Shown: positions 1 to 64,000 of the stretch, one piece after another | Position numbering within the stretch: position 1 is the first letter of the stretch | Layout: the number at the start of each line of letters is the position of its first letter | IMG/VR virus record: IMGVR_UViG_3300042564_002819 | Span: 1 to 64,000 of that record | Reading direction: 5' to 3' (one strand) | Length of the DNA: 64,000 bases | Notes under the pieces: model-generated | What the model saw: only the letters and a program-made list of their open reading frames with translations | Told to the model about the DNA's origin: nothing | The model's database searches: none | Position numbers and translations under genes: made by a program

Positions 1-1
1 T

Positions 2-136
2 CAACCATTCAAAGGTCCTACTCTAATGATGCCTGAGTTCGCTACTCTTAATGAATTAATCAATACAAAACCCACAGACTACGTATTGCTTGACTATCAA
101 TATCACGAGACCATCAAGGCAACAATGGCAGTATGA
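2..136 (+). CDS. thyA: Thymidylate synthase, C-terminal fragment (5' partial)
   Basis: Manual translation QPFKGPTLMMPEF...DYVLLDYQYHETIKATMAV* resembles the ThyA C-terminus (Y.xH..IKAxMAV); stop overlaps the next ATG (ATGA). Confidence 0.65.
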   Translation, partial: QPFKGPTLMMPEFATLNELINTKPTDYVLLDYQYHETIKATMAV

Positions 137-402
137 TGGGGGTTAACATGGGTTATCAACCCGGGCCAAGAGAAACAGTTGATAAAAAATACGCTTTGTT
201 TCCTATTAAAACCAATAGCAATAGGTGGGTGTGGTTAAAAGAATATTATAAAATCAAAACCTACTATGACGAAAACGGAAAACCACCTATAAAGAGTTTG
301 ACTTGGGATTTGGTTTTAACCAAAAACGAATACTTGATTTGGTGTATTAAAAATCCTAAGAAAGAACCTGTGCTGCCAAGATTTAAAAGTGCAGTATATT
401 AA
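133..402 (+). CDS. Hypothetical protein
   Basis: 89 aa ORF translationally coupled to thyA and followed by a terminator. Confidence 0.6.
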   Translation: MMGVNMGYQPGPRETVDKKYALFPIKTNSNRWVWLKEYYKIKTYYDENGKPPIKSLTWDLVLTKNEYLIWCIKNPKKEPVLPRFKSAVY

Positions 403-429
403 ATAAAAGGGCCTTTCGGCCCTTTTATT
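402..429. terminator. Bidirectional intrinsic terminator
   Basis: AATAAAAGGGCC-TTTC-GGCCCTTTTATT perfect hairpin with A/T tracts, between convergent genes. Confidence 0.85.
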
Positions 430-1165
430 ATTCGTCTCCATATACCCGAAGAACTTCTTTTACTGCTTGATGGCGTTCAATATCTTTGTATGCAAATTCG
501 CAAACATCGATACGTTTTGCTTCAAAGTCTTTTAAGTGTCCGATAAAGTCTAATAATCCATTATCTTTGAGCCTATCAGCTTGTGCAAGATCACCTGTAA
601 CAACCATCTTTGAACCTGTGCCAATACGTGTTAATAGCATTTTCATTTGGTTCGGAGTGGCATTTTGCATTTCGTCTGCAATAATATATGCATCTTTAAA
701 TGTTCGACCACGCATGTATGCAAGAGGTGATATTTCAATAACCCCTTCTTGAATCATGCTTTCAATTTCGTTTGCATAGAAATATTCTCTAAAAACATCA
801 AATATCGGTCTAGTCCACGGTGCCATTTTTTGTTCTAAAGTACCTGGTAAAAACCCAAGATCCTCGTCTGCACTGACTGCTGGTCTTGTTACGATGATTC
901 TATCTACTTCACCATCTAAGAATTTTTTTACGGCCACCTGGCAAGCTATCATAGTTTTGCCGGTTCCTGCTGGACCAATTCCAAAGACTATGTCTTTACT
1001 CGAATCCAATAGTTGTAACACATAAGTTTCTTGACTCTTATTTCTTGGAAGTATATCAACTGTTCTAGTTTTTTTTGGAAGGAAAGTGTTAATTTTAACA
1101 ACGTTATTTGAAACAACGTTGTTAGACGAAAAAGTTGCTTGCTTTTTAGCTTTAGCTCTACCCAT
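428..1165 (-). CDS. phoH: PhoH family ATPase
   Basis: GPAGTGKT Walker A, LGFLPG, YMRGRTF, IADEMQN, GDLAQ.D motifs. Start moved from 1228 to MGRAKAK at 1165 because AGGAGG precedes it. Confidence 0.93.
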   Translation of the reverse strand: MGRAKAKKQATFSSNNVVSNNVVKINTFLPKKTRTVDILPRNKSQETYVLQLLDSSKDIVFGIGPAGTGKTMIACQVAVKKFLDGEVDRIIVTRPAVSADEDLGFLPGTLEQKMAPWTRPIFDVFREYFYANEIESMIQEGVIEISPLAYMRGRTFKDAYIIADEMQNATPNQMKMLLTRIGTGSKMVVTGDLAQADRLKDNGLLDFIGHLKDFEAKRIDVCEFAYKDIERHQAVKEVLRVYGDE

Positions 1166-1282
1166 TAAGTCCTCCTGTGAGTTCGGATAGCAGGGTGTAT
1201 TCCGTTGCAGGAATATCCTTCCCTGCACACTTATTTAACCTTTGATGACGAAAGAAAAGTGCGTATATTGAATAGTAAAACA

Positions 1283-1290
1283 GATAAATA
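1283..1290 (+). promoter_or_regulatory. Putative T4-type late promoter (GATAAATA)
   Basis: Matches the TATAAATA-like late consensus; lies 25 nt upstream of the operon starting at 1316. Confidence 0.55.
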
Positions 1291-1315
1291 AGTATAGAGT
1301 AAACTAGGAATTATT

Positions 1316-1864
1316 ATGGTAAACATTCTCGACACTTTAGACGTAATACGAAACATTGAAAGTATGTATGATAGCAATACGCTATTTAATGTACTAAAAG
1401 ACTTTGAACGAGTACTCGACGAACTTGATTTGTATGTTTACAAAAATTGGGAAGATGGGGAATTAGCCGCAGGACCTTCTGTTGACAGACATTGGGTTAC
1501 TGTTAAGTTTTTCTGGCCTAAAGAAAAGATGCCCGACCCAATGGGTGGGAAAAGATTATTAGATTACGATTGCAAAATAAAATACGAAAAATCTTACTTA
1601 ATTAAGCCAAAAAAAGTTTTAACACAAGACGATTTTAGACCGGGTACTAAAAAAGGCAAACTTGAAAGACATCCTATCTGGATAGTAGAAATAAAAATGC
1701 CTAAAAAATTACTTTCGGATATGTATACATCGCATTTAGAAGATCTCGATTTAGAAACATCCGATGTTCAATTAAAACCAAATGTTCCAACTGAGGCACC
1801 GCCGGAACCTGGTTCGACTGGTGCTGGAGAACAACTTACACCAATTAGCGGAGAAAATCTATAA
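1316..1864 (+). CDS. Hypothetical phage protein
   Basis: 182 aa ORF with SD (AGGA), coupled to the next gene. Confidence 0.75.
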   Translation: MVNILDTLDVIRNIESMYDSNTLFNVLKDFERVLDELDLYVYKNWEDGELAAGPSVDRHWVTVKFFWPKEKMPDPMGGKRLLDYDCKIKYEKSYLIKPKKVLTQDDFRPGTKKGKLERHPIWIVEIKMPKKLLSDMYTSHLEDLDLETSDVQLKPNVPTEAPPEPGSTGAGEQLTPISGENL

Positions 1865-2583
1865 TGTCTTTAAATACTGGCGATTTAGTTGACATGGTCG
1901 ACAAGGTACTTGAAATCGACGCATATAAAAGCAAAATGGGTAGCGATCAAGACATTGTTGTATTAAGTTTTACAGTTTTAGAAGAGGCACCTGCTAAAGA
2001 TTTGGTTAACTTTATTGAAAAGGGTTATTCGTTTGTGCTAGACGCTGCTACATCAAGTGGCGAACAAGATGACGGTATGTATAAAGTATTTGTTGAGATT
2101 GAGCGTGACAAACAAATTGCTGAACAAATAATGGAATTGATGGACGGTATAAAGAAGTTAACTAATAAAAATAATTATAGATTTAGATATTACAAATCAT
2201 TTAAGTCTGTTCCGTTAACTTTAGAAAATTTACAAAAAGAAGTTCCATCCACTACAGAAGATTATACAGAAGTTGTAACAGAATCTAACATGAACAACTT
2301 TAAGAACTTTTTTAATAAAAGTTATTTAGAATCTATAGATTTAGATTCCAATGATGAATTAGTATTAAAAAAAGCCTATGCTGATCCAATTGGTTTTAAA
2401 ATTAAAGATTTTGGCAATTCTCAACATGTAAACGAAAATATTTCTGAAAAAATTAACATGAACGATTATGCAGAAATTTTATTTTTAACTAAGTATATTG
2501 GTGACTATAACGTAACAAAATTTGGTAATAAAACTCTCACTTTTGAAAACAACGGTCATATGTTAGTTTTAGAAAGACTATAA
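1864..2583 (+). CDS. Hypothetical phage protein
   Basis: 239 aa ORF with TAATG coupling. Confidence 0.75.
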   Translation: MSLNTGDLVDMVDKVLEIDAYKSKMGSDQDIVVLSFTVLEEAPAKDLVNFIEKGYSFVLDAATSSGEQDDGMYKVFVEIERDKQIAEQIMELMDGIKKLTNKNNYRFRYYKSFKSVPLTLENLQKEVPSTTEDYTEVVTESNMNNFKNFFNKSYLESIDLDSNDELVLKKAYADPIGFKIKDFGNSQHVNENISEKINMNDYAEILFLTKYIGDYNVTKFGNKTLTFENNGHMLVLERL

Positions 2584-2618
2584 GAGTTACACATAAAAAA
2601 CGAAAGGGTAAAACAATA

Positions 2619-3506
2619 ATGAGTGCTGACCAATTTAAATTTAAATTTACTAAAGAACAATTAAAAGAAATACTACACGGAAATCCAGATTCAGACAAAT
2701 GGTTTGAAGCATGTGTTTCAATTTTTCCAAAATATGAAATTACAACAATCGAGCGTGTAGCAGGATTTCTAGCCCAATGTGCTCATGAATCCGGTAATTT
2801 TAAAATGTTAGAAGAAAACCTAAACTATAAAGAAGAAACTCTTCTTAAAGTTTTCCCACGTTACTTTGGACCAGGAAAGCGTAACGCAAAAGAATACGCT
2901 CGTAACCCAGAGAAGATTGCAAACTATGTTTACATGGACGAGTTCCGTACTAGCAAGATGGGTAACGTAAAAGAAGGCGACGGCTGGAGATTCCGCGGTC
3001 GTGGACTTAAGCAGTTGACTGGTCGTGAGAACTACACTAACTTTGGTAAGAGTGTTAACATGACAGCAGAACAAGCCGCAGATTATGTTGCAACAGAAAA
3101 AGGTGCTATCGAATCAGCTTGCTGGTTCTGGAATAGTAAAAAATTAAATGCTGTTGCTGATACACAAGACATTGTTAAAATGACCAAGATCATCAACGGT
3201 GGCGACATTGGTTTAGCTGATCGTAAAAGCCGTTTTGAACATGCATTAAAGGTACTTGGCGGAAATTTTACGCCATCCGCTGCCGCATCAAGCGTATCTA
3301 CCGCAGCGTCAGCATCGACTTCAGAAACTTTAAAGAAAGGATCAAAAGGCCCTTCCGTAGCAAAATTGCAAGAAGCACTTGGAATTACAGCAGACGGCTC
3401 ATTTGGCCCTGGAACAGAGTCAGCATTAAAGGCTTGGCAAGCAAAGAATGGGTTAACAGCGGACGGAGTAGCTGGACCAAAAACGTTAGCAAAGTTACTA
3501 AGTTAA
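2619..3506 (+). CDS. Endolysin: glycoside hydrolase family 19 domain plus C-terminal peptidoglycan-binding domain
   Basis: FLAQCAHESG, DGWRFRGRGLKQLTGRENY, KIINGG GH19 motifs; Ala/Ser linker; LKKGSKGPSVAKLQEALG..ADGSFGPGT..ALKAWQ..NGL.ADGVAGPKT PG_binding_1 domain. Confidence 0.92.
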   Translation: MSADQFKFKFTKEQLKEILHGNPDSDKWFEACVSIFPKYEITTIERVAGFLAQCAHESGNFKMLEENLNYKEETLLKVFPRYFGPGKRNAKEYARNPEKIANYVYMDEFRTSKMGNVKEGDGWRFRGRGLKQLTGRENYTNFGKSVNMTAEQAADYVATEKGAIESACWFWNSKKLNAVADTQDIVKMTKIINGGDIGLADRKSRFEHALKVLGGNFTPSAAASSVSTAASASTSETLKKGSKGPSVAKLQEALGITADGSFGPGTESALKAWQAKNGLTADGVAGPKTLAKLLS

Positions 3507-3535
3507 CCAATATAGGTATTCCTGGAGGTGGCAAT

Positions 3536-4000
3536 ATGTTAGGTCTAAAAGGCATGATGATTATGGGAGCAGTAATGGCAACTATGGCCGGTGGCTTTTA
3601 CTTCTACTATCAAGATAGTCAAAAACGCATGGCCGTTTTACAAGCTAACAATGCTAAACTAGAAACAGCAGTTCAAATCAATGAAGAAACTATTACAACT
3701 CTGCAGGCTGATTATGCAAAAGCTAATGCAGAGTTGAATAGAATTAACAACGAGTTTCAAAAGATTAGAGAGCAAAACAAAGAGCTCTCTAATCGTTTAG
3801 CAAAGCACGATTTAGGATTATTGGGTAGTGAAAAACCTGCATTAGTAGAACGTATTATTAACGGTGCAAGTAATAAAGTAGGAAGATGCTTTGAGCTATT
3901 AAGCGGAGCAGAACTAACAGACAATGAAAGGAATGCAAAAGATGCAAAATCGTTCAATAGTGAATGTCCTTGGCTTTACGACAGCCTTGTTAACAATTAG
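3536..4000 (+). CDS. Inner-membrane spanin (Rz-like)
   Basis: N-terminal hydrophobic helix, long coiled coil, C-terminal Cys residues; start at 3536 after GGAGG; lies between endolysin and lipoprotein. Confidence 0.75.
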   Translation: MLGLKGMMIMGAVMATMAGGFYFYYQDSQKRMAVLQANNAKLETAVQINEETITTLQADYAKANAELNRINNEFQKIREQNKELSNRLAKHDLGLLGSEKPALVERIINGASNKVGRCFELLSGAELTDNERNAKDAKSFNSECPWLYDSLVNN

Positions 4001-4403
4001 TGCGTGTTCAGCACCACCTAGGGAAATACAAGTAAGTGCAAAACCAATTGAAAAACCTGAATTGGTTTTGCCAAAATCCGACAGACTTAGCACTAGAGAA
4101 GTAGAATGGATTGTTATTACTCCTGAGAATTTTCAAGAGATAGTTTCTAAAATTTCTGCAAAAGGTAAACCAGTTGTATTTTTTGCATTAACAGACGAAG
4201 GATACGAAGCACTTGCACTTAACCTCAGTGACTTACGAGCATTTATGCAACAACAACAAGCAATTATAGTTGCATACGAAGGTTACTACAAGGATAGCAA
4301 TAGTGCATTAGAAGCTGCTAATGCAGAGATTGAAAATGTTAACAGCGAAGTAAATGCTGCCAACACAGAGCAACCAAAACGACGTATATGGCCATTTAAT
4401 TAA
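3942..4403 (+). CDS. Outer-membrane spanin lipoprotein (Rz1-like)
   Basis: Signal peptide ending in lipobox ISA-C; overlaps the i-spanin 3' end; start may be 3924, 3933 or 3942. Confidence 0.75.
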   Translation: MQNRSIVNVLGFTTALLTISACSAPPREIQVSAKPIEKPELVLPKSDRLSTREVEWIVITPENFQEIVSKISAKGKPVVFFALTDEGYEALALNLSDLRAFMQQQQAIIVAYEGYYKDSNSALEAANAEIENVNSEVNAANTEQPKRRIWPFN

Positions 4404-4405
4404 TC

Positions 4406-4663
4406 ATGGAAGAAGATTTTATTAATAAAAAATGGAGGCCCATGATGGCATGGACTTACATGATTATTAATATTTTTGACTTTATTTTATTTCCTATATT
4501 CTGGTCAATGTTGCAAACAATACACGGCGGTATTGTAACACAACAATGGGATCCTATTACGCTAGGCGGTGGTGGGTTATTTCATGTTGCTATGGGTGCA
4601 GTACTTGGTATTGCAGCATATGGACGAACTAAAGAAAAACTTGAAGACAAACACATGTCATAA
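4406..4663 (+). CDS. Holin-like membrane protein
   Basis: 85 aa; KWRP..AW start, hydrophobic segments, LGIAAYGRTKEK end, resembling 3TM GTA-type holins; ends the lysis cassette. Confidence 0.7.
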   Translation: MEEDFINKKWRPMMAWTYMIINIFDFILFPIFWSMLQTIHGGIVTQQWDPITLGGGGLFHVAMGAVLGIAAYGRTKEKLEDKHMS

Positions 4664-4667
4664 TCAC

Positions 4668-4697
4668 TTGACATTATAGATAGTCTAGCTATATACT
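4668..4697 (+). promoter_or_regulatory. Sigma70-type promoter for dnaJ-def-clpA (probably leaderless)
   Basis: TTGACA-18nt-TATACT; ATG begins 7 nt after the -10 box with no SD. Confidence 0.65.
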
Positions 4698-4703
4698 TAT
4701 AGT

Positions 4704-5516
4704 ATGGACTATTATTCAATTTTAGGCGTTAGCAAGTCTGCAAGCCAAGAAGAAATTAAAAAAGCTTACAGAAATTTAGTTATGGAACATCACCCCGATA
4801 AGGGCGGTGACCATGCTAAGTTTTCTGCAATCAATGAAGCATACGAAACATTAAAAGATCCGGCTAAACGTGCAGAGTACGATTCGCCTACACCGCAAGG
4901 ATTCGCCTATCAAAACTTTAATGGCCCAAGATTTGAAGATTTGTTCTCAGATCTATTTGGTCAATTTAGACAGCAACAAGCAAAAAACAGAGACATAAAG
5001 CTGTCAATAACACTTTCTTTAGAAGACGTATTAACCGAAAAAGATTTGATAGTTAATTACTCGTTGCTTAATGGTAAAAATACACATGCAAATATTAAAA
5101 TTCATGCAGGGGTTGAAAGCGGAGAAAGTATTAGGTTTAGAGGACTCGGTGATAATACAATAAGTCATTACCCTCGAGGTGACTTGATTGTTTTTATAAA
5201 GATTAAAAATCATAATACATTTTTAAGAGACGGAAAACATTTAAAAATTACACATTCGGTTAACATTTTCGATTTAATTTTAGGAACAAAAATTGAATTG
5301 GGTGTGTTATCCGGCGGAAAAATAAGTTTATCAGTTCCAAAGGGAACACAACCCGGAACAGTTATGAGTGTTTCGGGATATGGATTGCCGTGCTATAGAA
5401 CAGGTATAACTGGTAATTTATATGTTACATTGAAAGGTGTTGTTCCAAAAATTGAAGATAAGAAGTTATTAGAAAGGATTCAAGAATTAAATGATGCAAT
5501 TAATAAAGGCTCCTAA
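4704..5516 (+). CDS. dnaJ: DnaJ/CbpA-type co-chaperone (J domain plus C-terminal domain, no zinc finger)
   Basis: DYYSILGV..ASQEEIKKAYR...HHPDKGG J domain with HPD; RFRGLG, GDL, VPKGTQPG, G.GLP C-terminal motifs. Confidence 0.92.
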   Translation: MDYYSILGVSKSASQEEIKKAYRNLVMEHHPDKGGDHAKFSAINEAYETLKDPAKRAEYDSPTPQGFAYQNFNGPRFEDLFSDLFGQFRQQQAKNRDIKLSITLSLEDVLTEKDLIVNYSLLNGKNTHANIKIHAGVESGESIRFRGLGDNTISHYPRGDLIVFIKIKNHNTFLRDGKHLKITHSVNIFDLILGTKIELGVLSGGKISLSVPKGTQPGTVMSVSGYGLPCYRTGITGNLYVTLKGVVPKIEDKKLLERIQELNDAINKGS

Positions 5517-6009
5517 CTTAATGTTAGAGGCTCCTGTTAAAAAGTTTGATTACGAATTAATGCATCCAGCACCGCTTGCACTCGACATGATAGACATCAT
5601 GAATAAAGAAAGTGGGCTTGGGTTAAGTGCAAATCAAGTAGGATTGAACGCACAAATCTTTGTTATGAAAACTATATTAAATAAAACCCACGGCAATCCG
5701 TTGGTAGTTATTAACCCTATAATTACAGGTTTGAGCAAAGAGATAGAAGAAGGTATAGAAGGCTGCTTGAGCCATCCTGATTTATTCTTGAAGGTTAGGA
5801 GACCTATATCCTGTACAGTTGAATTTGACACCTTGACAAATGACCTTAAAAGTGTTATACATGTAGATACAAAGTTCGATGACATAGATGCCCGCATATT
5901 CTTACACGAATATGATCATTTGCACGGCATTCAGTTTACTAACCGAGTCAGTAAATTGAAACTAACAATGGCAGAAAAACGTCGATTAAAAAGGAAAAAG
6001 AATGGTTGA
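5491..6009 (+). CDS. def: Peptide deformylase
   Basis: GLGLSANQVG, EGCLS and HEYDHLHG motifs. Confidence 0.93.
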   Translation: MMQLIKAPNLMLEAPVKKFDYELMHPAPLALDMIDIMNKESGLGLSANQVGLNAQIFVMKTILNKTHGNPLVVINPIITGLSKEIEEGIEGCLSHPDLFLKVRRPISCTVEFDTLTNDLKSVIHVDTKFDDIDARIFLHEYDHLHGIQFTNRVSKLKLTMAEKRRLKRKKNG

Positions 6010-8260
6010 GCCAACTAAACACTTACAATTAGTTTTTGATAAAGCTAACAATGATGCAAAAAAGTTGCAACACGAGTATATTACACTTGAGCATCTTTTG
6101 TACGCAATGCTATGTGATGAAAATTTTGAAGGCATTATTACTGGGTACGGTGCAGACCCAGTTCTAATGAAGAAAAATTTAGAAAATTATCTTAAAACTA
6201 AGTTAGAAGAAATTAAAGTTACTGATACTAAGTATAAGCCTAAAAAAACTAGTACAGTTGAAAGAGTGCTTAGTCGTGCGTTTGCACAGGTACTTTTCCA
6301 AGGAAGAAATCAAATTGACATCTCTGATGTTTTTATAAGCATCTTGAGTGAAAAAAGATCACATGCATACTTTATCACTCAGCAAGCTGGCATTGACAAA
6401 GATAAATTTGTCATGCACATTAACACAGATGTCGAAGAGTACAGCGAAGCTACTCAAGAAGTATTTGAAAATCAAGGTATTGCAAGTAAAGCACTAAAAA
6501 CATTTACTACTGATTTGAATGCTAATGTTAAGGCAAATAAGATTGATCCGGTGATTGGTCGAGATGAAGAAATTGAACAAGTTGCATTGGCTCTCGGTCG
6601 TCGTACAAAATCTAACGTGCTAATGGTCGGCGATCCGGGTGTTGGTAAAACTGCAATTGCAGAAGGTCTTGCATGGCGTATTGTTAACAAGCAAGTGCCT
6701 AAGTTCTTAGAAGACTATACTGTGTACTCGTTGGACATTGGAAGTATGCTTGCTGGTTCCAAGTATCGCGGAGACTTTGAAGAACGATTTAAACTTGTGT
6801 TGCAAGGCTTAACTACAAAAGGCAACACCATTATGTTTATCGACGAAGCACACATGATTTCAGGTGCCGGTGCCGGTAGCGGAAACAGTGCAAACGATCT
6901 TGCTAATATGCTAAAACCTGCACTGTCAAAAGGAAATATTAAAGTAGTTGCATCTACTACTTGGGAAGAATATCGCAAGTATTTCGAAAAAGATCGTGCT
7001 CTTATGCGTCGTTTCCAACGTGTAAGTGTTGACGAACCTACGTCCGAGATGGCAATTGATATTCTTAAAGGAGTTAGAAAATACTACGAAGAGTATCACA
7101 AGGTCGAAATTACTGACGCAGCAATTGAAGAAGCTGTTAAGTTATCAGTAAAATATCAAGCTGACAAAAAGCTTCCTGATAAAGCGATTGATCTTATCGA
7201 CGTTGCATGTTCTAGATTTAAAGTTCTAGAACAAGAAGATAATAAAGTAGTTGACGTCAAGAATATTCAATTTGAATTGGCAAAGTTAATTAAGATTCCT
7301 GAAGAACAAGTTGCTGAAAAAGAAACTGAAAATCTTGCTCACCTCGAGTCTAATCTTAAAGGAAGTGTATACGGACAAGATTCTGCAATCGAAACTATTG
7401 TCGACAAGATTTTAGTAGCACAAGCCGGTCTTAAATCAGAAAACAAACCTATTGGGTCGTTTGTGTTTATGGGTCCAACTGGTACAGGTAAGACTGAAAC
7501 AGCCAAACAACTTGCAAAACATCTCGGAGTAAATCTTGTTAGATTTGACATGAGTGAATACCAAGAAAAGCATTCGGTTGCAAAGTTTATCGGTGCACCT
7601 CCGGGTTATGTAGGGTTTGAAGACAACGCCGGACAACTTATAGTTAAGCTACAGGAGAATCCAAATTGCGTTCTTTTGCTTGACGAAATTGAAAAAGCAC
7701 ATCCAGAAGTTAGTGCAGTTTTGTTGCAACTAATGGATAACGGTAAAGTCACTGGCTCAAACGGCAAAGAAGCAGATGCGAGAAATTGCATACTTATCTT
7801 AACTACTAACTTAGGTGCTAAAGAAGCAGAGAAGAACAGTATCGGATTTGGAGACAGCTTAGAAAGAGATTACGAAGACGGTGAATTAAAGAAATACTTT
7901 GCACCAGAATTCCGTAATAGACTTGACGCTATTATTACATTTAGCAAGCTTGGTAAACCGGTAATGCTCAAGATTGTAGGGAAGTTCTTGTCTGAACTTA
8001 GAGATCAGGTTGCTGGAAAAGAAATTAAGATTTCAGTTACCGACGAAGCTCTTGACTATCTTGTTGACAAAGGTTTTGATACTAAGATGGGAGCTAGACC
8101 GTTGCAACGTGTTATTGACAAAGATATTAAACGTCCACTATCGAGACTTATGTTGTTCGGAGAGTTAAAGAACGGCGGCAAAGTTAACATCAATTTAAAA
8201 AATAATGAGATAACCCTTGAAGTATTTGCAAATGAAGAATCAAAAATTGCACGAAACTAA
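6002..8260 (+). CDS. clpA: ClpA-like AAA+ chaperone/protease ATPase subunit
   Basis: Clp N domain, two Walker A motifs (GDPGVGKT, GPTGTGKT), KYRGDFEER, RFDMSEYQEKHSV, GARPL; 752 aa without the ClpB middle domain. Confidence 0.93.
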   Translation: MVEPTKHLQLVFDKANNDAKKLQHEYITLEHLLYAMLCDENFEGIITGYGADPVLMKKNLENYLKTKLEEIKVTDTKYKPKKTSTVERVLSRAFAQVLFQGRNQIDISDVFISILSEKRSHAYFITQQAGIDKDKFVMHINTDVEEYSEATQEVFENQGIASKALKTFTTDLNANVKANKIDPVIGRDEEIEQVALALGRRTKSNVLMVGDPGVGKTAIAEGLAWRIVNKQVPKFLEDYTVYSLDIGSMLAGSKYRGDFEERFKLVLQGLTTKGNTIMFIDEAHMISGAGAGSGNSANDLANMLKPALSKGNIKVVASTTWEEYRKYFEKDRALMRRFQRVSVDEPTSEMAIDILKGVRKYYEEYHKVEITDAAIEEAVKLSVKYQADKKLPDKAIDLIDVACSRFKVLEQEDNKVVDVKNIQFELAKLIKIPEEQVAEKETENLAHLESNLKGSVYGQDSAIETIVDKILVAQAGLKSENKPIGSFVFMGPTGTGKTETAKQLAKHLGVNLVRFDMSEYQEKHSVAKFIGAPPGYVGFEDNAGQLIVKLQENPNCVLLLDEIEKAHPEVSAVLLQLMDNGKVTGSNGKEADARNCILILTTNLGAKEAEKNSIGFGDSLERDYEDGELKKYFAPEFRNRLDAIITFSKLGKPVMLKIVGKFLSELRDQVAGKEIKISVTDEALDYLVDKGFDTKMGARPLQRVIDKDIKRPLSRLMLFGELKNGGKVNINLKNNEITLEVFANEESKIARN

Positions 8261-8927
8261 AAAACTGCATTACGGAAAATATTTGTACAAGATTAGTATC
8301 GAAAATCCTCTGACATATATTTTCCGTACACAGAATCAACGTAGTGGTAAACTCGGCTATGCTAGAACTAAACTAGAAGAGTTTGTCACTAACAAAAAGC
8401 CGAAGTCTTTTGTATTAAATACACGATACAGAAAAACAGTAGTCGAGCCCGAACACATCAAAGATGCACAATCGATTTATAATATACTCAGAATCGAGGA
8501 AGATTATATAATAAGATGTGAGCACAAGAAGTTACTCATTTATAGCAATTCTGTAGACTTAATCGACAAAATTTCTAATAAAGTAGTAGGTGAAGTCGAA
8601 ACCTGGAAGCCAGATGATAAAGCATTATCTACTTTAACAGAACAAAAAAACGTTATTATAAGTAACAAACCTACCGACTATCCTTACAAAGTTACGTTTG
8701 GTAACAAACCTGCAAAGCCTGAATTAGCTGCGTGGATTGCAAAAAATACCGATAAAGTATTAGCCGGACCTATCTTGATGAAAAATCTCCAATACGGCCT
8801 TCGGTGGATACAAGGACAGTACATATTTGCTAGAGACGAAAACATTATTATGTTATTACAAATGATTGTTGGTGATAACATAGCAAGAATTGATAAAATA
8901 ATCTATAAGGCTAATATAGATAAATAG
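8217..8927 (+). CDS. Hypothetical protein
   Basis: Long ORF overlapping the clpA end; start may be 8232. Confidence 0.7.
   Translation: MKYLQMKNQKLHETKKLHYGKYLYKISIENPLTYIFRTQNQRSGKLGYARTKLEEFVTNKKPKSFVLNTRYRKTVVEPEHIKDAQSIYNILRIEEDYIIRCEHKKLLIYSNSVDLIDKISNKVVGEVETWKPDDKALSTLTEQKNVIISNKPTDYPYKVTFGNKPAKPELAAWIAKNTDKVLAGPILMKNLQYGLRWIQGQYIFARDENIIMLLQMIVGDNIARIDKIIYKANIDK
8919..8926 (+). promoter_or_regulatory. Putative late promoter (GATAAATA)
   Basis: Late consensus ending 5 nt before the ATG at 8932, at the head of the small modular-protein cluster. Confidence 0.55.
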
Positions 8928-8931
8928 TTAT

Positions 8932-9297
8932 ATGTCAGTAACTAGCGAAATTATTTTATCAGTGCAAACTCATCCTGTCGGTAACAGTGAAGAATCTGTT
9001 ACCGGCAATTCCTTTAAAGGCGACGGATATTACAATAGATCCGACGGATTTCATACTGTGCAGTACAGTGTTATTGGATTTGTTGGTACTATCAAGATGC
9101 AAGCCACACTGTCTACTAGTCCAGCCGAAGGCGATTGGTTCACAGTATCTGATTCAGTTCATACAAGTGCTAACACTAATGCAACTGAAAGTAATGGTTC
9201 ATTTATTAAAAATTTTACAGGTAACTATGTGTGGGTTAGAGCAGTCATATCCGGTTGGACTGCTGGCACTGTTTCGTCGATATTGTTAAATCACTAA
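8932..9297 (+). CDS. Hypothetical protein, beta-rich, possibly a virion component
   Basis: 121 aa, Ser/Thr/Gly-rich; follows a late promoter. Confidence 0.65.
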   Translation: MSVTSEIILSVQTHPVGNSEESVTGNSFKGDGYYNRSDGFHTVQYSVIGFVGTIKMQATLSTSPAEGDWFTVSDSVHTSANTNATESNGSFIKNFTGNYVWVRAVISGWTAGTVSSILLNH

Positions 9298-9306
9298 GGA
9301 AGTATT

Positions 9307-9903
9307 ATGAAAAATTTTATAAGTATAATTTGGGAAGAAGGCAACGTAAATAAAGACAAGCTAGTCGAATCTGTAATTAATACTAACAATCTTCCACTAA
9401 ATGAGAGTAATGTAAAATACATATCCGGCAAAACCGAACAGGGTGCTAACTTATTACGTATAGCTATTACTAAAAATTTATCAGAAAGCGAATGCGATAT
9501 ACTTGCAGATAAAATTGCAGATAAAGTATTTGAAATGGGCCTAGATGACTTCGATCTCGAATTTACTACTGAAGATGAAGTAGTGGATGAAGAAACCTAC
9601 GATGGCGATGAATTCTACGAAGCATACGGAGTTATGTGGTTCAACGAAGACGAAATATTAGACGAAGCAGAATATCAAGGACGCAAAGTACCGCTAGGAA
9701 AACCTATGCGTGGTGACGTTAAAAAATTTAAAGTGTATGTAAGAAACCCAAGTGGCAACGTAGTTAAAGTAAACTTCGGCGATCCTAACATGAAAATTAA
9801 AAAGTCTAACCCAGCAAGACGCAGAAGTTTCCGTGCAAGACACAATTGTGATAATCCTGGACCTAGAACTAAGGCAAGATATTGGAGTTGCAGGGCTTGG
9901 TGA
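9307..9903 (+). CDS. Two-part protein: acidic N domain plus basic C module (VKKVNFG-type, ARYWSC) seen in large myoviruses
   Basis: LDE|AEYQGRKV...KFKVYV..NVVKVNFGDPNMKIKK.NPARRRSFRARHNC...KARYWSCRAW. Confidence 0.65.
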   Translation: MKNFISIIWEEGNVNKDKLVESVINTNNLPLNESNVKYISGKTEQGANLLRIAITKNLSESECDILADKIADKVFEMGLDDFDLEFTTEDEVVDEETYDGDEFYEAYGVMWFNEDEILDEAEYQGRKVPLGKPMRGDVKKFKVYVRNPSGNVVKVNFGDPNMKIKKSNPARRRSFRARHNCDNPGPRTKARYWSCRAW

Positions 9904-10012
9904 TGCATTACAATACTTTACATTGGAAAAAAAGCATGGGTAAGCACATTAGTAGAGGAAAACATAAAAACTTCCTAGTCGAACAACTAAGTACATATAA
10001 GGATTTGACATA

Positions 10013-10369
10013 ATGGTAAAAATAGTCGAATTTACCGATCTTGCATTAAATGCACACACCAATGAACCTAATGGAGCACTTCCTTGGGATGTAGTAGAAG
10101 ATTTGGTTGTGTATATGCGTAACGAGCCAAACTTTTACAGACAAAAGTTATACCCTACAATGTTAGAAGTTCAAAAAACTGTTAAAAAAGGCGGCAAGTT
10201 TAATAAAAGAAAAATGATACCTCTTGTAGACGAAGCTGTTTTGTCGTATATTAAAAAGTATAACATCAAAAAAACACCAGAAGAATTGCTATCAGATTCT
10301 GAAAAAATGGATTGCATTTCTAAAATTTTAGAAGACGAAGTAGAAAACTTTAAAAAAGGATCTTATTAA
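10013..10369 (+). CDS. Hypothetical protein
   Basis: 118 aa ORF coupled to the next gene; MVKIVEF N-terminus. Confidence 0.7.
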   Translation: MVKIVEFTDLALNAHTNEPNGALPWDVVEDLVVYMRNEPNFYRQKLYPTMLEVQKTVKKGGKFNKRKMIPLVDEAVLSYIKKYNIKKTPEELLSDSEKMDCISKILEDEVENFKKGSY

Positions 10370-11886
10370 TGCAACTAAGAGAACTGTTTAATCAAAATAA
10401 GACAACAGCAGTTCTTGCATTTGGAAGAATGAATCCAATTACTATTGGACATCGCAAATTAGCTGAAACAATAAAAAGTATACCCGGCGACGGTTATATT
10501 TTTCTTTCTCATAAACAAAATTCTAAAACCGATCCTTTAAGTTTTGAAACAAAACTTAAGTTTGCAAAAGAATACTTTCCAGGGATAACTGTTGGTGATT
10601 CGTCGGTAAGAACTATTATCGAAGCTATTAAAAAAGTAAATTCACTAGGTTACACAAAACTGGTTTATGTAGCAGGTTCGGACAGAGTTAACGAATTTAC
10701 ACAACTACTAAATGCATATAACAATAAAGAATACTTCTTCGAGAGTATTGAAATAGTTAATGCAGGAGCACGAGATCCTGACGCCGAAGGTGTCGAAGGC
10801 ATTAGTGCAAGCAAACTTAGAGAAGCTGCTATAAAAAATGATGTTAAAACATTTCTAGCAGGAACTCCTAACAACAAGTTTTCTTTAGAAATGTTTGAAG
10901 CTGTTCGTAAAAATATGACCGATGTTACGTCCGAGCCCAAGCATAGCAATGTAAAAAAAAATGATTTAATACCAGCATTGGAAAAATTTCTTCCAATTGC
11001 TATGGAAGTATTAAACATTGAAAAACTTCCAAAAATTAAACTAGAAAAACATATAGAAACAAAAGATCAGCCATCATTTGGCAGATTTGTAAATGACAAA
11101 GTTGTTATCCACCTAGGAATTCAAAATCGTCATCCTATAGATATTCTAAGAACATTGGCTCATGAACTTGTACATTTTAAACAATTACTAGATGGAAAAC
11201 TAGACAAAAATAGTGGCATGACAGGAAGCCCTGAAGAAAACGAAGCACACATTAAAGCAGGCATCGTTATGCGTCTGTTTGACAAAAAATATCCAGAATA
11301 TTTTAAAGAACCAGCAGTTAATTTTTCAGAATCAAAAGTAATGTATGTCGAACCGCAGTTCGACGTAGAATGGGATGAGGCAAAAAGATATCCCGAATTT
11401 GCTAAGTTAGGATTCGAAGGATGGCTCAACCTTGTTAAAAAAGGCAAAGCTGTAACTATTAAATCGGCAAAGGGTATAAACAACACCGATGCTAATGAGC
11501 CTGATAGTTTTAAATCTTTAGATCAAAACAAACAAAAACGAGCAATGTCGCAAATACAAAGCGGCAAAGTAGAAATGCCAATAATAGCAGTTTACCCAGA
11601 TGGTTGGAAAGAGCTTATTGGCGGAAATACTCGTTTAACAGGGATGTTAGCAACACAAAGCAAAGCAACTGTTTGGGTCTTTAAAGTTCCTAATGAAATT
11701 CTAGATGAAAACTTTGCAGATGGTAAAGTAAAAGGTAAAAGCAGACCAGGACGTGTAAAACGTGCAGGTGCTAGTTGCAACGGTAGTGTTACAGCACTAC
11801 GTAAAAGAGCAAAAAACAGTTCAGGTGAAAAAGCGAGGATGTATCATTGGTGTGCAAACATGAAGAGTGGACGCAAGAAGAACTAG
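10369..11886 (+). CDS. Multidomain protein: HIGH-type nucleotidyl/cytidylyltransferase + HExxH module + ParB/Srx-like module + basic C-terminal module
   Basis: FGRMNPITIGH, YVAGSDRV, RDPDAEGVEGISASKLR; LAHELVH...ENEA; MPIIAVYPDG..ELIGGNTRL; Cys-containing basic tail. Confidence 0.7.
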   Translation: MQLRELFNQNKTTAVLAFGRMNPITIGHRKLAETIKSIPGDGYIFLSHKQNSKTDPLSFETKLKFAKEYFPGITVGDSSVRTIIEAIKKVNSLGYTKLVYVAGSDRVNEFTQLLNAYNNKEYFFESIEIVNAGARDPDAEGVEGISASKLREAAIKNDVKTFLAGTPNNKFSLEMFEAVRKNMTDVTSEPKHSNVKKNDLIPALEKFLPIAMEVLNIEKLPKIKLEKHIETKDQPSFGRFVNDKVVIHLGIQNRHPIDILRTLAHELVHFKQLLDGKLDKNSGMTGSPEENEAHIKAGIVMRLFDKKYPEYFKEPAVNFSESKVMYVEPQFDVEWDEAKRYPEFAKLGFEGWLNLVKKGKAVTIKSAKGINNTDANEPDSFKSLDQNKQKRAMSQIQSGKVEMPIIAVYPDGWKELIGGNTRLTGMLATQSKATVWVFKVPNEILDENFADGKVKGKSRPGRVKRAGASCNGSVTALRKRAKNSSGEKARMYHWCANMKSGRKKN

Positions 11887-11958
11887 AGCATTATGTTCGT
11901 GTTTTAAAAGAACACGAACTACGTAGGGCAAGTACCGACGAGAGGAACAAGTATTGGT

Positions 11959-12186
11959 ATGAATATAGAAGATCTAAAGAGATTAGCAGGAATAACAGAA
12001 TTTAAAGGTTATACACCTTACGAAGGTTCTAACATTTCTGTAACCGGGACTGAAAAGCGTCGTATAGAACGAGAAAAAAACATTAAACCTGGAGACAAAG
12101 AATGGTTTGAATTGTGGTTTAATCTTCCATACATGACAGGTTCGCTAAATACAAAGCCGGGCTTTAGAGGACGAAAGAAAAAATGA
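11959..12186 (+). CDS. Small hypothetical protein
   Basis: 75 aa; MNIEDLKRLAGI N-terminus, IKPGDKEWFELWF motif. Confidence 0.7.
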   Translation: MNIEDLKRLAGITEFKGYTPYEGSNISVTGTEKRRIEREKNIKPGDKEWFELWFNLPYMTGSLNTKPGFRGRKKK

Positions 12187-12578
12187 GATTCAAAGATATT
12201 ATTTCCGAAGCATCCAAGCCAAAAGATTATGGAATTCCAGCTGCTATAGATCCTGATGTTGAACGATCAATTCCGGGAACTTTTGTTATACCCGAATTAA
12301 GAAACACAGATCCCTACATGCAATATCGTATGGGATTAGCACTTGCAGTTGCACAAGCAACTAAAAGCAGAGAAGTTAAGTTTGATCAAGAAACAGCTTG
12401 GGCTGAAAATTTTATTACTACTGCATATGCCGAAGAAGAACAAGAAACTATTAAACTAGCAGCAAAGTTAATGGGAGTTAGTACAAGGCAAGTTACCAGT
12501 ACTAAAAGTCAAGAGATCGACAGCGTTAACAAAACAAGTCCAGTTGCTAAACCAAAACGCAACAAATACGGAGTTTAA
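12183..12578 (+). CDS. Hypothetical protein, paralog A
   Basis: Shares QYR..ALA core and NKTSPVAKPKRNKYGV C-terminus with 12580..12966. Confidence 0.75.
   Translation: MRFKDIISEASKPKDYGIPAAIDPDVERSIPGTFVIPELRNTDPYMQYRMGLALAVAQATKSREVKFDQETAWAENFITTAYAEEEQETIKLAAKLMGVSTRQVTSTKSQEIDSVNKTSPVAKPKRNKYGV
12528..12565 (+). repeat. 38-bp direct repeat, copy 1
   Basis: AACAAAACAAGTCCAGTTGCTAAACCAAAACGCAACAA, identical to 12916..12953. Confidence 0.9.
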
Positions 12579-12579
12579 C

Positions 12580-12966
12580 ATGAAAGTAAGAGAAATTGTA
12601 AGCGAAGCTGCTGGAAGCAAATTATCAAAAAGAGAACAAGAAGCAACTGTAGGATTGCATACATACGACGATGGCCCAAATCTTGGAGCATTCGGCAGTG
12701 ACTACGGACAATACAGATTAATGATGGCTCTTGCTTGTTCCGACGGAAAGACTCCGCCTGATATAGATGCATTAAGCTGGATCGGGAAGAAGAAAACTGC
12801 ACACCCTTATACCGATGTTGAAGCAGAAATGCTTAAGCAAGGTTATAAAGTAATCGGTCTAAAATACGACGACTTAAATAAAGGTGATACAAAAAGCAAA
12901 GAGCTTGATAGCACAAACAAAACAAGTCCAGTTGCTAAACCAAAACGCAACAAGTATGGTGTATAA
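12580..12966 (+). CDS. Hypothetical protein, paralog B
   Basis: Start moved to MKVREIVSE at 12580, immediately after the paralog A stop; same C-terminus as paralog A. Confidence 0.75.
   Translation: MKVREIVSEAAGSKLSKREQEATVGLHTYDDGPNLGAFGSDYGQYRLMMALACSDGKTPPDIDALSWIGKKKTAHPYTDVEAEMLKQGYKVIGLKYDDLNKGDTKSKELDSTNKTSPVAKPKRNKYGV
12916..12953 (+). repeat. 38-bp direct repeat, copy 2
   Basis: Identical to 12528..12565. Confidence 0.9.
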
Positions 12967-13418
12967 TGAAAATTGAAGACCTATTCGAAGAAAAAGGAAC
13001 AAAAGCTGAAGCAGGTTATCAGCCCGATCCTAAGAATGGTCAAAAATGTATTAATTGTACAATGTGGAGAGATCCAAACAAGTGTACAGCAGTTGCAGGT
13101 AATATTAGTCCAAACGGTTGGTGCAAATGGTATGCCGGCGGTGCTTACGGTAAGCGTGGCAAAAAAATCGACGAAGACGGACGTATTGTGAAAGGTGTTA
13201 ACACTACTATTGACGTAGGTCCGGACGAAATTAAAAAGCAAAGTGCAAAGTTTGGAAACTCAGTAACAAAAGATGGATTACCTCCATTTTTAAGAACAAA
13301 CGGTAAGGTAAACGAAGAAGCCAAGTATACTTTGCGTGAATGGGCAGCAATTCAAGGTGGACATACTTTAGAAGATGAACCAATAAAACCTAAGTTATTT
13401 GATTGGAATAAATATTAA
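12966..13418 (+). CDS. Protein with N-terminal HiPIP-like [4Fe-4S] domain plus further short modules
   Basis: AGYQPDP..GQKCINCTMW...KCTAVAGNISPNGWCKWY matches the HiPIP pattern Y..C-x2-C..C..V.G.I...GWC; no signal peptide. Confidence 0.72.
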   Translation: MKIEDLFEEKGTKAEAGYQPDPKNGQKCINCTMWRDPNKCTAVAGNISPNGWCKWYAGGAYGKRGKKIDEDGRIVKGVNTTIDVGPDEIKKQSAKFGNSVTKDGLPPFLRTNGKVNEEAKYTLREWAAIQGGHTLEDEPIKPKLFDWNKY

Positions 13419-13419
13419 T

Positions 13420-13611
13420 ATGCTAATTCGCGAGTTACAAGATACAAAAGTTTTTTCAATATTTGTTGCAACTGTACAAGTTAAACAAAACTTTTATAGT
13501 CAATGGATCCCTGTGCAGGTGTCGGCCCGTAACATGCAAGAAGCAAAACAGCAGATTCTAGCCCAATATGGAAAAGATTCAAAAATTAGCGGATTAAAAA
13601 AAGCAAAATGA
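13420..13611 (+). CDS. Small hypothetical protein
   Basis: MLIRELQD start at 13420, just after the previous stop. Confidence 0.6.
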   Translation: MLIRELQDTKVFSIFVATVQVKQNFYSQWIPVQVSARNMQEAKQQILAQYGKDSKISGLKKAK

Positions 13612-13781
13612 AAATTGTAGAGATAACTGAAAAAGCTTTATTAAAAACTCCATTGGGTAGAGAAAAAATAAAAGCAGACCAAGCTAGAGGAAATGATCCT
13701 TGGCCTAAAAAAAGTAAGCCTACACTTGGCCCTACACAAAAACATCCACTGCGTGGAAAATTAGTTGGAGGCGGCTTATAA
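13608..13781 (+). CDS. Small basic hypothetical protein (57 aa, not in ORF track)
   Basis: Manual translation MKIVEITEK...HPLRGKLVGGGL*; ATGA and TAATG coupling on either side. Confidence 0.7.
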   Translation: MKIVEITEKALLKTPLGREKIKADQARGNDPWPKKSKPTLGPTQKHPLRGKLVGGGL

Positions 13782-13957
13782 TGAAAATACTTGAAATAAT
13801 TGAGTCTGCATCAGCAGGAGCCACTGGTGCAAGTGGAATAGCAACTGTTGTTAATCCATCTAAAAAATCTAAAAAGTCTAAAACATGGAAACCTACTGAT
13901 AATGCATTAGACATGAAAAATACAAGTTTGTTTGGCACAACTCTAATAAAACGATAA
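13781..13957 (+). CDS. Small hypothetical protein (58 aa, not in ORF track)
   Basis: Manual translation MKILEIIESASAGATGASGIATVVNP...NALDMKNTSLFGTTLIKR*. Confidence 0.7.
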   Translation: MKILEIIESASAGATGASGIATVVNPSKKSKKSKTWKPTDNALDMKNTSLFGTTLIKR

Positions 13958-13969
13958 ATATAATAAATA
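13953..13969 (+). promoter_or_regulatory. Tandem putative late promoters (GATAAATA, AATAAATA)
   Basis: Two late-consensus boxes upstream of GGAG and the ATG at 13984. Confidence 0.5.
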
Positions 13970-13983
13970 TTCCGGAGATTACA

Positions 13984-14499
13984 ATGAGAAATAAAAAGAT
14001 TAGCGAAGGACTATCAGAGTTAGCAGACACAACAGATCGTGATCATGAAATTCAGATGGCTCGTGCAGAATTATATAAAATTGCAGATTATGCTATCCAA
14101 CTACATAATCTATTAAGAAATATTTCAGAAGAAGAAGGTCTAGAAGCCTGGCAACAATCAAAAATAACAAAAGCAGCCGATTATGTTGGCTCTGTATTCC
14201 ATGCACTATCATACGATAAGAAAGTTCAACCTTCAGTCGGATCACCTACACCGCCAATGGCATCAAGTCCTGCACAGCTAGGAATGTCAGAATCCGATAT
14301 CAAAAACTATAAGTCGTTGCTTGAAAAAGCAAAGTCAAGAGCACAACAAAAGTTTATGGGCATGGTTTATGCTGCAAAGAAAGGCGAAAAGCCTGCTAGT
14401 CCAGAAGTTGCTAAAGTTGCAAAAGGCATGAGTAAGAGTGATGCAAAAGACTTTGCAAAAACAAAGCACAAAGGTAAACCAGAGCACGTCAAGAAATAA
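13984..14499 (+). CDS. Hypothetical protein with C-terminal DUF3008-like basic module
   Basis: HEIQMARAEL..LEAWQQSKITKAADY module followed by AKSRAQQKFMGMV..AKKG...MSKSDAKDFAKTKHKGKPE. Confidence 0.65.
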   Translation: MRNKKISEGLSELADTTDRDHEIQMARAELYKIADYAIQLHNLLRNISEEEGLEAWQQSKITKAADYVGSVFHALSYDKKVQPSVGSPTPPMASSPAQLGMSESDIKNYKSLLEKAKSRAQQKFMGMVYAAKKGEKPASPEVAKVAKGMSKSDAKDFAKTKHKGKPEHVKK

Positions 14500-15095
14500 T
14501 GGAATATGCCGAGAATCTAGTTTGGAAAAATATTGATCCGGACCATATGTGGATTCTTGATAAGCTAATACTGTCTAAAAAATTAAATTATACTAGTGGC
14601 CCGGTTGGTTTAGACGTACCAAAGCCGGGCCACTATATTGTTAGACCCTGTGTCAATATGCAAGGCTTAGGGTTAGGAGCACAACGAGTTTGGCTTGAAA
14701 AATCTACAAAGCATTTGCCTGTGGGATACTTTTGGTGTGAGTGGTTCGAAGGCAGACACTTGAGTATAGACTATCATCATGGTAAACAGGTTTTAGCAGT
14801 CGAAGGGCATAAACCTGATAACACATTTACACGATGGGATAGTTGGATTAAAGTTTCTGATAGACTAAAGATGCCCGATGTAATAAAACCTTTTGCTGAA
14901 ATATACGAATGGATTAACATAGAGTATATCGGAAAGAAATGTATAGAAGTACATTTTAGACACAATCAAGATTTTGAAAATAATATAACACATTTTATTC
15001 CTGTGTGGGAGGGCGACAGTACTGAGCCACCAGAAGGCTATTCTTACAAAGTGTATCCGGATGTACACGGAAGAATAGGTGCGTTTGTAAAATAA
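14499..15095 (+). CDS. Hypothetical protein, possible ATP-grasp-like fold
   Basis: YIVRPCVNMQGLGLGA, WCEWFEGRHLSIDY, INIEYIG..IEVHFR echo ATP-grasp motifs. Confidence 0.45.
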   Translation: MEYAENLVWKNIDPDHMWILDKLILSKKLNYTSGPVGLDVPKPGHYIVRPCVNMQGLGLGAQRVWLEKSTKHLPVGYFWCEWFEGRHLSIDYHHGKQVLAVEGHKPDNTFTRWDSWIKVSDRLKMPDVIKPFAEIYEWINIEYIGKKCIEVHFRHNQDFENNITHFIPVWEGDSTEPPEGYSYKVYPDVHGRIGAFVK

Positions 15096-15098
15096 AAA

Positions 15099-15127
15099 TT
15101 GACTTTTTTGGTATCTTGTATTACATT
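15099..15127 (+). promoter_or_regulatory. Sigma70-type promoter of the replication operon
   Basis: TTGACT-17nt-TACATT, then AAGGAG and ATG at 15146. Confidence 0.65.
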
Positions 15128-15145
15128 TACATAAAGGAGTACACA

Positions 15146-15412
15146 ATGAGTGATAGAGTTTACGGACCAGAAGAAAAAGCTAAATTAGAAAGACTAGTAA
15201 AAGAAGGCGTTAGTGTTATGCAAGAAGTTGACGACCTTACTAGTAGTCTTAAAGACACAATTAAAAGTGTTGCAGAAGAATTAAATATAAAACCTACAAT
15301 TATTAACAAAGCAATCAAAGTTGCAATGAAGCGTGATTGGAATAAACATCAAGACGCATTCGAGGATCTAGAAACCCTTGTTTCTACCTTGGGCTACGAC
15401 AAAGATGCTTGA
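15146..15412 (+). CDS. T4 DsbA-like double-stranded DNA-binding protein
   Basis: 88 aa helical protein (LKDTIKSVAEELNIKPTIINKAIK); upstream of the DNA polymerase; start set by AAGGAG. Confidence 0.55.
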   Translation: MSDRVYGPEEKAKLERLVKEGVSVMQEVDDLTSSLKDTIKSVAEELNIKPTIINKAIKVAMKRDWNKHQDAFEDLETLVSTLGYDKDA

Positions 15413-15638
15413 ACCGATAATACATAAAGATATTTTAGGAAATGAAATTAAACTAGGGGATACTGTTGTATACCCTAGTCATAACTCTTTAAAAATAGCA
15501 GTTGTAAAAAAAATTAATCCTAAAATGATAAATGTTGTAGCAGTAGGACGTAGCTGGCCTGACAGAAAGTATTCCACTGATCTGTTGGTTGTTAACGATC
15601 CTAAAATTACAATATACATTTTAAAAAATACTAAGTAA
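15405..15638 (+). CDS. Small hypothetical protein (SH3/KOW-like beta pattern)
   Basis: KDILGNEIKLGDTVVY motif; start at 15405 overlapping the previous stop. Confidence 0.6.
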   Translation: MLEPIIHKDILGNEIKLGDTVVYPSHNSLKIAVVKKINPKMINVVAVGRSWPDRKYSTDLLVVNDPKITIYILKNTK

Positions 15639-15706
15639 TCTATAGAGTCGCTCACTTAAGAGCATGTAGATGGTAAGTTGGCCAAGAAACAACAAAGGAG
15701 TAATAA

Positions 15707-18373
15707 GTGCCGTACGTTGACGCAATGTTCGATAGAGATAATGATATTATCCGATTAGTCGAACGAAAAGATGGTAAAAGAATTTATCAAGAATATCCAG
15801 TAAAATATACTTTCTATTACGGTGATCCTAAAGGCAAATATAAAAGCGTTTATGGTGATCCGCTTAGTAGAATAGTCTGCAAGAATACTAAAGACTATAG
15901 AAAAGAACTTGCAATTAACAAAAATAAAACACTATTCGAGTCTGACATTAATCCTATTTTTCAATGCTTAAGTGAAAATTATGAAAATCAAGATGCACCA
16001 AAGTTAAACGTTGCATTTTTTGACATCGAGACCGACTTTGATCCTGAGAGAGGATTCGCTCCAACAAACGATCCCTTCATGCCAATTACGGCAATTACAG
16101 TTCATTTGCAATGGTTAGATGCATTAATTACGCTGGCTGTTCCTCCAAAAACTCTCACAATGGAACAAGCTAAAGAACTTTGCGTTGAATGGGGTGACTC
16201 ATGTATACTGTTCGAAAAAGAAGCAGACATGCTTGATACATTTCTTGACTTAATACAAGACGCTGACATTTTAAGCGGTTGGAACTCAGAAGGGTATGAC
16301 GTTCCTTATACTGTAAATAGAGTAGCTCGTGTACTAAGTAAGAACGACACTAGAAGATTCTGTTTGTGGGATCAACATCCCAAAAAACGAGAATACGAAA
16401 AATATGGAAAAACTTCTGAGACATATGATTTTGTAGGCCGTGTGCATATTGACTCGCTAGAGCTTTATAGAAAATACACATACGAAGAACGTCATAGCTA
16501 TAGACTTGACGCGATCGGCGAAATGGAGATCGGCGAAAACAAAACTGTTTACGAAGGTACGCTAGATCAACTGTATAACAACGACTTTAGAACTTTTATT
16601 GAATACAACAGACAAGACGTTGCACTACTCGACAAACTAGATAAAAAACTTCGTTTTATTGATCTAGCAAATGAAATTGCACATGATAATACAGTTCTAT
16701 TGCAAACTATTATGGGTGCCGTAGCTGTTACTGAACAAGCTATTATTAACGAAGCACACAGACGAGGTATGCAAGTTCCTAACAGACGTGATCACGGCGG
16801 TAACACTCAAGCTGCCGGTGCGTATGTTGCATATCCTAAAAAAGGGTTGCATCAGTGGATTGGTTCTATGGACTTAAACAGTTTGTATCCATCTGTTATT
16901 AGAGCGTTGAACATGGCGCCAGAAAGTATCGTTGGGCAATTAAGACCTGAATATACAGATCAATATATCTACGAACAAATGACGTTGCATAAAAAGAGTT
17001 TTGCGGCAGCATGGGAAGGCCTATTTGGTACTTTTGAATATATGTGGGTTATGGAACAGCGTAGAGATAAAACAATTACAATCGACTGGGAAGACGGAAG
17101 ATCGGATGTTTTAAGCGGTGCTGAAATTTATAAATTAATGTTTGACAGCAACATGCCGTGGATGATTAGTGCCAATGGCACTATATTTACACACGAGTTT
17201 GAATCTGTTATTCCTGGATTGTTAGCTCGCTGGTATAAAGAACGTAAAGAACTACAAGCAATGCTTAAAAAAGCAAAGGATGCAGGAAACGAAACAGAAA
17301 TTTCGTTCTGGGATAAGCGACAGCTAGTTAAGAAAATTAACCTTAATAGTTTATATGGTGCTATTCTAAATCCAGGTTGCAGATTCTTTGATAAAAGAAT
17401 AGGTCAGTCAACTACACTCACCGGTAGACAGATTGCAAAACACATGGCTGGAAAAGTAAATGAAATAGTTACTGGCGATTATAACCATGTTGGACAAGCT
17501 GTAATCTACGGTGATACAGACTCTGTATATTTTAGTGCGTATCCAACACTTAAAAACGAGATCAATGCAGGAAAAATACCGTGGAGTAAAGAAAACGTTG
17601 TTACATTGTATGATCAGATTGCCAACGAAGTAAACAAAACATTTAGTGATTTTATGGGAAGTGCATTCCATTGCCCAAAAACTCGTGCCGAAGTTATTAA
17701 AGCAGGTCGCGAAATTGTAGGCGAAACTGGATTGTTTATTACTAAGAAACGCTATGCTGTTCTAGTGTATGACGAAGAAGGCAAGCGTAAAGATATCGAC
17801 GGTAAGCCAGGTAAAATAAAAGCAATGGGTCTTGATCTTAAACGCTCCGATACGCCAGTATTCATGCAAGACTTTTTGTATGATCTTTTAACTATGGTAT
17901 TGCTACAAGAACCTGAAAAAGCAATTCTCGATAGTATTACAAAATTTAGAAGAGACTTTAAATCTAGACCTGGTTACGAAAAAGGTTCTCCTAAACGTGC
18001 TAATAACATTCAAGCATATCAACGAGAAGAAGCAAAACTCGGAAGAGCTAACATGCCTGGACATGTTAGGGCAAGTATTAACTGGAATACATTAAAACGC
18101 ATGAACGGTGATCGATATTCACAAGAGATTGTTGACGGTATGAAAGTTATTGTTTGCAAGGTAAAACAAAATCCTCTAGGATTTACCAGTGTCGCATATC
18201 CAACTGACGAACTGCGTTTACCTCAGTGGTTTAAAGAATTGCCGTTTGATGATAGTGCAATGGAAGAAGTTATCATTGATAACAAGCTTGATAACCTAAT
18301 CGGAGTTCTAGATTACGATTTGCAGTCAACAAAGCAAAACACAACTTTTAATTCTTTATTTGAATGGGAATAA
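15707..18373 (+). CDS. Family B DNA polymerase (T4 gp43-like)
   Basis: Exo I FFDIETD, Exo II GWNSEGYD, Exo III YNRQDV; Pol motifs DLNSLYPS, KKINLNSLYG, YGDTDS, KKRYA; GTG start after AAGGAG; no intein. Confidence 0.96.
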   Translation: MPYVDAMFDRDNDIIRLVERKDGKRIYQEYPVKYTFYYGDPKGKYKSVYGDPLSRIVCKNTKDYRKELAINKNKTLFESDINPIFQCLSENYENQDAPKLNVAFFDIETDFDPERGFAPTNDPFMPITAITVHLQWLDALITLAVPPKTLTMEQAKELCVEWGDSCILFEKEADMLDTFLDLIQDADILSGWNSEGYDVPYTVNRVARVLSKNDTRRFCLWDQHPKKREYEKYGKTSETYDFVGRVHIDSLELYRKYTYEERHSYRLDAIGEMEIGENKTVYEGTLDQLYNNDFRTFIEYNRQDVALLDKLDKKLRFIDLANEIAHDNTVLLQTIMGAVAVTEQAIINEAHRRGMQVPNRRDHGGNTQAAGAYVAYPKKGLHQWIGSMDLNSLYPSVIRALNMAPESIVGQLRPEYTDQYIYEQMTLHKKSFAAAWEGLFGTFEYMWVMEQRRDKTITIDWEDGRSDVLSGAEIYKLMFDSNMPWMISANGTIFTHEFESVIPGLLARWYKERKELQAMLKKAKDAGNETEISFWDKRQLVKKINLNSLYGAILNPGCRFFDKRIGQSTTLTGRQIAKHMAGKVNEIVTGDYNHVGQAVIYGDTDSVYFSAYPTLKNEINAGKIPWSKENVVTLYDQIANEVNKTFSDFMGSAFHCPKTRAEVIKAGREIVGETGLFITKKRYAVLVYDEEGKRKDIDGKPGKIKAMGLDLKRSDTPVFMQDFLYDLLTMVLLQEPEKAILDSITKFRRDFKSRPGYEKGSPKRANNIQAYQREEAKLGRANMPGHVRASINWNTLKRMNGDRYSQEIVDGMKVIVCKVKQNPLGFTSVAYPTDELRLPQWFKELPFDDSAMEEVIIDNKLDNLIGVLDYDLQSTKQNTTFNSLFEWE

Positions 18374-18374
18374 T

Positions 18375-18809
18375 ATGAAAGTAGGTATAGTATTTTCAAC
18401 ATTTGATCTTCTTCATGCCGGGCATATAGGAATGCTGCGTGAAGCAAAACAACATTGCGATTATCTTATTGTAGGATTACAAACAGATCCTACAATAGAT
18501 AGGCCTACTACAAAAAATAAACCTGTGCAAACATTGGTAGAACGTTATGCACAATTAAATGCTGTTAAGTTTGTTGATGAAATTGTTCCATATCAAACCG
18601 AAGAAGACGTGATTGATATATTAGAACTTTTTGAAATTGATATAAGATTTTTAGGTGAAGAGTATCGAGAACAAGACTTTACAGGTAAAGACGTATGTCG
18701 AAAGCGTGGTATCGAACTACACTTTAATAAACGAGATCATAGATTCAGCAGTAGTGGTTTGCGTCGCAGAGTAGCAGAGGCAGAAAAAGATGCACGACAA
18801 GGATCTTGA
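18375..18809 (+). CDS. Glycerol-3-phosphate cytidylyltransferase-like (TagD family)
   Basis: STFDLLHAGH HIGH motif, LIVGLQTDP, ER..QL.AVKFVDE, SSSGLR. Confidence 0.85.
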   Translation: MKVGIVFSTFDLLHAGHIGMLREAKQHCDYLIVGLQTDPTIDRPTTKNKPVQTLVERYAQLNAVKFVDEIVPYQTEEDVIDILELFEIDIRFLGEEYREQDFTGKDVCRKRGIELHFNKRDHRFSSSGLRRRVAEAEKDARQGS

Positions 18810-18987
18810 GATTTACAACTTAATAGCACGTCTAGAAGAAAAGATTAACAATTTAATCAACTCTACTGAAAGACAAGAGCAAGAATTAACTTTGCTTAGA
18901 AATGAATTCGAACTTGTTAAAAACGAAGGTTGTTGGCTTTCTAAACAAAATCCAGATCATGTACACGGAGATTTTAAACATGAATAA
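18790..18987 (+). CDS. Small coiled-coil hypothetical protein
   Basis: 65 aa, overlap-coupled on both sides. Confidence 0.6.
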   Translation: MHDKDLEIYNLIARLEEKINNLINSTERQEQELTLLRNEFELVKNEGCWLSKQNPDHVHGDFKHE

Positions 18988-19702
18988 ATTTATCTTTGAT
19001 GTTGATGGAACATTAACTCCTAGCAGAATGCCAATTGACAAAAACTTTGCTGAATACTTTATATCTTTTTGCAATGATAATTCTGTTTATCTAGTTACCG
19101 GTTCTGACTATGCTAAAACTCTTGAACAATTAGGAGAAGACATTTGTCTTTCTGTAAAAAAAGTATACAATTGTTCCGGAAACGAAGTACGAGAAAAAGA
19201 AACATTGGTTAAATCAAGCGATTGGTCTTTATCCAAAAATGCAAAAGAATGGCTGTTAAATCAACTGTCTCAAAGTTCTTTTCCTTTAAGAACTGGCAAT
19301 CATATTGAAGAACGTACCGGAACTGTGAATTTTAGCGTTGTTGGTAGAAATGCAACTTTAAAAGAAAGAATGATGTATGTTCAATACGACCGTATGACTA
19401 ATGAACGAGAATTGATTGCAACAGATTTTAATCTTACATTTGACACATTGGATGCAAAGGTCGGTGGTGAAACAGGAATCGATATCTTTTTAAAAGGACA
19501 CGACAAACGTCAGATTATTAAAGATTTTAGTAAGCAACATAAACTTATCTTTTTTGGAGATAGGATGGATATTAAAGGAAATGATTATCCTTTAAAGAAT
19601 GAAATTGAAACTAATAACCGAGGTATTTGTTATAACGTTAAAGATTGGCAAGATACTTACGAACGGTTAATGTATTTGCAGGAGGCCAAGATAGCAGCAT
19701 GA
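18980..19702 (+). CDS. HAD-IIB phosphomannomutase (eukaryote-type PMM family)
   Basis: FIFDVDGTLT, LVTGSD, IEER.GTVNFSVVGRNA, GGETGIDI, FFGD...GNDYP. Confidence 0.85.
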   Translation: MNKFIFDVDGTLTPSRMPIDKNFAEYFISFCNDNSVYLVTGSDYAKTLEQLGEDICLSVKKVYNCSGNEVREKETLVKSSDWSLSKNAKEWLLNQLSQSSFPLRTGNHIEERTGTVNFSVVGRNATLKERMMYVQYDRMTNERELIATDFNLTFDTLDAKVGGETGIDIFLKGHDKRQIIKDFSKQHKLIFFGDRMDIKGNDYPLKNEIETNNRGICYNVKDWQDTYERLMYLQEAKIAA

Positions 19703-20454
19703 TAGTAATTGCAGGATTTGGATTTGTTGGCAAAGCGTATTACAACGCTTTTAAATCATATAGAAGCATCGAAATTGTAGACCCTAAGTATAACAACAAT
19801 AAAATAAAAGACATGGAAAAACTTAGAGGCGTAATAGTTTGTGTATCAACGCCGCAAGGAGACGACGGAAGTTGTTATATGGATAATGTTTACAATGTTG
19901 TCTCTGACGTTCCTGAACATGTTCCTATAATGATAAAAAGTACAATTAGTTTAGAGGGATGGGATCAACTAGCAGAAAAATTTCCCAATCATCAAATAAC
20001 ATTTAGCCCAGAGTTTTTACGAGCAGCAACAGCCGATGCTGATGTAAAGAATACAACTCATGTCTTTTTAGCAGGAGGAAATACTGATTACTGGAGAGAC
20101 TTTTATAGTTTTGCCTTTCCTGAAGCTAAAATTACAATATGTTTGCCACAAGAAGCAATTGCAATTAAATATTTTAGGAATTCATTTTTAGCAACAAAGT
20201 GTAGTTTCTTTAATGAAGTATACGATTTTTGTCAAGCTATTGGGCTAGATTACAACAACGTTCGCTACGGTATTGCAGCAGATTCTAGAATAGGCGATAG
20301 TCATACATTTATTGAACCACTTGCACGTGGTTGGGGCGGATATTGTTTTCCTAAAGACACTTCTGCTCTTCTAAAAATGGCAGAGAATAATAACGTAAAT
20401 CTAAATACACTTGATGCGGCAGTTAAATCTAATGATATAATTAGAAAAAAATAA
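19699..20454 (+). CDS. UDP-glucose/GDP-mannose dehydrogenase family protein (short, lacks the C-terminal domain)
   Basis: GFGFVG, CVSTP, IKST, FSPEFLR, KYFRNSFLATK..FFNE, GWGGYCFPKD with the catalytic Cys. Confidence 0.85.
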   Translation: MIVIAGFGFVGKAYYNAFKSYRSIEIVDPKYNNNKIKDMEKLRGVIVCVSTPQGDDGSCYMDNVYNVVSDVPEHVPIMIKSTISLEGWDQLAEKFPNHQITFSPEFLRAATADADVKNTTHVFLAGGNTDYWRDFYSFAFPEAKITICLPQEAIAIKYFRNSFLATKCSFFNEVYDFCQAIGLDYNNVRYGIAADSRIGDSHTFIEPLARGWGGYCFPKDTSALLKMAENNNVNLNTLDAAVKSNDIIRKK

Positions 20455-20482
20455 TTGACTTTTAGGCAATATAATATAAAAT
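20455..20482 (+). promoter_or_regulatory. Possible sigma70-type promoter
   Basis: TTGACT-16nt-TAAAAT upstream of GGAG and the ATG at 20503. Confidence 0.4.
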
Positions 20483-20502
20483 AAAACAAATTGGAGAAAA
20501 AT

Positions 20503-21231
20503 ATGAAAGACATTTTACAAGACATCGTTTCGCACACATATAGCTTAGGCTTTATTACTACACTTAAAGTTACAGCAGATAATAACACATCAATTGATAG
20601 TATGGCAGATGACAGATCTGTTATCATAACCGGAGTTACACACAAACCGGTTGCAGAATTTACTGGTGTTTTTGGTATGCCAGATCTCGGCAAACTTGCA
20701 TATCACTTAAAGAATCCTGAATACAAAGAAAAAGCCAAGATCGACGTTAAACAAGAAGATCGTAATGGCGAACTTATTCCAACACACATTCATTTTGAGA
20801 ATTCTGCAGGAGACTTTCAAAACGATTACAGATTTATGAATCGTGCAGTTATTGAAGAAAAACTTAAATCAGTTAAGTTTAAGGGAAATAGCTGGGATGT
20901 TGAGATAGAGCCATCTATGGCATCAATATCAAGAATGAAATTAATGGCCGGTGCCCATTCAGAAGAACTTGTTTTTTATGTTAAAACAGAAAATGGAGAT
21001 CTTAATTTTTACTTCGGTGATGCAAGTACACACGCTGGTAAGTTTACATTCCAACATGGAATTACAGGAAAACTTACACATAGCTGGGCGTGGCCTGTTT
21101 CGCAAACTATTGCAATTTTAAATCTCGACGGCGACAAAAAGCTATCAATTACTGACCAAGGTGCTATGAAAATTACAGTTGATAGCGGTATGGCTAAGTA
21201 CGATTATATACTTCCGGCACAACAAAAATAA
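20503..21231 (+). CDS. Probable DNA polymerase sliding clamp (T4 gp45-like)
   Basis: 242 aa, clamp-like size and two-domain alternating pattern; C-terminal ...DSGMAKYDYILPA; same operon as PolB. Confidence 0.55.
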   Translation: MKDILQDIVSHTYSLGFITTLKVTADNNTSIDSMADDRSVIITGVTHKPVAEFTGVFGMPDLGKLAYHLKNPEYKEKAKIDVKQEDRNGELIPTHIHFENSAGDFQNDYRFMNRAVIEEKLKSVKFKGNSWDVEIEPSMASISRMKLMAGAHSEELVFYVKTENGDLNFYFGDASTHAGKFTFQHGITGKLTHSWAWPVSQTIAILNLDGDKKLSITDQGAMKITVDSGMAKYDYILPAQQK

Positions 21232-21241
21232 GGAGTTAGCT

Positions 21242-21649
21242 ATGGATCAGTTTGATATTACTGAATTTGCTAAAATGTTTGACGCAGCACTTGCGTCAGA
21301 CAACCCAGCAGTTAAAAAAGCACTGCGTAACTTTATGATGGTAGCTGCCATTGTTCATGCTCAAGAATTAAATGAAGATGAACGACTAATGGGTCCATTC
21401 GAGGCATTGCTTAAAAAAGTACAATCTCTTGAGAGCATGGTGCGAGAATTACAAAACAATCGTACATACAAAGACCAATATAAAGATTATTATAATTCCA
21501 ATCCAACTTGGGTATATCAACCTACCACAAGCATAAGCACTACTAGCGGTACTTCCAGTGACGCTAAAACTTGGAAAGGTACGTACAACGGCCAACCAAT
21601 CGACCCTTCTGAGATCTATGAGTTATTGAAAGATTTAAAATTTAAATGA
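21242..21649 (+). CDS. Hypothetical protein
   Basis: ATG at 21242 after AAGGAG. Confidence 0.7.
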   Translation: MDQFDITEFAKMFDAALASDNPAVKKALRNFMMVAAIVHAQELNEDERLMGPFEALLKKVQSLESMVRELQNNRTYKDQYKDYYNSNPTWVYQPTTSISTTSGTSSDAKTWKGTYNGQPIDPSEIYELLKDLKFK

Positions 21650-23211
21650 AAACAAATCTAACAGAAACACAAAACGACTACGCTGTATTCTTGCCTAGTA
21701 TCAGCGGCTTTTACGCTACATTCGTAGGCAAACAACGTTATGGAGAATATGTAGATCCGACTCGTGTTCCTGAAGGCATTGGTGAAGTAGAAGCATTAAA
21801 CTTTTTAAACCCAAGCAAAGGAGCCTTCCATTATAAGTGGGCTCTTTATAGTGCTGGACATGCGGAACTTGATACTGCTAAATTTAGTGAAAAAGAAGAT
21901 ATGCTACGCAACCGTGATAGAAACAACAGTTGGTTGCTAGGAGACTCGGGCGGGTTCCAGATTGCTAAAGGACTTTGGGAGGGCGACTGGACTGATCCAA
22001 ACTGCCCTAAAGCACAAAAGAAACGTGAATTAGTTGTAAACTGGATGGAAGCATACATGGACTATGGCATGATGCTGGATATTCCAACTTGGACTTTCCA
22101 AGATAAGAAAGCTGCAAAAGCAGCCAATATTCACAGTTATCAAGATGCAGTTGATGCTACTCACATTAACGCAAGATATTACATGGCTAATCGTCGTGGT
22201 AACTTTAAAGTGCTGAACGTATTGCAAGGCAGCAATCATGCAGATGCCGACAACTGGTATAACGAATTTAAAGATTATTGTGATCCTAAAAAATATCCAG
22301 AAACACATTTTAATGGGTGGGCTATGGGTGGCCAGAACATGTGTGATGTACATTTAATTTTACGTCGACTTGTACACATGATACACGATGGGTTGCTTGA
22401 GACTGGCGTTCACGATGTTATGCACTTCTTAGGCACTAGCAAATTAGAATGGGCAGTACTGCTTACTGACATTCAACGTGCTGTTAGAAAATATCACAAT
22501 CCTAACTTTATGATTACATACGACTGTGCAAGTCCATTCCTTGCTACTGCAAACGGACAGGTGTATCACAGCATTAGAATCGAAGATCGAGGCAAGTGGA
22601 GTTATATGATGAGTCCAAGTGCAGACGACAAGAAATATGCTACTGATACAAGACCTTTTAAAGATGCCGTTGAACAAGATGGTATATTAGAAGCATTTGA
22701 GGATTCGCCTATAAGCAAGCATCTACAAATCAAAGATGTTTGTATCTATAAACCAGGAGACCTAAATAAAGTAGGCAACGAAGGCAGAACCAGCTGGGAT
22801 AGCTTTAGCTATGCACTGCAAATGGGACACAATGTTTGGATGCATATCGAAAGTACGCAACGTGCAAATGAAAAATACGATGAAGGATTATTTCCTTACA
22901 TGTTAATAAATGAAAAGTTTGAAAGAACTACATTTAAAGATCTTGTAGATGAAATTTTTAGTCTAAAAGATAGAGCCAAGAGTCTTAAATTAATTGACGA
23001 CAATAGTAGATTTTGGATGCAGGTGATAGGAACTAGACTTAACGTTGGTAAAAAAGCTGTCAATGCTCTTACAAATTATCAAAAATTAACTGAAGAGTCA
23101 CACACAGAAATTACTAGCGAAATGCTCAGCGAAGAAGAATTAGCTCGTTGGGAGAAGAAAAAAATCAAAACAAAGTCGTATATGCCAAATGATCTATGGG
23201 AGAATAGTTAA
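21646..23211 (+). CDS. dpdA: DpdA-like 7-deazaguanine DNA transglycosylase (TGT fold)
   Basis: LLGDSGGFQI TGT motif, MMLDIP, LNVLQG, GWAMGG, MHFLG, ITYDCASP; clustered with folE, queE and a queD-like gene. Confidence 0.78.
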   Translation: MKTNLTETQNDYAVFLPSISGFYATFVGKQRYGEYVDPTRVPEGIGEVEALNFLNPSKGAFHYKWALYSAGHAELDTAKFSEKEDMLRNRDRNNSWLLGDSGGFQIAKGLWEGDWTDPNCPKAQKKRELVVNWMEAYMDYGMMLDIPTWTFQDKKAAKAANIHSYQDAVDATHINARYYMANRRGNFKVLNVLQGSNHADADNWYNEFKDYCDPKKYPETHFNGWAMGGQNMCDVHLILRRLVHMIHDGLLETGVHDVMHFLGTSKLEWAVLLTDIQRAVRKYHNPNFMITYDCASPFLATANGQVYHSIRIEDRGKWSYMMSPSADDKKYATDTRPFKDAVEQDGILEAFEDSPISKHLQIKDVCIYKPGDLNKVGNEGRTSWDSFSYALQMGHNVWMHIESTQRANEKYDEGLFPYMLINEKFERTTFKDLVDEIFSLKDRAKSLKLIDDNSRFWMQVIGTRLNVGKKAVNALTNYQKLTEESHTEITSEMLSEEELARWEKKKIKTKSYMPNDLWENS

Positions 23212-23436
23212 ATGAGTAATTATGAAGATGAAAACGACAAGTTAAAAGCCCATCTAGAAGAACTAAAAAGAAAACACAAAGATTTAGATACTTACATTAA
23301 ATCAGAATTTAATAATCAAAATTTAATTCCAGAAGTATATAAATTAAAAACACAAAAGCTATGGCTCAAAGATGAGATACACAGAATTGAAAACAAGTTA
23401 TTAAATTCCGGTAATATTGTAAATGGTACTGTCTGA
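23212..23436 (+). CDS. Small coiled-coil protein (DUF465/YdcH-like)
   Basis: L.RKH..LD..I.......LK.QKLWLKDEI pattern. Confidence 0.6.
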   Translation: MSNYEDENDKLKAHLEELKRKHKDLDTYIKSEFNNQNLIPEVYKLKTQKLWLKDEIHRIENKLLNSGNIVNGTV

Positions 23437-23596
23437 AAAAAGTTTAAAATTAGAAGCATTAGAAATTGCTTTAAAAGATTTAGATCGTATAATAGAAGCA
23501 TTAAAATCTCAAGAATATCCGCAAGAACAGATAAACGAATACGTTAAGAAACGCTGGGCTGTTTGGAATGAAATATATCAGGTAAGAAAATTATGA
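23423..23596 (+). CDS. Small hypothetical protein (57 aa, not in ORF track)
   Basis: Manual translation MVLSEKSLKLEALEIALKDL...WNEIYQVRKL*; fills the gap and couples by ATGA to the next gene. Confidence 0.6.
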   Translation: MVLSEKSLKLEALEIALKDLDRIIEALKSQEYPQEQINEYVKKRWAVWNEIYQVRKL

Positions 23597-24123
23597 AAAG
23601 AATTTATGAACAGGGAATAGAAGAACAAATACAATACTTTTTTGGTACTGAAGTAGAACACACTCCTGCATTTGGTAAAAAGACTTTGTTTGTAGTAGGA
23701 ATAAAAGATCCAGACGAAGTCACAGCAATTGCAAATTCAAATAGCGTTGATCATATCTATCTAGGTGCAAATCAAAGTTTTTCTATAACAGGTGAGCATG
23801 GTACTAACGAAGAAATAGAAGGATGGGAGAAACTAGCTATTAGCCTTTTAAAACAAGGATTTTGGGTTACGTTAGATTTTGATATACGTTATGTTGAATG
23901 GATATTAGAATCTGGCTTTACAGAATACAATCGTTTCATTCCAATGATATCTGCAAAGTTGCCTTATATTTCGCAACTTGGTTACAATGCATGTCTAAAA
24001 TTAGACGATAAAGATTTTGATGCAACAAATCCCGGTGTATGGACACACAGAGTACACGATTTGTTAGATAAAGATGTATTTACGGATTGGTCTAAGTATA
24101 CAACTGATACTATTATTAGTTGA
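23593..24123 (+). CDS. Uncharacterised protein embedded in the 7-deazaguanine cluster
   Basis: 176 aa; FFGTEVEHTP, TLFVVG, HIYLGANQSF, FIPMISAKLP, KLDD.DF..TNPGVW. Confidence 0.7.
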   Translation: MKRIYEQGIEEQIQYFFGTEVEHTPAFGKKTLFVVGIKDPDEVTAIANSNSVDHIYLGANQSFSITGEHGTNEEIEGWEKLAISLLKQGFWVTLDFDIRYVEWILESGFTEYNRFIPMISAKLPYISQLGYNACLKLDDKDFDATNPGVWTHRVHDLLDKDVFTDWSKYTTDTIIS

Positions 24124-24599
24124 CAAATGTATACGAGCGTAGTAGTATGAATTATCAAGAGCATTATTACACTTACATAGCTAGAAAACTAAGAGAAGAG
24201 AGAATGAATCAACCATTAAAAAGTATTTGGGTTACCTTCCGAAAAGAAGGCATACACTTGTATCCTGCCGCAGCAACAGATCCCAAACTTGCAACCGGTG
24301 ACTGGGACGATGTGTCGTTCCTAGGTGTTCCGCATAGGCACATTTTTCACTTTAAAGTTCGTATCGAAGTATTTCACGATGATCGAGATATTGAATTTAT
24401 TCAATTCAAGCGTTGGCTTGAAAAACTGTACAACGAAGACATTCTAGAACTTAATCACAAAAGTTGCGAAATGATCAGCGATGACTTGTATCAAGAAATT
24501 TCTGCAAGGTATCCGGGCCGCCTTGTCGAAATCGAAGTCTCCGAAGACGGAGAAAATGGCTCAATAATTTTTTATCCCACTAACAGTAACGCCACTTAA
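24120..24599 (+). CDS. QueD-like T-fold protein with LxxxHRHxF motif (DpdL-like candidate)
   Basis: FLGVPHRHIFHFKV replaces the QueD CxxxHGH motif; IEFIQFK, SCEM, VSEDGENG. True start probably downstream (24147 or 24204). Confidence 0.7.
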   Translation: MTNVYERSSMNYQEHYYTYIARKLREERMNQPLKSIWVTFRKEGIHLYPAAATDPKLATGDWDDVSFLGVPHRHIFHFKVRIEVFHDDRDIEFIQFKRWLEKLYNEDILELNHKSCEMISDDLYQEISARYPGRLVEIEVSEDGENGSIIFYPTNSNAT

Positions 24600-24611
24600 A
24601 GGAGAAATTAC

Positions 24612-24806
24612 ATGGCAATTACTAACCCTACCGTTAACAAAGTGTTTTCGGACCTTGAAGAGTTTCGTAACTTTTGTCGATTTGAAGGGCATGTGTTTAA
24701 CGAAGCAGATTTGTATAAGTCTGACGCTAGAGCGTGGCAGGCATTTACAAAGCACAGGAATTGGCTTCGTGCAAAGTCAAGAGTAAAGGTAAAGCGTAAT
24801 GCGTAA
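24612..24806 (+). CDS. Small hypothetical protein
   Basis: 64 aa after AAGGAG; DLEEFRNFCRFEGHVFNEADLY. Confidence 0.7.
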   Translation: MAITNPTVNKVFSDLEEFRNFCRFEGHVFNEADLYKSDARAWQAFTKHRNWLRAKSRVKVKRNA

Positions 24807-25962
24807 ACTATTCTATATGGGTTTAGAACCATATGAGGGTAGATACACACTTCAGTTAGAAGATTGGAGCCGTAAGGTCTTTGAACGCCGTGGCATTGAG
24901 TATATCTCGGTGCCCGGTGTTACCATTGATAACACCAAGTCTATCCAAGTTGGTCAAGTGCTTGACGCACATGGACGCTCATTCTTTAGTATGAGCCAAA
25001 TGATGAATCTTGTACAAATGATGCGTAACGGCGAAGTAACTGGCGAAGATGTAGTATTCTTTGAAGATATGTTTCAACCCGGTATCGAATCTCTTCCTTA
25101 CATTATGGATCAGATTCCAGTAGAACAGCGTCCAAAGGTTTGGGTACGTTGTCTAGCACAAACTGTTGACCCTGACGACTTTGTACACGTTTGGGGTATG
25201 AGCAAATGGATGAGTTTGTATGAAGCAATGACTAATGAATTTGTTACTGGCGTTCTTGCTAGTAATGAAGAAATGGTTGCTAATATGAAAATTGCTAACT
25301 GGCGAGCTCCTATTTACAACGTTAGCGGGCTTGCTTTTGGCAAAGAAGAAGTACAAGGTCGTGTGAAAGATATCAAACCTTGGATTGAACGTGCTAATCG
25401 TGTGGTATTTGCTGCACGGTGGGATCAAGAAAAACAACCAGACTTTTACATGGATATTGTAGAACAATGTGCAAATCACTATGTAGAATTTGCAGTCTTA
25501 CAAGGTGGCCCTCTACGTTCAAACAATCCTAAATACATTGAACGTGCAAGAGCTTTAGAAGCGGCAGGTAAACTTAAGATCTACGAAAATCTTAAGAAAA
25601 ACGACTACTACAATATTCTAAACGATAGTCGGGTGATGTTTAACTGTGCTTTGCAAGACTGGACTAGTAATACTGTTAGTGAAGCAGATGCACTTGGTTG
25701 CAATGTTCTGTTTCCTGCTTATCGCAGTTTTCCAGAAATCTTTGCAAACGATCATACAAGAATGTATGTTCCGTGGAGTAAAGAAGATGCTATGAACAAA
25801 TTGTATGCATTGCTAAAAGCACCGCATATGGATATTGGAAAGATTAGCGATTGGACCGATGCTACTATTGATCGTTACATTGACATTATGCAAGGTAACG
25901 GTGAACAATGGCGTCGTGACACTAATCGCTACAGAGACTTTGTATCGGAGAAGAAGTATTGA
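24799..25962 (+). CDS. Glycosyltransferase, GT-B fold
   Basis: C-terminal VVFAARWDQEKQP..F, YY..L.DSRV.FN...D..S.TV.EA.ALG..VL.P...SFPE pattern of GT-B (GT1/GT4-like) enzymes. Confidence 0.78.
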   Translation: MRKLFYMGLEPYEGRYTLQLEDWSRKVFERRGIEYISVPGVTIDNTKSIQVGQVLDAHGRSFFSMSQMMNLVQMMRNGEVTGEDVVFFEDMFQPGIESLPYIMDQIPVEQRPKVWVRCLAQTVDPDDFVHVWGMSKWMSLYEAMTNEFVTGVLASNEEMVANMKIANWRAPIYNVSGLAFGKEEVQGRVKDIKPWIERANRVVFAARWDQEKQPDFYMDIVEQCANHYVEFAVLQGGPLRSNNPKYIERARALEAAGKLKIYENLKKNDYYNILNDSRVMFNCALQDWTSNTVSEADALGCNVLFPAYRSFPEIFANDHTRMYVPWSKEDAMNKLYALLKAPHMDIGKISDWTDATIDRYIDIMQGNGEQWRRDTNRYRDFVSEKKY

Positions 25963-26825
25963 AAGTTTTGGTCACAGGAGCAACTGGTTATATTGGAAGC
26001 CACGTTTGCAAAATCTTAAAAGAACACGGGCACTATGTAGAGGCTTGGGATATTAACTTTTGGGGGGAATATAACGACATTTCTGCATACTGTGATCAAT
26101 TTTATCATTACGATGTAACTAAAAACGTAAAAGGTGAATTTGACGCAGTTGTGCATCTTGCTGGAAGAAGTTTAGTCGAACCTAGTATGCGAACTCCTAC
26201 AGAATATTATTTTACTAATATTCTCGGTACTTCTAACATGCTCGACTGTGTAAAAACTGGCCACTTTATTTTTGCTAGTACTAGCAGTGCTTGGGAAATG
26301 GCATCGCCTTATGCTCGCAGTAAAGTTGCGGCAGAAGATATTATTAAAGAAAAAGCTGCCGGTTATACTATTTTTAGATTTTTTAACGTAAGTGGAACAA
26401 ATGGCATCCATAGACAGCTATGTGCTCCGTCTCATCTCATACATGTAGCTGCCTTAGTTGCAGCAGGTAAACGTCCATATATTAACGTTTACGGAACAGA
26501 CTATTCTACTCGTGATGGTACTTGTATCCGCGATTACGTACATGTAGTCGATCTTGCAACCGCTATTGTAAAGGCAGTGGAAACTGGTCCTAAAAACACT
26601 CCTTATGAGTGCCTAGGCAGTAATCACGGGTGGACTGTGTTAGAAGTATTAGATACCATGGAACGTGTAACTGGTATTAATATTAATAGAATTTACGCAG
26701 ATCGTCGCCCAGGCGATGCAGTTTCTTCAGTTGTTGATAAACTAAGCGACTTTATTACTTTAGAAAAAACAATCGAAGATATGTGCTTAGACCAGTATAA
26801 CTTTGAAAGATCACGAAATGGATAA
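25959..26825 (+). CDS. galE: UDP-glucose 4-epimerase-like NAD-dependent epimerase
   Basis: VTGATGYIGSH, VHLAG, YARSK (YxxxK), FRFFNV.G, YGTDYSTRDGTCIRDYVHV.DLA, RRPGD. Confidence 0.88.
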   Translation: MKVLVTGATGYIGSHVCKILKEHGHYVEAWDINFWGEYNDISAYCDQFYHYDVTKNVKGEFDAVVHLAGRSLVEPSMRTPTEYYFTNILGTSNMLDCVKTGHFIFASTSSAWEMASPYARSKVAAEDIIKEKAAGYTIFRFFNVSGTNGIHRQLCAPSHLIHVAALVAAGKRPYINVYGTDYSTRDGTCIRDYVHVVDLATAIVKAVETGPKNTPYECLGSNHGWTVLEVLDTMERVTGININRIYADRRPGDAVSSVVDKLSDFITLEKTIEDMCLDQYNFERSRNG

Positions 26826-27147
26826 TGACGAATTTTTAAAACAGTATGAATTTATATTTTCTAACGAGGACGTTATTAATATTGATTTAAATGATATAAC
26901 ATCAAACACAATTACAGTTTCGACAATTGGCGGAACTGACAATGCAGGCCTGGTTATGACCGGCGACGGTTGGCAATGGACAACGCAGTACAACGTAGTG
27001 TTTCAAGATATAATGCCAAGCCTGAGTACTTTAAATAGCATGTGTAAAGAATATCCTGCATTAGAGAAAGCTTATGAAAATTTTAAAACAGTTTACAAAA
27101 TGGTTGAACAAGACTGGAACGGAAAACAAAAAGACAGCAACGCTTAA
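26818..27147 (+). CDS. Hypothetical protein, paralog 1 of the YPAL family
   Basis: C-terminal CKEYPALEKAYENFKTVYKMV. Confidence 0.7.
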   Translation: MDNDEFLKQYEFIFSNEDVINIDLNDITSNTITVSTIGGTDNAGLVMTGDGWQWTTQYNVVFQDIMPSLSTLNSMCKEYPALEKAYENFKTVYKMVEQDWNGKQKDSNA

Positions 27148-27601
27148 AGAAGCATATTCTGGATACAATCCAGAATATGCTTATATGAATCGCAAAAAAA
27201 CAGAGGCAGAAAAGAAGCGTTTAGAAAAATGGACAAAAGAGCTAAAAAGTATGAGTACATACAATAGCAATAATACAAATGTTTATAGTGGAGGTGGCTT
27301 TGGCGGAACAGGTTACGTGTCTGGTTACACTTTGACAAACAGCACTATTACTACTAACACTACAAATTTTTCTGATAGTGCTATTATTATCAATGGCGGA
27401 CCCAACGGTAGTATGAAGGTTGATGTTCCGTTGATTGTAAATGGCAGAGACGTTATGAAAGAACTTGACGAAATGCGTGACGCTCTGTTATTATTAAAAA
27501 GACACGTAAACATGGAAGAAAAGTATCCGCGGCTAAAAGAATTAAAAGATGAGTACGAGCAAGCTCTCGAAAAATACCAAACATTTGAGGCATTAAAATG
27601 A
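27074..27601 (+). CDS. Hypothetical protein, paralog 2 of the YPAL family (start uncertain, possibly 27251)
   Basis: Thr/Gly-rich middle; C-terminal EEKYPRLKELKDEYEQALEKY. Confidence 0.6.
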   Translation: MKILKQFTKWLNKTGTENKKTATLKEAYSGYNPEYAYMNRKKTEAEKKRLEKWTKELKSMSTYNSNNTNVYSGGGFGGTGYVSGYTLTNSTITTNTTNFSDSAIIINGGPNGSMKVDVPLIVNGRDVMKELDEMRDALLLLKRHVNMEEKYPRLKELKDEYEQALEKYQTFEALK

Positions 27602-27894
27602 TACCGGTACATGTAAACTATCAAATACCATATACTAGCAACGGGGATGAACGTGCTCACAATGGCGAAGTGCGAGCAATTAATGGACAGTTACAAGTTT
27701 ACAATGGCTCGTATTTTGTGCCTATACACACTACTGCCTGGGTTGATAATATTGAACTCGGTACTGTTGTAGAATGGTGTAAGCAGAAAATGCAACAGGA
27801 ACTGCGTGAACAAGCGTTGGCAGAACGTTTCCCTGCATTTGCTAAAGCAAAAGAAAACTATGAAATAGTAAAGGCATTAGTTCAACATGAATAA
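27598..27894 (+). CDS. Hypothetical protein, paralog 3 of the YPAL family
   Basis: C-terminal AERFPAFAKAKENYEIVKALV. Confidence 0.7.
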   Translation: MIPVHVNYQIPYTSNGDERAHNGEVRAINGQLQVYNGSYFVPIHTTAWVDNIELGTVVEWCKQKMQQELREQALAERFPAFAKAKENYEIVKALVQHE

Positions 27895-28453
27895 AACTTA
27901 TTACAGTTGGCAAGATGTTGAAACTGCCGCAAGTTGCATTATGCTCAGTATGCAAAAAGATCCCTGGTACCCAGATTGGATTGTAGGATTAAGTCGAGGC
28001 GGATTGCCTCTAGCCACTATTCTAAGTAACCGCCTTGGTGTTCCTATGCAACCTTTAGTTGTTTCTTTACGTGACGGTGAAGCTGGCTGGCAAACTGAAA
28101 CTAATTGCTGGCTTCCAGAACTTGCTTTCGGTTATGTCGAAGTAGAAGAACGTGAAATTTATCGCACCCGTTGGGATATTAGCAAACGAAAAAATATCTT
28201 AATCGTTGATGACATTAACGATACTGGTGCTACGTTCAATTGGATTAAAAAAGATTGGGAATCGAGTGTATTCCCAAATGAACGTGCTGCATGGGATACA
28301 GTATGGGACAAAAACGTTCGATTTGCTGTGATGACACAGAATTGGGGTAGTAGTTTTGAACCAGATTATTGGTGGCACGAAGTAAACAAAGCAGAAAAAG
28401 ATTGTTGGTTAGTATACCCTTGGGAGAAGGAATCATGGCTAAAAAGAACATAA
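27887..28453 (+). CDS. Type I phosphoribosyltransferase (Gpt/HPRT-like)
   Basis: IVGLSRGGL..A, PRPP-binding ILIVDDINDTGATF, WLVYPWE. Confidence 0.85.
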   Translation: MNKTYYSWQDVETAASCIMLSMQKDPWYPDWIVGLSRGGLPLATILSNRLGVPMQPLVVSLRDGEAGWQTETNCWLPELAFGYVEVEEREIYRTRWDISKRKNILIVDDINDTGATFNWIKKDWESSVFPNERAAWDTVWDKNVRFAVMTQNWGSSFEPDYWWHEVNKAEKDCWLVYPWEKESWLKRT

Positions 28454-28830
28454 CCGGACCGTGGACTGATGTAGTTATAGATACAAAAACTTACACTGTA
28501 TTTAAAGATGGTTTTCCTGTCACAGAAGGACATTTGTTGTTTGTTCCTAAAGAAGAAACAATGGAATGTTTAATGGCTTGCTACAAAGCAGCATATGCAT
28601 GGGGCTACGGCTGGATTAATGAAGGTTATTGCGACGGCTACAACATAGGTCAAAATGTAGGCAAAAGTGCAGGACAAACAGTTGATTGGCCTCACATTCA
28701 TTTAATCCCAAGAAGAACCGGCGACATGACAGACCCACGAGGCGGAGTTAGACATGTAATTCCGGAAAGAGGCAATTATAAAAAACACGAATTTGATTGG
28801 GACAATCTGTCTCATGGTCAGGCAGCATAA
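28435..28830 (+). CDS. HIT family hydrolase
   Basis: DGFPVTEGHLLFVPK, GYNIGQN.G.SAGQTVDWPHIHLIPRR.GD; start at 28435. Confidence 0.85.
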   Translation: MAKKNITGPWTDVVIDTKTYTVFKDGFPVTEGHLLFVPKEETMECLMACYKAAYAWGYGWINEGYCDGYNIGQNVGKSAGQTVDWPHIHLIPRRTGDMTDPRGGVRHVIPERGNYKKHEFDWDNLSHGQAA

Positions 28831-28842
28831 GGAGATTATACA

Positions 28843-29055
28843 ATGCAGGAATTAAGAAATACAATGCTTTCAGCTGTTAAGAAACATGCAGAAGCACACA
28901 TCGAAAAGCACCGTGTTAATATCGAAATTTATCTTCGAAATTCTGTCGGAGTTGGCGAGCATAGCGATATTATGGATGCAATTGAAAAAGAATTAGCACA
29001 CATGGCAGAATATGAAGATCATCTTGAAATTCTCGAAAAGTATTTCAAGGAATAA
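28843..29055 (+). CDS. Small hypothetical protein
   Basis: 70 aa after AAGGAG; VGVGEHSDIMDAIEKEL. Confidence 0.75.
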   Translation: MQELRNTMLSAVKKHAEAHIEKHRVNIEIYLRNSVGVGEHSDIMDAIEKELAHMAEYEDHLEILEKYFKE

Positions 29056-29060
29056 AGTTA

Positions 29061-29843
29061 GTGACAAGTATAAAATTATTTGATGTTTTATCCGAAGATG
29101 CTGTTTATAATCTAATTGGACATTGTAAAGAGTGTTGGGATTACACCTATCCTAATAGCCAAGCATTAGAAGAAGCATCATACCGTGCCCTTGCCCCTTT
29201 TTTTAAAAATTGTCAGCATTTAGGAGCAGCTAATACAATTGTTGATGTTCTAATAGATTCAAATGCTCTTGATATTAAAGGATGCAAAAAATTAACACAT
29301 ATAGGAAAAACTAATGAGTCATCGAATCACATTAAAAATAGATTTGTAGAGAAAATTTTACCAGATGGATCAAAGATTATTTTTAAGATCCCTAACCAAA
29401 TCGAAACTATGGTTAAACGACCTAAAAGAGATGTAAACAATTGGTCCGGTGATCCAAAAGGACTTGTAGAGTTGTGTTTAAAAGATTACAACGATTTTGC
29501 ATGGTCGACTGCAAAATCTGCAGGATGTAAAAATCTATACAGTCTTGTAGTATTATACGGGGAAAGCAACGGATACAGATCTATTTATGTTACGTTAAAA
29601 GAATTCTCAGTTCCACAAATCGAAACAGCTATACAAAATTCTAAAAAAAAGTATACTGGCTATGATAAAAACGGAAATGAAGTTTGTTTAATAAAAGTAA
29701 TAAGCACCGGCAGTATTAATATTCACAAATTTTTTGATACATCTGAAGGAGTATTACATACCTATCCTGTAAAAAATGGTGTACCTAAATTTTTTAATAA
29801 ATCAGATCTGTTAATAGATGGACCAATAACAAATATTAAATAA
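29061..29843 (+). CDS. Hypothetical protein, possible PD-(D/E)xK nuclease
   Basis: IVDV...ALDIKG resembles a (P)D..(D/E)xK core; AT-rich; GTG start. Confidence 0.4.
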   Translation: MTSIKLFDVLSEDAVYNLIGHCKECWDYTYPNSQALEEASYRALAPFFKNCQHLGAANTIVDVLIDSNALDIKGCKKLTHIGKTNESSNHIKNRFVEKILPDGSKIIFKIPNQIETMVKRPKRDVNNWSGDPKGLVELCLKDYNDFAWSTAKSAGCKNLYSLVVLYGESNGYRSIYVTLKEFSVPQIETAIQNSKKKYTGYDKNGNEVCLIKVISTGSINIHKFFDTSEGVLHTYPVKNGVPKFFNKSDLLIDGPITNIK

Positions 29844-29874
29844 TTTAAAAAATTACCAAATACTTTAATAAACC

Positions 29875-29903
29875 TTGACAAAAAATCTAAATAATTGTAT
29901 ACT
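29875..29903 (+). promoter_or_regulatory. Sigma70-type promoter for folE-queE-metK
   Basis: TTGACA-17nt-TATACT, near-consensus. Confidence 0.8.
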
Positions 29904-29947
29904 TATAAAGATAGGACATCCTCGTCCTTGATAACTCGGAGAAAGAA

Positions 29948-30634
29948 TTGAAAACTAGTAAAAAAATTAAACAACGCATCGAAGAAGCAGGTGCAAGATA
30001 TTGGGCAGGTGACAATATCAGTGAATATATCAAAGAAGGCGAATTAAACGAACTGATCGACGAACTTACAGAAAAGTTCGAAGATGTTCTCGATAGCCTT
30101 GTTATCGATCGTAAGAACGATCCAAACAGCATGGACACCGGCAGACGTCTTGCAAAAATGTATGTCAAAGAACTTATGGCAGGTCGTTACTACCCAATGC
30201 CCAACGCAACGGCATTTCCGAATCATACTAATGAACCGTATAAAGGTATGTTGGTTGTTCGTAGCGAACTAACAAGCATGTGCAGTCATCATCACCAGCC
30301 TGTTAAAGGTGTAGCATATATCGGTATTATTGCTGCCGATACGCTGATTGGCTTGAGCAAGTATACACGTATTGCACAATGGTGTGCTCGTCGTGGAACA
30401 CTGCAAGAAGAACTTGCAATGGATATTGCTCGTGAAATTAAATCAGCAACTGGTTCAAAAGACGTTGCTGTTTATATTCAGGCTACTCACGGCTGTTGTG
30501 AGAATAGAGGCATTATGGCACACTCAAGCCTAACACAAACAACTGTTCTCGAAGGTGTATTCAAAAGCGATCAAAGTGTTAAAAAAGAATTCTTTGACAA
30601 CATTAAACTACAACAGGAGTTTGCACCAAGATGA
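29948..30634 (+). CDS. folE: GTP cyclohydrolase I
   Basis: DPNS.DTGRRLAKMY, SMCSHHHQP, GLSKY.R, LQEE, H.CC..RG; TTG start after GGAG. Confidence 0.93.
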   Translation: MKTSKKIKQRIEEAGARYWAGDNISEYIKEGELNELIDELTEKFEDVLDSLVIDRKNDPNSMDTGRRLAKMYVKELMAGRYYPMPNATAFPNHTNEPYKGMLVVRSELTSMCSHHHQPVKGVAYIGIIAADTLIGLSKYTRIAQWCARRGTLQEELAMDIAREIKSATGSKDVAVYIQATHGCCENRGIMAHSSLTQTTVLEGVFKSDQSVKKEFFDNIKLQQEFAPR

Positions 30635-30921
30635 AATTTTTGAAAAGACTTGTAGCTAAATGGGTACAAGAAGCACAAGAAGAACGCTACAGTAACGGTA
30701 AAGGCGGAATATTAATTGCAAAAGACGTTGATAGCAACACTGTTAACGACGAGCCTATTCTAAACTTTAGAATTTACAGTGCTCAAAACGGTAAGATTAT
30801 CGAGTTTCATAGATATGATAGAAAGACCGACCGAAGCGATAAATCTGTTTACATTGTTGAAAAAGACAAAGACTTGTCCGAGTATGTGAATAAGTGCCTA
30901 AGCTTGGAGTTGCTGCGATGA
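30631..30921 (+). CDS. Hypothetical protein
   Basis: 96 aa, overlap-coupled between folE and queE. Confidence 0.7.
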   Translation: MKFLKRLVAKWVQEAQEERYSNGKGGILIAKDVDSNTVNDEPILNFRIYSAQNGKIIEFHRYDRKTDRSDKSVYIVEKDKDLSEYVNKCLSLELLR

Positions 30922-31793
30922 TGAAACTACGTTATAGCGAAGCATTTTATTCAGTGCAAGGCGAAGGCCAGTACGTAGGAGTACCTAGTGTATTCCTACG
31001 TACTTTCGGTTGTAACTTTCGTTGTCAAAACTTTGGACTACCTCGTGGCACACCCAAAGGACGTTATAACCCAGAAGTTGCTAAACTTATCGAAGACGGC
31101 GTTCACGAAACTGTAGAAAAGTTTGAAGATTTGCCGCTGGTATTTACAGGCTGTGACACTTATGCAAGTATCTACCCTGAGTTTAGACATCTTGTTATGG
31201 ATAAGACTATCGACGAAGTAGTAGATCATTTGCTAAGTATTACTCCAGAAGGTAAATGGACTATGGATAATGGACAGGATGTTCACCTTATCCTCACAGG
31301 CGGCGAACCGTTACTTGCTTGGCAACGTCTATATATCGAATTATTCGAACATCCAAGAATGGCGGATCTAAAAAATGTTACATTTGAAACAAATACTACA
31401 CAGTGGTTGCACGATGAGTTTAGAGAATACTTGGGAACTCGTGCAAGATTTAGAACAACGTTTAGTTGTAGTCCAAAGTTATCCGTTTCGGGAGAGTCTT
31501 GGACTGATGCTATTAAGCCTAGCGTTGCTCGTCAGTACTACGATATCCCTGGTGTTGATCTTTATCTTAAGTTTGTTGTGGCTGATGACGTGGATGTTGA
31601 GGAAGTTGGCAGAGCCGTTGATGCTTATCGCAGCGAAGGTGTTGAGTGTCCCGTTTATCTCATGCCGATGGGCGGGCGTACAGAAGGCTATAACCTCACT
31701 GTTCAAGAAGTTGCAAAACTTGCTATGGCAAAAGGATGGCGGTTCACCCCAAGACTCCACATTAGTCTATTCGGAAATGCCTGGGGAACTTGA
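30918..31793 (+). CDS. queE: 7-carboxy-7-deazaguanine synthase (radical SAM)
   Basis: EAFYSVQGEG...GVPSVFLRTFGCNFRC, GCDT, LTGGEPLL, ETN, CSPKL, KFVV, LMP.G, PRLH. Confidence 0.9.
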   Translation: MMKLRYSEAFYSVQGEGQYVGVPSVFLRTFGCNFRCQNFGLPRGTPKGRYNPEVAKLIEDGVHETVEKFEDLPLVFTGCDTYASIYPEFRHLVMDKTIDEVVDHLLSITPEGKWTMDNGQDVHLILTGGEPLLAWQRLYIELFEHPRMADLKNVTFETNTTQWLHDEFREYLGTRARFRTTFSCSPKLSVSGESWTDAIKPSVARQYYDIPGVDLYLKFVVADDVDVEEVGRAVDAYRSEGVECPVYLMPMGGRTEGYNLTVQEVAKLAMAKGWRFTPRLHISLFGNAWGT

Positions 31794-31859
31794 TAAAACC
31801 TCCAAATACTTTAGAGGCATACACACAGAAGAACAATTTAATAATCTAAGGAAAGATTT

Positions 31860-32954
31860 ATGAACTATATTTTTACTAGCGAAAGTGTTAGCGACGGACA
31901 CCCGGATAAGATTGCAGACCAAATTTCTGACGCACTAGTCGATGCTGGATTAAAAGCAGGCGACACTACTACTCGTGTTGCAATCGAGACACTTGTAACT
32001 ACCAACCACGTTACGTTGGCGGGCGAAGTAAAGAACTTTAATGTAAGCAAGGACGAAGTAAAAGAAATTGTATGCAATAAAGTTAAAGAGATTGGCTACG
32101 AACAGGATGGGTTTCATTGGGATAAACTAAAAATTTACAATGAAATCCATAGCCAAAGTGCTGATATTGCACTAGGTACAGATACATTCGGTGCAGGCGA
32201 TCAAGGCATTATGTTTGGTTATGCATGTAATCATACAGATAGTTACATGCCGGCACCCATTCATTATGCTCATAAAATTTTGCATGAACTCAAAGACCTG
32301 CGTAAAACCAACAATATACTCGGGCCCGATGCTAAATCACAAGTTAGTGTAGAATATAATGGTGCAAGACGTGAGGGTATTATTAAACGTATTGACCAAA
32401 TTGTTATTAGCACACAACATACAGAAGGTAATGTTAACGAAGCTCGTGAACTTGCTAAACAAGCTGCATACAATGTATTAGGAGATTTAATTGACGAAAA
32501 TACAGTATGGCATCTCAATCCTACTGGCAATTTTGTTATCGGTGGACCCGACGGTGACGCCGGTGTTACTGGACGAAAGATTATCGTTGATACTTATGGC
32601 GGCTTTGCTCCTCATGGCGGCGGCGCCTTTAGTGGCAAGGATCCAACGAAAGTGGATAGAAGTGCAGCGTACATGGCACGATGGTTAGCTAAAAACGTTG
32701 TAGCAGACGAAATGGCAGACTGGTGTAATATTCAACTATCATATGCTATCGGTGTTAAACAACCTACTAGTATTCTTATTGATAGTAATGGCCATAATCG
32801 CAGTATCGAACAGTTTATTCGTAACGAAATTGATTTAAGTCCAAAAGGTATTATTGATAGATTTGATTTGTTTAACTTTCATAAGTATAGTGAAAATTGT
32901 GTATATGGACATTTTGGAGACAAAGATGTGCCGTGGGAAAGAATCGGATGGTAA
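31860..32954 (+). CDS. metK: S-adenosylmethionine synthetase
   Basis: FTSESVSDGHPDK, GAGDQG, GGP.GDAGVTGRKIIVDTYGG..PHGGGAFSGKDPTKVDRS. Confidence 0.96.
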   Translation: MNYIFTSESVSDGHPDKIADQISDALVDAGLKAGDTTTRVAIETLVTTNHVTLAGEVKNFNVSKDEVKEIVCNKVKEIGYEQDGFHWDKLKIYNEIHSQSADIALGTDTFGAGDQGIMFGYACNHTDSYMPAPIHYAHKILHELKDLRKTNNILGPDAKSQVSVEYNGARREGIIKRIDQIVISTQHTEGNVNEARELAKQAAYNVLGDLIDENTVWHLNPTGNFVIGGPDGDAGVTGRKIIVDTYGGFAPHGGGAFSGKDPTKVDRSAAYMARWLAKNVVADEMADWCNIQLSYAIGVKQPTSILIDSNGHNRSIEQFIRNEIDLSPKGIIDRFDLFNFHKYSENCVYGHFGDKDVPWERIGW

Positions 32955-33046
32955 TGAAGAAATGTCTTAAAAGAATTACTGGCATAGAATCCGAAGAGCA
33001 AGCACTAGAGGCTAGCCGTAAACAGCTCGGAGAAGCTAATCTGTGA
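32954..33046 (+). pseudogene. 30-aa ORF resembling the N-terminus of 33238..33669
   Basis: MKKCLKRITGIESEEQALEA vs MIKNWLRKITGIDEIKAEAEA. Confidence 0.35.
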
Positions 33047-33210
33047 GTCCAAATATTAAGTTAGATGTACAACTAGACGATATGATAAAGGTGATAAAAG
33101 AAGAGGCAATAAATTTAAAAAATGCCGGAGATCATCACCGTTCATACATCTTAAAAGAAGCAGCCAATTTCTTAACTGTACAAAAAAGAAATGGTGTTAA
33201 AAATATCTAA
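33043..33210 (+). CDS. Small hypothetical protein (55 aa, not in ORF track)
   Basis: GTG start overlapping the previous TGA; MSPNIKLDVQLDDMIKV...KNI*. Confidence 0.45.
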   Translation: MSPNIKLDVQLDDMIKVIKEEAINLKNAGDHHRSYILKEAANFLTVQKRNGVKNI

Positions 33211-33237
33211 TCTACTAAAAAATTTAAAAGGGATACA

Positions 33238-33669
33238 ATGATAAAGAACTGGCTTAGAAAAATTACAGGTATTGACGAAATTAAAGCTGAAGCAGAAGCA
33301 GCTAAGGCCGATCTTGTTATGCTTGTTGAGCAAAAGAAAAAACTAGAAGAAGAATCAGAACTTGCAAAACTCTCTCCTAAAGATCGTGCTACAAGAAAAG
33401 AAGAACCATACATATCTGTTATAGATACTAAAATAAATCCAGAAAACATTCGTAATGGTTTTTTTGAATTGGATTGGAATGAGTATTTTATTAAAGATCT
33501 GATAATGAATGGGTATGGAACTGAAGCCGATCCTGAAGAAGAAATTGTAGATAGATGGTTTCGTGATATAGTATATCAAATGCTTTCTGATGAAGGGCTT
33601 GACACGCAACGCGGTTCCGGCTATATTAACGTAGTTCCAATCGCTAAAGGCAAATCAGAGGTATCATGA
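33238..33669 (+). CDS. Hypothetical phage protein
   Basis: 143 aa; NIRNGFFELDWNEYFI, IVDRWFR. Confidence 0.75.
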   Translation: MIKNWLRKITGIDEIKAEAEAAKADLVMLVEQKKKLEEESELAKLSPKDRATRKEEPYISVIDTKINPENIRNGFFELDWNEYFIKDLIMNGYGTEADPEEEIVDRWFRDIVYQMLSDEGLDTQRGSGYINVVPIAKGKSEVS

Positions 33670-34664
33670 GCACTTACGTTTTAGTAGACACAGCAAATAC
33701 TTTTTTTCGAGCACGTCATGTTGTTAAAGGCGATGTCGATACTAAAGTTGGCATGGCTCTACACATTACCCTTAACAGCATTAAAAAAGCGTGGCTCGAC
33801 TTTAAAGCCGACCACGTTGTTTTTTGTCTTGAGGGCCGCAGCTGGCGTAAAGATTTTTATCAACCATACAAACGCAATCGTCAAGAAACTCGAAATGCAA
33901 TGAGTCCGCGTGAAGCCGAGGAAGATCGTGTGTTTTGGGAAATCTTTGATGAGTTTAAAGATTTTGTTACTAACAAAACAAATTGCACAGTGATCCAGAA
34001 TCCCATTCTTGAAGCTGATGACTTGATTGCTGGATGGATTCAAAGTCATCCTAACGATCATCATATCATTATTTCAACTGACAGTGACTTTGCACAGTTG
34101 GTTACACATAATGTAAAACAATATAATGGCGTTCAAAATACTTTGATTACACACGAAGGGTATTTTGACGACAAAGGCAAACCAATTAAAGATAAAAAAA
34201 CAAACGAAATTAAAACTGCTCCTAACCCAGAGTGGATGTTGTTTGAAAAGTGTATGCGTGGCGACACATCAGACAATGTATTTGCAGCATATCCTGGTGT
34301 AAGAACAAAAGGCACAAAAAACAAAGTCGGTCTTACTGAAGCATTTGCTGACAAAAAGACTAAAGGCTTTTCGTGGAATAATCTTATGCTACAGCGTTGG
34401 GTAGATCACAACAATGTTGAACACCGTGTTATTGATGATTATCAGCGTAATGTTACACTTTGCGATCTAACTGCACAACCCCTTCATATCAGAGATGAAA
34501 TTAATAAAACTATTGCTAATGTTATTCCAAAAGATGTTACTCAAGTTGGAATGAAACTTATGAAATTTTGTGCCAAGTGGGATATGAAAAGAATTGCTGA
34601 TCAAGCTATTGCATTTAGCGAACCTTTAAATGCAAAATATCCTAAACAGAAAGAACTACAATGA
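33666..34664 (+). CDS. rnh: T4-type RNase H / 5'-3' flap exonuclease
   Basis: LVDTAN.FFR, SWRKDFY..YK.NR, EADDLIA, STDSDF.QL, RGDTSDNV. Confidence 0.88.
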   Translation: MSTYVLVDTANTFFRARHVVKGDVDTKVGMALHITLNSIKKAWLDFKADHVVFCLEGRSWRKDFYQPYKRNRQETRNAMSPREAEEDRVFWEIFDEFKDFVTNKTNCTVIQNPILEADDLIAGWIQSHPNDHHIIISTDSDFAQLVTHNVKQYNGVQNTLITHEGYFDDKGKPIKDKKTNEIKTAPNPEWMLFEKCMRGDTSDNVFAAYPGVRTKGTKNKVGLTEAFADKKTKGFSWNNLMLQRWVDHNNVEHRVIDDYQRNVTLCDLTAQPLHIRDEINKTIANVIPKDVTQVGMKLMKFCAKWDMKRIADQAIAFSEPLNAKYPKQKELQ

Positions 34665-35143
34665 AACATCATATTATTGCAAAAGAAATACTGCATGATA
34701 AATTTTGGATAGTCGAAGATGAAGGTGTTAGAGTCGGAACGTTAACCAAAGACGAAAACTCTTTTATATTGTCAAGCAAGGGTGCTATCAGCTTTTACAA
34801 AGATGAAAAGCAACTTAAAAAGAAATTTGGAAAAAACTTTCTAACAGCTAAGATTACAACGCCTGTATCAAAAAGTGTCGAACACTCTGTACAAGGATAT
34901 CCTACTAGAGGAGTACCGTATAACAGCATGTTTGATATTTCTCGAAAGCTTCCGCTTTTTACTAAGAGCGAAAAGTCAAAAAGTGTTTATTGTGCAGGCT
35001 ATTATCTCATTAAATTTAATGTTAACTGGCTTAAAAGTTTTTGTCCAAAGCTAATTACTATAGAAAGGAACCAATACATGGGTCCTTATAAAACAGATAT
35101 AGAAATGAAAGCTGCATTAAGTAATGTCGATAGAACCAATTAA
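34661..35143 (+). CDS. Hypothetical protein
   Basis: 160 aa, ATGA-coupled to rnh. Confidence 0.75.
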   Translation: MKHHIIAKEILHDKFWIVEDEGVRVGTLTKDENSFILSSKGAISFYKDEKQLKKKFGKNFLTAKITTPVSKSVEHSVQGYPTRGVPYNSMFDISRKLPLFTKSEKSKSVYCAGYYLIKFNVNWLKSFCPKLITIERNQYMGPYKTDIEMKAALSNVDRTN

Positions 35144-35366
35144 TACAACACCAATAACACAATTTATACAACAAGTTAAAGGTGCCGATTCAAGTAATTC
35201 TAAAGATATTAGACTAGACATAGCTACTGCAAAGTCTCTTGCGTTTACCCTAGGAATTGTAATGGGTAGATTAAATGGCGATTTAGAAAAATTTGTAAAA
35301 GAAAACTCGGGTGGAGGTAACGAAAATATAGTTATTTCCATGGACGGCGGTAGCAATTGGAACTGA
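35124..35366 (+). CDS. Small hypothetical protein
   Basis: 80 aa, overlapping the previous gene. Confidence 0.7.
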   Translation: MSIEPINTTPITQFIQQVKGADSSNSKDIRLDIATAKSLAFTLGIVMGRLNGDLEKFVKENSGGGNENIVISMDGGSNWN

Positions 35367-35372
35367 ATCTGT

Positions 35373-35380
35373 CATAAATA
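35373..35380 (+). promoter_or_regulatory. Putative late promoter (CATAAATA)
   Basis: Intergenic late-consensus box before GGAG and the ATG at 35405. Confidence 0.45.
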
Positions 35381-35404
35381 TACGTATATAATACGGAGTA
35401 TTCC

Positions 35405-35695
35405 ATGAGTAGACCAAAGCCAAGTATATTGCTAGAATTTATAAACAGTAGAACATACAAGTGTGAGCAAATTTTAAATGCTGATGCAGTGTGGGCAGTA
35501 TTTTATAAAGGAAAGCCCTTTAATCTAAAAAGTTCAAATTCGTTAACTAGTTACCCCGGCCCGAAATATAAAAAAACAAGTTTTTCAAATCCTGGACATG
35601 CACATAACTTATCAAAAAAGTTAAACAGCATGTTTAAAACTACAGACTTTTCCGTGTATAAACTTACAAGCGGCGAAGAAGTTGACGATGAATAA
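35405..35695 (+). CDS. Hypothetical protein
   Basis: 96 aa; MSRPKP..LL, YPGPKYKKTSFSNPGHA.NL. Confidence 0.75.
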   Translation: MSRPKPSILLEFINSRTYKCEQILNADAVWAVFYKGKPFNLKSSNSLTSYPGPKYKKTSFSNPGHAHNLSKKLNSMFKTTDFSVYKLTSGEEVDDE

Positions 35696-36086
35696 AAATA
35701 TATATACAAAAATTTTTTTACAACAATTAGGAAAATCTGTTTCAGAAGCAGCTATTGCAGAAGCTTTACCTCTGTGGTGGCAAAACACGAGAGATAAAAA
35801 AGAAGGCGGGCTCGGGTTAACCGAAACTGGTTTTAATACTGTCAAAGAAATAGGTATCGAGTTTTACGAAATACCGTTTCCGTTAGATATGCCACTTACT
35901 GCACAAGTTATGATATATCTTGATCGATACATAGACAGTCCATATTACTTAACTAAGAAAAGTGTTTTTGTTACAAATGAAAAAAAGGCTGTAGAACTAA
36001 CACTGTTTAGTGGCGACATCAGAAAGTATGGACTTGCAAAAGCAATGAGGCGTCCTAGCGAAGATCAGGATGAACATAATTTATAA
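35688..36086 (+). CDS. Hypothetical protein
   Basis: ORF coupled to the previous gene; LGLTETGF, YLDRYIDSPYYL. Confidence 0.7.
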   Translation: MNKNIYTKIFLQQLGKSVSEAAIAEALPLWWQNTRDKKEGGLGLTETGFNTVKEIGIEFYEIPFPLDMPLTAQVMIYLDRYIDSPYYLTKKSVFVTNEKKAVELTLFSGDIRKYGLAKAMRRPSEDQDEHNL

Positions 36087-36753
36087 TGAAGAAGAAAAAA
36101 TTCTTATTTGTGCATTAGCACGTTGCGGAACAAACTTTCTTGCAGATATTGCTCCACATATCAATTATAAAGTTTTAGATGATTATCATCAAATAAAGAA
36201 TTTTTCTGAATATACTATTGTTAAGATTGTTCGAGAACCAATGAACAGATTTGTTAGTTGGTGGTATTCTTTTAAAGCAAATCTTTCTAAAACAGAAGAT
36301 CACCCCCGTGATTGGACCGAAGAAGAAACTAACAACTGGATTGAAAAATTTAAAGACGAAATGCACTACGACGAACATACCGGATTACAAAGCATTTTAT
36401 ATTTTCAAAATCCTGATTTAAATCATAACAACTTGTTTATAAAACTAGAAGATATAGACATTTTCTTAGGATTTTCTGTTGAAAAATATCGATTAAATCG
36501 ATATGTCGAAGACATGTATAATAATATCCCAATAATGAACAGGCTTATTAAAACTGTAAAAAGATTTTATAAAAGAGATCTAGAGTGGTATAATAATTTA
36601 GATACTAGGATACCGGGAAATTTTCGTTTAAAGTTTTTTTCTGTCTTGACAAAATTAGACATGGGTGTTATTGATAGAACTCATCCAATGACTATCGACC
36701 TCGGCACAATTAAAAACGATTTGGAAATTGATGTCGATTTTGGTAAATTTTAG
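36070..36753 (+). CDS. Sulfotransferase family 2-like protein
   Basis: ICALARCGTNF (5'-PSB loop-like), IVREPMNRFVSWW (3'-PB-like), DEHTGLQ, FIKLED. Confidence 0.6.
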   Translation: MNIIYNEEEKILICALARCGTNFLADIAPHINYKVLDDYHQIKNFSEYTIVKIVREPMNRFVSWWYSFKANLSKTEDHPRDWTEEETNNWIEKFKDEMHYDEHTGLQSILYFQNPDLNHNNLFIKLEDIDIFLGFSVEKYRLNRYVEDMYNNIPIMNRLIKTVKRFYKRDLEWYNNLDTRIPGNFRLKFFSVLTKLDMGVIDRTHPMTIDLGTIKNDLEIDVDFGKF

Positions 36754-36756
36754 TAG

Positions 36757-36805
36757 TTGACTTCACGAGTGTTTTGCATTATGTTACGTATATAGGCACT
36801 GAACA
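36757..36805 (+). promoter_or_regulatory. Sigma70-type promoter plus shared 15-bp element, moxR
   Basis: TTGACT-17nt-TATGTT, then TATAGGCACTGAACA at 36791..36805. Confidence 0.7.
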
Positions 36806-36822
36806 ACACGAAAGGATACAGT

Positions 36823-37905
36823 ATGTCTGACAATACTCGCACCGTTAGCCCGAACAAGGCTAAGACTGGCATTAAACATGCATTGCTTAAAAAACGTCCA
36901 ATTTTCCTGTGGGGTCCTCCTGGTATTGGAAAATCCGACGTAGTTCACCAGATTGGTGAACTTATTGACGCTCACGTTATTGACGTCCGCTTGTCGCTTT
37001 GGGAACCTACTGACATCAAAGGTATTCCGTACTTTGATTCCAATGAAAGCAAAATGGTTTGGGCACCGCCGAGCGAACTTCCGGACGAAGCTCTTGCTGC
37101 AAAACACAAAAATATCATTTTGTTCCTTGACGAAATGAACAGTGCTGCACCTGCTGTGCAAGCTGCTGCGTATCAGCTGATTCTTAACCGTAAAGTTGGC
37201 ACTTATCGACTGCCCGACAACGTTATGATTGTTGCTGCCGGTAACCGTGAAGCTGACAAAGGTGTTACTTATCGTATGCCGGCGCCGCTTGCTAACCGCT
37301 TTGTTCACCTCGAAATGCAGGTTAACTTCGACGACTGGTTCCAGTGGGCAGTTGACAACAAAATTCACAAAGATGTAGTTGGTTTCCTTAACTTCTCAAA
37401 GAAGGACCTCTACGACTTTGATCCTAAATCGCCAAGCCGTTCTTTTGCAACTCCGCGTTCGTGGTCGTTTGTTAGCGAACTGCTTTCCGATAATCTTGAC
37501 GACGGTACTACCACTGACCTGGTTGCAGGTGCAGTTGGTGAAGGACTTGCCGTTAAGTTCATGGCTCACCGCAAGGTTGCTGCTAGTATGCCTGACCCAA
37601 CTGACATTCTTGCCGGTAAGGTCAAAGAGATGAAGACTAAAGAAATCAGTGCCATGTATTCCTTGACAGTCTCGCTCTGCTACGAGCTCAAAGATGCATC
37701 CGACAAAGGCGATAAGAAGTTTGACGATAAAGTCAACAACTTCCTTCGGTTTGCGATGGATAATTTCGACACTGAACTTGTTGTAATGGGCATTAAACTT
37801 GCTCTTACTCAGTATCAACTGCCGATCGATCCTGATGCTGTTGAATGCTTTGACGAGTTCCACAATCGCTACGGCAAATACATTAAAGCAGCTCAGTCTG
37901 CTTAA
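36823..37905 (+). CDS. MoxR-like AAA+ ATPase
   Basis: LWGPPGIGKS Walker A, LFLDEMN Walker B, AAGNR, PLANRF, TPRSW. Confidence 0.9.
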   Translation: MSDNTRTVSPNKAKTGIKHALLKKRPIFLWGPPGIGKSDVVHQIGELIDAHVIDVRLSLWEPTDIKGIPYFDSNESKMVWAPPSELPDEALAAKHKNIILFLDEMNSAAPAVQAAAYQLILNRKVGTYRLPDNVMIVAAGNREADKGVTYRMPAPLANRFVHLEMQVNFDDWFQWAVDNKIHKDVVGFLNFSKKDLYDFDPKSPSRSFATPRSWSFVSELLSDNLDDGTTTDLVAGAVGEGLAVKFMAHRKVAASMPDPTDILAGKVKEMKTKEISAMYSLTVSLCYELKDASDKGDKKFDDKVNNFLRFAMDNFDTELVVMGIKLALTQYQLPIDPDAVECFDEFHNRYGKYIKAAQSA

Positions 37906-37915
37906 GGTGAGAAAT

Positions 37916-37947
37916 AAAGTGGGCGGGTTGAACTCCGCCCACTTTTT
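37916..37947 (+). terminator. Intrinsic terminator after moxR
   Basis: AAAGTGGGCGG-GTTGAACT-CCGCCCACTTT followed by T tract. Confidence 0.88.
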
Positions 37948-37958
37948 CTATCCACTGG

Positions 37959-38006
37959 TTGACATCTAACGTAAATACTGTTACATTACAGTATAGGCAC
38001 TGAACA
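37959..38006 (+). promoter_or_regulatory. Sigma70-type promoter plus shared 15-bp element, VWA gene
   Basis: TTGACA-17nt-TACATT, then TATAGGCACTGAACA at 37992..38006. Confidence 0.72.
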
Positions 38007-38017
38007 CGAGGTATACT

Positions 38018-39304
38018 ATGTCTGTTAAACAAACTGCGTCCAAGACTAAAAAAAACTGGAAGCCTAATCCGAATCTTACAGAAGCAGAACTTAAAAAAAT
38101 GCGAGAAGATGTTCTCGATCGCATTATTGTTGCTCGAGTTGGATTGCTCTTGCGCCATCCGTTCTTTGGTAATATGGCCACTCGACTTCGTATCGAGCCA
38201 GCCGATGACTGGCTTCCTACTGCGGCAACTGACGGGCGTCATCTTTACTTTAACACTCAGTTCTTTAATGCTATGGACAATAAAGAAATTGAGTTTGTTA
38301 TTGCACACGAAATTCTTCACTGTGTATACGATCACCTTACTCGTCGTGAAAGCAGAGATCCTAAACTTTACAACATCGCAGCAGACTACGTTGTAAACAA
38401 CTTGCTGGTCCGTGACCGAATTGGTGCTAAACCCAAGGTTGTTGATTGTTTCCAAGATTTTAAATATGACAAGTGGACTTCAGAAGAAGTTTACGACGAT
38501 CTATTTAAGAACGCTAAGAAGATCGATCTTGATTCGCTCGGCGAATTGCTCGATGAGCATATTGACTGGAACGACGAGGATGATAGCGACAACGACGGCG
38601 ACAAAGAGGGTAAGGGCGGCAGACCGCGTTTGAGTAAAGAAGATTTGCGTCAGATTCGTGACGAAATCAAAGAAGCAATGATTCAAGCTGCCCAAAGTGC
38701 TGGTGCTGGTAACGTTCCTGGAGAAATTCAGCGAATGATTAAAGAGCTAACAGAGCCAAAAATGAATTGGCGTCAACTGTTGCGTCAGCAAATCCAGAGC
38801 ACTATTCGTAATGACTACACTTTTGCTCGACCGTCTCGCAAAGGTTGGCATACCGGTGCTGTATTGCCAGGTATGAACTTCGACCAACAAATTGACATTT
38901 GTGTGTCTATTGACATGTCAGGTTCTATTAGCAACGAACAAGGATCCGACTTCCTTGGCGAGATCAAAGGTATTATGGAAGAATTTAAAAGCTATAATAT
39001 CAAGGTTTGGTGTTTCGATACTAAGGTTTACAACGAAGATGACTTTAGTGCAGACAACGGCAAAGACATCAGCGAATATCAGGTTGTTGGCGGTGGCGGC
39101 ACCGACTTTGAATGCAACTGGGCATACATGAAGAAACATGATATTCAGCCTAAAAAGTTTATCATGTTTACTGATGGATATCCGTTTGGTAGCTGGGGTG
39201 ATGAATCCTATTGCGATACAATCTTCATTATCCACAGCAATCATAATAAAAATCTCGAAGCACCGTTCGGCATTACTGCCCACTACGAGAAAGCAAATGG
39301 CTAA
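38018..39304 (+). CDS. Metallopeptidase-like (HExxH) plus VWA domain protein (DUF2201-type MoxR partner)
   Basis: TAATDG, IAHEILH, NIAADY, W...LR, RPSR, IDMSGS MIDAS, GGGGTDF, FTDGY. Confidence 0.88.
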   Translation: MSVKQTASKTKKNWKPNPNLTEAELKKMREDVLDRIIVARVGLLLRHPFFGNMATRLRIEPADDWLPTAATDGRHLYFNTQFFNAMDNKEIEFVIAHEILHCVYDHLTRRESRDPKLYNIAADYVVNNLLVRDRIGAKPKVVDCFQDFKYDKWTSEEVYDDLFKNAKKIDLDSLGELLDEHIDWNDEDDSDNDGDKEGKGGRPRLSKEDLRQIRDEIKEAMIQAAQSAGAGNVPGEIQRMIKELTEPKMNWRQLLRQQIQSTIRNDYTFARPSRKGWHTGAVLPGMNFDQQIDICVSIDMSGSISNEQGSDFLGEIKGIMEEFKSYNIKVWCFDTKVYNEDDFSADNGKDISEYQVVGGGGTDFECNWAYMKKHDIQPKKFIMFTDGYPFGSWGDESYCDTIFIIHSNHNKNLEAPFGITAHYEKANG

Positions 39305-39581
39305 AAAAGAAAGTGTTAATCCACTTAATGTTTTAGATGCAAGGAGGGTAGATTTCTGCCCTCCTTATTTTGAATCAACAACTATTGCACCAACTTATAA
39401 CTTAGCAAAAGCGTTGGATGAGTGGATATACGAAAACTTATCCGGTAGATACTACATCGGATCTGCTGTTGATCTAGAAAGTTCTAGACCTTTTAAATCT
39501 AAGATTAAAATAGGATTTGAAAATCCTACAGAAATGAGTTTTTTCATGTTGGCTTGTCCAATTCTGAAATACAACAAATAA
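39297..39581 (+). CDS. Hypothetical protein
   Basis: Start moved to MAKKESVNPLNV at 39297, overlapping the previous stop. Confidence 0.7.
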   Translation: MAKKESVNPLNVLDARRVDFCPPYFESTTIAPTYNLAKALDEWIYENLSGRYYIGSAVDLESSRPFKSKIKIGFENPTEMSFFMLACPILKYNK

Positions 39582-39616
39582 TTTAAAAATATATAATATA
39601 CAAGGAGAAATACAAA

Positions 39617-39856
39617 ATGTCTACACAAAAACCAGAAACCAACCCTACCGATCTAAACATCCAAGATCTTGCAACTATGAAAAGTATCATCGAAATTGCA
39701 AGCGAACGCAGTGCATTTAAGCCTGCTGAGATGGCTGCGGTTGGTATTGTTTATAACAAACTCGACATGTTTTTAAAAGCTGTTGAAGAACAACAAAAGC
39801 AAGCACAAGCTGCCGCTGCACAAGCGACACCTGCTGCTACCGAGGAAAGCGAATAA
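39617..39856 (+). CDS. Small hypothetical protein
   Basis: 79 aa after AAGGAG. Confidence 0.75.
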   Translation: MSTQKPETNPTDLNIQDLATMKSIIEIASERSAFKPAEMAAVGIVYNKLDMFLKAVEEQQKQAQAAAAQATPAATEESE

Positions 39857-40467
39857 TGGCTAATTTAAAACATGTAGGACGTTTAAAAAACAACAAAAAA
39901 AGAACGATTGTAGCCTACAGAACCTTGCCTGGAGATCCGTACAGTTGTTTGGTTGTTCTTACGGAATCTTTGCCAGCTGATGAACACGATGTGTTAATTA
40001 AGTTGGTAGAATCGCCTGCTGGGCAACAAGCAAATGAGCTTGCCGAAGCAATGGCAAGGTCGTATCTACCGGATGGCAGAAACATGCTTGCTGGATTTCA
40101 TGCCACCGGTAAATTAAAAAAATTACGCACAGTTGATGTTGAAATGACTCCTGATACAAAAAGTGTAGTCGGGCTAGATCAGCTAAATGAACTCATTGCA
40201 ACTCAGCGTGGTATTGCAATCGAGGATCTTGCTATAAAGCCTACTAATCAGGCACCGGCTGCTAAACCAGAGAAAGTATCCGAAGCGGTTCAAGAGTTTG
40301 AACAAATTCCCGACAACAATCAACATGTAGTTCTTACAGACGAAGAACGTGCTACACAACTTAGGGGTCAAGCCGACAGGTTGTATAAGGAAGCTAAACG
40401 TTTGAGAGATGAGGCTGAAGAAATTTCCCCGACTAAGAAAAAGGCAAGCTCTAAAGAAAGTGTCTAA
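39856..40467 (+). CDS. Hypothetical protein
   Basis: 203 aa with TAATG coupling. Confidence 0.75.
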   Translation: MANLKHVGRLKNNKKRTIVAYRTLPGDPYSCLVVLTESLPADEHDVLIKLVESPAGQQANELAEAMARSYLPDGRNMLAGFHATGKLKKLRTVDVEMTPDTKSVVGLDQLNELIATQRGIAIEDLAIKPTNQAPAAKPEKVSEAVQEFEQIPDNNQHVVLTDEERATQLRGQADRLYKEAKRLRDEAEEISPTKKKASSKESV

Positions 40468-40777
40468 GAAAAAAATAACACATACTGAGCATAGCGAAGA
40501 GCATTGGCAGGAAATATTTGACTCTATTGACATGGAGTATCTTCCTTTAGAATACATTAATCGTATTGTTATTACATTTCAAGACGGTGCTGTTTGGGAT
40601 ATTGATATCGACGACAGTAGAAAAAAACAACCTATCGAATACATAGAAGATCAACTTGATCAACTATTTGAAGAATACGATACAAAAATTGAAACTATAG
40701 ACTTTAGATTAGATTTAGAACGTGTTAAAAACGACCTAAGTAAAAGAGTATATAGATTTCTCAAATTGAATAAGTGA
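40460..40777 (+). CDS. Hypothetical acidic protein
   Basis: Probable GTG start at 40460 overlapping the previous gene. Confidence 0.65.
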   Translation: MSKKKITHTEHSEEHWQEIFDSIDMEYLPLEYINRIVITFQDGAVWDIDIDDSRKKQPIEYIEDQLDQLFEEYDTKIETIDFRLDLERVKNDLSKRVYRFLKLNK

Positions 40778-40780
40778 TTC

Positions 40781-40827
40781 ATCCCCTAGTGTGATAAATA
40801 TATATAATTAATATCACACTAGGGGAT
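40781..40827. repeat. 16-bp inverted repeat enclosing a late-promoter box
   Basis: ATCCCCTAGTGTGATA-15nt-TATCACACTAGGGGAT; GATAAATA at 40793..40800. Confidence 0.85.
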
Positions 40828-40834
40828 TTCTAAT

Positions 40835-42280
40835 ATGACATTGCGACTAAGACGCGGAACTGATCTTGCAAGACAATCTATCGTTTTTCAGGAAGGCGAG
40901 CTCGTTTACATAACCGACACAAAAGACTTGTACGCCGGGGACGGTACCACTGTAGGTGGTATAAAAGTATCTAACATTGGGTCGCCTAGTAGTCTAACAC
41001 AAAATTTAAATCTTAACGGTTATAGTATTCAAGGTAGTGGTACAATAAGTGCTACTTCGTTTGTTGGTGACGGTTCTGGACTAACTGGCATAGACATCGG
41101 TGTACAGTCGGGACAAGAATATGATATTAGCATACGCGGTGCTGTTAGAGGATATGACAGTACTGTATTAGTAGATCCGGCTAGTAACACAATATTCGGC
41201 AACTTTTTTGGGGATGGAACAAATTTAGTAAATGTTCCCGGTACTATTGTGCCAAGTGGTGAATATACTATAAACGTTACAGGATACATTAGAGCATTTG
41301 ATAACGATATTCTTGTTGATGCAGAAACAAAAACTATGTATGGCGATTTTATAGGAACTCATCAGGGATCGCTAAGAGCCGAAGATAGTACACTGTTAAT
41401 CGATTCAAATTCTAGTTCTTTCTTTGGAACATTTATCGGAGACGGAAGTCTCTTATCAAATATATCATTAACTCAAATAGCCGAAGTTGGAATAGTTAAT
41501 CCAACTTTTAATGATGTACTATTTTATGACGGAAGTAGTTGGGTTAATTTATCGGCTTCTGACATAGGAATTTCTGAAGGCGGTAATTATAAAATTAGTG
41601 TTGTAGGTCTTGACAGCACAATTATAGTTGATGCTACAACAGGAACGGTAACAGCTGATCGAACAAATACTTCTAGAATTTTTCACAGTAGTGGCGATGT
41701 TCTTATTGTAACTTCCGCTGAGAGCGGTGAATCTACTGTTCTAATGACTGATTCCGTTGATAACACATCAGAACTTCGTTTACGTAGAACATCCAACTCG
41801 GCTATTACCGATGACATGGTTTACGGAAAACTTACTTTTGAAAAGACTGAGAATTTCCTTACTACTACATCCGCTATTATCGGGGCTGACAACCTCGGGC
41901 TGTTTTTCTCGTACAATTCTAACGGAGTAGATTTTGACGAATCTACATATATAACATACTCGTTTGAAAATAAGCTTGGTATAGGAACCTTTAGTCCTAC
42001 TGAGCGTCTAGATGTTCGTGGAAATGCAGTAGTTACAGGAACTGTTACTGCTGCATCATTTAACGGTTCGGTTGTGGCAGACGACAGCACTACTATAATT
42101 GATGCAATTAACGGATCAATTGTTGCAAGTAATTATGTAATGTTTGGTCGGTTAACTACTTCTGAACGCGATGCCCTATTTCCAGAAAATGGAATGGTTA
42201 TTTATAACACCACAGCAAATAGATTTCAGGGCTATCAAAACAATTCTTGGATCAATATCGACGACGGCACAAGTGCGTAA
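40835..42280 (+). CDS. Tail-fibre/virion structural-like protein
   Basis: LRLRRGT...EGEL..ITDT...Y.GDG.T.GG N-terminal module typical of fibre proteins; repeated G.Y.I...DST.LVD units; Gly/Ser/Thr-rich. Confidence 0.7.
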   Translation: MTLRLRRGTDLARQSIVFQEGELVYITDTKDLYAGDGTTVGGIKVSNIGSPSSLTQNLNLNGYSIQGSGTISATSFVGDGSGLTGIDIGVQSGQEYDISIRGAVRGYDSTVLVDPASNTIFGNFFGDGTNLVNVPGTIVPSGEYTINVTGYIRAFDNDILVDAETKTMYGDFIGTHQGSLRAEDSTLLIDSNSSSFFGTFIGDGSLLSNISLTQIAEVGIVNPTFNDVLFYDGSSWVNLSASDIGISEGGNYKISVVGLDSTIIVDATTGTVTADRTNTSRIFHSSGDVLIVTSAESGESTVLMTDSVDNTSELRLRRTSNSAITDDMVYGKLTFEKTENFLTTTSAIIGADNLGLFFSYNSNGVDFDESTYITYSFENKLGIGTFSPTERLDVRGNAVVTGTVTAASFNGSVVADDSTTIIDAINGSIVASNYVMFGRLTTSERDALFPENGMVIYNTTANRFQGYQNNSWINIDDGTSA

Positions 42281-42285
42281 TACTA

Positions 42286-42318
42286 ATTACTTTACAAGAG
42301 AATCTCTTGTAAAGTAAT
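42286..42318. terminator. Perfect 15-bp hairpin at the island boundary
   Basis: ATTACTTTACAAGAG-AAT-CTCTTGTAAAGTAAT directly after the fibre gene stop. Confidence 0.65.
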
Positions 42319-42346
42319 GTTTACTCAATAAGCTTAAAGTTGTAAA

Positions 42347-42916
42347 ATGAAAATTAAGAATGTAATAATTCACGGAAAAATTTCCGACCCGTCCTACTTT
42401 GATAAAATGATGTCGCTGCTATCTGCAGATGAAAGTAAGAGAAATGAAAATTATACATATGAAAATATGGATTTTAAAAATCATTTAACTTATGACTTGC
42501 TGCTTACCGACGACGACGAAATCATTTGTTTTAGCGGACTTTATTCTAGACCCGGTTGGGGTGAACGCATTTATAGAAGTTCCAACAGAACTTACGTAAA
42601 TCCTAAATTTAGAAATAATGCATACAACTTTTATAATCCAATGTACATTGTTCCTCATCAGGTAACTAAGTTTCAATCACACATAGATATTGTTTTTAGT
42701 TCTAGAGAGCATTATAAATCAGAATTTTTTTTTAAAAAAGCAAAGACTGTGGTTGACTTTTACAAAGATTGGGATATAATGGATAATATGATAAAAGTTG
42801 TGCCCACGTCAACTAAAAAATCTGCATATCAAAAAGTTATAGTAAAATCTTTTACTGGTGCTAAATTGCCATTTGCATCTATAACAAAAGATGAATGGAA
42901 TATGTTGCCCGATTAA
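42347..42916 (+). CDS. Hypothetical protein, possibly GNAT-like
   Basis: DDEIICFSG...RI....YVNPKFR resembles a GNAT motif A; weak. Confidence 0.45.
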   Translation: MKIKNVIIHGKISDPSYFDKMMSLLSADESKRNENYTYENMDFKNHLTYDLLLTDDDEIICFSGLYSRPGWGERIYRSSNRTYVNPKFRNNAYNFYNPMYIVPHQVTKFQSHIDIVFSSREHYKSEFFFKKAKTVVDFYKDWDIMDNMIKVVPTSTKKSAYQKVIVKSFTGAKLPFASITKDEWNMLPD

Positions 42917-43004
42917 GCTGTGTTTTAAATTTTATAAAACAACTGCCCAATCAAGTAATAGATAAACATAGAAAATTATGTAAGTTGAAAGAAATTAAAA
43001 AATA

Positions 43005-44276
43005 ATGGGTAGATTATACATAAACGATGTAGAAAAATTTATTTTACAAAAACTAAAAAAACCAGATATAACACACCCAGCAATTTATGTTAATCCAGGA
43101 ATAGTAGACTTATCCACTATTCCTTATAAAATTTATAATAAGGATCAAGATTTCTTATTACTTAAAAACGATGTAAGTAACATTTCTATAAAAGTAGAAG
43201 TTAACAACAAAATACATGATTTTTATATTATAAATAAACAATTTGTTAGCACAAATACTTGTAAGTTTTCTAAAGATTCTAATTTATCATTTGGATACGG
43301 TTTAACTGCTTTACCTAATTTGCCTTTGCTTCCTTTTATAGAAAAGTTTAAAATTCCTAAAGACATTGAAGTTATGTCATGGTGGGATGAATGTGTAAAC
43401 AGTGCAAAACATATAAAAGAAAGATATAAAGATATCTTTCTTTGTTTAAGTGGAGGATTAGATTCTGAACTTATGGCTCTTGCATTTATCGATGCTAATG
43501 TTAAATTTACGGCATTTTCTTTAGTTTATAAGCATAAAGATAAAATATTAAACGAACACGATATTAAACACGCTGTTGATTTATGTAAAAAATATAACAT
43601 AAAACTTGTTACCAAAGATGTGAATATTCTAGAAGATCTATATAACAACAGACATAGAGAATATTTTATAAACGGAGTTTATGAAACTTATTTTATTCTG
43701 CCATATCTTTATACTCAACAACTTATGATCGAACACATAAACAAGTTAGGCGGCGTTCCGATCATGGCCTCAGATCAGGTCGAAATGAAACTGAATAAAG
43801 ATGGCGAAGTATGCATCGGAGACTGTTCTTATTCTATAGGCCTTTCTGCTCCTACGTGGGCACACTTGACTAACAACACATGCATTTATGATTTTTTTAT
43901 GTATAGTCCAGAGCAAATATATGCATTTTTAAAACTAGAAGATGTGCAATCAACCAAGACAGTCGATTATAATTTTAAAAGAAAAGTTAGTATGATGCAT
44001 GGATCTCAAAAATTAAAATTTTATGAGAAAATAACAGGCTACGAATACATCAAGGAATCACTATTAATATACTATAAAAAAGAAATGCACGAAATTACAT
44101 TTAACACAATCGAAGATATTGACTGGACTAAAAAACCAATGGCACAGTTTATACATCCAATAAAAGATATAATTTCTGAAAATGAATTTAACAACTGGCA
44201 AATTATTAGAACAACATCAAATGACTTTTTAGCAAGAGGATTTAAAGAAAATGACCCACTATACTACGACATATAA
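43005..44276 (+). CDS. PP-loop (asparagine synthase-like) adenine nucleotide alpha-hydrolase
   Basis: FLCLSGGLDSE PP-loop after an N-terminal domain of about 120 aa. Confidence 0.6.
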   Translation: MGRLYINDVEKFILQKLKKPDITHPAIYVNPGIVDLSTIPYKIYNKDQDFLLLKNDVSNISIKVEVNNKIHDFYIINKQFVSTNTCKFSKDSNLSFGYGLTALPNLPLLPFIEKFKIPKDIEVMSWWDECVNSAKHIKERYKDIFLCLSGGLDSELMALAFIDANVKFTAFSLVYKHKDKILNEHDIKHAVDLCKKYNIKLVTKDVNILEDLYNNRHREYFINGVYETYFILPYLYTQQLMIEHINKLGGVPIMASDQVEMKLNKDGEVCIGDCSYSIGLSAPTWAHLTNNTCIYDFFMYSPEQIYAFLKLEDVQSTKTVDYNFKRKVSMMHGSQKLKFYEKITGYEYIKESLLIYYKKEMHEITFNTIEDIDWTKKPMAQFIHPIKDIISENEFNNWQIIRTTSNDFLARGFKENDPLYYDI

Positions 44277-45600
44277 AAATTTTAAAAAAATAATTATCCT
44301 CGGTGCAGGTAGCATTTCTAATGCACTGTTACCGTTAATATACAAACACATCGAAAATCCTAATGTTACAATTATTTCTGAAGATAACCGAAATAGTGAC
44401 ATCACTGAACAATACAATCTTACTAGAATTTTAAAAAAAATTGAGAAAGATTCTTACAAAGAGCTTCTGTCAAATTATACATCCGACGGTGATCTAGTAA
44501 TTAACTTAACAGTCGACGTGTCTTCACAAGATTTAATCGATTATTGCATGTTAAACAATTTAAATTATATAGATACATGTATTCAACCGTGGCCAGGATT
44601 TTTTGACAACTTTTCGATGTCAGACAGTGAAAGATCAAATTATGGATTAAGAAACAAACTAATCAGTACAAAAAACGATAGAAAAAATAAATCTACAGCT
44701 ATTGTATCGCACGGTGCTAATCCCGGGTTAGTAAACCACATAGTTAAAGACGGAATTTTAAGAATATCAAAAATTCTTGGATACGAAGATACACCCACAA
44801 ATAAAATTGAATGGGCAGAGCTTTCTAAAAAAATAGGACTTAAAACAATACACGTATCTGAGAGAGATTCGCAATTTGACTTATCCGAAAAAAAGAAAAA
44901 CGAATTCGTGAATACTTGGAGCGTTGATGGTTTTATTGCCGAGGGAATATTGCCTGCAGAACTCGGTTGGGGTACACACGAACTAGAAATGCCATCGCAA
45001 GGCTGCAACCACGAATACGGAACAAAGTCATCCATTTTCTTAAAAACTCCCGGATGTTCTACAAAAGTAAAAACATGGACGCCAAGTCATAAAAGTATCG
45101 TAGGCTATTTAATAACACATCAGGAATCTATGTCAATTGCAGAATTTTTAACAACTGATCACTATAGACCGACTGTGCATTATGCATATTGTCCGTGTGA
45201 TGTAGCATCCGAAAGTCTTGAAGAATTAGTTAAAAGAAACTTAAAAGGTCAAGATAATGCAAGAATAATGACAGACTCTCTAGTCGGCGGTATGGACGAG
45301 TTAGGAGTTTTGTTTATGGGAGATTTTGGTGCATACTGGCTAGGAAGTCAACTAAGCATCGACGAAACTAGATCATTGATTAGTCATAATAATGCAACTA
45401 GTCTACAAGTAGTTGCACCGTTGTTTGCTGCAATGCTCTGGGTTAACGAGAACACACATTGCGGATTACTAGAACCTGATGATTTGCCCTATGACTTTAT
45501 TTTAGACAAGTCGATGCCGTATCTCGGTAAGTATGTATTTGTAAAATCAGACTTTACTGTGAAAGATTGGCAATTTGTAAATTTTCTAGTAAGTGAGTAA
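44251..45600 (+). CDS. hss: Homospermidine synthase
   Basis: IILGAGSI Rossmann, YIDTCIQPW, HGANPGLV, NTWSVDGF..EG, WGTHE, GMDELGV, NATSLQV. Confidence 0.87.
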   Translation: MTHYTTTYKNFKKIIILGAGSISNALLPLIYKHIENPNVTIISEDNRNSDITEQYNLTRILKKIEKDSYKELLSNYTSDGDLVINLTVDVSSQDLIDYCMLNNLNYIDTCIQPWPGFFDNFSMSDSERSNYGLRNKLISTKNDRKNKSTAIVSHGANPGLVNHIVKDGILRISKILGYEDTPTNKIEWAELSKKIGLKTIHVSERDSQFDLSEKKKNEFVNTWSVDGFIAEGILPAELGWGTHELEMPSQGCNHEYGTKSSIFLKTPGCSTKVKTWTPSHKSIVGYLITHQESMSIAEFLTTDHYRPTVHYAYCPCDVASESLEELVKRNLKGQDNARIMTDSLVGGMDELGVLFMGDFGAYWLGSQLSIDETRSLISHNNATSLQVVAPLFAAMLWVNENTHCGLLEPDDLPYDFILDKSMPYLGKYVFVKSDFTVKDWQFVNFLVSE

Positions 45601-45614
45601 TCACTTACTAGAAA
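45583..45614. terminator. Hairpin formed by the 3' ends of two convergent genes
   Basis: TTTCTAGTAAGTGA-GTAA-TCACTTACTAGAAA, 14-bp stem with GNRA loop on the + strand. Confidence 0.65.
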
Positions 45615-46182
45615 TAATTGTTGCAACTAAATGTATTCTTTCTTTTGTACTAGCATTAAACGCTGTATGCTTTTTCTGAGTTTCTGTATACCACCATTTA
45701 TTTTTTTCTAAGTGACACACTTGATCTTCTATTACCATTAAGCATCCTTCTTGAGTTTGCATAGGATAATGAACTCTTACATTATGGTCAACATGCCACG
45801 ACAAGCATGTTTTTGGTCTTGATTTCATTATTCTAACTCTGCCCAAGACAAACATACTGTCTAATGCGTTATATGCAGTTTCAAAAAGTGTTCCATGAAA
45901 TCTTGTGCATAGGTGTTTAAAATCTTCTTCTTTTAAAGGATTTTCTCGTACAACAGGATTAGTTGGAATTCCTGATTTAATATCTATCCCTGCTTTGTCC
46001 CAATCTAAATCTAAACTACCAACTCCGTGATGTATATTGTCCGGTTGATCGTCTGTAGTATTTAAACAGATTTGGTTTGGTTCTCTTGGAGAAAAATTAA
46101 TAATATTCATATCTAATAATCTGTTATACTCTTCTATTAAATTAAGTATAGGCAATCCAGATATTTCGCGAAAGTTTTCCAT
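45601..46182 (-). CDS. Aspartyl/asparaginyl beta-hydroxylase-like 2OG-Fe(II) oxygenase
   Basis: RVRIMKSRPKTCLSWHVD (HxD), RVHYPM, HTAFN...RIHLV. Confidence 0.75.
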   Translation of the reverse strand: MENFREISGLPILNLIEEYNRLLDMNIINFSPREPNQICLNTTDDQPDNIHHGVGSLDLDWDKAGIDIKSGIPTNPVVRENPLKEEDFKHLCTRFHGTLFETAYNALDSMFVLGRVRIMKSRPKTCLSWHVDHNVRVHYPMQTQEGCLMVIEDQVCHLEKNKWWYTETQKKHTAFNASTKERIHLVATIISSK

Positions 46183-46195
46183 TTTTTCCTTTTTA

Positions 46196-46726
46196 TTACT
46201 TTGGCAATATTGTCATTGATGTCAATCTATAACTACGAGTCATATTCACAGAATCTATAATAAATTGTGCAGCATCATTAGTATTTATAAAGCTAGATGG
46301 ATTGACCATACTTAAAATCCGTTCAGTGCCTATATAACCAAATCTAAACATAGTAACCTTGCACGGTTTGTTCATATTAGCTAACTGCTCGTTGGCTTTT
46401 TCTAAGCTTGCTTTTTGTGCTGAATATTCGTGAGGATGGCGTTTGATTCCATCTGTAGTATTACTACCAATGTTTATAATAATTTTGTCAAGTTCTGCCC
46501 ATCTATCCCACAATTCATATAGTAACTGTGTTTGAGCATATCCATCATGTGCATTATTAATAAACACATCGCAATGTATAGATTTGTCGATAATGCACTG
46601 TCTACTTAACGGATCTGTTATATCATATCCGGTTGATGTACTAAATCCTACAACTTTGTCATTGCCTACTAAATTAACAATTGCTTTTCCTAAACCATTA
46701 GTATGACCTGTTATTGCAATATTCAT
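46196..46726 (-). CDS. Short-chain dehydrogenase/reductase
   Basis: IAITGHTNGLG, DVFINNA, IINIGS, YSAQK (YxxxK). Confidence 0.82.
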   Translation of the reverse strand: MNIAITGHTNGLGKAIVNLVGNDKVVGFSTSTGYDITDPLSRQCIIDKSIHCDVFINNAHDGYAQTQLLYELWDRWAELDKIIINIGSNTTDGIKRHPHEYSAQKASLEKANEQLANMNKPCKVTMFRFGYIGTERILSMVNPSSFINTNDAAQFIIDSVNMTRSYRLTSMTILPK

Positions 46727-46743
46727 AATTTTATAATTTCCTT

Positions 46744-47796
46744 TTATTTTTTTAATACATCCGATAACTCTGGGATATACTTATCTATACTTTTTTTCAA
46801 TATAAGATCTTGGTACTTTGTTTTTTCCACTAACATCTTATTAAGTTTGTAATTATATTTGTAATCTTTTATAAAACTAGAATTGTAATTGTTTTTATGT
46901 TTTTCTATATATTCCGGTGGCAATGAGTTTAGCGTAAATTCTACAGGATCTTTTATAAGAACAGGATTATGTTCTAAATTAAACTCTTTACTAAAATTAT
47001 TTAATTGTTCTATATTATGAAAATTATATGCCTGCACTACTGTATGAATGTATCTCATACTTTTCTTGTTGTTGTTTTTAAAAAAATCTTCCCATTTTTC
47101 TAAATTTTTAACTACCGAGTCCCATTTACATCCATCACGTATAAATTCGTTAACTCTTTCAGTGCCGTCTATACTGTACCCAACAAAAATTTCATCTGCA
47201 TTAAGTAGTTGTGTTTCGAACTTTTCTGGTGATACAGTCAGATTTGTGTTAATGTAAAATTTTATTTTATTATCACTATGATTTTTAATAAAATTAAAAA
47301 TGTTTTCTATTTCATCTGTAAGTAATGGCTCTCCACCAAGGTATTTTATTGTATTAACCTGTGTTCCAGTAATGCTTTTTAATAATTTTTCTATATTATA
47401 GGAAACTACTCCAGCAGTTTTTAAATTATCTTCAGTTTTCTTCCAAAGACTGCTATGTTTCGGATCGCACATGCGACACCGGCTATTGCATTTATTGCTT
47501 ACCGCAATTTCTAACATATCAAAGACATTTATGTCAGACTGACAATAAAAACTATAGCTATCTCTAACAGAATGCATCCCTAGCATTTCTGTTTTCTTAC
47601 ACGATAAGCACCCTTTGTCCCATGAATCTCCTTCCATATTTTTTCTTATAGAAGCAATATAATCCGAATTTAAAAATTCTAAAGGTGTTAAATCATCTAC
47701 TGTGTACGGACTTGTTTCAGGATATTCGCAGCAAGGTCTATATTTTCCACTAATTTCTACACATACTTGATTATATAACGCTTTACATAAGGGCAT
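46744..47796 (-). CDS. Radical SAM protein with N-terminal SPASM/twitch-like domain
   Basis: CNSRCRMC, LGGEP; N-terminal CKA...RPCC...CLSC. Confidence 0.88.
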   Translation of the reverse strand: MPLCKALYNQVCVEISGKYRPCCEYPETSPYTVDDLTPLEFLNSDYIASIRKNMEGDSWDKGCLSCKKTEMLGMHSVRDSYSFYCQSDINVFDMLEIAVSNKCNSRCRMCDPKHSSLWKKTEDNLKTAGVVSYNIEKLLKSITGTQVNTIKYLGGEPLLTDEIENIFNFIKNHSDNKIKFYINTNLTVSPEKFETQLLNADEIFVGYSIDGTERVNEFIRDGCKWDSVVKNLEKWEDFFKNNNKKSMRYIHTVVQAYNFHNIEQLNNFSKEFNLEHNPVLIKDPVEFTLNSLPPEYIEKHKNNYNSSFIKDYKYNYKLNKMLVEKTKYQDLILKKSIDKYIPELSDVLKK

Positions 47797-48914
47797 TATA
47801 ATTCTTTCTTAAACTTTGGAATTTTACTATCTGCACTGCTTACACAACTAGATGTTATGCACGGCATAGGTTTGTCAAACAATTTAAATCCTGTTTCGAT
47901 ATTACCCAACGGAACATCGTGGCATGAATACGAACGTTTAACCGATCCATCCGGCTCTCTAATAATTATGCCCTGGTATCCTGCATTGCAACTCCAACCT
48001 TTAAAGTTATTGAAGTTAAACGCATTAAATCGTTCGGCCTGATCCATATACCATTTTTCGCCTTTAGAGTCGGTAAACTCTACTTGCATGTGCCACGGCA
48101 CAGTAGCATCATTACGTCCTATTGTGTAGTCAGGAAGTTCAAATGTCGGAGTCGGTCTGTTTGCCCAGATACGTTTGTTTTCTGTATATGCTCGTTGTGG
48201 CATTCCGTTCCACAGTCTCTTAAGCATATCAGGAGTATAACCATCTACTACCCTGCTAGCAGTAGGATCACTTTGTGGCTTGAGTGTAACGTTAATTCCC
48301 TGTTCGTGGAAGAATAAAGCATTTTCCCAATCCTTTTCGAACCATTCTGGAACCATAACCATATTGATTGTAATTTGTATATCATATTCTTGACACAGGA
48401 TTAACTTGTCTGCAAAATCCTGCATCTTTTCCTTTGTGTCTAAATGTTCTGTATGCAAGCTAGCAGTAATACTTGCACGATGAAAGGGCTTAGAATATTC
48501 TACGTATTGTTCAAACCATTTCATTGGCCTTGAACAATTTGATGTCATATGAATGGAAGTGTAATTAGTATTAGAAACATCATCAGCAAGATATTTGAGA
48601 ATATCCAAATACCCAGGGTGAAAAGTAGGCTCGCCACCAGATAAACTAAAATGAAAGCTATTAAAACCGTTATCACGTGCTTGACGTTTTATTTCGTCGA
48701 TTGTTTTGAGACATAGCTCTGTAGGTCGATGATCTTTTGTGTTGGATCTTGCGTACGGCCAACAATAGCTGCATCTGTAGTTGCAGAATCTTCCAAGGAG
48801 CCAAGATACAGTAAATAAGTCTCTATATAAGAGTGTCCGTTGGCCGACTTGGACAATGTCGTCAAACGGGATTTTGGTAAAGTCATAATTGCTCCATTTT
48901 AAATCTTCGGTCAT
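47796..48914 (-). CDS. Radical SAM protein with C-terminal twitch-like domain
   Basis: CNYRCSYC, SGGEP, TSN; C-terminal CNAG...SC...CITSSC. Confidence 0.88.
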   Translation of the reverse strand: MTEDLKWSNYDFTKIPFDDIVQVGQRTLLYRDLFTVSWLLGRFCNYRCSYCWPYARSNTKDHRPTELCLKTIDEIKRQARDNGFNSFHFSLSGGEPTFHPGYLDILKYLADDVSNTNYTSIHMTSNCSRPMKWFEQYVEYSKPFHRASITASLHTEHLDTKEKMQDFADKLILCQEYDIQITINMVMVPEWFEKDWENALFFHEQGINVTLKPQSDPTASRVVDGYTPDMLKRLWNGMPQRAYTENKRIWANRPTPTFELPDYTIGRNDATVPWHMQVEFTDSKGEKWYMDQAERFNAFNFNNFKGWSCNAGYQGIIIREPDGSVKRSYSCHDVPLGNIETGFKLFDKPMPCITSSCVSSADSKIPKFKKEL

Positions 48915-48920
48915 ATTTTT

Positions 48921-48948
48921 AGTATAACACCTTTCTCGTATTTGTCAA
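48921..48948 (-). promoter_or_regulatory. Sigma70-type promoter, probably leaderless
   Basis: Minus strand TTGACA-16nt-TATACT; ATG at 48914 is the 7th nt after the -10 box. Confidence 0.65.
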
Positions 48949-48979
48949 TTATGTTTATATTTAACAGATAAGTATTAGC

Positions 48980-49942
48980 ATGATTTATGACGAGCTCACT
49001 CATTTTAAAAACTATGTATTTGTAGATTGGGATATAAGTAGTCGCTGCAATTACAATTGCTATTACTGCACACCCGAGTCACATGACGGAAAAATAAATT
49101 TTCCCGATATAACTGTTGCAAAAAAAGTAGTCGAAAAAATAGAGAAAGAATACAGTTCTTGTAAAGAATTTGCAGTGTATAATCTTTTAGGTGGAGAACC
49201 TACTATATGGAATGATTTGCCAGAATTTAGCAAATATATCAAATCTATTAACAACAAAAATATATTACAATTGTTGACAAACGGCAATAGAACACTAAGA
49301 TGGTGGGAAAATTCTGCACCATACATAGATAAAATTATTGTTAGTGTGCATGTTGCACAAACCGATATTGTTAAATTAGTAGAAAAGTTTAACAAGCTAG
49401 CAGATAAAATCTATATAGACTTTCAATTTGCAATGGATGTTGCAGTGTTTGATCAAGCCGTTGAAGATTATTATTATGCTTATAACAACCTGCATGAAAA
49501 TATTTGTTTATATTCTAAGCCTTTACGGAAAGTGTTAAATAACACCGAATTGATGCCATATACAGAATTGCAAATTGAAACTATTAAAAAGTTACCATCT
49601 AAATGGAGCAGATCTATCGAAATATTCGAAACTCCTATGGTTAAAAAGCTTAACGGAACAGTTGTAGACCCTGCTGTTAATATTGGTAAATTAGTTTTAT
49701 CAAAAGAAAACAACTGGTACGGATGGGCTTGTTGGATTGGCATAGATACTATTACTATTAATCGATACGGAAATGTTAAAATAGGTTCTGGTTGCAACCC
49801 CGACCTAGTGCTCGGTAATATAAATTCTTTAGATTTTAAATTTCCACTGATTCCTGTCAAGTGTAAATATACTACTTGTGGATGTTTTGCTGATATATCT
49901 ACAACAAAAAAATTAAACTACACAGGACCTATGATTCTTTAA
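48980..49942 (+). CDS. Radical SAM protein with C-terminal twitch-like domain
   Basis: CNYNCYYC, LGGEP, TNG; C-terminal CWIG...GC...CKYTTCGC. Confidence 0.88.
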   Translation: MIYDELTHFKNYVFVDWDISSRCNYNCYYCTPESHDGKINFPDITVAKKVVEKIEKEYSSCKEFAVYNLLGGEPTIWNDLPEFSKYIKSINNKNILQLLTNGNRTLRWWENSAPYIDKIIVSVHVAQTDIVKLVEKFNKLADKIYIDFQFAMDVAVFDQAVEDYYYAYNNLHENICLYSKPLRKVLNNTELMPYTELQIETIKKLPSKWSRSIEIFETPMVKKLNGTVVDPAVNIGKLVLSKENNWYGWACWIGIDTITINRYGNVKIGSGCNPDLVLGNINSLDFKFPLIPVKCKYTTCGCFADISTTKKLNYTGPMIL

Positions 49943-51417
49943 TATAGCTTATTAAATTTTTCTAAATGTGCATTTACGATTTTTTCCATATGTGAATTTT
50001 TGCCATATACTTCGTTTATTAAATTCCATATTTCCGATATTCTCTTCTTTCTGACTTCCGGAGAATTGTCTTTATACTTCCAATTAAGAGAACTATTATA
50101 ATATTCTAAATCGTCCTTTATAGTCTCATAAATTATAGAATCCTTATCTAATATCAATGTATTTCCGAATCCAAAATGAATTAGTGGAGTTTGCGAGTAA
50201 TCGCCGACCTTTGTATCAAGATATCCTATCTCTTTTAATTTTCTAATAGTGTCTAATGTTATCTTGTGATCTTCATCTGTTTCAGTTGGATATCCAACTA
50301 TCATTAGCAAACTGTGTTGTATTCTATTTTTTTGAAGTTGTTCAAGGCAAAACCACATATCTTCATCTTTGATCTTTTTACCCATATGAAATCTAACACT
50401 TTCACTAAAGCTTTCTAGTCCAACATCAAGTCCGTGACATCCGCTATCTTTCATTAACTGAAAATCCTCTGCTGTACACTGTGATTGAGGTCGCATAATC
50501 CATTGACTGCTCCAAGTAAAACCAGGGTCTGTTTTTCTATATTCTTTTAATAAATTTAGTAATTCTCTAAATGTTTTCATACTTCCGTTTATTAAGCTAT
50601 CGGTAAAATGAAAATCTGTTCGGTTCCAGAGTTTACGAATTTCTACTATCTCAGTAAAAATACTTTTAGCAGATCTAAATTTATACTTCGGCCAAAGTCG
50701 ATGTATATCGCAAAATGTACAATTTTTAACACACCCTCTACTTCCAGTTATGTAAACAGTTTTTCCGTTTTTAAACCTGTTAGGATATAAAGTCCATTCT
50801 ATATCGCTATAGTCAGGTATTAGTACAGTTGACAAATCTTCAACTTGGTGTGCTTCGTCTGAGTTAATTCCAGGAGCAGACACATTACCTTTTAATAATT
50901 CAACTAAAGAAAATTCTGCATCTCCGTGTATAAAAAAATCAATCAAACCTCTATTGAGCGGATACTGAGCTCGATAACCACGAACGTCGGCGCCGCCCCA
51001 AATAATCTTTGTGTTAGGTAAGTATTTTTTTATTAACATAGAAAAGTAAATTGCAAAAGTTCTACTATACTCAGTTAGCAAACTCATGCCTACAAATCTT
51101 GGTTTTAATTTTTTTAAATCGTTAATAACACTATTTGTCCAATTTTTATATTTTTTAAGAAAAATTTTATGTTCTTTTTCTAAAGAATAATCCCACTCGG
51201 TTACAAATATTTTATCATCATTTTTAAAGAAATACTTTTCTTTTTCCTCATCGGACATTATATTATACAATTGTATATTTAGGTCTATTATTTTGCATGA
51301 AAATCCTTCTGCAGAAAGATGACTTTTAAGAATTGCCGGACCTACTGTAGGAGCATATGGATCTATTTTTGGTATTACTAATATTGCTATATCTACCATT
51401 TTATATATCTTTTCCAT
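49939..51417 (-). CDS. Cobalamin-binding (class B-like) radical SAM protein
   Basis: N-terminal B12-binding-like domain (P.VGPAILKS, IIWGG, GDAE), GSRGCVKNCTFC, FTDSLING, GLES, IVGYPTET. Confidence 0.85.
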   Translation of the reverse strand: MEKIYKMVDIAILVIPKIDPYAPTVGPAILKSHLSAEGFSCKIIDLNIQLYNIMSDEEKEKYFFKNDDKIFVTEWDYSLEKEHKIFLKKYKNWTNSVINDLKKLKPRFVGMSLLTEYSRTFAIYFSMLIKKYLPNTKIIWGGADVRGYRAQYPLNRGLIDFFIHGDAEFSLVELLKGNVSAPGINSDEAHQVEDLSTVLIPDYSDIEWTLYPNRFKNGKTVYITGSRGCVKNCTFCDIHRLWPKYKFRSAKSIFTEIVEIRKLWNRTDFHFTDSLINGSMKTFRELLNLLKEYRKTDPGFTWSSQWIMRPQSQCTAEDFQLMKDSGCHGLDVGLESFSESVRFHMGKKIKDEDMWFCLEQLQKNRIQHSLLMIVGYPTETDEDHKITLDTIRKLKEIGYLDTKVGDYSQTPLIHFGFGNTLILDKDSIIYETIKDDLEYYNSSLNWKYKDNSPEVRKKRISEIWNLINEVYGKNSHMEKIVNAHLEKFNKLY

Positions 51418-52024
51418 TATTTAATAAGCTATGATACCACCCGTTTGGTCGGAGACACCCTCTTCTATTTGTATAGTCTATATTATGTAAATCTAAAAAT
51501 TGTTTTATTTGTAAACATAATTCGTTGTATTTGTCTTGATTATTTGCAAAAAATAAAAATCCCTTGTATAATAATACAGGATATAGTTCTTTGTTATTTA
51601 TGCACACACTAATGTCAACAGTTCGTGTTAGTTCTGCACCGAACCCACATATTGCCATACAAGTTTTTTTAAATTGTTTGTTTAAAAAATATGTTTTGTA
51701 ATCTATGTTATAGGCATCAGTAAATAAAAAATCAAGAGAATTGCTATTAAGATTAGAAGTTCCATCTCCTATGTCTATAGTCAGATTCGGTATTTTTTGT
51801 TTCCACGACTCGTATAAAACTAATAATCTTTCTTTTTCTACTTGTTGCTGAGAATCTTGAAAGTTTTCATAAAAGCTTAACGTGTTAAGAAATTTTGCTT
51901 TATTTAAAAAACAACTGCATATATCTTGCCCATCGTATATTCCAATCATTGCTGAATTTTTAAACAATTCTGATTTGGATTCGATTAAATTTGCTATTAA
52001 ATTATATTTTATTGTTGGTATCAT
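51401..52024 (-). CDS. Hypothetical protein
   Basis: ORF between two radical SAM genes; probable start MIPTIKYN at 52024 (track start 52087). Confidence 0.55.
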   Translation of the reverse strand: MIPTIKYNLIANLIESKSELFKNSAMIGIYDGQDICSCFLNKAKFLNTLSFYENFQDSQQQVEKERLLVLYESWKQKIPNLTIDIGDGTSNLNSNSLDFLFTDAYNIDYKTYFLNKQFKKTCMAICGFGAELTRTVDISVCINNKELYPVLLYKGFLFFANNQDKYNELCLQIKQFLDLHNIDYTNRRGCLRPNGWYHSLLNNGKDI

Positions 52025-52035
52025 TTTAAAGTTTT

Positions 52036-53145
52036 TTATAAATTTACTTTCATGTTTTGTTCTTGTTCTCGTTTTACAATGCCACATGTTTTAATGCACC
52101 TAGGTATTACATTATCATCACCCCAAGATTTTTCTAACTCTTCAGAAAAGAATTTATGCAATAATATTTCTGCCCATGATTTATCTTTCAAAGACAACTC
52201 TGTAAGAGGATATTTTAATTCGGCTTCTGAAAATTTTCTAAAAGATTCGTTGTCATCACTTATATAACAACACGGAAATACTTCTAGTCTGCTATTTACA
52301 TATATCTTTTTTGCTTCTTGATATATGCAAGATATTTTCCATTTGGAGAGTTTTTCAACCGGATTGTAATTTCCTGTGGTAAATTCAGTTACTGATAGTT
52401 GGTTGTTTAGTGATTCCATAATTTCATCATGAGAATGTGTACTTTTAGATCTAACTATAGATTTCATAGTGTCATGACTAGGATGTCGCAAATCTTTTTG
52501 AATAGGAGGTTCGAGATAGTGTGTAATTTCTTTTTTAGAATTCATAACAGGAAAAGGATCAAAGTTATCAAACCGCGGAGTTCGACGTATTCTAAAATCG
52601 TTAACACCAATTTCGGATGCTATATTTTTACATTTTTCAATCTCATGTTCGTTATGCTTAAATGCTAAAAAGTCCCATCGTACTTTTACAGAACCTTTGC
52701 AGCATATTTTCATATGAGAAAGTATTTTATTAATATGAGTATTTTGTCTGTACAAATGGTTAGTTTCTATACCATCAACCCCGAAAGTTATTCTATCATT
52801 TTTATCTAAAATTTCTACTAATTTTTCCCACCAGCTATCTGTTTTGAGACTTCCATTTGTAAATATTTCAATGTTTAGATTTCTGCTTTTAGCTTTATAT
52901 ATTGCTTCAAATAAATATCTCGAAGCAATAGGATCACCGTGTGTTCCGCAAAAATAAACACGTTTTAGATTTGGCAACTCTTCGGAAAATACTTTGTCTA
53001 TGTCCTCTAACGACCACTCCGTTAATCCAAGTCCTGGTCGGTCTACGGATCCAAATATATTTCTATTACACATAGGACAGGATGCGTTACATTTGTTTGT
53101 AATCTCTACATGCATCTCTTCTATTGTGTCAGTTCTTAAAAACAT
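52036..53145 (-). CDS. Radical SAM protein with C-terminal twitch-like domain
   Basis: CNASCPMC, FCGTHGDP, TNG; C-terminal C...FPCC...CIKTC. Confidence 0.88.
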   Translation of the reverse strand: MFLRTDTIEEMHVEITNKCNASCPMCNRNIFGSVDRPGLGLTEWSLEDIDKVFSEELPNLKRVYFCGTHGDPIASRYLFEAIYKAKSRNLNIEIFTNGSLKTDSWWEKLVEILDKNDRITFGVDGIETNHLYRQNTHINKILSHMKICCKGSVKVRWDFLAFKHNEHEIEKCKNIASEIGVNDFRIRRTPRFDNFDPFPVMNSKKEITHYLEPPIQKDLRHPSHDTMKSIVRSKSTHSHDEIMESLNNQLSVTEFTTGNYNPVEKLSKWKISCIYQEAKKIYVNSRLEVFPCCYISDDNESFRKFSEAELKYPLTELSLKDKSWAEILLHKFFSEELEKSWGDDNVIPRCIKTCGIVKREQEQNMKVNL

Positions 53146-53158
53146 GTTTTTTAAATCC

Positions 53159-53180
53159 TATAAATATATGCATGTATTTA
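53159..53180. promoter_or_regulatory. Divergent late-type promoter boxes
   Basis: Exact TATAAATA on + at 53159..53166; TAAATA on - at 53175..53180, between divergent genes. Confidence 0.5.
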
Positions 53181-53208
53181 ACTTTAACAGAGAGATAAAG
53201 ATTTATAT

Positions 53209-54723
53209 ATGACTGATATAGTCTTTCTTACTTTACCAAGATTAGAACTTAGAGCACCGATAACTGCTCCTGCATTGTTAAAATCGATGGTTGAAAAGCA
53301 TGGATATACTGCATTTTGCTATGATTTAAATCTAGATTTGTGGCACAGTATAGATGCATCTACCTACGGACATGTTTGGTTTGACACTGATCTAACATTT
53401 AGATACGAAGACAAGTTTAAAGATTTTTGGAATTCGCATATCTTGCCGTGTGTACCAAGATGGATTGAAACTATTAAATCTAAAAATACATCGTGGGTTG
53501 GGATTACTATTTTTAGTCAAAGAAGTAAGTGGATTAGTATTGCAATATGCGAATTATTACGTAAAGAATTGCCTGAAGTAAAGATTGTAGCAGGTGGTCC
53601 TTTTTGCGAATTTACCGGGCCGCTGCTATATGAAAAAAATCTAGTTGATGCTTATGTAGTTGGCGAAGGCGAACTTGCTATTTTAGATATCCTTAGAGGA
53701 AATTTTTCAAATCCTGGAATAAATGGCAATGATCCTGTACAAATTGAAGATTTAGATACTATTCCTATTCCGGATTATAGTGATTTTCCAATGGAATTAT
53801 ATCCAAAAACTTGGTATGATCCAAGAATAAAAGATCACGACAAATTAGGAACAGAATTTGTATACATCACTGGCAGTAGAGGATGTGTAAGAAAGTGTAC
53901 ATTTTGTGATATACAAAGTGTTTGGCCAAAGTTTAGATTTAGAAGTGGTATTAGTATAGCAACAGAAATGTTAGAACAAAATCAAAAATACGGAAGTAAA
54001 AGATTCTTGTTTACTGACAGCTTGCTAAATGGAAGTGTTAAACAGTTAAAGGATATATGCACAACTCTTATAAAAAATAAAAAATCAGGGCGTATGACTC
54101 ATGTAAATTGGCAGGGACAGTTTATTGCACGTCCAGAACATCAAATGTCAGAAGAAGTTTATTCATTAATGTACGAAGCGGGCCTTAGATTTGTAAGCAT
54201 CGGAGTCGAAAGTGGTAGCGAAAAAGTTCGAAACGATATGAAAAAAATGTTCGACGATTCTGCTATGGACTTTACATTTAACATGTGTGCAAAGTATAAA
54301 ATAGAAATGGCCTGGTTATTGCTTGTGGGGTATCCGACTGAAACAGAGGAAGAGTTTCAAAAAACACTTACTATGCTAGAAAAGTACCAATGGATTAACC
54401 AACAAGGGCTAATACGTAGCATTGCGTTAGGTCCAACGTTAGATATAGTTCCAGGATCGCCACTTTACAAAAATCAAGAAAAATTAGGAATTACTTGGGA
54501 CTCAAACAATCATTGGGTATATAAAGATAATACTCGAGAGATTAGAATTAAGAGATGGCTTAGATTAAAAGAAAAATGCATAGAGCTCGGATATCCAGTC
54601 GTAGAAAAAGCAACAGATCATCTTTTAGCCGAATTAGAAAAGATAACTGCACAAAAAAGTCAAGTAAACCATATTTACGATCATTATAATGAATTATCTG
54701 GAGCAATGGGGCCTAGCGTATAA
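53209..54723 (+). CDS. Cobalamin-binding (class B-like) radical SAM protein
   Basis: APALLKS, IVAGGP, VVGEGE, GSRGCVRKCTFC, FTDSLLNG, GVESGS, LVGYPTET. Confidence 0.87.
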   Translation: MTDIVFLTLPRLELRAPITAPALLKSMVEKHGYTAFCYDLNLDLWHSIDASTYGHVWFDTDLTFRYEDKFKDFWNSHILPCVPRWIETIKSKNTSWVGITIFSQRSKWISIAICELLRKELPEVKIVAGGPFCEFTGPLLYEKNLVDAYVVGEGELAILDILRGNFSNPGINGNDPVQIEDLDTIPIPDYSDFPMELYPKTWYDPRIKDHDKLGTEFVYITGSRGCVRKCTFCDIQSVWPKFRFRSGISIATEMLEQNQKYGSKRFLFTDSLLNGSVKQLKDICTTLIKNKKSGRMTHVNWQGQFIARPEHQMSEEVYSLMYEAGLRFVSIGVESGSEKVRNDMKKMFDDSAMDFTFNMCAKYKIEMAWLLLVGYPTETEEEFQKTLTMLEKYQWINQQGLIRSIALGPTLDIVPGSPLYKNQEKLGITWDSNNHWVYKDNTREIRIKRWLRLKEKCIELGYPVVEKATDHLLAELEKITAQKSQVNHIYDHYNELSGAMGPSV

Positions 54724-54731
54724 GGAAAAAC

Positions 54732-55442
54732 ATGGAAGATTATATTGTACTTAAAAATGTGTTAACTCCCGAAGATATAAAAAATCTAAATGACATAAAA
54801 AGTCTGCTAAAGGACGATCCAGAATCTCATAGACCAAGAGCATCAAACGGAAAAAGACACAATAATGTATATAACATAACTGACAAAACAGTATACACAT
54901 TGGATCAGATTACCAAATGGCTCGATAACTATATGCCTTGGGATAAAGAAATTTATGAATACTGGGGAGTAAATTTTTACGACTTGCAAAATCCGTATGC
55001 ATTACACAGTGACGGAAACGATACTAGACGGGCGTTTTATCAAGGAATTATTCCACTTTCAGTAGAACCGAGCGACAAAGATGCATATACTATAATTTTT
55101 GATCAAACAGCAGATACCAACACTGAATGGATTTCGTCTGTGTATAATAAACCGGATGATTACGAACCGTTTTATAATAAGGGTATTCGAGATCCTAGTT
55201 ACTTCGGAGGCTGGTCAGACGAATATAAAATAGACGACGAAGTAGGATACAAACACTGGGGTAAAAAATGGAATACCACATTTAAAGAGGCCTACAAAGG
55301 TTTTAGCATAAAATATGAATATAAGTGGGAAGTTGGAGACATTTTCTTTTTTGATAGTAAGTTTACTCACTGTGCAACTGAATTAGCAGAAAAAGAAATA
55401 AATCAAAAAACAGGCTTGCTTTTTTGTTTAAATAGGAAATAA
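54732..55442 (+). CDS. 2OG-Fe(II) oxygenase-like protein
   Basis: YALHSD (HxD), WEVGDIFFFDSKFTHCA. Confidence 0.65.
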   Translation: MEDYIVLKNVLTPEDIKNLNDIKSLLKDDPESHRPRASNGKRHNNVYNITDKTVYTLDQITKWLDNYMPWDKEIYEYWGVNFYDLQNPYALHSDGNDTRRAFYQGIIPLSVEPSDKDAYTIIFDQTADTNTEWISSVYNKPDDYEPFYNKGIRDPSYFGGWSDEYKIDDEVGYKHWGKKWNTTFKEAYKGFSIKYEYKWEVGDIFFFDSKFTHCATELAEKEINQKTGLLFCLNRK

Positions 55443-55443
55443 A

Positions 55444-56250
55444 ATGCGTGTAGAAGAACTTAACAGATACTTTTCAACTGCTGTACCGTTTGCAAGTGTT
55501 GAAGATGTCGAAATAAAACAATATTATTATACAGACTTAGATAAAATAGAAATTGCTGTTCCAAGAAACGGTGCACCAATGGGAATGTTTTTGTCAGGCG
55601 GCCCTGATAGTGCCCTTACAGCCTACTTGTTAGTAAAAACAATTAAAGAATTTGGATTTAACAACCCTGTTTATCCTATAACTACTGAATTTCTTGCAAG
55701 GCCTTACAATATAAAATACGCTTGGGGAGTGTTAAGAAAAATAGAAGAACTATTAGATTTTAAATTTGAACAGCATCTTATTTTTCCTATGCCTAACCAT
55801 GCACTACCAATTAGTGACGAAGATAAAAAAGTAATCATGTCATTTAATATACAAGAATACCATGATAGATACAATCTAAGTTGTATTGTAAATGGACTAA
55901 CTGCAAATCCACCTATATCTGAAGTCGGAGATACAAAATACGGCGATAGTTCTAAAGAGCGTGACGAAGCAGAAGTTATTTTAAAAAAATTAAAAAGCAA
56001 GCGTGTGCAATATCCATTCTTATTTTCTAATAAAAGAGTAGTTTCATATTTTTATAATCATTTTGACTTGCTCGAAACCCTTTTCCCTATCACTCGTTCG
56101 TGTGAAGCTGAGATGCACGAAACCGAATATTTTACAAAAGATTGCTTTCAAGTAAGACGAGAAGAAAGATATTGCTGGTGGTGCAGAGAAAGACAATGGG
56201 GATTTGAAAAATACAGACCTGACGATTTTGTAAATAGGTTTAAAGGATAA
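55444..56250 (+). CDS. QueC-like PP-loop ATPase, paralog 1
   Basis: FLSGGPDSAL; C-terminal TRSCE...C....YCWWCRERQWG. Confidence 0.7.
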   Translation: MRVEELNRYFSTAVPFASVEDVEIKQYYYTDLDKIEIAVPRNGAPMGMFLSGGPDSALTAYLLVKTIKEFGFNNPVYPITTEFLARPYNIKYAWGVLRKIEELLDFKFEQHLIFPMPNHALPISDEDKKVIMSFNIQEYHDRYNLSCIVNGLTANPPISEVGDTKYGDSSKERDEAEVILKKLKSKRVQYPFLFSNKRVVSYFYNHFDLLETLFPITRSCEAEMHETEYFTKDCFQVRREERYCWWCRERQWGFEKYRPDDFVNRFKG

Positions 56251-56258
56251 GATTAATC

Positions 56259-57014
56259 ATGAAACCAAAACACCCAAATGTCGAATTTGAGGAAATGTGG
56301 GAAGTATCTGATGGCAGTGCAACTATAATTCCTATGAATAGTAAATGGAAAGCAATAGGCGTTCAAGTATCAGGAGGTTTAGACAGTGCTGTTCTCCTGT
56401 ACTTAACTGTCAAAACAATACAAAAACATAATCTAGATGTAAAAGTTGTTCCTATTAGTTTAGAAATTTACAATAAAGCAAAGAATTTAGAGAGTTCTAG
56501 AGCAGTAATACAAAAAGTTAAAGACATTACAGGATTTAAAAACTGGGGAGAATCGGTAGAAGCTATTGGAAAACCTTCTCAAGCAGAATTTATCGGAAAA
56601 AACAGTTTTTTTAGTTCTGTTATTAATACACTATTTTTAAAAAAAGCAATAGATTTTGAAATTAACGGAGTGACTAAAAACCCTCCTTTAGAAGTGTGTA
56701 AAGATTTTAAATTTAACGAATACAGAGAATTTGCAAGAGACAATCCGCGAACTATATACAACGGAATGCGAAATGCTAGTCCACACGCTTTTGTAGATAA
56801 AAAAGGAATAGTAGAACATTATATCAATCATAATCTAGTTGATGAAATAATTCCGCTAACGCTCTCTTGTGATGAAAAATTAGATATAATAATAAAAAAT
56901 GATTGGCCAATTCCTTGTGGCACCTGTTGGTGGTGCAGAGAAAGAAGATGGGGCCTCGAATCTCACAATCTTGATTATCAAAAATATAGTCCGTTAAATG
57001 CATATACCAAGTAA
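56259..57014 (+). CDS. QueC-like PP-loop ATPase, paralog 2
   Basis: QVSGGLDSAVL; C-terminal TLSCD...CGTCWWCRERRWG, like the QueC zinc site (T.SC...CG.C..C..R). Confidence 0.72.
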   Translation: MKPKHPNVEFEEMWEVSDGSATIIPMNSKWKAIGVQVSGGLDSAVLLYLTVKTIQKHNLDVKVVPISLEIYNKAKNLESSRAVIQKVKDITGFKNWGESVEAIGKPSQAEFIGKNSFFSSVINTLFLKKAIDFEINGVTKNPPLEVCKDFKFNEYREFARDNPRTIYNGMRNASPHAFVDKKGIVEHYINHNLVDEIIPLTLSCDEKLDIIIKNDWPIPCGTCWWCRERRWGLESHNLDYQKYSPLNAYTK

Positions 57015-58182
57015 AACTTTTTGCAGCATGGCTTGGAACCATCAGTTTATCGATCCTACAGGACGAGTTAAGCCGTGTTGCAGATTTGCAGAAAAATTTA
57101 GACCAGTAGAAAACAATCTTAACAATAAAACATTGAGTGAAGTGTTTTATGGCGAGTGGATGACTGATATTCGACAAAAAATGCTAGCCGGAGACACTGT
57201 GCCGGGCTGCATTAGATGCTATCAAGAAGAAGCAGCCGGTAAAAAAAGTCTGCGAGAACGTTACCACGAAAACAAAGATCTTCCTATAGACGAGCTAGTT
57301 AATCTAACAAATCCAACTATTCGTTGGATAGAGCTTGCTATTAGCAACGATTGTAATCTTGCATGTAGGATGTGCGACAGTCGTTATGCGTGGAAATGGT
57401 TTAAAGAAGAAAAAGAGATGTACGGGTCCACTCTTAACACTGTTGAACACAGCAAAAGTGACATATCAAACATCTTTCCATTTATAAACGATCTAGTACA
57501 TATAAAATTTACAGGCGGAGAACCATTATTAACAAAAGATCAATGGCTATTAGTTGATAAAATGCTTGAGGAAAGAGACTGTAGTGACATTTTATTAAAT
57601 TATTCAACTAATTGTACAATAATGCCAAAAGACAGTTGGGTTGAAAAATGGAAAAAATTTAAACAAGTTGAATTTGCATTAAGTTTTGATAGTGCAAATC
57701 CTGCAGAATCTGAATATATACGTTGGCCTGCAAAATTTGAAACAACCGAAGCAGTTACAAAAAGATTTTTAGAACTTAAAAAAGAACATGGATTTCATGT
57801 ATTTTTAAGAAGTACTATAAGTTTATTGAATGTTTGGTACATGCCAGAAAGTATGCAATGGTGGCACGACAACGATCCTTCGTCAGTTAAAATAATGAAT
57901 CCTACACACTTGACATATCCCGAAAACTTATCTGTTACAGTATTACCACAGCATATTAAAGAAAGAATCACTTTAAAATTTGTTGATTATCAAAAAAATT
58001 GTAATATTAAAAAGATAAATGAAAGTTTAGAATACATCAAAAATTACATGAATAGCAAGGATGACAGTCATTTACTTCCGAGTTTAAAATCATATATAAC
58101 TCAGACCGATGCTTATAGAAATCAAGATTTTTTTAAAAACTATCCTCAATTTTCAGATATATTTGAACAATTGTGTGTTTGA
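56998..58182 (+). CDS. Radical SAM protein with N-terminal SPASM/twitch-like domain
   Basis: FCSMAW...KPCC...CIRC..E..GKKSLR; CNLACRMC; TGGEP. Confidence 0.88.
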   Translation: MHIPSKTFCSMAWNHQFIDPTGRVKPCCRFAEKFRPVENNLNNKTLSEVFYGEWMTDIRQKMLAGDTVPGCIRCYQEEAAGKKSLRERYHENKDLPIDELVNLTNPTIRWIELAISNDCNLACRMCDSRYAWKWFKEEKEMYGSTLNTVEHSKSDISNIFPFINDLVHIKFTGGEPLLTKDQWLLVDKMLEERDCSDILLNYSTNCTIMPKDSWVEKWKKFKQVEFALSFDSANPAESEYIRWPAKFETTEAVTKRFLELKKEHGFHVFLRSTISLLNVWYMPESMQWWHDNDPSSVKIMNPTHLTYPENLSVTVLPQHIKERITLKFVDYQKNCNIKKINESLEYIKNYMNSKDDSHLLPSLKSYITQTDAYRNQDFFKNYPQFSDIFEQLCV

Positions 58183-59255
58183 TATTGTTTATACATATAA
58201 GAATCTTTTTTGCAATTTATTATGCAACTAGTACAAACATTATCAGATTTCCATGTTTCTTTGATCTTTTTAAAAATTTTAACTTGATCTAATATCCTAT
58301 CTATCGGATTTAATATTACATTGTTAAAAAAATAATCCTTTCTTATAGAATCTTTAAAAATTTCAACTATACTATCATATAGTATATTTTGTTTATAGTC
58401 TTGTTCGAATCCTATTGCAGTATGACAACACGGCCAAAGTCTCTGATCGTACGATAAAAACACACTGTTTTCATTTAAAGCATTACAAGATATTTTTCCT
58501 TTTCTCACTATCTTAGGACTTTCTAAACTATTTGCATACCCAACATCGGCACCATAATATTTGTGCCATTTTTTATCAAAGTGTTTAGTATCTCGTACAA
58601 TGTCGTTATTTTTAATATTATATGGTTCTAAAAAGTATGAATGTTCTAAATTTTTATCTACTACTGATAATTTTTTTTCTTTAAATCTTGTTGATTCTCT
58701 TGTAGCAAATTCGGTAAACTTGAGGTCAAATGCTAGTTTTTTGCATTCATCTATTTGATGTGCATTGTGTTTAAAAAGAGTCATCTCCCATCTAGCTATA
58801 CCACCAGATTCAATGTATGCTTTTGCATTTTGTATAACTCGCGAAAAAGAAGTATTTCTTCTATACAAATGATGGGTATCTTCTAATCCATCAATACCAA
58901 ATCTTACTTCAACATTTGGCTGTTCGCCTAACCATTTCCAAAATTCTAATGATTGTGCTCCGCCGTTTGTATGTATATTGATTTTAAAATTTAATTCAAC
59001 AAATACTTCTATTATCGATTTTGGATTAGTGTGCATTACAATATCTCCAAAATTTCCATTTATTAGTACCGTTTCGATGTCTTTAAAGAAAGGATGAGCT
59101 AATGTATTTTTTAAGTCAACTGCATTCCACTCTGAAATATTTAAGCGTGGATAAGTTTCTAGACTAGTTTCAAACGTCCTAGGACATTGCGGACATCTTG
59201 CATTACACGCACTAGTCGGTTCAAAATGAAGCATAGTTATAGGTGATGAATACAT
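58146..59255 (-). CDS. Radical SAM protein with C-terminal twitch-like domain
   Basis: CNARCPQC, INGNFGD, TNG; C-terminal C...WPCC...CIINC. Confidence 0.88.
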   Translation of the reverse strand: MYSSPITMLHFEPTSACNARCPQCPRTFETSLETYPRLNISEWNAVDLKNTLAHPFFKDIETVLINGNFGDIVMHTNPKSIIEVFVELNFKINIHTNGGAQSLEFWKWLGEQPNVEVRFGIDGLEDTHHLYRRNTSFSRVIQNAKAYIESGGIARWEMTLFKHNAHQIDECKKLAFDLKFTEFATRESTRFKEKKLSVVDKNLEHSYFLEPYNIKNNDIVRDTKHFDKKWHKYYGADVGYANSLESPKIVRKGKISCNALNENSVFLSYDQRLWPCCHTAIGFEQDYKQNILYDSIVEIFKDSIRKDYFFNNVILNPIDRILDQVKIFKKIKETWKSDNVCTSCIINCKKDSYMYKQYQTHNCSNISEN

Positions 59256-59257
59256 GT

Positions 59258-60481
59258 TTACTCCTCGTAATATTCGTAGTATTTTAATTTTTCGTTAATA
59301 TAGTCTTGTAATAATGGGTTTACATCTTTTAGTGACAGTTTTCTTACTTTGCTAAAATACTCAATTGCTTCACTAAATTGTTTAATTCTACGTAATGTTA
59401 TATCTGAGCCGATTGTATTATATACTACTTGCAAATTTTCAATAATTTCTTCGTAGTTATCAAATCGATTTCTAAATTTATTTACAATTTTTATAGATCT
59501 TTTAACATACTTTTTAAATCTGTCGTCAAGAAATCCTACTGTTATACCCGGAGTGTAAACAATATTGGCTTTTACATCAATTTTAATTTTGTATTTCATA
59601 GTAATATAAATTAAAAAATTAAAATAGTCAGGCAACATTGTTATAGATATTGGATTTATTGCCATGTTTGTACTCATTAAATATCCTGTATTTGCCCACT
59701 TTTTAAAATTTTCAACAAATCTATCGTAAGAGCATCCATATCTAATATATTCAAAATTTTGTCCAACACTTTCAGCACTGATAGATATTAAGTAATTTAA
59801 ATTTGGATATTTTTGTTTGTAAAAACTCATTTTTTCTAAACACTTATCCATTATCTTAGGAGGAGTATTTGCATTTGTTTGTATAGTTAATAAGAGATAT
59901 GTATTCGGATCTGTATTTTTATAAAAACTCTCAATGGTCAAATCCAACAGTTCTTTTTTGTTTATACTCATTAGTAAAGGCTCTCCTCCTAAGAGTATTA
60001 TTTCGTAATAGTCATCTTCTTTTTTATTTTTAGCAACTTCGGAAATATAATTAAAAACATAGTCAGCATATTTTTTAGGAGTATGTTTATTTTTTATTTC
60101 TCTGTCAGCCCACGTTGGCGGCTCAACACTTGTATTTAATATTTCTTGTTCCCATTTACTACTGTAAATTCTACTACAATAGACACAAGCAGAATCACAG
60201 GTATTGTCAAAGTAAAGTTCAATTTGATATTTGTTCGGTCGTTTTTCGTAATGTTCGTTGCCGTGCATTCTCCACGATTTATTTTTAGAAAACTCAGCTT
60301 TCCAACAAGTATTACAAGAATTATTTTTTATACCATTTTGCAAATCTGTTTTTATTTTTTCAAGGTCGTCTGTAAACATTTCTGCACCAGGATGCATTTT
60401 ACAACAAAGACATACTGTATTTTCTAACGGTCTGAATACTATTTCATGAGAACTTCTTTTACATCCAAGATTATCTTGCAT
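59258..60481 (-). CDS. Radical SAM protein with N-terminal SPASM/twitch-like domain
   Basis: GCKR...CLCC...CNTCWKAE; CDSACVYC; LGGEP. Confidence 0.85.
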   Translation of the reverse strand: MQDNLGCKRSSHEIVFRPLENTVCLCCKMHPGAEMFTDDLEKIKTDLQNGIKNNSCNTCWKAEFSKNKSWRMHGNEHYEKRPNKYQIELYFDNTCDSACVYCSRIYSSKWEQEILNTSVEPPTWADREIKNKHTPKKYADYVFNYISEVAKNKKEDDYYEIILLGGEPLLMSINKKELLDLTIESFYKNTDPNTYLLLTIQTNANTPPKIMDKCLEKMSFYKQKYPNLNYLISISAESVGQNFEYIRYGCSYDRFVENFKKWANTGYLMSTNMAINPISITMLPDYFNFLIYITMKYKIKIDVKANIVYTPGITVGFLDDRFKKYVKRSIKIVNKFRNRFDNYEEIIENLQVVYNTIGSDITLRRIKQFSEAIEYFSKVRKLSLKDVNPLLQDYINEKLKYYEYYEE

Positions 60482-61691
60482 TTTGTTTTACCTTAGTTGC
60501 CCAATTTGCTAATTCTGGATTATAATCATAAATGTTAAATCCTCTTAGAGAATTAATATAATCGATCCATCGCAATGCATGAGAATTGTCTTCATCAGTT
60601 GCCGAATATTTTAAAGTCTTTAATCTTTCTGTTCTTTCAAAAATTATAGGATTTTTTAAATATTCTGTATTGTTAAAAAAATCATTTACTAATCTATCTA
60701 TGTCGTTTTGTGGAACGATACTATATGCAGAATACTTTGGAAGAAAAACATAGTAATAAGCAAATACATCTACTAATCCTGTTTTTAACAACTCGTTTGC
60801 TGATTCCTTAAGAGTCCATAATGTATAGAGTGAAACTGTACTACTTGCTATAACTCTTTTTCCTGTTCTTCTTAAATATGTTTCCATATTTTCAAGTGTT
60901 TGTTCATAAGGAGTACTACGTATCCATTCGTAGATTTTTCCTGTGCCGTCAAGACTTGCAGTAACTAATAATTCAACATTGGGATTTTTATTTAACTTTT
61001 CTAAAATGTCCCAAATTTCTTCTGTAATTACTGCCCAATTAGAAACAATTAAAATACGCATTTCGTATTTTTTATCTACAATTTCTTTTAAAACTCTTAT
61101 ATTTCTTGGATCTGCAAAGGGCTCGCCCCCTTTAATAAGTAAAAACTTAATCGACGGTAACACTTCTAAAATCTTTTTCATGTCGTCGTCGGTGGCCTGG
61201 AAAGCCTTTGTATGTAAGTTTGATAATCCAGAATTTTCTCTAAATTCTAAACCTTCTTTTTTTGCACGTTTATCTAGTCCTATCCATTTACTGCTATAGA
61301 TACTTCCGCACATAGCACAGCTTTGATTACATAAGTTACTTGGAGTATACTCTAGTGATAAAATTTGCTTTCTCGAAGAATTAAAATTTTCATCCGACCA
61401 AGGAAGATTAACATAATGATCGTTGTCTATATGGGCAGGAATTCCATTTTCTCTATTGTCTTTGCAAGCTACACATGCACTTGGCCATTCACCTTTTTTA
61501 AATTTATTACGAATGCCATTTATTATGTCATTGTTGTAATAGTCAGTTAATGATGCTACCTCGCTAATATATGACCCGTGTTTTTTGCCAACTGTGCATA
61601 ATTTTAAATCTCCCAATGGACCAATGTTAAGTTGGCTCCACGGGGCTTTACACATCATCGGTCTACGAGATTGATATTCTTTATCAGACAT
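60471..61691 (-). CDS. Radical SAM protein with N-terminal SPASM/twitch-like domain
   Basis: MCKAPW...KLC...CVAC; CNQSCAMC; KGGEP; probable start MSDKEY at 61691. Confidence 0.87.
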   Translation of the reverse strand: MSDKEYQSRRPMMCKAPWSQLNIGPLGDLKLCTVGKKHGSYISEVASLTDYYNNDIINGIRNKFKKGEWPSACVACKDNRENGIPAHIDNDHYVNLPWSDENFNSSRKQILSLEYTPSNLCNQSCAMCGSIYSSKWIGLDKRAKKEGLEFRENSGLSNLHTKAFQATDDDMKKILEVLPSIKFLLIKGGEPFADPRNIRVLKEIVDKKYEMRILIVSNWAVITEEIWDILEKLNKNPNVELLVTASLDGTGKIYEWIRSTPYEQTLENMETYLRRTGKRVIASSTVSLYTLWTLKESANELLKTGLVDVFAYYYVFLPKYSAYSIVPQNDIDRLVNDFFNNTEYLKNPIIFERTERLKTLKYSATDEDNSHALRWIDYINSLRGFNIYDYNPELANWATKVKQNAR

Positions 61692-62565
61692 TATATCCCC
61701 TTGCGTCAAATCTATTATCAACTAGCATTCTTAAAGGAGTTCTAACACTTACAAAAGTTCCATTATGAGATGCAATATTTATAGAATCAGTTTCTTCTAA
61801 TTTAAAATCTTTGCAAACTTTTGTATATTCTTTATTATAATTTTTCCACCAAAAGTCCGAGCCAAACCTGTCTATCATATTACACCCAATCCACATGTCG
61901 CTTACGTTATTATATCCAAAGTTATTCATAATATTTATAGGACCATCGATTTGTTCTTTACTGTATCGAACACCAATTCTTTGAGATCCCATCGAAAAGG
62001 CTTTACTTAGGCTAATTGAAAACGTCTTGATAGCAGAATGTGACAAATCTATATCAATGTTTTTACACTGTCCTAGCCATGCTGCATCTATGTGAACGTC
62101 GATAGAGTTTTTGTAACAAAAGTCTAAGAGTCGATCTATGTCGGGTATATTCCCTGCTGTTTTAACAGAAGGATAAGAAATAACTAGAACTGATCCTGAC
62201 GGTATTGCAGAATAATGTGTTACTTTTAAAATTTTTGGATTTAATCTCCAATGATATGCATACTCGCCTTCGAATATTACTAACTTATTACTGTATCTGT
62301 AATGCAGTTCGTCTATTTGCTGTGAAACACCTAATATAGCATCAGTAAATTTAAAAGACTCTAAATTTTTAATATTATTTAATTTAGAATTTTTAATCCA
62401 AGCTGTAACTTTTTCTATAAAGTATTTTGTATATTGATTGCTATCTGTTGGATATTCTTTCATATCTAGAGAATCTCGAAACCCAATAATTTTACCAACT
62501 AACATAGGAGGAATTCTAGATGTTAAAAACTTTTCTACACTTAAGTTATTATAATCCATATACAT
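61684..62565 (-). CDS. PLP-dependent enzyme (aminotransferase/decarboxylase fold type I)
   Basis: VHIDAAW and SISLSKAF (PLP lysine), RIG. Confidence 0.75.
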   Translation of the reverse strand: MYMDYNNLSVEKFLTSRIPPMLVGKIIGFRDSLDMKEYPTDSNQYTKYFIEKVTAWIKNSKLNNIKNLESFKFTDAILGVSQQIDELHYRYSNKLVIFEGEYAYHWRLNPKILKVTHYSAIPSGSVLVISYPSVKTAGNIPDIDRLLDFCYKNSIDVHIDAAWLGQCKNIDIDLSHSAIKTFSISLSKAFSMGSQRIGVRYSKEQIDGPINIMNNFGYNNVSDMWIGCNMIDRFGSDFWWKNYNKEYTKVCKDFKLEETDSINIASHNGTFVSVRTPLRMLVDNRFDARGYNV

Positions 62566-63916
62566 CGCCTTTTAACAATGCCCATGTTTTTTCGCATACA
62601 TCTTTTAGTTTTTCTTTTCTTGACTTATCTAATGTATTTGTATAATACCAAAACTTTTCTAAATCTTTAGAATGATCTTCTGAGTTCATAAATTTTATAT
62701 ATTGATCTAATATCTTACAAAAATACTTAAAGTTTTCCGATTTTTCTTTTTCGGTTAAATCTAGCAACGAAATCTCTGCTTTAGCTTCAATCTTTTTTTG
62801 TTCAAAGTAATTTTCTATCCACTGCTTACTTTCTTTTGGAAATATTTGAATATTTAAGAACTTTGGATTATGTAAAGGATGCGGACTTATTACCGGCTTG
62901 TGTTGCACCTCAACATTAATTCTTTTAAATTTTTGTTTGATTTTCCAAAGCATCATATCAGGCAAGTGAACTAGATTATATGCTTGTATAGTAGCAGCCC
63001 ACCATATTTTAAAATCTCCTTCAGCAGCGTCTAATTTTCGCATATTTTCTTCTATCTTGTGCCATTTGCTAGGATTTCTTATATAATCGTTTATTGGTCC
63101 TACAGCATCAACACTCATTCCAATTTGTATACGTTCAAAATGCTTCCAAATATTCCAAGCACGTTCTGGAATATTAGTAATATTTGTATTGTATTCTATC
63201 ACAATAGATTTAGATCTTCCGGCATCTATGCACTTTTGTAAAAACTCGTAATGTTGGTCTATTAATAAAGGTTCCCCTCCAACGATGTATAATCGTTCTA
63301 TTGTAGGAATTTCTTGTTCCATTTCCTTCCAAAAAGCAGGCTTTTCGTACCAAGAATAGATATCAACTTCGGGTTTATGCTTTCCGTTTGCTGTTTTTAT
63401 TAATTTTACAGTTTGCCCGCTATCTTTATATTGATTTCCCCAAAGCAATACGTTGTCATCGTACCACTGACTGCTATCTGTAGGCCCACACATTCTACAT
63501 TTTAAATTGCAAAGATTTCCAAAACGAAGATCCATGTATTTTATAGGATTTTCTTCTAAATCAATTGATCCATCTTGCTTCGTTTTTGATATGGCATCTT
63601 CTTTATTAATTACATGAGCCCATATATCTCTTTCCCAACTAGCTCTACTTTCCATTCCTGATTCTGCTTCACGTTTACATCTAATGCATGATTCGTGATA
63701 TTCATTATTTAACATAGCTAATCTAACTTCTTTCATTAGATTGCTGTTTCTAAATCCGTGTATAGTTTCAGTTGATAGGTTGTAATTCGATCCTGTTTCT
63801 GTTTTTACTAATCCCTGATTAATACTAACATTTGCATTACAACATATTCTTACATCGCCGTTATTTCTTACATTTAAACTCATCCACGGCAGTGGACAAA
63901 ATGCGTTATTTTCCAT
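62549..63916 (-). CDS. Radical SAM protein with N-terminal SPASM/twitch-like domain
   Basis: FCPLPW...RICC...CIRC..E..G.ESR; CNLKCRMC; VGGEP. Confidence 0.9.
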   Translation of the reverse strand: MENNAFCPLPWMSLNVRNNGDVRICCNANVSINQGLVKTETGSNYNLSTETIHGFRNSNLMKEVRLAMLNNEYHESCIRCKREAESGMESRASWERDIWAHVINKEDAISKTKQDGSIDLEENPIKYMDLRFGNLCNLKCRMCGPTDSSQWYDDNVLLWGNQYKDSGQTVKLIKTANGKHKPEVDIYSWYEKPAFWKEMEQEIPTIERLYIVGGEPLLIDQHYEFLQKCIDAGRSKSIVIEYNTNITNIPERAWNIWKHFERIQIGMSVDAVGPINDYIRNPSKWHKIEENMRKLDAAEGDFKIWWAATIQAYNLVHLPDMMLWKIKQKFKRINVEVQHKPVISPHPLHNPKFLNIQIFPKESKQWIENYFEQKKIEAKAEISLLDLTEKEKSENFKYFCKILDQYIKFMNSEDHSKDLEKFWYYTNTLDKSRKEKLKDVCEKTWALLKGDVYGL

Positions 63917-63930
63917 TTATAAATCCTATA

Positions 63931-64000
63931 TTAAGAAAGTTGCTTATCGTTTTTATTTTTTCCATGTCCGCTACTAAACTCAAATTTTTTGCCACAAGTT
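63931..64000 (-). CDS. C-terminal fragment of the next gene (5' partial), possibly another radical SAM twitch end
   Basis: Manual translation ..TCGKKFEFSSGHGKNKNDKQLS*; TCG resembles the CIKTCG end of 52036..53145. Confidence 0.3.
   Translation of the reverse strand, partial: TCGKKFEFSSGHGKNKNDKQLS

Follow-up and report, generated by a model that had tools for sequence, protein, structure and literature searches.

A cluster of modular genes with a T4-like leader, flanked by late-promoter-like boxes, in an uncultured jumbo phage

The biology of the capsid-targeting sequence (CTS) of phage T4 and of its prohead protease gp21 has been established by others: gp21 cuts after L/I-x-E, the CTS propeptides of gp24 and of the internal proteins (IPs) are 10-20 residues long, and Alt is cut at ITE-6 (PMC9026906, PMC5694885). 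Targeting and processing are separable in T4 (PMC9026906). In the jumbo phages phiKZ, 201phi2-1 and SPN3US, a diverged homologue of gp21 processes the inner-body and ejection proteins, cutting at S/A-x-E. In the cyanophage S-SM1, a cytidylyltransferase, T4-GC190, was detected in purified virions (PMC3037559).

Here we analysed the first 64 kb (the window) of a 330-kb IMG/VR contig, whose DNA polymerase shares 45-50% identity with its counterparts in two jumbo phages, Atu_ph07 and Phosso; the source is an uncultured aquatic jumbo myophage with Atu_ph07/Rak2-like relatives. The stretch at nt 8919-14499 is best explained as a late-transcribed, hyperplastic cargo locus. The syntenic cluster was found in about 80 related loci, in which the leaders were counted; because these loci all come from one clade, the leader and junction counts given below are not phylogenetically independent.

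Promoter boxes and edges of the late unit

The T4 late promoter consensus is TATAAATA. The similar box GATAAATA occurs four times on the + strand of the window (at 1283, 8919, 13953 and 40793), always in an intergenic position and 13-42 nt before a start codon. That late boxes accompany the cluster had been claimed earlier, and both boxes flanking it are conserved in relatives. The first (8919-8926, +) lies 13 nt upstream of 8932, the first cluster gene, and is kept in 10/10 unique upstream sequences of the 8932 homologues; the second (13953-13960, +) lies upstream of gene 13984, the homologues of which have a [G/C]ATAAATA box in 34/40 unique upstream regions. The end of the late unit is marked by a sigma-70-like promoter, TTGACT-17-TACATT (15099-15127, +), which precedes gene 15146. 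Promoters of the TTGAC..TATAAT type were seen in the upstream regions displayed for the 15146 homologues, and no ATAAATA box was found in their 51 unique regions. The unit is headed by gene 8932 (8932-9297, +, 121 aa), which has no leader. Its product is a homologue of Atu_ph07 gp290, with 31% identity to the Atu_ph07 locus and a syntenic position, and gives a weak match to a virion-structural PHROG (phrog_14467, E 3e-6).

Leader-type N-termini

The sequence-only reading had quoted nine N-termini as sharing one capsid-targeting-like start. All nine are present in the sequence, and eight follow a common form, M-x-[ILVFMY]-x-[DEQ]-[ILVFMY]: MQLRELFNQ in 10369, MNIEDLKR in 11959, MRFKDIISE|A in 12183, MKVREIVSE|A in 12580, MKIEDLFE|E in 12966, MLIRELQD in 13420, MKIVEITE|K in 13608 and MKILEIIE|S in 13781 (bars mark predicted cuts). 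The ninth, MRNKKISE in 13984, has to be withdrawn as a leader: the homologues start MTKKTNEGL or MTKKIKEGL and the stretch belongs to a conserved domain. Gene 10013 (10013-10369, +, 118 aa), absent from the earlier list, carries the same motif offset by one residue (MVKIVEFTD), its homologues starting MKIVEF.., MRIVEF.. or MKINEF... As another candidate, MKNFISIIWEE of 9307 has the T4-type spacing, but residues 2-9 form the first strand of the folded N-domain in the AlphaFold model, and it was rejected. Since neither 9307 nor 13984 has a detachable leader, the targeting of both would need another route.

In its narrower form, M-[KRQNL]-[ILVF]-x-[ED]-[LI], the motif opens eight of the nine window genes between 10013 and 13957, against 2/84 ORFs elsewhere in the window (Fisher p=4e-9). 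Within the clade, the leader was found on 241/675 ORFs of the syntenic cluster and on 0/485 outside (p=5e-67). Its consensus, M-[KR]-[ILV]-x-[ED]-[LI]-x-E, amounts to two h-x-E motifs in tandem, and resembles, at the level of sequence, the propeptides of T4 gp24, Alt and the IPs; in the T4 record, these and related ends read MAKINELLRE|S for gp24, MELITE|LFDE for Alt, ..LLIE for gp21 and ..FLTE|AEIGG for gp23. Neither the leader codons nor the upstream DNA are conserved in the clade, which therefore points to selection on the peptide. The leader could also be a by-product of common descent, one small ancestral gene having been duplicated and its N-terminus kept by inertia with no shared function, as the clear paralogues 12183 and 12580 and the origin of all loci in one clade would allow, but this already disfavoured reading is very improbable: the leader stands before unrelated domains (nucleotidyltransferase, HiPIP, P-loop kinase and HAD phosphatase among them), it was kept with free codon choice while the DNA polymerases of the clade diverged to 74-92% identity, and a similar leader exists in Kyanoviridae and T4.

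Several of the leader genes encode small products. The N-terminus of 11959 (11959-12186, +, 75-aa basic protein) is MNIEDLKRLAGI, containing DLKRLAGI (nt 11971-11994); the same stretch ends the Atu_ph07 scaffold-position protein gp214 (..INDLKRLAGIKK), and a variant, ..MIRKLAGLSK, ends the scaffold-position protein in environmental head modules. The paralogues 12183 (12183-12578, +, 131 aa) and 12580 (12580-12966, +, 128 aa) have in common a basic C-terminal tail, NKTSPVAKPKRNKYGV. The basic proteins of 13420 (13420-13611, +, 63 aa; 13 related loci), 13608 (13608-13781, +, 57 aa) and 13781 (13781-13957, +, 58 aa) follow; the last two, missing from the ORF track as had been pointed out, are conserved ORFs with tblastn matches in 18 and 10 related loci, respectively.

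Modules and their junctions

Other genes join several modules. Gene 9307 (9307-9903, +) encodes a putative proprotein of 198 aa. Its N-domain is acidic and ferredoxin-like (aa 1-~107; pI 4.1 and net charge -22 over aa 1-121). A junction predicted to be disordered connects this domain to the basic module A (aa 121-198, nt 9667-9900; phrog_7595; pI 11.3 and net +17 over aa 122-198), and the motif within the junction, ..h-D-E|A-E-Y (site aa 120/121, nt 9666/9667), is invariant. Gene 10369 (10369-11886, +), a 505-aa polyprotein candidate, begins with the leader MQLRE|LF, like MELITE|LF of T4 Alt, and continues with a domain resembling cytidylyltransferase/NMNAT (aa ~10-200, nt 10396-10968) and with a module (aa 201-321) that contains HExxH (HELVH, nt 11161-11175) and bears a faint likeness to Peptidase_M91 (E 0.05, under the Pfam cut-off). 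After an FSE|SK site come module E, which is ParB/Srx-like (aa 322-447, nt 11332-11709), the LDE|NFADGK linker (nt 11709/11710) and module C, which is basic (aa 448-505, nt 11710-11883; net +15). Gene 12966 (12966-13418, +, 150 aa) has three modules. The first, with four Cys, is HiPIP-like (aa 9-57, nt 12990-13136; HiPIP, E 6.5e-6); the second is module B (GRIVKGVNTT.., aa 72-117, nt 13179-13316), which follows KKIDE|D, the remnant of an internal leader; and VNE|E leads into the third, a tail module (nt 13317-13415). Gene 13984 (13984-14499, +, 171 aa) has two modules, a helical N-domain (aa 1-~100) and, beyond LLE|KAKS (aa 114/115, nt 14325/14326), DUF3008, which is basic (nt 14326-14496; net +12). 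Basic modules (+12 to +17) thus adjoin an acidic pro-part (net -22), which recalls the basic T4 internal proteins.

Modules shuffle among genes, each beginning directly after h-x-E. Among the internal boundaries proposed earlier, LDE|AEY, LDE|NFA, IDE|DG and FSE|SK mark points at which modules of relatives start, and VNE|EA is plausible; a better site than MSE|SD is LLE|KAKS, after which DUF3008 begins and whose h-x-E is kept by relatives. The linker NFADGK of module C is preceded by Glu in 43/43 loci and, in an independent protein set, P1 of E|NFADGK is Glu in 106/106 occurrences, with L/I/V at P3 in 81% of them, and in 35/50 unique contexts, over a background of 18% (p=1e-15). In 21 proteins, 2-3 linkers stand before different modules. 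Directly ahead of module B stands a Met-leader in 17/23 unique contexts; in the window and in three further contexts, an internal sequence that looks like a leader takes its place. Ahead of module A, E-A-E-Y is invariant and is preceded by h-D in nearly all cases.

The h-x-E motif is short and common, and its weight comes only from positional conservation. The Glu before NFADGK could be invariant simply as a component of some conserved linker or domain cap.

Outside the clade, module A stands alone and leaderless, starting MAKYKGR.., in viruses that are not T4-like. Podophages and siphophages have this form, and so does a spindle-shaped virus of archaea; homologues of this kind were found in HTVC111P, Kolga and CRP-901 and in a virus of Nitrosopumilaceae. 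With a leader or junction, it is found in Kyanoviridae, in Flavobacterium phage immuto (..ELDE|GEY) and in this clade, and Roseobacter phage CRP-6 joins it to a Peptidase_S78_2 prohead protease in one protein. The N-domain of 10369 shares 42% identity (E 6e-37) with S-SM1 T4-GC190, which starts with a T4-type leader, MKKFSAFLNE.

Probable head packaging, its alternatives and known systems

The T4-like leader and the conserved L-x-E linkers suggest that these products are most likely packed in the head, cut at these sites and injected with the DNA, a reading to which we give a probability of roughly 0.68. They would be made as proproteins and polyproteins, and the leader, as the lineage's own form of the T4 capsid-targeting sequence, would dock them onto the prohead scaffolding core. 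A prohead protease of the gp21 family (Peptidase_S77) would cut after Glu, both in the leader and in the inter-module linkers (..L-D-E|AEY.., ..L-x-E|NFADGK.., ..h-x-E|KAKS..), and would free small, very basic modules and enzyme domains (NMNAT/cytidylyltransferase-like, HExxH, ParB/Srx-like and HiPIP-like), which could stay with the packaged DNA and then be ejected with it into the host. Targeting, cleavage, injection and the cargo role are thus what we infer for this phage; that the cargo consists of immediate effectors, as had been suggested, is a guess.

The prohead protease of this phage would be encoded beyond the 64-kb window, and the scans made found no contig that combines the leader cluster with a gp21-like protease. 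In Atu_ph07, the closest cultured relative, gp204 is a gp21 homologue (42% identity to S-SM1 gp21) and a small protein after the portal starts MKLTELFNP; in environmental jumbo head modules, a Peptidase_S77 protease occurs together with a protein that follows the portal gene and starts MRLIEFYNPEF. The sequence-only reading is partly supported. Its core, the head-cargo claim, agrees with all comparisons made here: the likeness of the motif to T4 propeptides, its confinement to one cluster with late-type promoters, the P1 and P3 residues at module junctions, the stand-alone module, the cyanophage virion homologue and gp204. Among its details, 13984 as a leader and MSE|SD as a boundary do not hold or are weak.

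Alternatively, the leader could target the proteins to the prohead core, or be a docking helix, and remain uncleaved, with the fusions intact and h-x-E/NFADGK serving as flexible linkers and recombination joints. The modules are indeed extensively shuffled, a conserved linker would give microhomology, and in T4 an Asp at position 10 stops cutting and not packaging (PMC9026906). Conservation at the peptide level, with an invariant P1 Glu and L/I/V enriched at P3 as in the specificity of gp21, would however be unneeded in a passive linker; the start of the free-standing module A coincides precisely with the predicted P1' residue, and an acidic pro-part next to a basic module suggests release. 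We consider this explanation unlikely.

It is quite doubtful, too, that these are unpackaged intracellular late or host-takeover proteins, with a shared N-terminus used, for example, for recognition by the neighbouring phage ClpA-like unfoldase and DnaJ, for regulated degradation or for translation efficiency, and equally doubtful that, in this case, another protease such as the HExxH module within 10369 would do the processing. The cluster lies 0.7 kb downstream of a ClpA/ClpB-like ATPase gene (6002-8260), with a DnaJ gene nearby (4704-5516), but Atu_ph07, a syntenic cultured relative, has the same ClpA-DnaJ pair and lacks the leader cluster. Genes of AT-rich genomes often have AAA- and AUU-rich codons in second and third place, but the motif is absent from all 485 neighbouring ORFs, which have an equal codon bias. 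The HELVH of 10369 and its faint M91 likeness would fit a protease, but this mid-region is covered by only 3-5 homologous segments from related loci and is therefore not a general processing enzyme. The virion homologue in cyanophage and the late-type promoters also argue against this possibility.

Packaged, processed cargo, the reading we prefer, has its closest counterpart in T4 IPI, IPII, IPIII and Alt and in the T-even IP loci, with a short N-terminal leader ending h-x-E, a variable locus, late-type promoters, diverse and mostly small basic cargo and a gp21-family protease in the lineage. The leaders described here are closer to those of Alt (MELITE|LF) and gp24 (MAKINELLRE|S) than to the IP leader MKTYQEFIAE, their consensus being one residue shorter than the IP-type CTS. 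Unlike the T4 IPs, many of the predicted products fuse several modules, reaching ~870 aa, through a dedicated and conserved linker, L-x-E|NFADGK; recognisable enzyme domains occur in the putative cargo, and the phage is an uncultured 330-kb jumbo phage. The phiKZ-type phages are likewise jumbo phages with many head-internal proteins cut after Glu at several sites and with paralogous cargo families (PMC9026906, PMC5694885), whereas their P3 is Ser/Ala/Gly and their propeptides exceed 100 aa, against Leu/Ile/Val and leaders of 5-9 aa in the present phage, which belongs to the Atu_ph07/Rak2-related group and not to that of phiKZ.

In Kyanoviridae, T4-GC190 and its neighbours downstream of gp41 include a homologue of the 10369 N-domain adjoining module A and DUF3008 genes, with leaders of the 10-residue T4 type (MKKFSAFLNE, MKKFSEIIEA, MKKFKQYIDE) in place of the 8-9-residue form found here; in the literature searched, no paper reads them as CTS-bearing cargo. 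Finally, as in viral polyproteins, one product holds several unrelated functional domains split by a repeated short recognition motif, but the presumed protease would here be the prohead maturation protease, acting in the procapsid and not in the cytoplasm.

Leader motif and genomic setting

The N-termini quoted in the sequence-only reading are all present in the window, and the restriction of the leader motif to the cluster holds. With the regular expression M-x-[ILVFMY]-x-[DEQ]-[ILVFMY], the motif is found in eight of the nine genes between 10013 and 13957 compared with 2 of the 84 other window ORFs (Fisher p=4e-9), the ninth gene of the set, 10013 (MVKIVEF), fitting it with an offset. The two outside matches, 48980 (MIYDELTHFK) and 55444 (MRVEELNRYF), have radical-SAM and unknown genes around them and may be due to chance. 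Two genes proposed as leader-bearing have to be withdrawn: the start of 13984 (MRNKKISE) falls within a domain, its homologues beginning MTKK..EGL, and the AlphaFold model of 9307 puts residues 2-9 in a folded domain of ferredoxin-like type, as its first strand.

The source contig, IMGVR_UViG_3300042564_002819, is 330,024 bp long, its first 64 kb being the window, where GC content is about 35% and no tRNA was found. With the family-B DNA polymerase of the window (15707-18373), that of Sinorhizobium phage Phosso shares 50% identity, that of Agrobacterium phage Atu_ph07 shares 45%, and those of Rak2/121Q-like coliphages share about 43%. Since a near-identity megablast of the region gave no match among 50,697 phage records, the phage has no cultured close relative. 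The window order of DnaJ (4704-5516), ClpA/ClpB-like ATPase (6002-8260), 8232, 8932, leader cluster, 15146 and DNA polymerase can be set beside that of Atu_ph07, namely gp293 (DnaJ), gp292 (ClpA), gp290 (8932 homologue), gp281 (15146 homologue) and gp277/276 (polymerase). At the cluster position, Atu_ph07 carries tail-fibre and other genes, all without leader. The DnaJ protein, syntenic with gp293, has DnaJ and DnaJ_C domains; the ATPase, syntenic with gp292, is a 752-aa protein with double AAA and Clp_N domains. Both genes lie a short way 5' of the cluster, and the scanned window ORFs include no ClpP partner.

About 80 related IMG/VR loci, gathered with the 171-aa protein 13984 as query, form one clade with shared synteny, polymerases 74-92% identical and contigs of up to 340 kb. 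In these loci the motif opens 241 of the 675 plus-strand ORFs lying between the 8932 and 15146 homologues versus 0 of 485 outside (p=5e-67). The pattern is genuine and well outside what chance would give. The 207 unique leaders give the consensus M-[KR]-[ILV]-x-[ED]-[LI]-x-E, the Glu lying at position 8 in 88 of them and at position 9 in another 48, so that the leader can be described as two tandem h-x-E units (h, hydrophobic). A DNA-level cassette, such as a shared promoter, RBS or recombination box, was ruled out as the source of the motif, since both the codons and the upstream DNA of the leader genes vary from gene to gene, which argues for selection on the peptide. Leader-bearing paralogues of 12183/12580 (MRAKEFIVEY, MRASEFINES, MKISELLRES) also occur in other phage types, at L004:8001-9457, 3' of a gp41-like helicase and a carbamoyltransferase, and at L005:42-973, immediately 5' of a T4-type large terminase.

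The cluster had also been said to follow late promoter boxes, and conservation across the clade supports these as putative promoters. The box GATAAATA occurs in four plus-strand copies (1283, 8919, 13953 and 40793), each 13-42 nt 5' of a start codon, and [G/C]ATAAATA is conserved upstream of all ten 8932 homologues (8919 in the window) and of 34 of the 40 homologues of 13984 (13953 in the window). It resembles the T4 late consensus, which is TATAAATA. Homologues of 15146, the gene after the cluster, carry TTGAC..TATAAT promoters of the sigma-70 type; the boxes and this promoter switch would fit a T4-like late unit. The second putative late unit ends with 14499-15095, a 198-aa protein of phrog_3577 (E 2e-45), without leader and present in 21 related loci. 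Further xATAAATA boxes, at 1283, 40793, 35373 (CATAAATA) and 53159 (TATAAATA), are found 20-45 nt 5' of genes 1316, 40835 (tail-fibre-like, with Mtd_N and Chlorovirus glycoprotein repeat matches), 35405 and 53209, respectively, and are candidate late promoters of the phage.

Elsewhere in the window, several radical-SAM-like genes are found within 46744-48914, 56998-58182 and 58146-63916, with further ORFs alongside on both strands; radical-SAM PHROG matches among the scanned ORFs fall at 47796-48914, 56998-58182 and 62549-63916. A pathway for the modification of sugars or nucleotides is suggested by these genes taken together with three others, a SAM synthetase (31860-32954), a phosphomannomutase-like gene (18902-19702) and a glycosyltransferase (24799-25962). 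A MoxR-like AAA ATPase (36823-37905) and, next after it, a putative DUF2201 metallopeptidase that has a VWA-like domain (38018-39304) form a conserved pair in phages, and the gene at 2619-3506, with a sub-threshold chitinase class I/lysozyme-like domain and PG_binding_1, is a likely endolysin.

Modular proteins and their junctions

By homology, the cluster genes are mosaics. Gene 10369 combines a putative nucleotidyltransferase, an HExxH module, a ParB/Srx-like module (module E) and the basic module C; 12966 combines HiPIP, module B and a tail module; 13984 consists of a helical domain and DUF3008; the other cluster genes encode small basic proteins without known families. The N-domain of 10369 reaches 19.5 bits against PF01467 (Pfam cut-off 21) and matches PHROG cytidyltransferase families with E values of 1.7e-50 and 2.5e-34, and a 75%-identical protein is named NaMN adenylyltransferase by its source; by these matches it is probably cytidylyltransferase/NMNAT-like. 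Module E (aa 322-447) is modelled by AF2 with a pLDDT of 92 and has a conserved GGNTRLT. It has no Pfam match, and its leading 40 or so Foldseek matches are all to ParB/Noc/PadC/Srx/KorB/SbnI proteins, at weak values (E 0.017-0.1, TM about 0.4). When Pfam was run on isolated modules with E up to 1, the one match was a sub-threshold hint of Peptidase_M91 in the HExxH module, which is not assigned as a peptidase on this basis. HiPIP (PF01355) in 12966 scores 26.8 bits with a cut-off of 22 over aa 9-57, with four Cys visible, and DUF3008 (PF11450) in 13984 scores 35.8 bits with a cut-off of 24 over aa 116-169. In the AF2 model of 9307, the N-domain has a generic ferredoxin-like fold and module A is placed with low confidence, the Foldseek matches to PII and S6 not being specific. 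PDB sequence searches with 9307, 10369 and 13984 gave no matches, and an ESM Atlas search with 12183 gave no informative match.

The boundaries between modules carry the putative processing motif (in what follows, an arrow marks the predicted cut after Glu, with P1 the Glu itself, P1' the residue after it and P3 two residues before it). Module A (YQGRKVxLGKP.., phrog_7595) is the C-terminal end of proteins whose lengths run from 124 to 791 aa. Where it is fused in this clade, an invariant ..E↓A-E-Y stands before it, nearly always with h-D ahead, and the junction in 9307 is modelled with pLDDT below 50. The module is also a complete protein, starting MAKYKGR, MAIYRGR or MATYKGK, in Pelagibacter podophage HTVC111P, siphophage Kolga, Roseobacter phage CRP-901 and a Nitrosopumilaceae spindle-shaped virus, so that the free N-terminus falls on the predicted P1' residue. 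The module A protein of Kyanoviridae phage C48C1 reads MKKFKQYIDE..ELTE↓AEYQGKK. The pattern YxG[RK]xVxLNKP...RARHxC...ARYWSCRxW has a host and virus range unusually wide for an 80-aa module: in Roseobacter phage CRP-6, gp55 (L097:1489-2178) fuses it to a Peptidase_S78_2 prohead protease, and ORF8 of the archaeal Nitrosopumilaceae spindle-shaped virus (L091:2531-2782) is the stand-alone form.

Of 23 unique contexts of module B (GRIVKGVNTT), 17 have a Met-leader directly before it; the window copy, in 12966, comes after KKIDE↓D, itself placed after the HiPIP domain. The boundary MSE↓SD proposed for 13984 gives way to another, DUF3008 starting after LLE↓KAKS (aa 114/115), and h-x-E↓KAKS is always found ahead of this domain. 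The strongest junction case is the NFADGK linker before module C, which has Glu ahead of it in all 43 loci.

When aa 200-445 of 10369 were searched against 5.8 billion proteins, 727 matches were obtained, on contigs of up to 370 kb; among the best 120 of these 727, lengths range from 295 to 868 aa. In this set of candidate polyproteins a common ParB/Srx-like module is joined to NT5C nucleotidase, Zeta/AAA_33 kinase, ParB, pterin-4a dehydratase, chitinase with LysM, Cu/Zn SOD or GNAT. Chitinase and LysM domains related to the likely endolysin (2619-3506) are found inside some leader-bearing polyproteins (P0079, P0085). The best 120 of the 727 proteins contain 106 NFADGK linkers, with Glu at P1 in 106 of 106 and L, I or V at P3 in 86 (35 of 50 unique contexts) versus an 18% background (p=1e-15); 21 of these 120 proteins have two or three linkers before different modules, and at least 63 start with the leader. 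Modules starting at P1', an invariant Glu at P1 and a P3 rich in L/I/V give comparative support to a predicted removal of the leader by a cut after Glu.

Head modules and possible virion association

No gp21-family (Peptidase_S77) protease or head genes were found within the 64-kb window. Atu_ph07 has a homologue of gp21 in gp204, which shares 42% identity with the S-SM1 protein (E 2e-32), and a search started from gp204 yielded more than 530 IMG/VR contigs with a head module, one of them of 250 kb. In these modules the portal is followed by a 70-aa protein (MRLIEFYNPEF..), one of 261 aa, the protease, a scaffold-position protein (..MIRKLAGLSK) and the major capsid protein, the proteases being 48-54% identical to gp204 and assigned to PF03420. 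The post-portal protein of Atu_ph07, gp199, begins MKLTELFNP; with the 70-aa protein, this indicates that the leader type also marks a gene in the head-core position. In the scaffold position, directly 5' of the major capsid gene, Atu_ph07 has gp214 (L099:31475-32719), annotated Rad50, which ends in ..INDLKRLAGIKK and looks like a scaffold; its counterpart in the environmental jumbo head modules (L186:10637-11749) ends in ..MIRKLAGLSK. The motif that ends the scaffold-position protein is found at the N-terminus (11971-11994) of the window ORF 11959 (MNIEDLKRLAGI), which suggests a second, mimicry-based route by which a protein might enter the prohead.

The leader cluster and a gp21-like protease were not found on one contig in protein-guided scans from gp204, environmental proteases and a nearer sample, or in degenerate DNA pattern scans, and no window-gene homologues lie in the flanks of the head modules. 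The candidate link between the two consists of a similar divergence from Atu_ph07, shared samples and a similar GC content.

A homologue of the N-domain of 10369, with 42% identity across 159 aa (E 6e-37), is T4-GC190 of Synechococcus phage S-SM1 (SSM1_190), whose N-terminus, MKKFSAFLNE, has the spacing of the T4 capsid-targeting sequence (CTS), with F4, F7, L8 and E10. This protein was detected in purified virions, the supplementary table giving 'Existence of Proteomic Data? YES' (PMC3037559), and by analogy it offers indirect support for the packaging of the window proteins. Neighbouring Kyanoviridae genes with the same leader type are present in Melnitz, S-SRM01, C48C1 and HTVC008M. Predicted charges also fit the chemistry of internal proteins: in 9307, the pro-part has a pI of 4.1 and a net charge of -22, and module A a pI of 11.3 and +17; module C is at +15, DUF3008 at +12, and the small cluster genes at a predicted pI of 9.8-10.4.

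Proposed reading and comparison with T4

Taken together, these data favor, as the best-supported explanation, the sequence-only reading of head cargo that would be targeted by the leader and processed at h-x-E; we give it a probability of about 0.7. A wider proposal is more tentative: an abundant uncultured aquatic jumbo clade, with a related form in the marine T4-like Kyanoviridae, might package a large and fast-shuffling arsenal of enzymes as capsid polyproteins, cut by the prohead protease at L-x-E↓NFADGK, in a modular 'plug-and-inject' effector system. The arsenal would include nucleotidyltransferase, ParB/Srx-like, kinase, nucleotidase, SOD, lysozyme, GNAT and HiPIP domains, and any domain flanked by L-x-E↓NFADGK could become injected cargo. 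Roles in DNA charge neutralisation, in NAD or nucleotide metabolism and in anti-defence are guesses.

Phage proteins injected with the DNA act ahead of any phage gene expression, which makes such proteins prime candidates for anti-defence and host takeover. To our knowledge, the known examples come almost exclusively from T4, from phiKZ-like phages and from a small number of podophages. If the reading is true, the leader and the L-x-E linker rule would allow the injected proteome of abundant uncultured aquatic phages to be read from metagenomes, on the scale here of more than 500 IMG/VR contigs and more than 700 polyprotein variants. It would also extend the CTS concept of T4 to polyprotein cargo, provide a natural cassette to load foreign proteins into capsids, and explain a cytidylyltransferase as a core virion protein of marine cyanophages.

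In T4, gp21 cuts after L/I-x-E, and capsid-targeting sequences are propeptides of 10-20 residues found on gp24 and on the internal proteins; Alt is trimmed at both ends, by six residues at ITE-6 and by 63 at the C-terminal site LTE-619, ten N-terminal residues of IPIII are enough to package a foreign protein, and the T-even internal proteins are varied, with the CTS alone conserved (PMC9026906; PMC5694885; PMC3012670). The T4 record gives MAKINELLRE↓S for gp24, MELITE↓LFDE for Alt, MNEPQLLIE for gp21, MEGLIE for gp67 and ..FLTE↓AEIGG for gp23, the cut positions being placed here on the h-x-E motif except for Alt ITE-6 and gp21 LIE-9, which come from the literature. Searches of the accessible literature on CTS-like leaders in cyanophages or in this jumbo-phage group, and on DUF3008 or HVA1, gave no earlier description.

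On the consensus of 207 leaders, the clade leader resembles that of T4 CTS-type internal proteins in its N-terminal location, its hydrophobic positions and its h-x-E end; it is 1-2 residues shorter than the CTS of the internal proteins IPI-IPIII. The window leaders are close to both gp24 and Alt: MQLRE↓LFNQ of 10369 resembles MELITE↓LFDE of Alt, and clade relatives starting MKINELLNE resemble MAKINELLRE of gp24. The module A junction, LDE↓AE, mirrors LTE↓AE of gp23. Compared at the sequence level with the known T4 internal-protein and CTS system, what is new is the shorter leader, the predicted L-x-E↓NFADGK linker building multi-enzyme polyproteins, and the occurrence of both in an abundant lineage of uncultured jumbo phages.

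Follow-up and report, generated by a model that had tools for sequence, protein, structure and literature searches.

The window analysed here is a whole stretch of 64,000 nucleotides (positions 1 to 64,000 of the IMG/VR virus record IMGVR_UViG_3300042564_002819), and the features that concern us are collected in Table 1. The gene under study, P0001, starts with an ATG that overlaps the stop codon of the upstream ORF (TAATG), and it belongs to a tightly packed run of genes in one orientation, directly upstream of the DNA polymerase gene and far from the head genes. Full-length homologues with 66-87% identity to P0001 were found in metagenomes, and the locus was present in lake and river metagenomes from 19 studies, 3 of which are possible sources of the assembly. 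Note that the phage carrying P0001 is a lake-water jumbo phage. Comparison of P0001 with the PHROGs assigned no family. A preliminary description, made from sequence alone, had called this ORF and quoted motifs from it; both held, as the translation of 150 aa contains exactly these motifs. Its statement that the HiPIP-like domain is followed by unrelated modules also held: residues 71-111 and 112-150 occur alone and in other fusions.

Table 1. Features of the P0001 locus; positions refer to the window and residues to P0001
Feature	Position	Strand	Description	Basis
Whole gene P0001	12966..13418	+	150 aa plus stop: leader, HiPIP, basic linker, module B, module C	ORF list and translation
N-terminal leader MKIEDLFE	12966..12989	+	Residues 1-8; amphipathic acidic helix ending L-F-E; T4 CTS-like; putative prohead-protease site after E8	
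PioC-type mini-HiPIP domain	12990..13145	+	Residues 9-60	Pfam, PioC match, fold match
Basic linker YGKRGKKIDE	13146..13175	+	Residues 61-70, ending I-D-E70; putative second protease site, junction to module B	
Module B	13176..13298	+	Residues 71-111, DGRIVKGVNTT..DV..GN.V..G.PP; elsewhere the N-terminus of many proteins, directly behind a leader	
Module C	13299..13415	+	Residues 112-150, ..EW..GGH..KLFDWNKY-COOH	
Upstream polyvalent-type protein	10369..11886	+	505 aa; cytidylyltransferase-like NTase, HExxH stretch, basic Cys/His tail	
Two leader-bearing paralogues	12183-12578, 12580-12966	+	Common 16-residue C-terminal tail; 40% identity over about 87 aa	
Four small downstream genes	13420-13611, 13608-13781, 13781-13957, 13984-14499	+	Three of the four fused to HiPIP or B+C in other phages	

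Our results showed that residues 9-60 of P0001 are a bona fide PioC-type mini-HiPIP with four ligands and an aromatic shield, since the Pfam, PDB and fold matches agree and the Cys, Tyr and Trp positions are invariant in 32 phage domains; the Fe-S content and the potential are inferred. The Pfam HIPIP model (PF01355) matched residues 9-57 with an E-value of 6.5e-6 and 26.8 bits, above the curated gathering cut-off of 22 bits, and a six-frame search of the whole genome with the same model gave 28.2 bits. When the PDB was searched with phmmer, residues 9-60 matched PioC from Rhodopseudomonas palustris TIE-1 (6xyv; E 1.2e-10), with all four cysteines aligned residue for residue and the spacing Cx2Cx8Cx12C being that of PioC. 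In the AF2 model, pLDDT was 82-85 over residues 11-55, and the 17 PDB hits returned by Foldseek were all HiPIPs, PioC being the best (TM 0.79, rmsd 1.8 A, with 43% identity in the structural alignment). P0001 thus shares with PioC and the PioC-like mini-HiPIPs (PF01355) a domain of ~52 residues, the conserved Tyr before Cys1 and the Gly-Trp before Cys4. The predicted [4Fe-4S] ligands are C28 (13047-13049), C31 (13056-13058), C40 (13083-13085) and C53 (13122-13124), and Y18, W34, W52, W55 and Y56 are the predicted cluster-shielding aromatics. Across the 32 phage HiPIP domains, the invariant positions are Y18, C28, C31, M33, W34, R35, P37, C40, A42-G45, G51, W52 and C53, and at least 90% of the domains keep W55 and Y56. 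The HiPIP-like domain proposed in the preliminary description therefore held, both by Pfam HMM and by predicted structure, while the Fe-S cluster that it had also proposed is still inference.

Another possibility could be that this is a degenerate HiPIP fold without Fe-S, in which the four cysteines bind Zn or form disulfides and the domain is just a structural knuckle. In support of this, small Cys-based structural modules are abundant in polyvalent and ejected proteins, biochemical data are absent, and Cys4 has been lost in a few distant relatives (P0209, P0222 and P0233). However, the ligand spacing is exactly that of PioC, to which the domain is 43% identical, and the shielding Tyr and Trp residues, invariant across the 32 diverged phage domains, are hard to explain for a Zn knuckle. 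We consider this possibility very unlikely.

The HiPIP of P0001 belongs to a large, signal-less and virus-associated branch of the HiPIP family, as established from the IMG/VR contigs, the scans of species genomes and GenBank phages, the profile search and the grouping in the tree. The branch is present in at least 86 IMG/VR contigs. Among 50,697 GenBank phage records only cyanophage S-SRM01 has a signal-less HiPIP, and megablast of the P0001 region against GenBank phages gave no match. No relative was recovered when 185,579 species genomes (one genome each) were scanned with two peptide patterns, although this is weak evidence of absence. The profile search retrieved 2,485 clusters, and of the best 145 there were 96 signal-less and 32 Tat-like. 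In the tree, the Tat-bearing PioC-like proteins group together, apart from the signal-less phage HiPIPs; note that this is a quick tree only, built on 49 columns and with weak support. Besides forming this separate group, the phage HiPIPs differ from PioC in their CTMW/F signature past Cys2 and in their fusion to other modules, and they lack the SRRxFL Tat signal and the hydrophobic region carried by the PioC-like bacterial proteins (85-125 aa). In UniProt, two phage proteins have been labelled 'HiPIP family profile domain-containing' by automatic annotation, and no discussion of phage HiPIPs was found in the literature searched.

HiPIPs are generally known as Tat-exported periplasmic electron carriers of bacteria, and they have been described as natural Tat substrates (PMC13673990). 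The leader of P0001 is neither a Tat nor a Sec signal. Among 59 distinct N-terminal phage HiPIPs, none had an uncharged or hydrophobic run of at least 8 residues within the first 40, and RR was present in just one, without a hydrophobic region after it. The twin-arginine signal that characterises the classical periplasmic HiPIP carriers is found neither in P0001 nor in these 59 N-termini, although 32 relatives of bacterial type carry it. The absence of an export signal, claimed previously for P0001, was confirmed by these N-termini and by the acidic, amphipathic nature of its first 8 residues.

P0001 could nevertheless be an electron carrier acting in the periplasm, ejected or exported by an unrecognised route, which would resemble the product of an auxiliary metabolic gene and plug into the HiPIP partners of the host (bc1, cbb3 oxidase, reaction centre). 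The closest solved relative, PioC, is a periplasmic electron shuttle. Moreover, relatives with the architecture leader, HiPIP, LysM and GH19 exist, and a cell-wall hydrolase must act in the periplasm; likewise, one metagenome protein matching module B has a Sod_Cu Pfam domain, and bacterial Cu/Zn SOD is periplasmic. Against this possibility, a signal peptide was seen in 0 of the 59 N-termini, the commonest fusion partners (NTase, ParB-like, NUDIX, Acb1 and InPase) are cytoplasm-directed, the copies per virion would be few compared to the carriers of the host itself, and the Tat-bearing HiPIPs form a branch apart from the signal-less ones. This reading is, in our opinion, very unlikely.

What the leader resembles is the capsid-targeting sequence (CTS) that targets the T4 internal proteins to the core (PMC3012670). 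The pattern [LIVFMY]xE was present in 53 of 54 distinct leaders of phage HiPIPs, compared to 71 of the 435 N-termini of P0001's own genome, the latter counted with a looser regular expression in the same script. In the cluster of P0001 the DNA of the leaders is not conserved and the conservation is that of a peptide pattern. That the leader could be a DNA recombination cassette was rejected within this genome, where five leaders differ in their codons and the upstream DNA is unrelated. The T4 proteins IPII and IPIII start with MKTYQEFIAE and IPI with MKTFKEF. The HiPIP of S-SRM01 (QPX48026.1) starts with MKSFQEFLFE, a near-copy of the targeting sequence of the T4 internal proteins, and the P0123 leader, MKTFKEYLTE, is also close to the T4 CTS. 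P0001's MKIEDLFE shares with it only the pattern and is a looser match than either of these two leaders. The back-translated CTS pattern matched only the HiPIP gene in the 240 kb of S-SRM01; it also matches T4 gp61.1, recorded as a hypothetical protein, which is not known to be a head protein. Note that the pattern was written post hoc, after both sequences had been seen. MK followed by AT-rich codons is in any case favoured at gene starts in AT-rich phages. The 'capsid-targeting leader' of the preliminary description is thus possible, but it is a resemblance only, indirectly supported, and packaging remains inferred.

Sites of the [LIV]xE type bracket the HiPIP of P0001 (LFE8 and IDE70). In 52 of 67 distinct HiPIP fusions a [LIV]xE site lies 6-22 residues past Cys4, compared to 16% of the control windows, and [LIVFM]xE plus one residue precedes module B in 100 of 104 proteins, whether this module is N-terminal or internal. 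[LIV]xED may merely belong to module B. In T4, gp21 cleaves its substrates behind Glu (ITE-6 and LTE-619 in Alt; PMC5694885), and this genome encodes a gp21-type prohead protease (Peptidase_S77, genome positions 139582-140208, E 1.3e-26). All 7 genomes that are complete or nearly so and have a leader-bearing HiPIP, this one and S-SRM01 among them, encode an S77 protease. In addition, the T4 gp23 cleavage site (LTE followed by A) aligns with LSE followed by S in the capsid protein of this phage. P0001 thus has an [LI]xE that closes its leader, and its genome encodes a gp21-type protease, as is required of a T4-type internal or ejected head protein; cleavage of P0001 itself is inferred. Complex prediction of the prohead protease with P0001(1-75) scored 0.00, which counts neither for nor against.

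IPI, IPII, IPIII and Alt of T4 are CTS-targeted, gp21-processed and ejected head proteins. P0001 is like them in its short leader, which shares their pattern as a looser match and closes with [LI]xE, and in its predicted mature part, which would be small and basic. Its gene set is likewise hypervariable and shuffled, and its genome has a gp21-type protease and a capsid-protein cleavage site kept as LxE. In contrast, there is no homology beyond the leader, no T4 internal protein has a metal cluster, and the packaging of P0001 is unproven.

Regarding the C-terminal half of P0001, module B is N-terminal in 84 of the 104 proteins that bear it and occurs just once in this genome. It was also matched in the Sinorhizobium jumbo phage Phosso, and the metagenome proteins matching it include carriers of Sod_Cu, NT5C, DUF5661 or CTP_transf_1 Pfam domains. 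Modules B and C together constitute an abundant stand-alone protein of about 87 aa. The alignment of module C (A3, 49 sequences) revealed an invariant E, GGH and a C-terminal K.F..KY. AF2 on B+C alone gave a pLDDT of 60 and nearly no secondary structure, so that module C is likely to depend on a partner or to consist of linear motifs. The ESM Atlas feature search with B+C returned nothing usable.

The genes between 10369 and 14499 are an exploded polyvalent protein, present in the window as separate beads. The upstream ORF (10369..11886) matched phrog_3041 at 1.7e-50 and, weakly, Pfam CTP_transf_like; its tail (residues 447-504) recurs at the C-termini of >20 module-B proteins with an identity of up to 96%, and its type of NTase also heads giant HiPIP-bearing polyvalent ORFs. 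The two paralogues that follow carry the leaders MRFKDIISE and MKVREIVSE. Two of the genes downstream of P0001 have matches in fusions: ORF 13420 in the C-terminal part of the B+C fusion P0052, and ORF 13608, through its tail, in the tail of the HiPIP fusion P0016. The DUF3008 protein (13984) is similar in its N-terminal part to P0067, in which the HiPIP is C-terminal; judged by eye, the L020 architecture is similar in type to that of P0067.

In phages, the HiPIP is a bead that can be exchanged between modular effector proteins of the 'polyvalent' kind. It is found alone (64-76 aa), fused to small modules, as in P0001, or as part of giant polyvalent proteins that reach 1,985 aa. The partners to which it is fused in other lineages are portal plus MuF, portal, head-maturation protease, NUDIX, Acb1, GH19/LysM and ParB-like domains, and in the giant homologues (ORFs of 650-1,985 aa) NTase, ParB_N, Amidoligase_2 and uncharacterised modules surround it. 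The presence of several unrelated effector-type domains and their shuffling, which define polyvalent proteins, are met for the HiPIP domain family; P0001 itself has three beads with just one recognised domain. As in the polyvalent proteins of phages and conjugative elements (Iyer et al. 2017, PMC5512222), the HiPIP ORFs are multi-domain and their neighbours fuse and split between phages. P0001 differs from these in being a three-bead mini version, and neither HiPIP nor any other iron-sulfur module is among the domains described there. An ADP-ribosyltransferase module after the HiPIP of the giants (H-Y-T / S-T-T / E motifs) was considered and was not supported by Pfam or by BLAST against an ART-PolyVal protein. 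ART-PolyVal and DUF5824 genes adjoin one HiPIP fusion, and this genome has no ART-PolyVal gene.

Some of these fusions involve head proteins. P0175 combines portal, MuF and a C-terminal HiPIP, lies between the terminase and the S78 protease/HK97 capsid genes, and was found in two samples. P0226 (portal and HiPIP) and P0168 (HiPIP and MuF) are both in head operons, and P0187 and P0203 combine NUDIX, HiPIP and a head-maturation protease. The names given to BFVD matches include SppA/ClpP-class protease, XkdF and prohead protease. P0175, P0168 and P0226 thus resemble the MuF- or portal-linked cargo of the SPP1 gp7 / MuF polymorphic-toxin type. Note, however, that they come from other lineages, with HK97-type S78 proteases, while P0001 is unfused and far from the head genes. 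The portal, MuF and protease fusions belong to leaderless sub-branches of other phage lineages.

The position of P0001 raises the possibility that it works purely inside the cell, as an early or middle protein that does not enter the virion: a small cytoplasmic Fe-S redox sensor, regulator or adaptor, whose B+C peptide would have its binding partner in the host or the phage and whose 'leader' would be a mere amphipathic helix with a translation-friendly, AT-rich start. In support of this, P0001 is in the block preceding the DNA polymerase gene and there is no late-promoter motif close to it. Moreover, T4 gp61.1, which is small, is encoded beside the primase gene and is not known as a head protein, has the same N-terminal pattern, many signal-less HiPIPs are leaderless and lie among small early-type ORFs, and B+C is predicted to be unstructured, as is typical of partner-binding peptides. 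Against this reading, the HiPIP has been fused repeatedly and independently to portal, MuF and head-maturation protease, [LIV]xE is enriched exactly at the module borders, and the leader is kept as a peptide pattern and not as DNA. Furthermore, HiPIP chemistry leaves the high-potential cluster reduced in the cytoplasm, and a permanently reduced cluster would be a poor electron carrier there. The intracellular reading remains possible.

The T4-type late-promoter motif TATAAATA was not found within 9-16 kb. Because this motif is under-represented genome-wide (26 sites, compared to about 73 expected from base composition) as well as absent from this region, its absence is uninformative on timing. 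None of the RNA sequencing runs holds the P0001 locus. A link to radical enzymes was not indicated, the RNR small subunit being 240 kb away.

We propose that P0001 is an O2-stable [4Fe-4S] cargo module, packaged in the capsid and ejected into the host; we hold this to be as likely to be right as wrong, and both the packaging and the redox role are inferred. According to this proposal, P0001 would fold and gain its cluster in the host cytoplasm, as the Tat-exported HiPIPs do before export, and the CTS-like leader would carry it into a T4-type prohead. There, the gp21-type prohead protease would trim it after LFE8 and IDE70, freeing a basic 62-residue HiPIP (the computed pI of residues 9-69 is 9.4) and the B+C peptide. 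These pieces would be stored with the DNA and then ejected into the next host. The HiPIP fold would suit a virion cargo, being very small, with a buried cluster, and stable in air for as long as a lake virion is exposed to oxygen. After delivery, the HiPIP would most likely be a one-electron redox-state module that switches with, or senses, the passage from oxidised virion to reduced cell; alternatively, it may be a cluster-stapled, compact cargo or anchor domain for co-delivered effector beads. That P0001 works as a respiratory shuttle is unlikely.

The virion-packaged reading is supported because signal-less relatives are fused to portal plus MuF, portal and head-maturation protease in head operons, and because the S-SRM01 leader is a near-copy of the T4 targeting sequence and the near-complete genomes with leader-bearing HiPIPs all encode a gp21-type protease. 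Packaging in the virion, one of the options raised in the preliminary description, has in this way gained independent comparative support, with the packaging of P0001 itself still inferred; the roles suggested there (sensing, counter-defence or structural) have not advanced beyond inference. The evidence for presence in the virion or for ejection is indirect only, coming from the fusions of relatives to portal, MuF and head protease, and there are no proteomic, RNA or biochemical data for P0001 or any relative. Against packaging, P0001 adjoins replication genes and not head genes, and its own leader is the looser CTS match.

A bolder reading, which we consider unlikely, is that virion ejection replaces Tat export across diverse tailed phages. 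The pre-assembled, air-stable HiPIP would be loaded as a separate bead with a CTS tag, or else attached to portal, MuF or head protease, and would be injected at the start of infection. The transition from oxidised to reduced, or an action in the envelope, would then make it a redox switch or electron donor, and this switch would time or arm the co-injected counter-defence enzymes (NUDIX, Acb1, NTase, ParB-like and GH19).

In summary, a large HiPIP branch without signal lives in phage genomes, with sequence clusters numbering in the hundreds and hardly any occurrence in cultured phages, and its members are built into modular polyvalent proteins and, as we infer, head-internal proteins. Direct testing is feasible, as the isolated cyanophage S-SRM01, whose host is Synechococcus sp. 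KCZYC6, carries a HiPIP gene and the domain has only ~60 residues. If packaging is true, phage particles would deliver counter-defence enzymes to the cell and, along with them, a redox-active iron-sulfur protein, which would represent a new class of ejected cargo and would bear on the iron content of aquatic virus particles. If the bolder reading were true, iron-sulfur chemistry would be a regular component of phage particles.

ORF 12966-13418 begins with an ATG that overlaps the preceding ORF's stop, and its 150-residue product (P0001) carries a HiPIP domain. Residues 9-57 matched Pfam HIPIP with 26.8 bits, where the curated cut-off is 22 bits, and a six-frame search of the genome with the same profile gave 28.2 bits. 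The top match among the PDB sequences was PioC of R. palustris TIE-1 (6xyv; P0001 residues 9-60, E 1.2e-10), in which all four cysteines align with those of P0001 in an identical Cx2Cx8Cx12C spacing. PioC is the smallest known HiPIP. Moreover, the AF2 model of P0001, made with 84 homologues as input, had a pLDDT of 82-85 over residues 11-55, and all 17 Foldseek matches to it in the PDB were HiPIPs, with PioC ranking first (TM 0.79, rmsd 1.8 Å, 43% identity). Across 32 diverged phage domains, Y18, C28, C31, M33, W34, R35, P37, C40, A42-G45, G51, W52 and C53 are invariant. Because of these profile, PioC and fold matches and this residue invariance, the family assignment is secure and the [4Fe-4S] site is in all likelihood retained, although the metal content is inferred; Fe-S HiPIP identity of the domain is held with the same high confidence. 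Note that in a few relatives (the profile matches P0209, P0222 and P0233) the fourth cysteine is replaced by Ser or Gly (GWS or GWG); these could lack a cluster or bind one through Ser.

HiPIPs are natural Tat substrates, exported in the folded state (PMC13673990). In P0001, an acidic, amphipathic stretch of eight residues precedes the domain. Within their first 40 residues, 59 distinct N-terminal phage HiPIPs all lack a hydrophobic or uncharged stretch of at least 8 residues, and RR occurs in just one, with no hydrophobic region after it. In contrast, the best 145 profile matches (96 of them signal-less) include 32 Tat-like relatives of 85-125 aa, with an SRRxFL motif and a hydrophobic region ahead of the same domain. 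The phage HiPIP domain has lost its export signal. The preliminary description had quoted this ORF and its motifs, which the P0001 translation contains, as a HiPIP-like domain without export signal; both readings held, the first in the HMM and structure checks and the second at the N-termini of P0001 and the 59 phage HiPIPs.

At least 86 IMG/VR contigs carry the phage-type domain. No instance came up in a scan, limited to patterns, of one genome for each of 185,579 prokaryote species, and three different queries of 50,697 GenBank phage records recovered it only in cyanophage S-SRM01. Among 1.84 billion cluster representatives, a profile search recovered 2,485 clusters at E <= 1e-3, 374 of them at E <= 1e-10. 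In a quick tree, based on 49 columns and weakly supported, every Tat row fell inside one group of 49 rows, P0001 lay deep within a 69-row clade made up wholly of signal-less rows, and the signal labels were more tightly clustered than in all 500 shuffles. A virus-associated HiPIP branch exists. As for the leaderless members, one context contains P22-type gp3 and an Acb3 gene, and the others are short contigs with runs of small ORFs and no marker gene; these contexts are phage-like in appearance.

The source IMG/VR record (330,024 bp, 93% complete, its first 64 kb being the window) encodes a DNA polymerase 43-50% identical to its nearest counterparts, in the jumbo phages Phosso, Atu_ph07, Vibrio 2.275.O and E. 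coli jumbo phages of ~350-380 kb. The P0001 gene adjoins this polymerase gene, away from the head genes, and its locus was found in lake or river metagenomes from 19 studies, 3 of which are possible assembly sources. In the T4-type head module, the protein between protease and capsid protein would be scaffold-like, as inferred from its position. Separately, structural and lysis genes lie near the modular cluster, since PHROG structural matches and an endolysin/chitinase-like gene occur within window 1316-3506.

Coordinates of the features (window positions unless stated otherwise)
Feature	Position	Residues	Description
PHROG matches	1316-1861 and 1864-2580		'virion structural protein'
Lysis gene	2619-3503		endolysin/chitinase-like
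phrog_4871 protein	6002-8260	752 aa	'ATP-dependent protease', E 2e-247; few kb upstream of modular cluster
ORF 10369	10369-11886		cytidylyltransferase-like NTase
ORF 10369 tail	11707-11883	447-504	~58 residues, basic, two Cys and one His (KGKSRPGRVKR..C..HWC..)
Tandem paralogues	12183-12578 and 12580-12966		leader-bearing
P0001	12966-13418 (+)	150 aa	modules A, B and C
Module A		1-62	leader and HiPIP
Module B		~64-111	DGRIVKGVNTT..DV..GN.V..G.PP
Module C		112-150	EW..GGH..KLFDWNKY-COOH
B+C	13176-13415		
DNA polymerase	15707-18373	888 aa	GTG start, without intein
T4-type head module	138.5-142.5 kb of the record		acidic protein, S77 protease, further protein, gp23-like capsid protein
DNA polymerase of syntenic relative	L002 (contig of P0006) 7183-10399		intein (Intein_splicing)
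B-only version, Sinorhizobium jumbo phage Phosso	L008 4971-5165		
T4 gene 61.1	NC_000866 (L011) 18966-19130	54 aa	hypothetical protein

The modules of P0001 were delimited by BLAST against its 120 word-search matches. In B+C, which also exists as an abundant separate protein of ~87 aa, GVNTT, GGH and the C-terminal KLFD[WF]xKY are invariant. Module B alone forms the N-terminus, directly behind the leader, of many proteins, some with Sod_Cu, NT5C, DUF5661 or CTP_transf_1 Pfam domains, and a B-only version is present in Phosso; the source genome has one copy each of B and C. The claim that unrelated modules follow the HiPIP also held, B and C occurring apart from it. Since B+C gave no confident fold in prediction (pLDDT 60), B and C are probably linear-motif or partner-dependent peptides, an inference from that low-confidence prediction. 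The B+C peptide is among the commonest small proteins of these lake phages, with single clusters on up to 29 contigs.

Viral HiPIPs come stand-alone (64-76 aa), fused to one or two modules (120-484 aa) or inside ORFs of 650-1,985 aa. The latter begin with the same cytidylyltransferase-like NTase as ORF 10369 and further contain ParB_N-like, Amidoligase_2-like and unidentified modules, and the window genes resemble an exploded version of such a giant protein. In P0052, B+C is followed by a fused ORF 13420 counterpart; P0016 has the ORF 13608 tail after its HiPIP, and P0067 has the N-terminal part of DUF3008 protein 13984 ahead of its HiPIP, an architecture type also seen, as judged by eye, in locus L020. 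Another HiPIP fusion, P0029, is flanked by a 1,037-aa NTase/DUF5824 protein and an ART-PolyVal gene, and the basic tail of ORF 10369 shows up to 96% identity to the C-termini of >20 B-module proteins. The HiPIP domain is modularly shuffled and is probably a bead of modular effector proteins. Its fusion architecture fits the 'polyvalent protein' concept of Iyer et al. 2017, where HiPIP or iron-sulfur modules are not mentioned. The ORF 10369 tail, conserved far more than the domains attached to it across >20 otherwise different metagenome proteins, could be a DNA-binding or packaging tag. The tandem paralogues (40% identity, both with an MK-type leader) end in a common 16-residue tail (NKTSPVAKPKRNKYGV); beyond a weak phrog_5800 match, they could not be assigned to a family.

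The retrieved sequences of the T4 internal proteins (IPs) start with MKTYQEFIAE (IPII and IPIII) and MKTFKEF...ITE (IPI), and the HiPIP leaders of S-SRM01 (MKSFQEFLFE) and P0123 (MKTFKEYLTE) are near to these. The back-translated pattern M-K-x-[FY]-x-E-[FY]-h-x-E, defined post hoc, had the HiPIP gene as its sole match in S-SRM01 (240 kb), and matched ipII, ipIII and gene 61.1 in T4. Gp61.1, encoded beside the primase gene, starts with MKTFKEFIKE, almost the IP capsid-targeting sequence (CTS), and is not known to have a head-protein role; conceivably, either the CTS-like motif also occurs outside head proteins or packaging of gp61.1 has been overlooked. [LIVFMY]xE is present in 53 of 54 distinct phage HiPIP leaders, the background, taken with a looser regex from that script, being 16% of the source genome's own N-termini. 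Five consecutive window genes (12183-13957), whose leaders are not conserved at the DNA level, have M-[KR]-h-x-[DE]-h-x-x-E in common, and only five further ORFs in the remaining 330 kb share it. As a caveat, AT-rich start codons may shape the N-termini of AT-rich phages. As to the proposed capsid-targeting leader, P0001 shows a resemblance only, its MKIEDLFE sharing just the general pattern, and close IP likeness was seen in the S-SRM01 and P0123 leaders.

In T4, the CTS brings IPs to the core and gp21 cleaves after Glu, e.g. at ITE-6 and LTE-619 of Alt (PMC5694885; PMC3012670). The source genome carries a gene for a protease of the gp21-type S77 family, and its capsid protein has LSE/S aligned with the gp23 cleavage site LTE/A. 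S77 was present in 7/7 near-complete or complete genomes with a leader-bearing HiPIP (this one and S-SRM01 counted) and in one further such record (74% complete); it was not found in two others, only 60-68% complete. [LIVFM]xE lies directly ahead of module B in 100 of 104 proteins, while [LIV]xE occurs 6-22 residues behind the fourth cysteine in 52 of 67 distinct fusions (16% of control windows) and ahead of the HiPIP in 24 of 37 internal cases; LFE8 and IDE70 are the putative sites bracketing the HiPIP of P0001. Note that these counts come from related, not independent, sequences, and that [LIV]xED may be part of module B itself. Protease and cleavage-type motifs are present; cleavage is inferred.

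HiPIP relatives are fused to head proteins, in all cases in phage lineages other than that of P0001. P0175 (portal+MuF+HiPIP), from two independent samples, lies between terminase and S78 protease plus HK97 capsid genes; P0226 is portal+HiPIP, P0168 HiPIP+MuF, and P0187 and P0203 NUDIX+HiPIP+head-maturation protease, P0203 adjoining capsid-cement genes. BFVD matches include viral proteins named SppA/ClpP-class protease, XkdF and prohead protease. Other partners are Acb1 (P0214, 1,306 aa), NUDIX, InPase, ParB-like domains, HAD and Zeta-toxin-like domains, with LysM+GH19 located behind a leader-bearing HiPIP; such non-head partners are typical of ejected counter-defence cargo. The fusions with Acb1 (an anti-CBASS phosphodiesterase), NUDIX hydrolase and InPase (P0214, P0187, P0203, P0265, P0173, P0230) link the HiPIP to enzymes acting on nucleotides and nucleotide signals.

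Leader, protease and fusions, the last being the strongest line, point to the capsid interior, and lend indirect support to the virion-packaged option of the preliminary description. Without expression or proteome data, packaging of the family is an inference that we favour by a narrow margin, and packaging of P0001 itself could as well be true as not. In the proposed mechanism, the cluster would enter P0001 in the cytoplasm, the leader would mediate prohead entry, and cuts at E8 and E70 would give a basic 62-residue HiPIP (computed pI 9.4, residues 9-69) and the B+C peptide, the trimmed pieces being ejected into the next host. HiPIPs combine a very small fold with a buried, air-stable cluster; because of this established chemistry, the fold may have been chosen for virion storage in oxic lakes, as we infer. 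High-potential clusters are kept reduced in the cytoplasm, and since this one would stay so, the delivered HiPIP would probably work not as a shuttle but either as a switch or sensor of redox state or as a compact cargo domain stapled by its cluster; its exact biochemical role is undetermined.

UniProt automatic rules already place the HiPIP profile label on the S-SRM01 protein and on one uncultured-phage protein. HiPIP goes unmentioned in the S-SRM01 paper, and no discussion of phage HiPIPs was found in the literature searched. As far as we have checked, the signal-less virus-associated HiPIP branch, the presence of HiPIP within polyvalent proteins and the HiPIP fusions with portal, MuF and head protease appear to be described here for the first time.

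What the first reader, a model, noticed from the sequence alone, without database searches (positions are those of the whole stretch)
21646..32954. 7-deazaguanine DNA-modification cluster with an embedded glycosyltransferase and GalE: candidate glycosylated deazaguanine base
Seen: dpdA-like (DSGGFQ), queD-like, folE, queE and metK, with a GT-B glycosyltransferase and a GalE-like epimerase in one tightly coupled run between the queD-like gene and folE. Known: FolE, QueD and QueE make 7-carboxy-7-deazaguanine from GTP, and DpdA inserts deazaguanine bases into phage DNA as anti-restriction; sugars on a deazaguanine are known in tRNA (galactosyl- and mannosyl-queuosine), and I know of none in phage DNA. 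Inference: the GT with UDP-Gal from GalE may hypermodify the inserted base, by analogy to T4 glucosyl-hmC.
Basis: partly seen in the sequence, partly recalled or inferred. Interest (0 to 1): 0.85.

Follow-up and report, generated by a model that had tools for sequence, protein, structure and literature searches.

The report
Sugar transferase inside deazaguanine DNA-modification cluster
An uncultured giant phage carries the genes that replace guanine in its DNA with 7-deazaguanine, and wired into them is a virus-only sugar-adding enzyme that travels with this pathway in many unrelated phages, so these phages may carry a sugar-decorated deazaguanine, a DNA base not yet described.

Summary
Window 21646-32954 encodes a TGT-fold DpdA-like protein with DSGGFQ, FolE, QueE and MetK, plus a GT-B (GT4-type) glycosyltransferase directly followed by a GalE-type epimerase.

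The "queD-like" gene is really DpdL, carrying the published LxxxHRHxF signature. DpdL is the proposed 7-carboxy-7-deazaguanine decarboxylase of phiST-type phages. The window has no canonical QueD. A purine phosphoribosyltransferase, a HIT protein and upstream sugar-nucleotide genes also belong to the neighbourhood.

The main new result is linkage. The glycosyltransferase family appears virus-only (891 clusters at 50% identity).
- DpdL is detected in 76-79 of 80 related viral contigs.
- It lies within about 3.5 kb of the GT in all six groups of cultured phages that have the GT: PA5oct, Phosso, ACP17, X1/BUDD, BCSR5 and BUCT-ZZ01.
- It is next to the GT in 9 of 11 deeply divergent metagenomic representatives.

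DpdL also occurs without the GT; phiST has no GT and its DNA is plain dDG. The GT therefore looks like an optional add-on layer.

I found no paper in the library searched that mentions this enzyme or a glycosylated deazaguanine in DNA. The sugar, the acceptor atom and the order of steps remain inferred.

The parts
18360..18809 (+). Sugar-1-phosphate nucleotidylyltransferase-like protein (149 aa). Peripheral; possible donor-sugar supply.
   Evidence: phrog_7878 'heptose 1-phosphate adenylyltransferase' 2e-34. Present in 38 of 73 lineage loci that reach this position.
18902..19702 (+). HAD-IIB phosphomannomutase-type sugar phosphate mutase (266 aa). Peripheral.
   Evidence: Pfam PMM 3e-26; TIGR01484 HAD-IIB. 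Present in 25 of 73 lineage loci.
19645..20454 (+). NDP-sugar dehydrogenase lacking the C-terminal domain (269 aa). Peripheral.
   Evidence: Pfam UDPG_MGDP_dh central domain 5e-25. TIGR03026 matches model positions 70-295 of 413. Two stop codons follow, so it is not read through into the next ORF.
20503..21231 (+). Conserved unknown protein g246, directly upstream of the module.
   Evidence: phrog_12062 6e-33. Present in 73 of 74 lineage loci. Homologue of PA5oct EST35_0314, annotated as a virion 'structural protein' by MS.
21646..23211 (+). DpdA-like DNA-guanine transglycosylase candidate (521 aa, TGT fold, DSGGFQ motif).
   Evidence: Motif seen. Invariant G99 D100 S101 G103 Q105 in 38 homologues. 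Model pLDDT 89.7. Top 19 PDB fold matches are all TGT/ArcTGT/QTRT1. Present in 76 of 80 lineage loci. 34% identical to PA5oct EST35_0316.
23212..23436 (+). DUF465 small protein (74 aa).
   Evidence: Pfam DUF465 3.7e-6. Present in 21 of 80 loci.
23593..24123 (+). Conserved unknown protein g176, a module member of unknown fold.
   Evidence: Present in 72 of 80 lineage loci. Homologues in the ACP17 cluster (L002:7239-7724) and metagenomic L090. No Pfam, PHROG or PDB match. More than 7500 clusters, all 'hypothetical'.
24120..24599 (+). DpdL, the QueD-paralogous T-fold protein and proposed CDG decarboxylase.
   Evidence: LGVPHRHIF matches LxxxHRHxF. phrog_17812 5e-34. Homologous to phiST DpdL. Invariant H46 L68 H72 H74 F76 H86 R89 E92 S115-C116-E117 E142. 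The family profile's best PDB hit is PH0634 (2dj6/2dtt), which I recall from memory to be a PTPS/QueD homologue; E 0.015 over the full length.
24612..24806 (+). Small conserved ORF g64 between DpdL and the GT; it overlaps the GT start by 8 nt.
   Evidence: Present in 53 of 80 loci; coordinates.
24799..25962 (+). GT4-type (GT-B, retaining-type) glycosyltransferase found only in viral sequence. This is the focus of the finding.
   Evidence: Model pLDDT 95.9. Fold matches BshA, MshA, GlgM, LmbT, glycogen synthase and PimA at E about 1e-11. Invariant R207, E211, K212 and D287-x7-E295 align with GT4 donor-site motifs. 891 clusters at 50% identity. DpdL adjacency is documented.
25959..26825 (+). GalE-type UDP-hexose 4-epimerase (288 aa, a shortened copy). 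Its start overlaps the GT stop by 4 nt.
   Evidence: Pfam Epimerase 3e-32. TIGR01179 194.5 bits, below cut-off. GATGYIG and YARSK motifs present. An SDR follows the GT in 75 of 80 loci, and 7 of 7 tested pass the GalE cut-off.
27887..28453 (+). 6-oxopurine-type phosphoribosyltransferase.
   Evidence: Pfam Pribosyltran 1e-11. Best PDB relatives are archaeal purine PRTs and HGPRT. Homologues in the BUCT-ZZ01 and PA5oct clusters. Present in 41-42 of about 71 loci that reach this position.
28369..28830 (+). HIT-family nucleotide hydrolase/transferase; an accessory gene.
   Evidence: Pfam HIT 9e-11. PDB HIT proteins and Ap4A phosphorylase. Present in only 11 of 80 loci.
29948..30634 (+). GTP cyclohydrolase I (FolE).
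   Evidence: Pfam 5e-39, 134 bits; NCBIfam FolE 9e-43.
30894..31793 (+). QueE-like radical-SAM 7-carboxy-7-deazaguanine synthase.
   Evidence: phrog_2076 2.5e-51. 41% identical to the BUCT-ZZ01 QueE. NCBIfam QueE models match only the N-terminus.
31860..32954 (+). S-adenosylmethionine synthetase (MetK).
   Evidence: All three Pfam MetK domains, 1e-56 to 2e-31. Present in only 9 of 50 loci that reach this position.

Best explanation
The stretch is a DpdL-type 7-deazaguanine DNA-modification module of an uncultured aquatic jumbo phage.

Proposed pathway:
- FolE and QueE make 7-carboxy-7-deazaguanine (CDG) from GTP. The QueD step must come from elsewhere in the phage genome or from the host.
- DpdL (24120-24599) converts CDG, by published proposal to 7-deazaguanine.
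- The 521-aa TGT-fold protein exchanges this base for guanine in DNA.
- The purine phosphoribosyltransferase most simply recycles the released guanine towards GTP.
- MetK supplies SAM.

A GT4-type, NDP-sugar-dependent glycosyltransferase found only in viral sequence is translationally coupled to DpdL. A GalE-type UDP-hexose 4-epimerase follows it. This GT family is almost never seen away from DpdL, so it is a dedicated, optional add-on to the pathway.

Most likely the GT puts a hexose (Gal/Glc type) on the deazaguanine moiety. This could happen on the free base handed over by DpdL before insertion, or on the base already in DNA. Either way the virion DNA would carry a glycosylated 7-deazaguanine as an extra shield against nucleases.

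Shown: gene identities, folds, conserved catalytic motifs, and the linkage. Inferred: the acceptor atom, the sugar, the order of steps, and that the sugar ends up in DNA.
For: Fold and motifs of the GT:
- High-confidence GT-B model matching retaining GT4 enzymes.
- Invariant R207/E211/K212 and D287-x7-E295 align with the GT4 donor site. This argues for an active enzyme.

Linkage to DpdL and the Que genes:
- 80 IMG/VR loci keep the order DpdA-like, g176, DpdL, GT, GalE, then FolE and QueE.
- The same triad occurs in PA5oct, ACP17, X1, BUCT-ZZ01, Phosso and BCSR5.
- Among 11 GT representatives only 28-37% identical to the window protein, 9 have DpdL within 2 kb, and most of the longer contigs also carry QueD, QueE and FolE.
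- In Phosso the DpdA-like gene lies about 170 kb away, yet DpdL and the GT stay adjacent. This points to a DpdL-GT partnership.

Distribution:
- A motif-pattern scan of 185,579 species genomes found only 6 hits. All are MAG contigs, and five of the six show the viral synteny; the sixth is a partial GT match at a contig end.

Add-on pattern:
- DpdL occurs without the GT in phiST, RHph_I1_18, Ahp1, D479, Bakedbeans and MA9V-3.
- GT-less rows are scattered on the DpdL tree.

Donor supply:
- GalE follows the GT.
- A nucleotidylyltransferase, a mutase and an NDP-sugar dehydrogenase lie upstream.

Published context:
- Reconstitution of dDG with only DpdA plus DpdL from phiST and ACP17 failed, and the authors suggested that unknown enzymes may be missing (PMC10516641).
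- PA5oct DNA has a modified G of undetermined identity (PMC12191111).
Against: - 7-deazaguanine has no hydroxyl, and CDG offers only a carboxylate. An O-glycoside like glucosyl-hmC is therefore not chemically obvious.
- phiST reaches 100% dDG with DpdL and no GT.
- DpdL's own activity has never been demonstrated.
- The nearest structural relatives of the GT (BshA, MshA, LmbT, SenB, BGluT) glycosylate small molecules. T4 AGT and BGT are not among the top 50 matches.
- No canonical QueD is present in the window.
- Two QueC-like PP-loop ORFs (55444-57014) lie 24 kb downstream, so the base may not stop at CDG or DG.
- Two short divergent GT contigs (L107, L109) show no DpdL in the little sequence available.
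- No DNA composition data exist for any GT-bearing phage.
Confidence: 0.5

Rival explanations
1. The GT acts on a small-molecule intermediate and the sugar is not retained in DNA. For example, it could form a transient glycosyl ester of CDG that helps DpdL-dependent decarboxylation. Alternatively it could make a glycosylated pterin or deazapurine metabolite as a side branch from the FolE product, as cyanobacteria make biopterin glucoside.
For: - The best fold matches are small-molecule GT4 enzymes, including the UDP-glucose:tetrahydrobiopterin glucosyltransferase 5ze7 at rank 28.
- The GT is coupled to DpdL rather than to DpdA, even where DpdA is distant, as in Phosso.
- The DpdA plus DpdL reconstitution failed.
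Against: - phiST makes dDG without this GT, so the GT is not needed for decarboxylation in general.
- A metabolite branch would not explain why the GT is seen only inside clusters that also carry QueE and a transglycosylase.
- A dedicated GalE and sugar-nucleotide genes suggest stoichiometric sugar use.
Confidence: 0.2
2. A nucleotide-level route. The phosphoribosyltransferase converts the deazaguanine base into a nucleotide, as TubE and ToyH do in tubercidin and toyocamycin synthesis (recalled from the literature). Modification, possibly including glycosylation, then happens on nucleotides before polymerisation. The TGT-fold protein would play a minor or different role.
For: - A purine-type PRTase recurs in the clusters of the window lineage, BUCT-ZZ01 and PA5oct.
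- GT-less DpdL phages carry a dNMP-kinase-like gene, and phiST also a MazG-like gene, beside DpdL.
- phiST-type phages replace G completely, which is typical of pool-level replacement.
Against: - The TGT-fold protein with an intact DSGGFQ motif is conserved in 76 of 80 loci.
- The published view is that all known deazaguanine DNA modifications are post-replicative.
- The PRTase is absent from ACP17, X1 and many metagenomic clusters.
- Guanine salvage explains the PRTase more simply.
Confidence: 0.1
3. The GT glycosylates a different target in nucleic acid or protein, and is merely co-regulated with the replication and modification genes. Possible targets are another modified base (hmC- or hmU-type) or a virion protein.
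For: - Generic resemblance to phage GT4-like proteins annotated as DNA alpha-glucosyltransferases.
- g246, next to the module, is homologous to a PA5oct virion protein.
Against: - No thymidylate-synthase-like hydroxymethylase, TET/JBP or base kinase family appeared in Pfam scans of about 80 window ORFs.
- This reading does not explain the specific, repeated adjacency to DpdL in myo-, podo- and sipho-like contigs.
Confidence: 0.08
4. The GT, GalE and the upstream sugar-nucleotide genes remodel the host envelope (LPS, capsule, superinfection exclusion). They sit next to the deazaguanine genes by chance.
For: - Phages often carry GT4 enzymes and GalE for surface modification.
- JGI names some homologues 'glycosyltransferase involved in cell wall biosynthesis'.
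- A more distant GT4 relative in PhiXhv-12 sits with GlmS and a BshB-like deacetylase and has no DpdL nearby.
Against: - Chance adjacency cannot account for DpdL next to the GT in the window lineage, six cultured phage groups and 9 of 11 divergent metagenomic clusters.
- The family is absent from cellular genomes.
- There is translational coupling from DpdL through g64 and the GT to GalE.
Confidence: 0.07

Closest known systems
phiST-type dDG system (DpdA3 + DpdL + FolE/QueD/QueE; Cui, Hutinet et al., NAR 2023, PMC10516641)
   Same: It has DpdL with the LxxxHRHxF signature and all invariant residues. It has FolE and QueE, a TGT-superfamily transglycosylase, and no QueC in the cluster.
   Different: - The window adds a GT4 enzyme, GalE, g176 and a PRTase.
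- Its transglycosylase is 521 aa. tblastn against the phage collection returned no Cellulophaga or Campylobacter phage, so it shows no detectable similarity to phiST-type DpdA3. It groups with PA5oct instead.
- phiST has a P-loop kinase-like gene where the GT would be.
- The window has no canonical QueD.
T-even phage glucosyl-hydroxymethylcytosine (T4 alpha- and beta-glucosyltransferases)
   Same: The logic is the same: a modified base plus an optional GT-B sugar layer using a UDP-sugar. The sugar layer is patchily distributed among related phages.
   Different: - The base is a purine analogue inserted by base exchange, not a pyrimidine made at nucleotide level.
- No hydroxymethyl handle is evident.
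- The GT resembles GT4 enzymes, and T4 AGT and BGT are not among the top 50 fold matches.
Galactosyl- and mannosyl-queuosine in eukaryotic tRNA (QTGAL, QTMAN; recalled from the literature)
   Same: A sugar on a 7-deazaguanine derivative in a nucleic acid. QTMAN is, as I recall, a GT-B enzyme.
   Different: In tRNA the sugar goes on the cyclopentenediol hydroxyl of queuosine. This cluster has no genes for that side chain (no QueA, QueG or QueF). The target would be DNA, in a virus.
Bacterial Dpd system and phage DpdA1/DpdA2 systems (dPreQ0, dADG, dG+)
   Same: GTP is converted to CDG by FolE, QueD and QueE, and a TGT-family enzyme inserts the base into DNA.
   Different: Those systems need QueC and make nitrile, amide or amidine derivatives. 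Here DpdL replaces QueC in the cluster, and a GT is present.
Tubercidin and toyocamycin biosynthesis (TubE/ToyH phosphoribosyltransferases; recalled from the literature)
   Same: FolE, a QueD-like protein, QueE and a type I PRTase occur in one cluster.
   Different: Those pathways make free nucleoside antibiotics in Streptomyces and have no transglycosylase. The substrate of the PRTase here is untested.
Cyanobacterial pteridine glycosyltransferase BGluT (PDB 5ze7)
   Same: A GT4 fold acting downstream of FolE and a PTPS-family T-fold enzyme, with an SDR in the pathway. It appears among the fold matches (rank 28).
   Different: The resemblance is only generic GT4 similarity (E 6.6e-10, 11% identity). 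BGluT pathways lack QueE and a transglycosylase.

Membership tests
TGT/DpdA superfamily (DNA- or tRNA-guanine transglycosylases) | TGT-type TIM-barrel fold | tested here: met
   The model has pLDDT 89.7. The top 19 PDB matches are all bacterial TGT, archaeosine TGT or human/mouse QTRT1, with E 1.5e-6 to 6e-4 and target TM about 0.5. Cap10 follows.
TGT/DpdA superfamily (DNA- or tRNA-guanine transglycosylases) | Conserved catalytic Asp in the D-S-G-G-F-Q motif | tested here: met
   LLGDSGGFQ is at residues 97-105. G99 D100 S101 G103 Q105 are invariant in 38 homologues. Equivalence to the TGT Asp102 motif rests on my knowledge of Z. mobilis TGT.
TGT/DpdA superfamily (DNA- or tRNA-guanine transglycosylases) | Sequence-profile match to Pfam TGT (PF01702) or to an annotated phage TGT | tested here: not met
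   No Pfam, PHROG or NCBIfam hit. The profile found no TGT in the PDB. hhalign against the X1 TGT gave probability 2%. There is only a weak tblastn hit (5e-6) to the 'TGT domain' protein of Vibrio phage GR7B.
TGT/DpdA superfamily (DNA- or tRNA-guanine transglycosylases) | Base-exchange activity on DNA | not testable with these tools
   Needs enzymology or DNA mass spectrometry.
DpdA3 subfamily (phiST and Campylobacter phage type) | Detectable sequence similarity to phiST or CP220 DpdA3 | tested here: not met
   tblastn of the 521-aa protein against 50,697 phage records returned no Cellulophaga or Campylobacter phage. It groups with PA5oct, Phosso and Vibrio 2.275.O instead.
DpdL (proposed CDG decarboxylase) | Signature LxxxHRHxF replacing the CxxxHGH of QueD | tested here: met
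   LGVPHRHIF is present. The signature is as given in PMC10516641. L68, H72, H74 and F76 are invariant in 18 family members.
DpdL (proposed CDG decarboxylase) | Homology to phiST DpdL (CGPG_00067) | tested here: met
   tblastn 2e-6, 32% identity; jackhmmer 2.5e-31.
DpdL (proposed CDG decarboxylase) | T-fold / PTPS-QueD relationship | tested here: inconclusive
   The family profile's only PDB match is PH0634 (2dj6/2dtt), which I recall from memory to be a PTPS/QueD homologue (the PDB lists it as a hypothetical protein). E is 0.015 over the full length. The single sequence gives nothing. No structure was predicted.
DpdL (proposed CDG decarboxylase) | Context: FolE, QueE and a DpdA present, QueC absent | tested here: inconclusive
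   FolE, QueE and the DpdA-like protein are present and there is no QueC in the cluster. However, two divergent QueC-like PP-loop ORFs lie at 55444-57014.
CAZy GT4-like retaining GT-B glycosyltransferases | GT-B two-Rossmann fold closest to GT4 members | tested here: met
   pLDDT 95.9. BshA, MshA, GlgM, PimA and glycogen synthase match at E about 1e-11, probability 1.00.
CAZy GT4-like retaining GT-B glycosyltransferases | Donor-site motifs (Arg/Lys phosphate binders and E-x7-E) | tested here: met
   SRxDxEKxP (R207, E211, K212 invariant) aligns with GRLDHNKNP of WlaC. D287-x7-E295 aligns with the E-x7-E region of GlgM.
CAZy GT4-like retaining GT-B glycosyltransferases | Pfam Glycos_transf_1 above the gathering score | tested here: not met
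   24.4 bits against a cut-off of 26.4. Many homologues do carry the precomputed PF00534 label.
T4-type DNA glucosyltransferases (AGT, BGT) | Specific structural or sequence similarity to T4 AGT or BGT | tested here: not met
   Neither is among the top 50 PDB matches. Viral proteins annotated 'DNA alpha-GT' match only at the generic level, with TM about 0.5.
UDP-glucose 4-epimerase GalE (TIGR01179) | Score above the equivalog cut-off | tested here: not met
   The window copy scores 194.5 against 262.3. The orthologous neighbours in 7 of 7 related loci score 294-334. The window gene is therefore a shortened GalE-type SDR.
UDP-glucose 4-epimerase GalE (TIGR01179) | NAD-binding GxxGxxG and catalytic YxxxK | tested here: met
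   GATGYIG and YARSK are present in the translation.
QueE (7-carboxy-7-deazaguanine synthase) | Family-level profile match | tested here: met
   phrog_2076 'QueE-like radical SAM' 2.5e-51 over the full length. It is 41% identical to the BUCT-ZZ01 QueE. NCBIfam QueE models match only residues 12-75 and fall below cut-off. The Cys triad was not examined.

The most novel reading that the evidence does not exclude
DpdL plus this GT define a new and very abundant DNA hypermodification: a hexosyl (or other glycosyl) 7-deazaguanine. It would be the first sugar-bearing purine analogue in any natural DNA. The sugar might be joined through unusual chemistry, such as a C7 C-glycoside formed on decarboxylation or an acyl glycoside of CDG. 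The modification would be present in cultured phages such as PA5oct, ACP17, Xanthomonas X1, Phosso and BUCT-ZZ01, and in thousands of aquatic jumbo-phage lineages.
Probability: 0.4. Interest if true: 0.92.

Novelty: new variant of a known kind. Interest (0 to 1): 0.8.

Why it matters
- **A new DNA base.** All natural glycosylated DNA bases I know of are pyrimidines (hmC, hmU/base J, 5-hydroxycytosine derivatives; from my own knowledge, apart from the 2026 paper title on glycosylated 5-hydroxycytosine listed). A sugar on a deazapurine would be a new chemical class of DNA base and probably new glycosyltransferase chemistry.
- **Abundance.** The gene family is large: more than 8000 clusters at 90% identity, including Tara Oceans samples.
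- **Reach into studied phages.** It occurs in phages already used in research and therapy-related work. One is the PA5oct group, whose modified G is still unidentified.
- **A possible explanation for a published failure.** dDG synthesis could not be reconstituted from DpdA plus DpdL of ACP17. The ACP17 cluster holds the GT and a g176 homologue that were left out.
- **Practical consequences.** These include resistance to restriction enzymes, CRISPR nucleases and modification-dependent nucleases. Sequencing of such DNA may be biased, and new enzymes for DNA labelling may become available.

Tried and rejected
**Searches that found nothing**
- Megablast of the region against 50,697 phage records: no match.
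- Single-sequence and profile searches of the DpdA-like protein against PDB sequences, and hhalign against the annotated TGT of phage X1: no signal. Only the fold comparison worked.
- Single-protein pattern scans of IMG/VR with three divergent GT representatives: nothing found. I used exact-sequence contig look-ups instead.
- The 70-sequence GT alignment was too diverse for the genome scan. A 12-sequence alignment worked.
- The g176 family gave no match to PDB sequences, Pfam, PHROGs or NCBIfam. Every database homologue is 'hypothetical'.
- The 2024 MMBR review on 7-deazaguanines could not be read.

**Ideas considered and rejected**
- The Phosso 'glycosylase' next to DpdL is not a g176 homologue.
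- The NDP-sugar dehydrogenase might be read through a stop into the next ORF. Rejected: two stops intervene, and the next ORF is a separate conserved family.
- The 159-aa T-fold protein might be the missing QueD. Rejected: the catalytic Cys position is Leu, and a QueD profile does not hit it.
- The window PP-loop ORF 56259-57014 might match the in-cluster PP-loop protein of X1. No similarity was found.

Full report
**1. What is in the sequence**

The + strand between 21179 and 27147 is an unbroken chain of ORFs that abut or overlap by 4-14 nt. More + strand genes follow up to 32954. Family scans and translations give this order:

| Coordinates | Product |
|---|---|
| 21646-23211 | 521-aa protein with LLGDSGGFQ |
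| 23212-23436 | DUF465 |
| 23593-24123 | 176-aa unknown (g176) |
| 24120-24599 | 159-aa T-fold-like protein |
| 24612-24806 | 64-aa ORF (g64) |
| 24799-25962 | 387-aa glycosyltransferase |
| 25959-26825 | 288-aa SDR epimerase |
| 26803-27894 | three small unknowns |
| 27887-28453 | phosphoribosyltransferase |
| 28369-28830 | HIT protein |
| 28843-29843 | two unknowns |
| 29948-30634 | FolE |
| 30631-30921 | small ORF |
| 30894-31793 | QueE |
| 31860-32954 | MetK |

**2. The transglycosylase**

The 521-aa protein has no Pfam, PHROG, NCBIfam or PDB-sequence match. hhalign against an annotated phage TGT failed. An alignment of 38 homologues keeps G99-D100-S101-G103-Q105 invariant. The AlphaFold model (pLDDT 89.7) finds only tRNA-guanine transglycosylases in its first 19 PDB matches. 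I therefore accept it as a TGT-superfamily, DpdA-like enzyme. Its nearest cultured relatives are hypothetical proteins of the PA5oct group (34% identity), Phosso and Vibrio phage 2.275.O. The search returned no phiST or Campylobacter phage, so I do not file it under DpdA3.

**3. The "queD-like" gene is DpdL**

The 159-aa protein carries LGVPHRHIF. Cui, Hutinet et al. (PMC10516641) define DpdL by the change of QueD's CxxxHGH to LxxxHRHxF. They propose it as the decarboxylase that turns 7-carboxy-7-deazaguanine (CDG) into 7-deazaguanine. In that scheme it occurs in phages that have DpdA, FolE, QueD and QueE but no QueC.

- The window protein is homologous to phiST DpdL.
- It shares all invariant residues of the family, including an S-C-E motif.
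- The family profile's only PDB match is PH0634 (E 0.015 over the full length). I recall PH0634 to be a PTPS/QueD homologue.
- A QueD profile built from eight phage QueDs finds no QueD anywhere in the window. It does find QueD in some related contigs.
- In the window, the place where relatives carry QueD is taken by a unique 260-aa ORF.

**4. The glycosyltransferase and epimerase**

The GT scores just under the Pfam cut-off. With 70 diverse homologues it folds at pLDDT 95.9.

- The fold is GT-B. The best matches are retaining GT4 enzymes: BshA, MshA, GlgM, LmbT, glycogen synthase, PimA and SenB. The pteridine glucosyltransferase BGluT also appears.
- T4 AGT and BGT are not in the top 50 matches.
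- Invariant R207/E211/K212 and D287-x7-E295 align with GT4 donor-site motifs. It looks like an active NDP-sugar transferase.
- The N-terminal (acceptor) half is also strongly conserved: R15, D90, D127, W137 and E142 are invariant. This suggests one specific acceptor across the family.

The SDR after the GT is GalE-like but short (194.5 bits against a cut-off of 262.3). The gene in the same position in seven related loci passes the GalE equivalog cut-off. Immediately upstream of the module lie a sugar-1-phosphate nucleotidylyltransferase-like gene, a phosphomannomutase-type mutase and a truncated NDP-sugar dehydrogenase. These are conserved in the nearest relatives.

**5. Linkage, the key result**

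The GT family is huge: more than 8000 clusters at 90% identity and 891 at 50% identity.

*Within the window's own lineage*
- 80 IMG/VR loci with 70-90% identical GTs keep the same gene order.
- Counts out of 80 are: DpdA-like 76, g176 71-72, DpdL 76-79, GalE-type 75, FolE 62-65. PRTase and QueE are present where the flank reaches them.

*Cultured phages outside that lineage*
- BUCT-ZZ01: QueE, PRTase, QueD, FolE, then DpdL and the GT.
- ACP17: QueD, FolE, g176-like, DpdA, GT, DpdL, QueE.
- Xanthomonas X1/BUDD: FolE, then GT, TGT, DpdL, QueE.
- PA5oct group: g246, DpdA-like, GT, DpdL, SDR fragment, PRTase, QueE.
- Phosso: DpdL, GT, FolE, QueE, with the DpdA-like gene about 170 kb away.
- BCSR5: DpdL and the GT are 3 kb apart.

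*Divergent metagenomic representatives*
- I looked up eleven representatives only 28-37% identical to the window GT.
- Nine have DpdL within 2 kb, usually with QueD, QueE and FolE alongside. They sit in contigs that look like myo-, podo- and siphoviruses.
- One short contig has a radical-SAM gene next to the GT. One short contig is uninformative.

*Cellular genomes*
- A scan of one genome per 185,579 species found six loci.
- All six are MAG contigs, and five show the viral synteny; the sixth is a partial GT match at a contig end.

*The converse does not hold*
- DpdL occurs without the GT in phiST, RHph_I1_18, Ahp1, D479, Bakedbeans and MA9V-3.
- These GT-less rows are scattered on the poorly resolved DpdL tree. 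For example, Ahp1 pairs with PA5oct at 99/97 support.

A more distant GT4 in the PhiXhv-12 group sits with GlmS and a BshB-like deacetylase and lacks DpdL. I treat it as an outgroup.

**6. Interpretation**

The GT is a dedicated but optional layer on DpdL-type deazaguanine systems. This is the pattern expected of a hypermodifying enzyme, as with glucosylation of hmC among T-even phages. The coupling is to DpdL rather than to DpdA, so the GT may act on DpdL's product before insertion. Action on DNA cannot be excluded.

The chemical problem is real.
- 7-deazaguanine has no hydroxyl.
- CDG has only a carboxylate.
- phiST makes plain dDG without the GT.

Possible answers are an acyl glycoside, a C7 C-glycoside, or an as-yet unknown DpdL product. 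None can be decided from sequence.

The PRTase resembles 6-oxopurine PRTases. It most simply salvages the guanine released by base exchange. A TubE/ToyH-like role on the deazapurine base is a rival.

**7. What is known**

The two main papers on phage deazaguanines do not contain the word glycosyltransferase. I found no paper on a glycosylated deazaguanine in DNA in the library searched.

PA5oct DNA is reported to carry a modified G in GA/GG contexts, and the modification was not identified (PMC12191111). Iyer et al. noted a deazaguanine system in PA5oct (PMC7824862). Cui et al. could not reconstitute dDG from DpdA plus DpdL of phiST and ACP17, and they suspected missing enzymes. The ACP17 cluster contains the GT and a g176 homologue between the genes they used.

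**8. Caveats**

- All functional statements about DpdL, the GT, g176 and the PRTase are inferences.
- The 80 lineage loci are not independent. The independent evidence is the six cultured groups and the eleven divergent representatives.
- Two QueC-like PP-loop ORFs with a CGxCxxCxxR-type ending lie at 55444-57014, inside a radical-SAM-rich region. They could extend the pathway beyond CDG.
- The window comes from a jumbo myophage. Its PolB is nearest to Phosso, Atu_ph07 and Rak2-like phages.

**Verdict**

I classify the finding as a new variant of a known kind of system. It is of high interest because cultured phages with and without the GT are available for a decisive mass-spectrometry test.

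Noticed in passing
window 46744-63916, both strands: There are at least ten radical-SAM ORFs in 17 kb: two with B12-binding domains, two with SPASM, one 'twitch' type. The Pfam summary also lists one more radical-SAM hit, an Asp/Arg-hydroxylase-like hit and a HiPIP-like hit, whose ORFs are not localised. This density is extraordinary for a phage. MetK at 31860-32954 may serve this region as much as QueE.
   Followed up: partly
window 55444-56250 and 56259-57014 (+): Two paralogous PP-loop ATPases (SGGxDS) end in C..CWWCRERxWG. The second reads CGTCWWCRER, like the CGxCxxCxxR zinc motif of QueC (recalled from memory). One ORF of the batch gave a weak Pfam QueC hit (7.9e-5). They could tailor the CDG carboxylate, so 'no QueC' is true only for the cluster itself.
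   Followed up: partly
L086 (phiST) 7296-7793; L105 (Vibrio phage D479) 7543-8088: GT-less DpdL phages carry a P-loop dNMP-kinase-like gene beside DpdL and the roughly 260-290-aa DpdA3-size protein. phiST also carries a MazG-like gene there. This hints that part of that pathway may run at nucleotide level.
   Followed up: no
window 29061-29843 (+): This 260-aa ORF has no homologue in any of about 100 related loci. It sits between the HIT gene and FolE, where some relatives carry a canonical QueD. It may be a replacement or insertion.
   Followed up: partly
window 20503-21231 (+); L084 5903-6649: The g246 family (phrog_12062) is conserved just upstream of the DpdA-like gene in 73 of 74 lineage loci. 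It is homologous to a PA5oct protein annotated as a virion structural protein by mass spectrometry. A packaged protein next to a DNA-modification module is unexplained.
   Followed up: partly
window 4704-5516 and 6002-8260 (+): The phage encodes a DnaJ (J domain plus C-terminal domain) and a 752-aa ClpB/Hsp104-type double-AAA chaperone.
   Followed up: no
window 36070-39304 (+): A sulfotransferase-like ORF, a MoxR-type AAA ATPase and a DUF2201 metallopeptidase/VWA protein lie in a row.
   Followed up: no
window 43005-45600 (+): A 423-aa PP-loop ATPase (weak TilS/NadE/LarE-like hits) is followed by a saccharopine-dehydrogenase-like protein. Function unknown.
   Followed up: no
L097-L102 (GTDB genome contigs): Contigs binned into MAGs named Phycisphaerae, Haliscomenobacter, Chitinophagales, Rickettsiales and Chloroflexi carry the GT. 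In five of the six the full viral synteny (PolB, g246, DpdA-like, g176, DpdL, GT) is visible. They look like phage contigs mis-binned into bacterial genomes.
   Followed up: partly
L096 (Xanthomonas phage PhiXhv-12) 5735-8969: A more distant GT4 relative sits with GlmS and a BshB-like N-acetylglucosaminyl deacetylase and has no Que genes nearby. This may be a different glycosylation system based on glucosamine.
   Followed up: no
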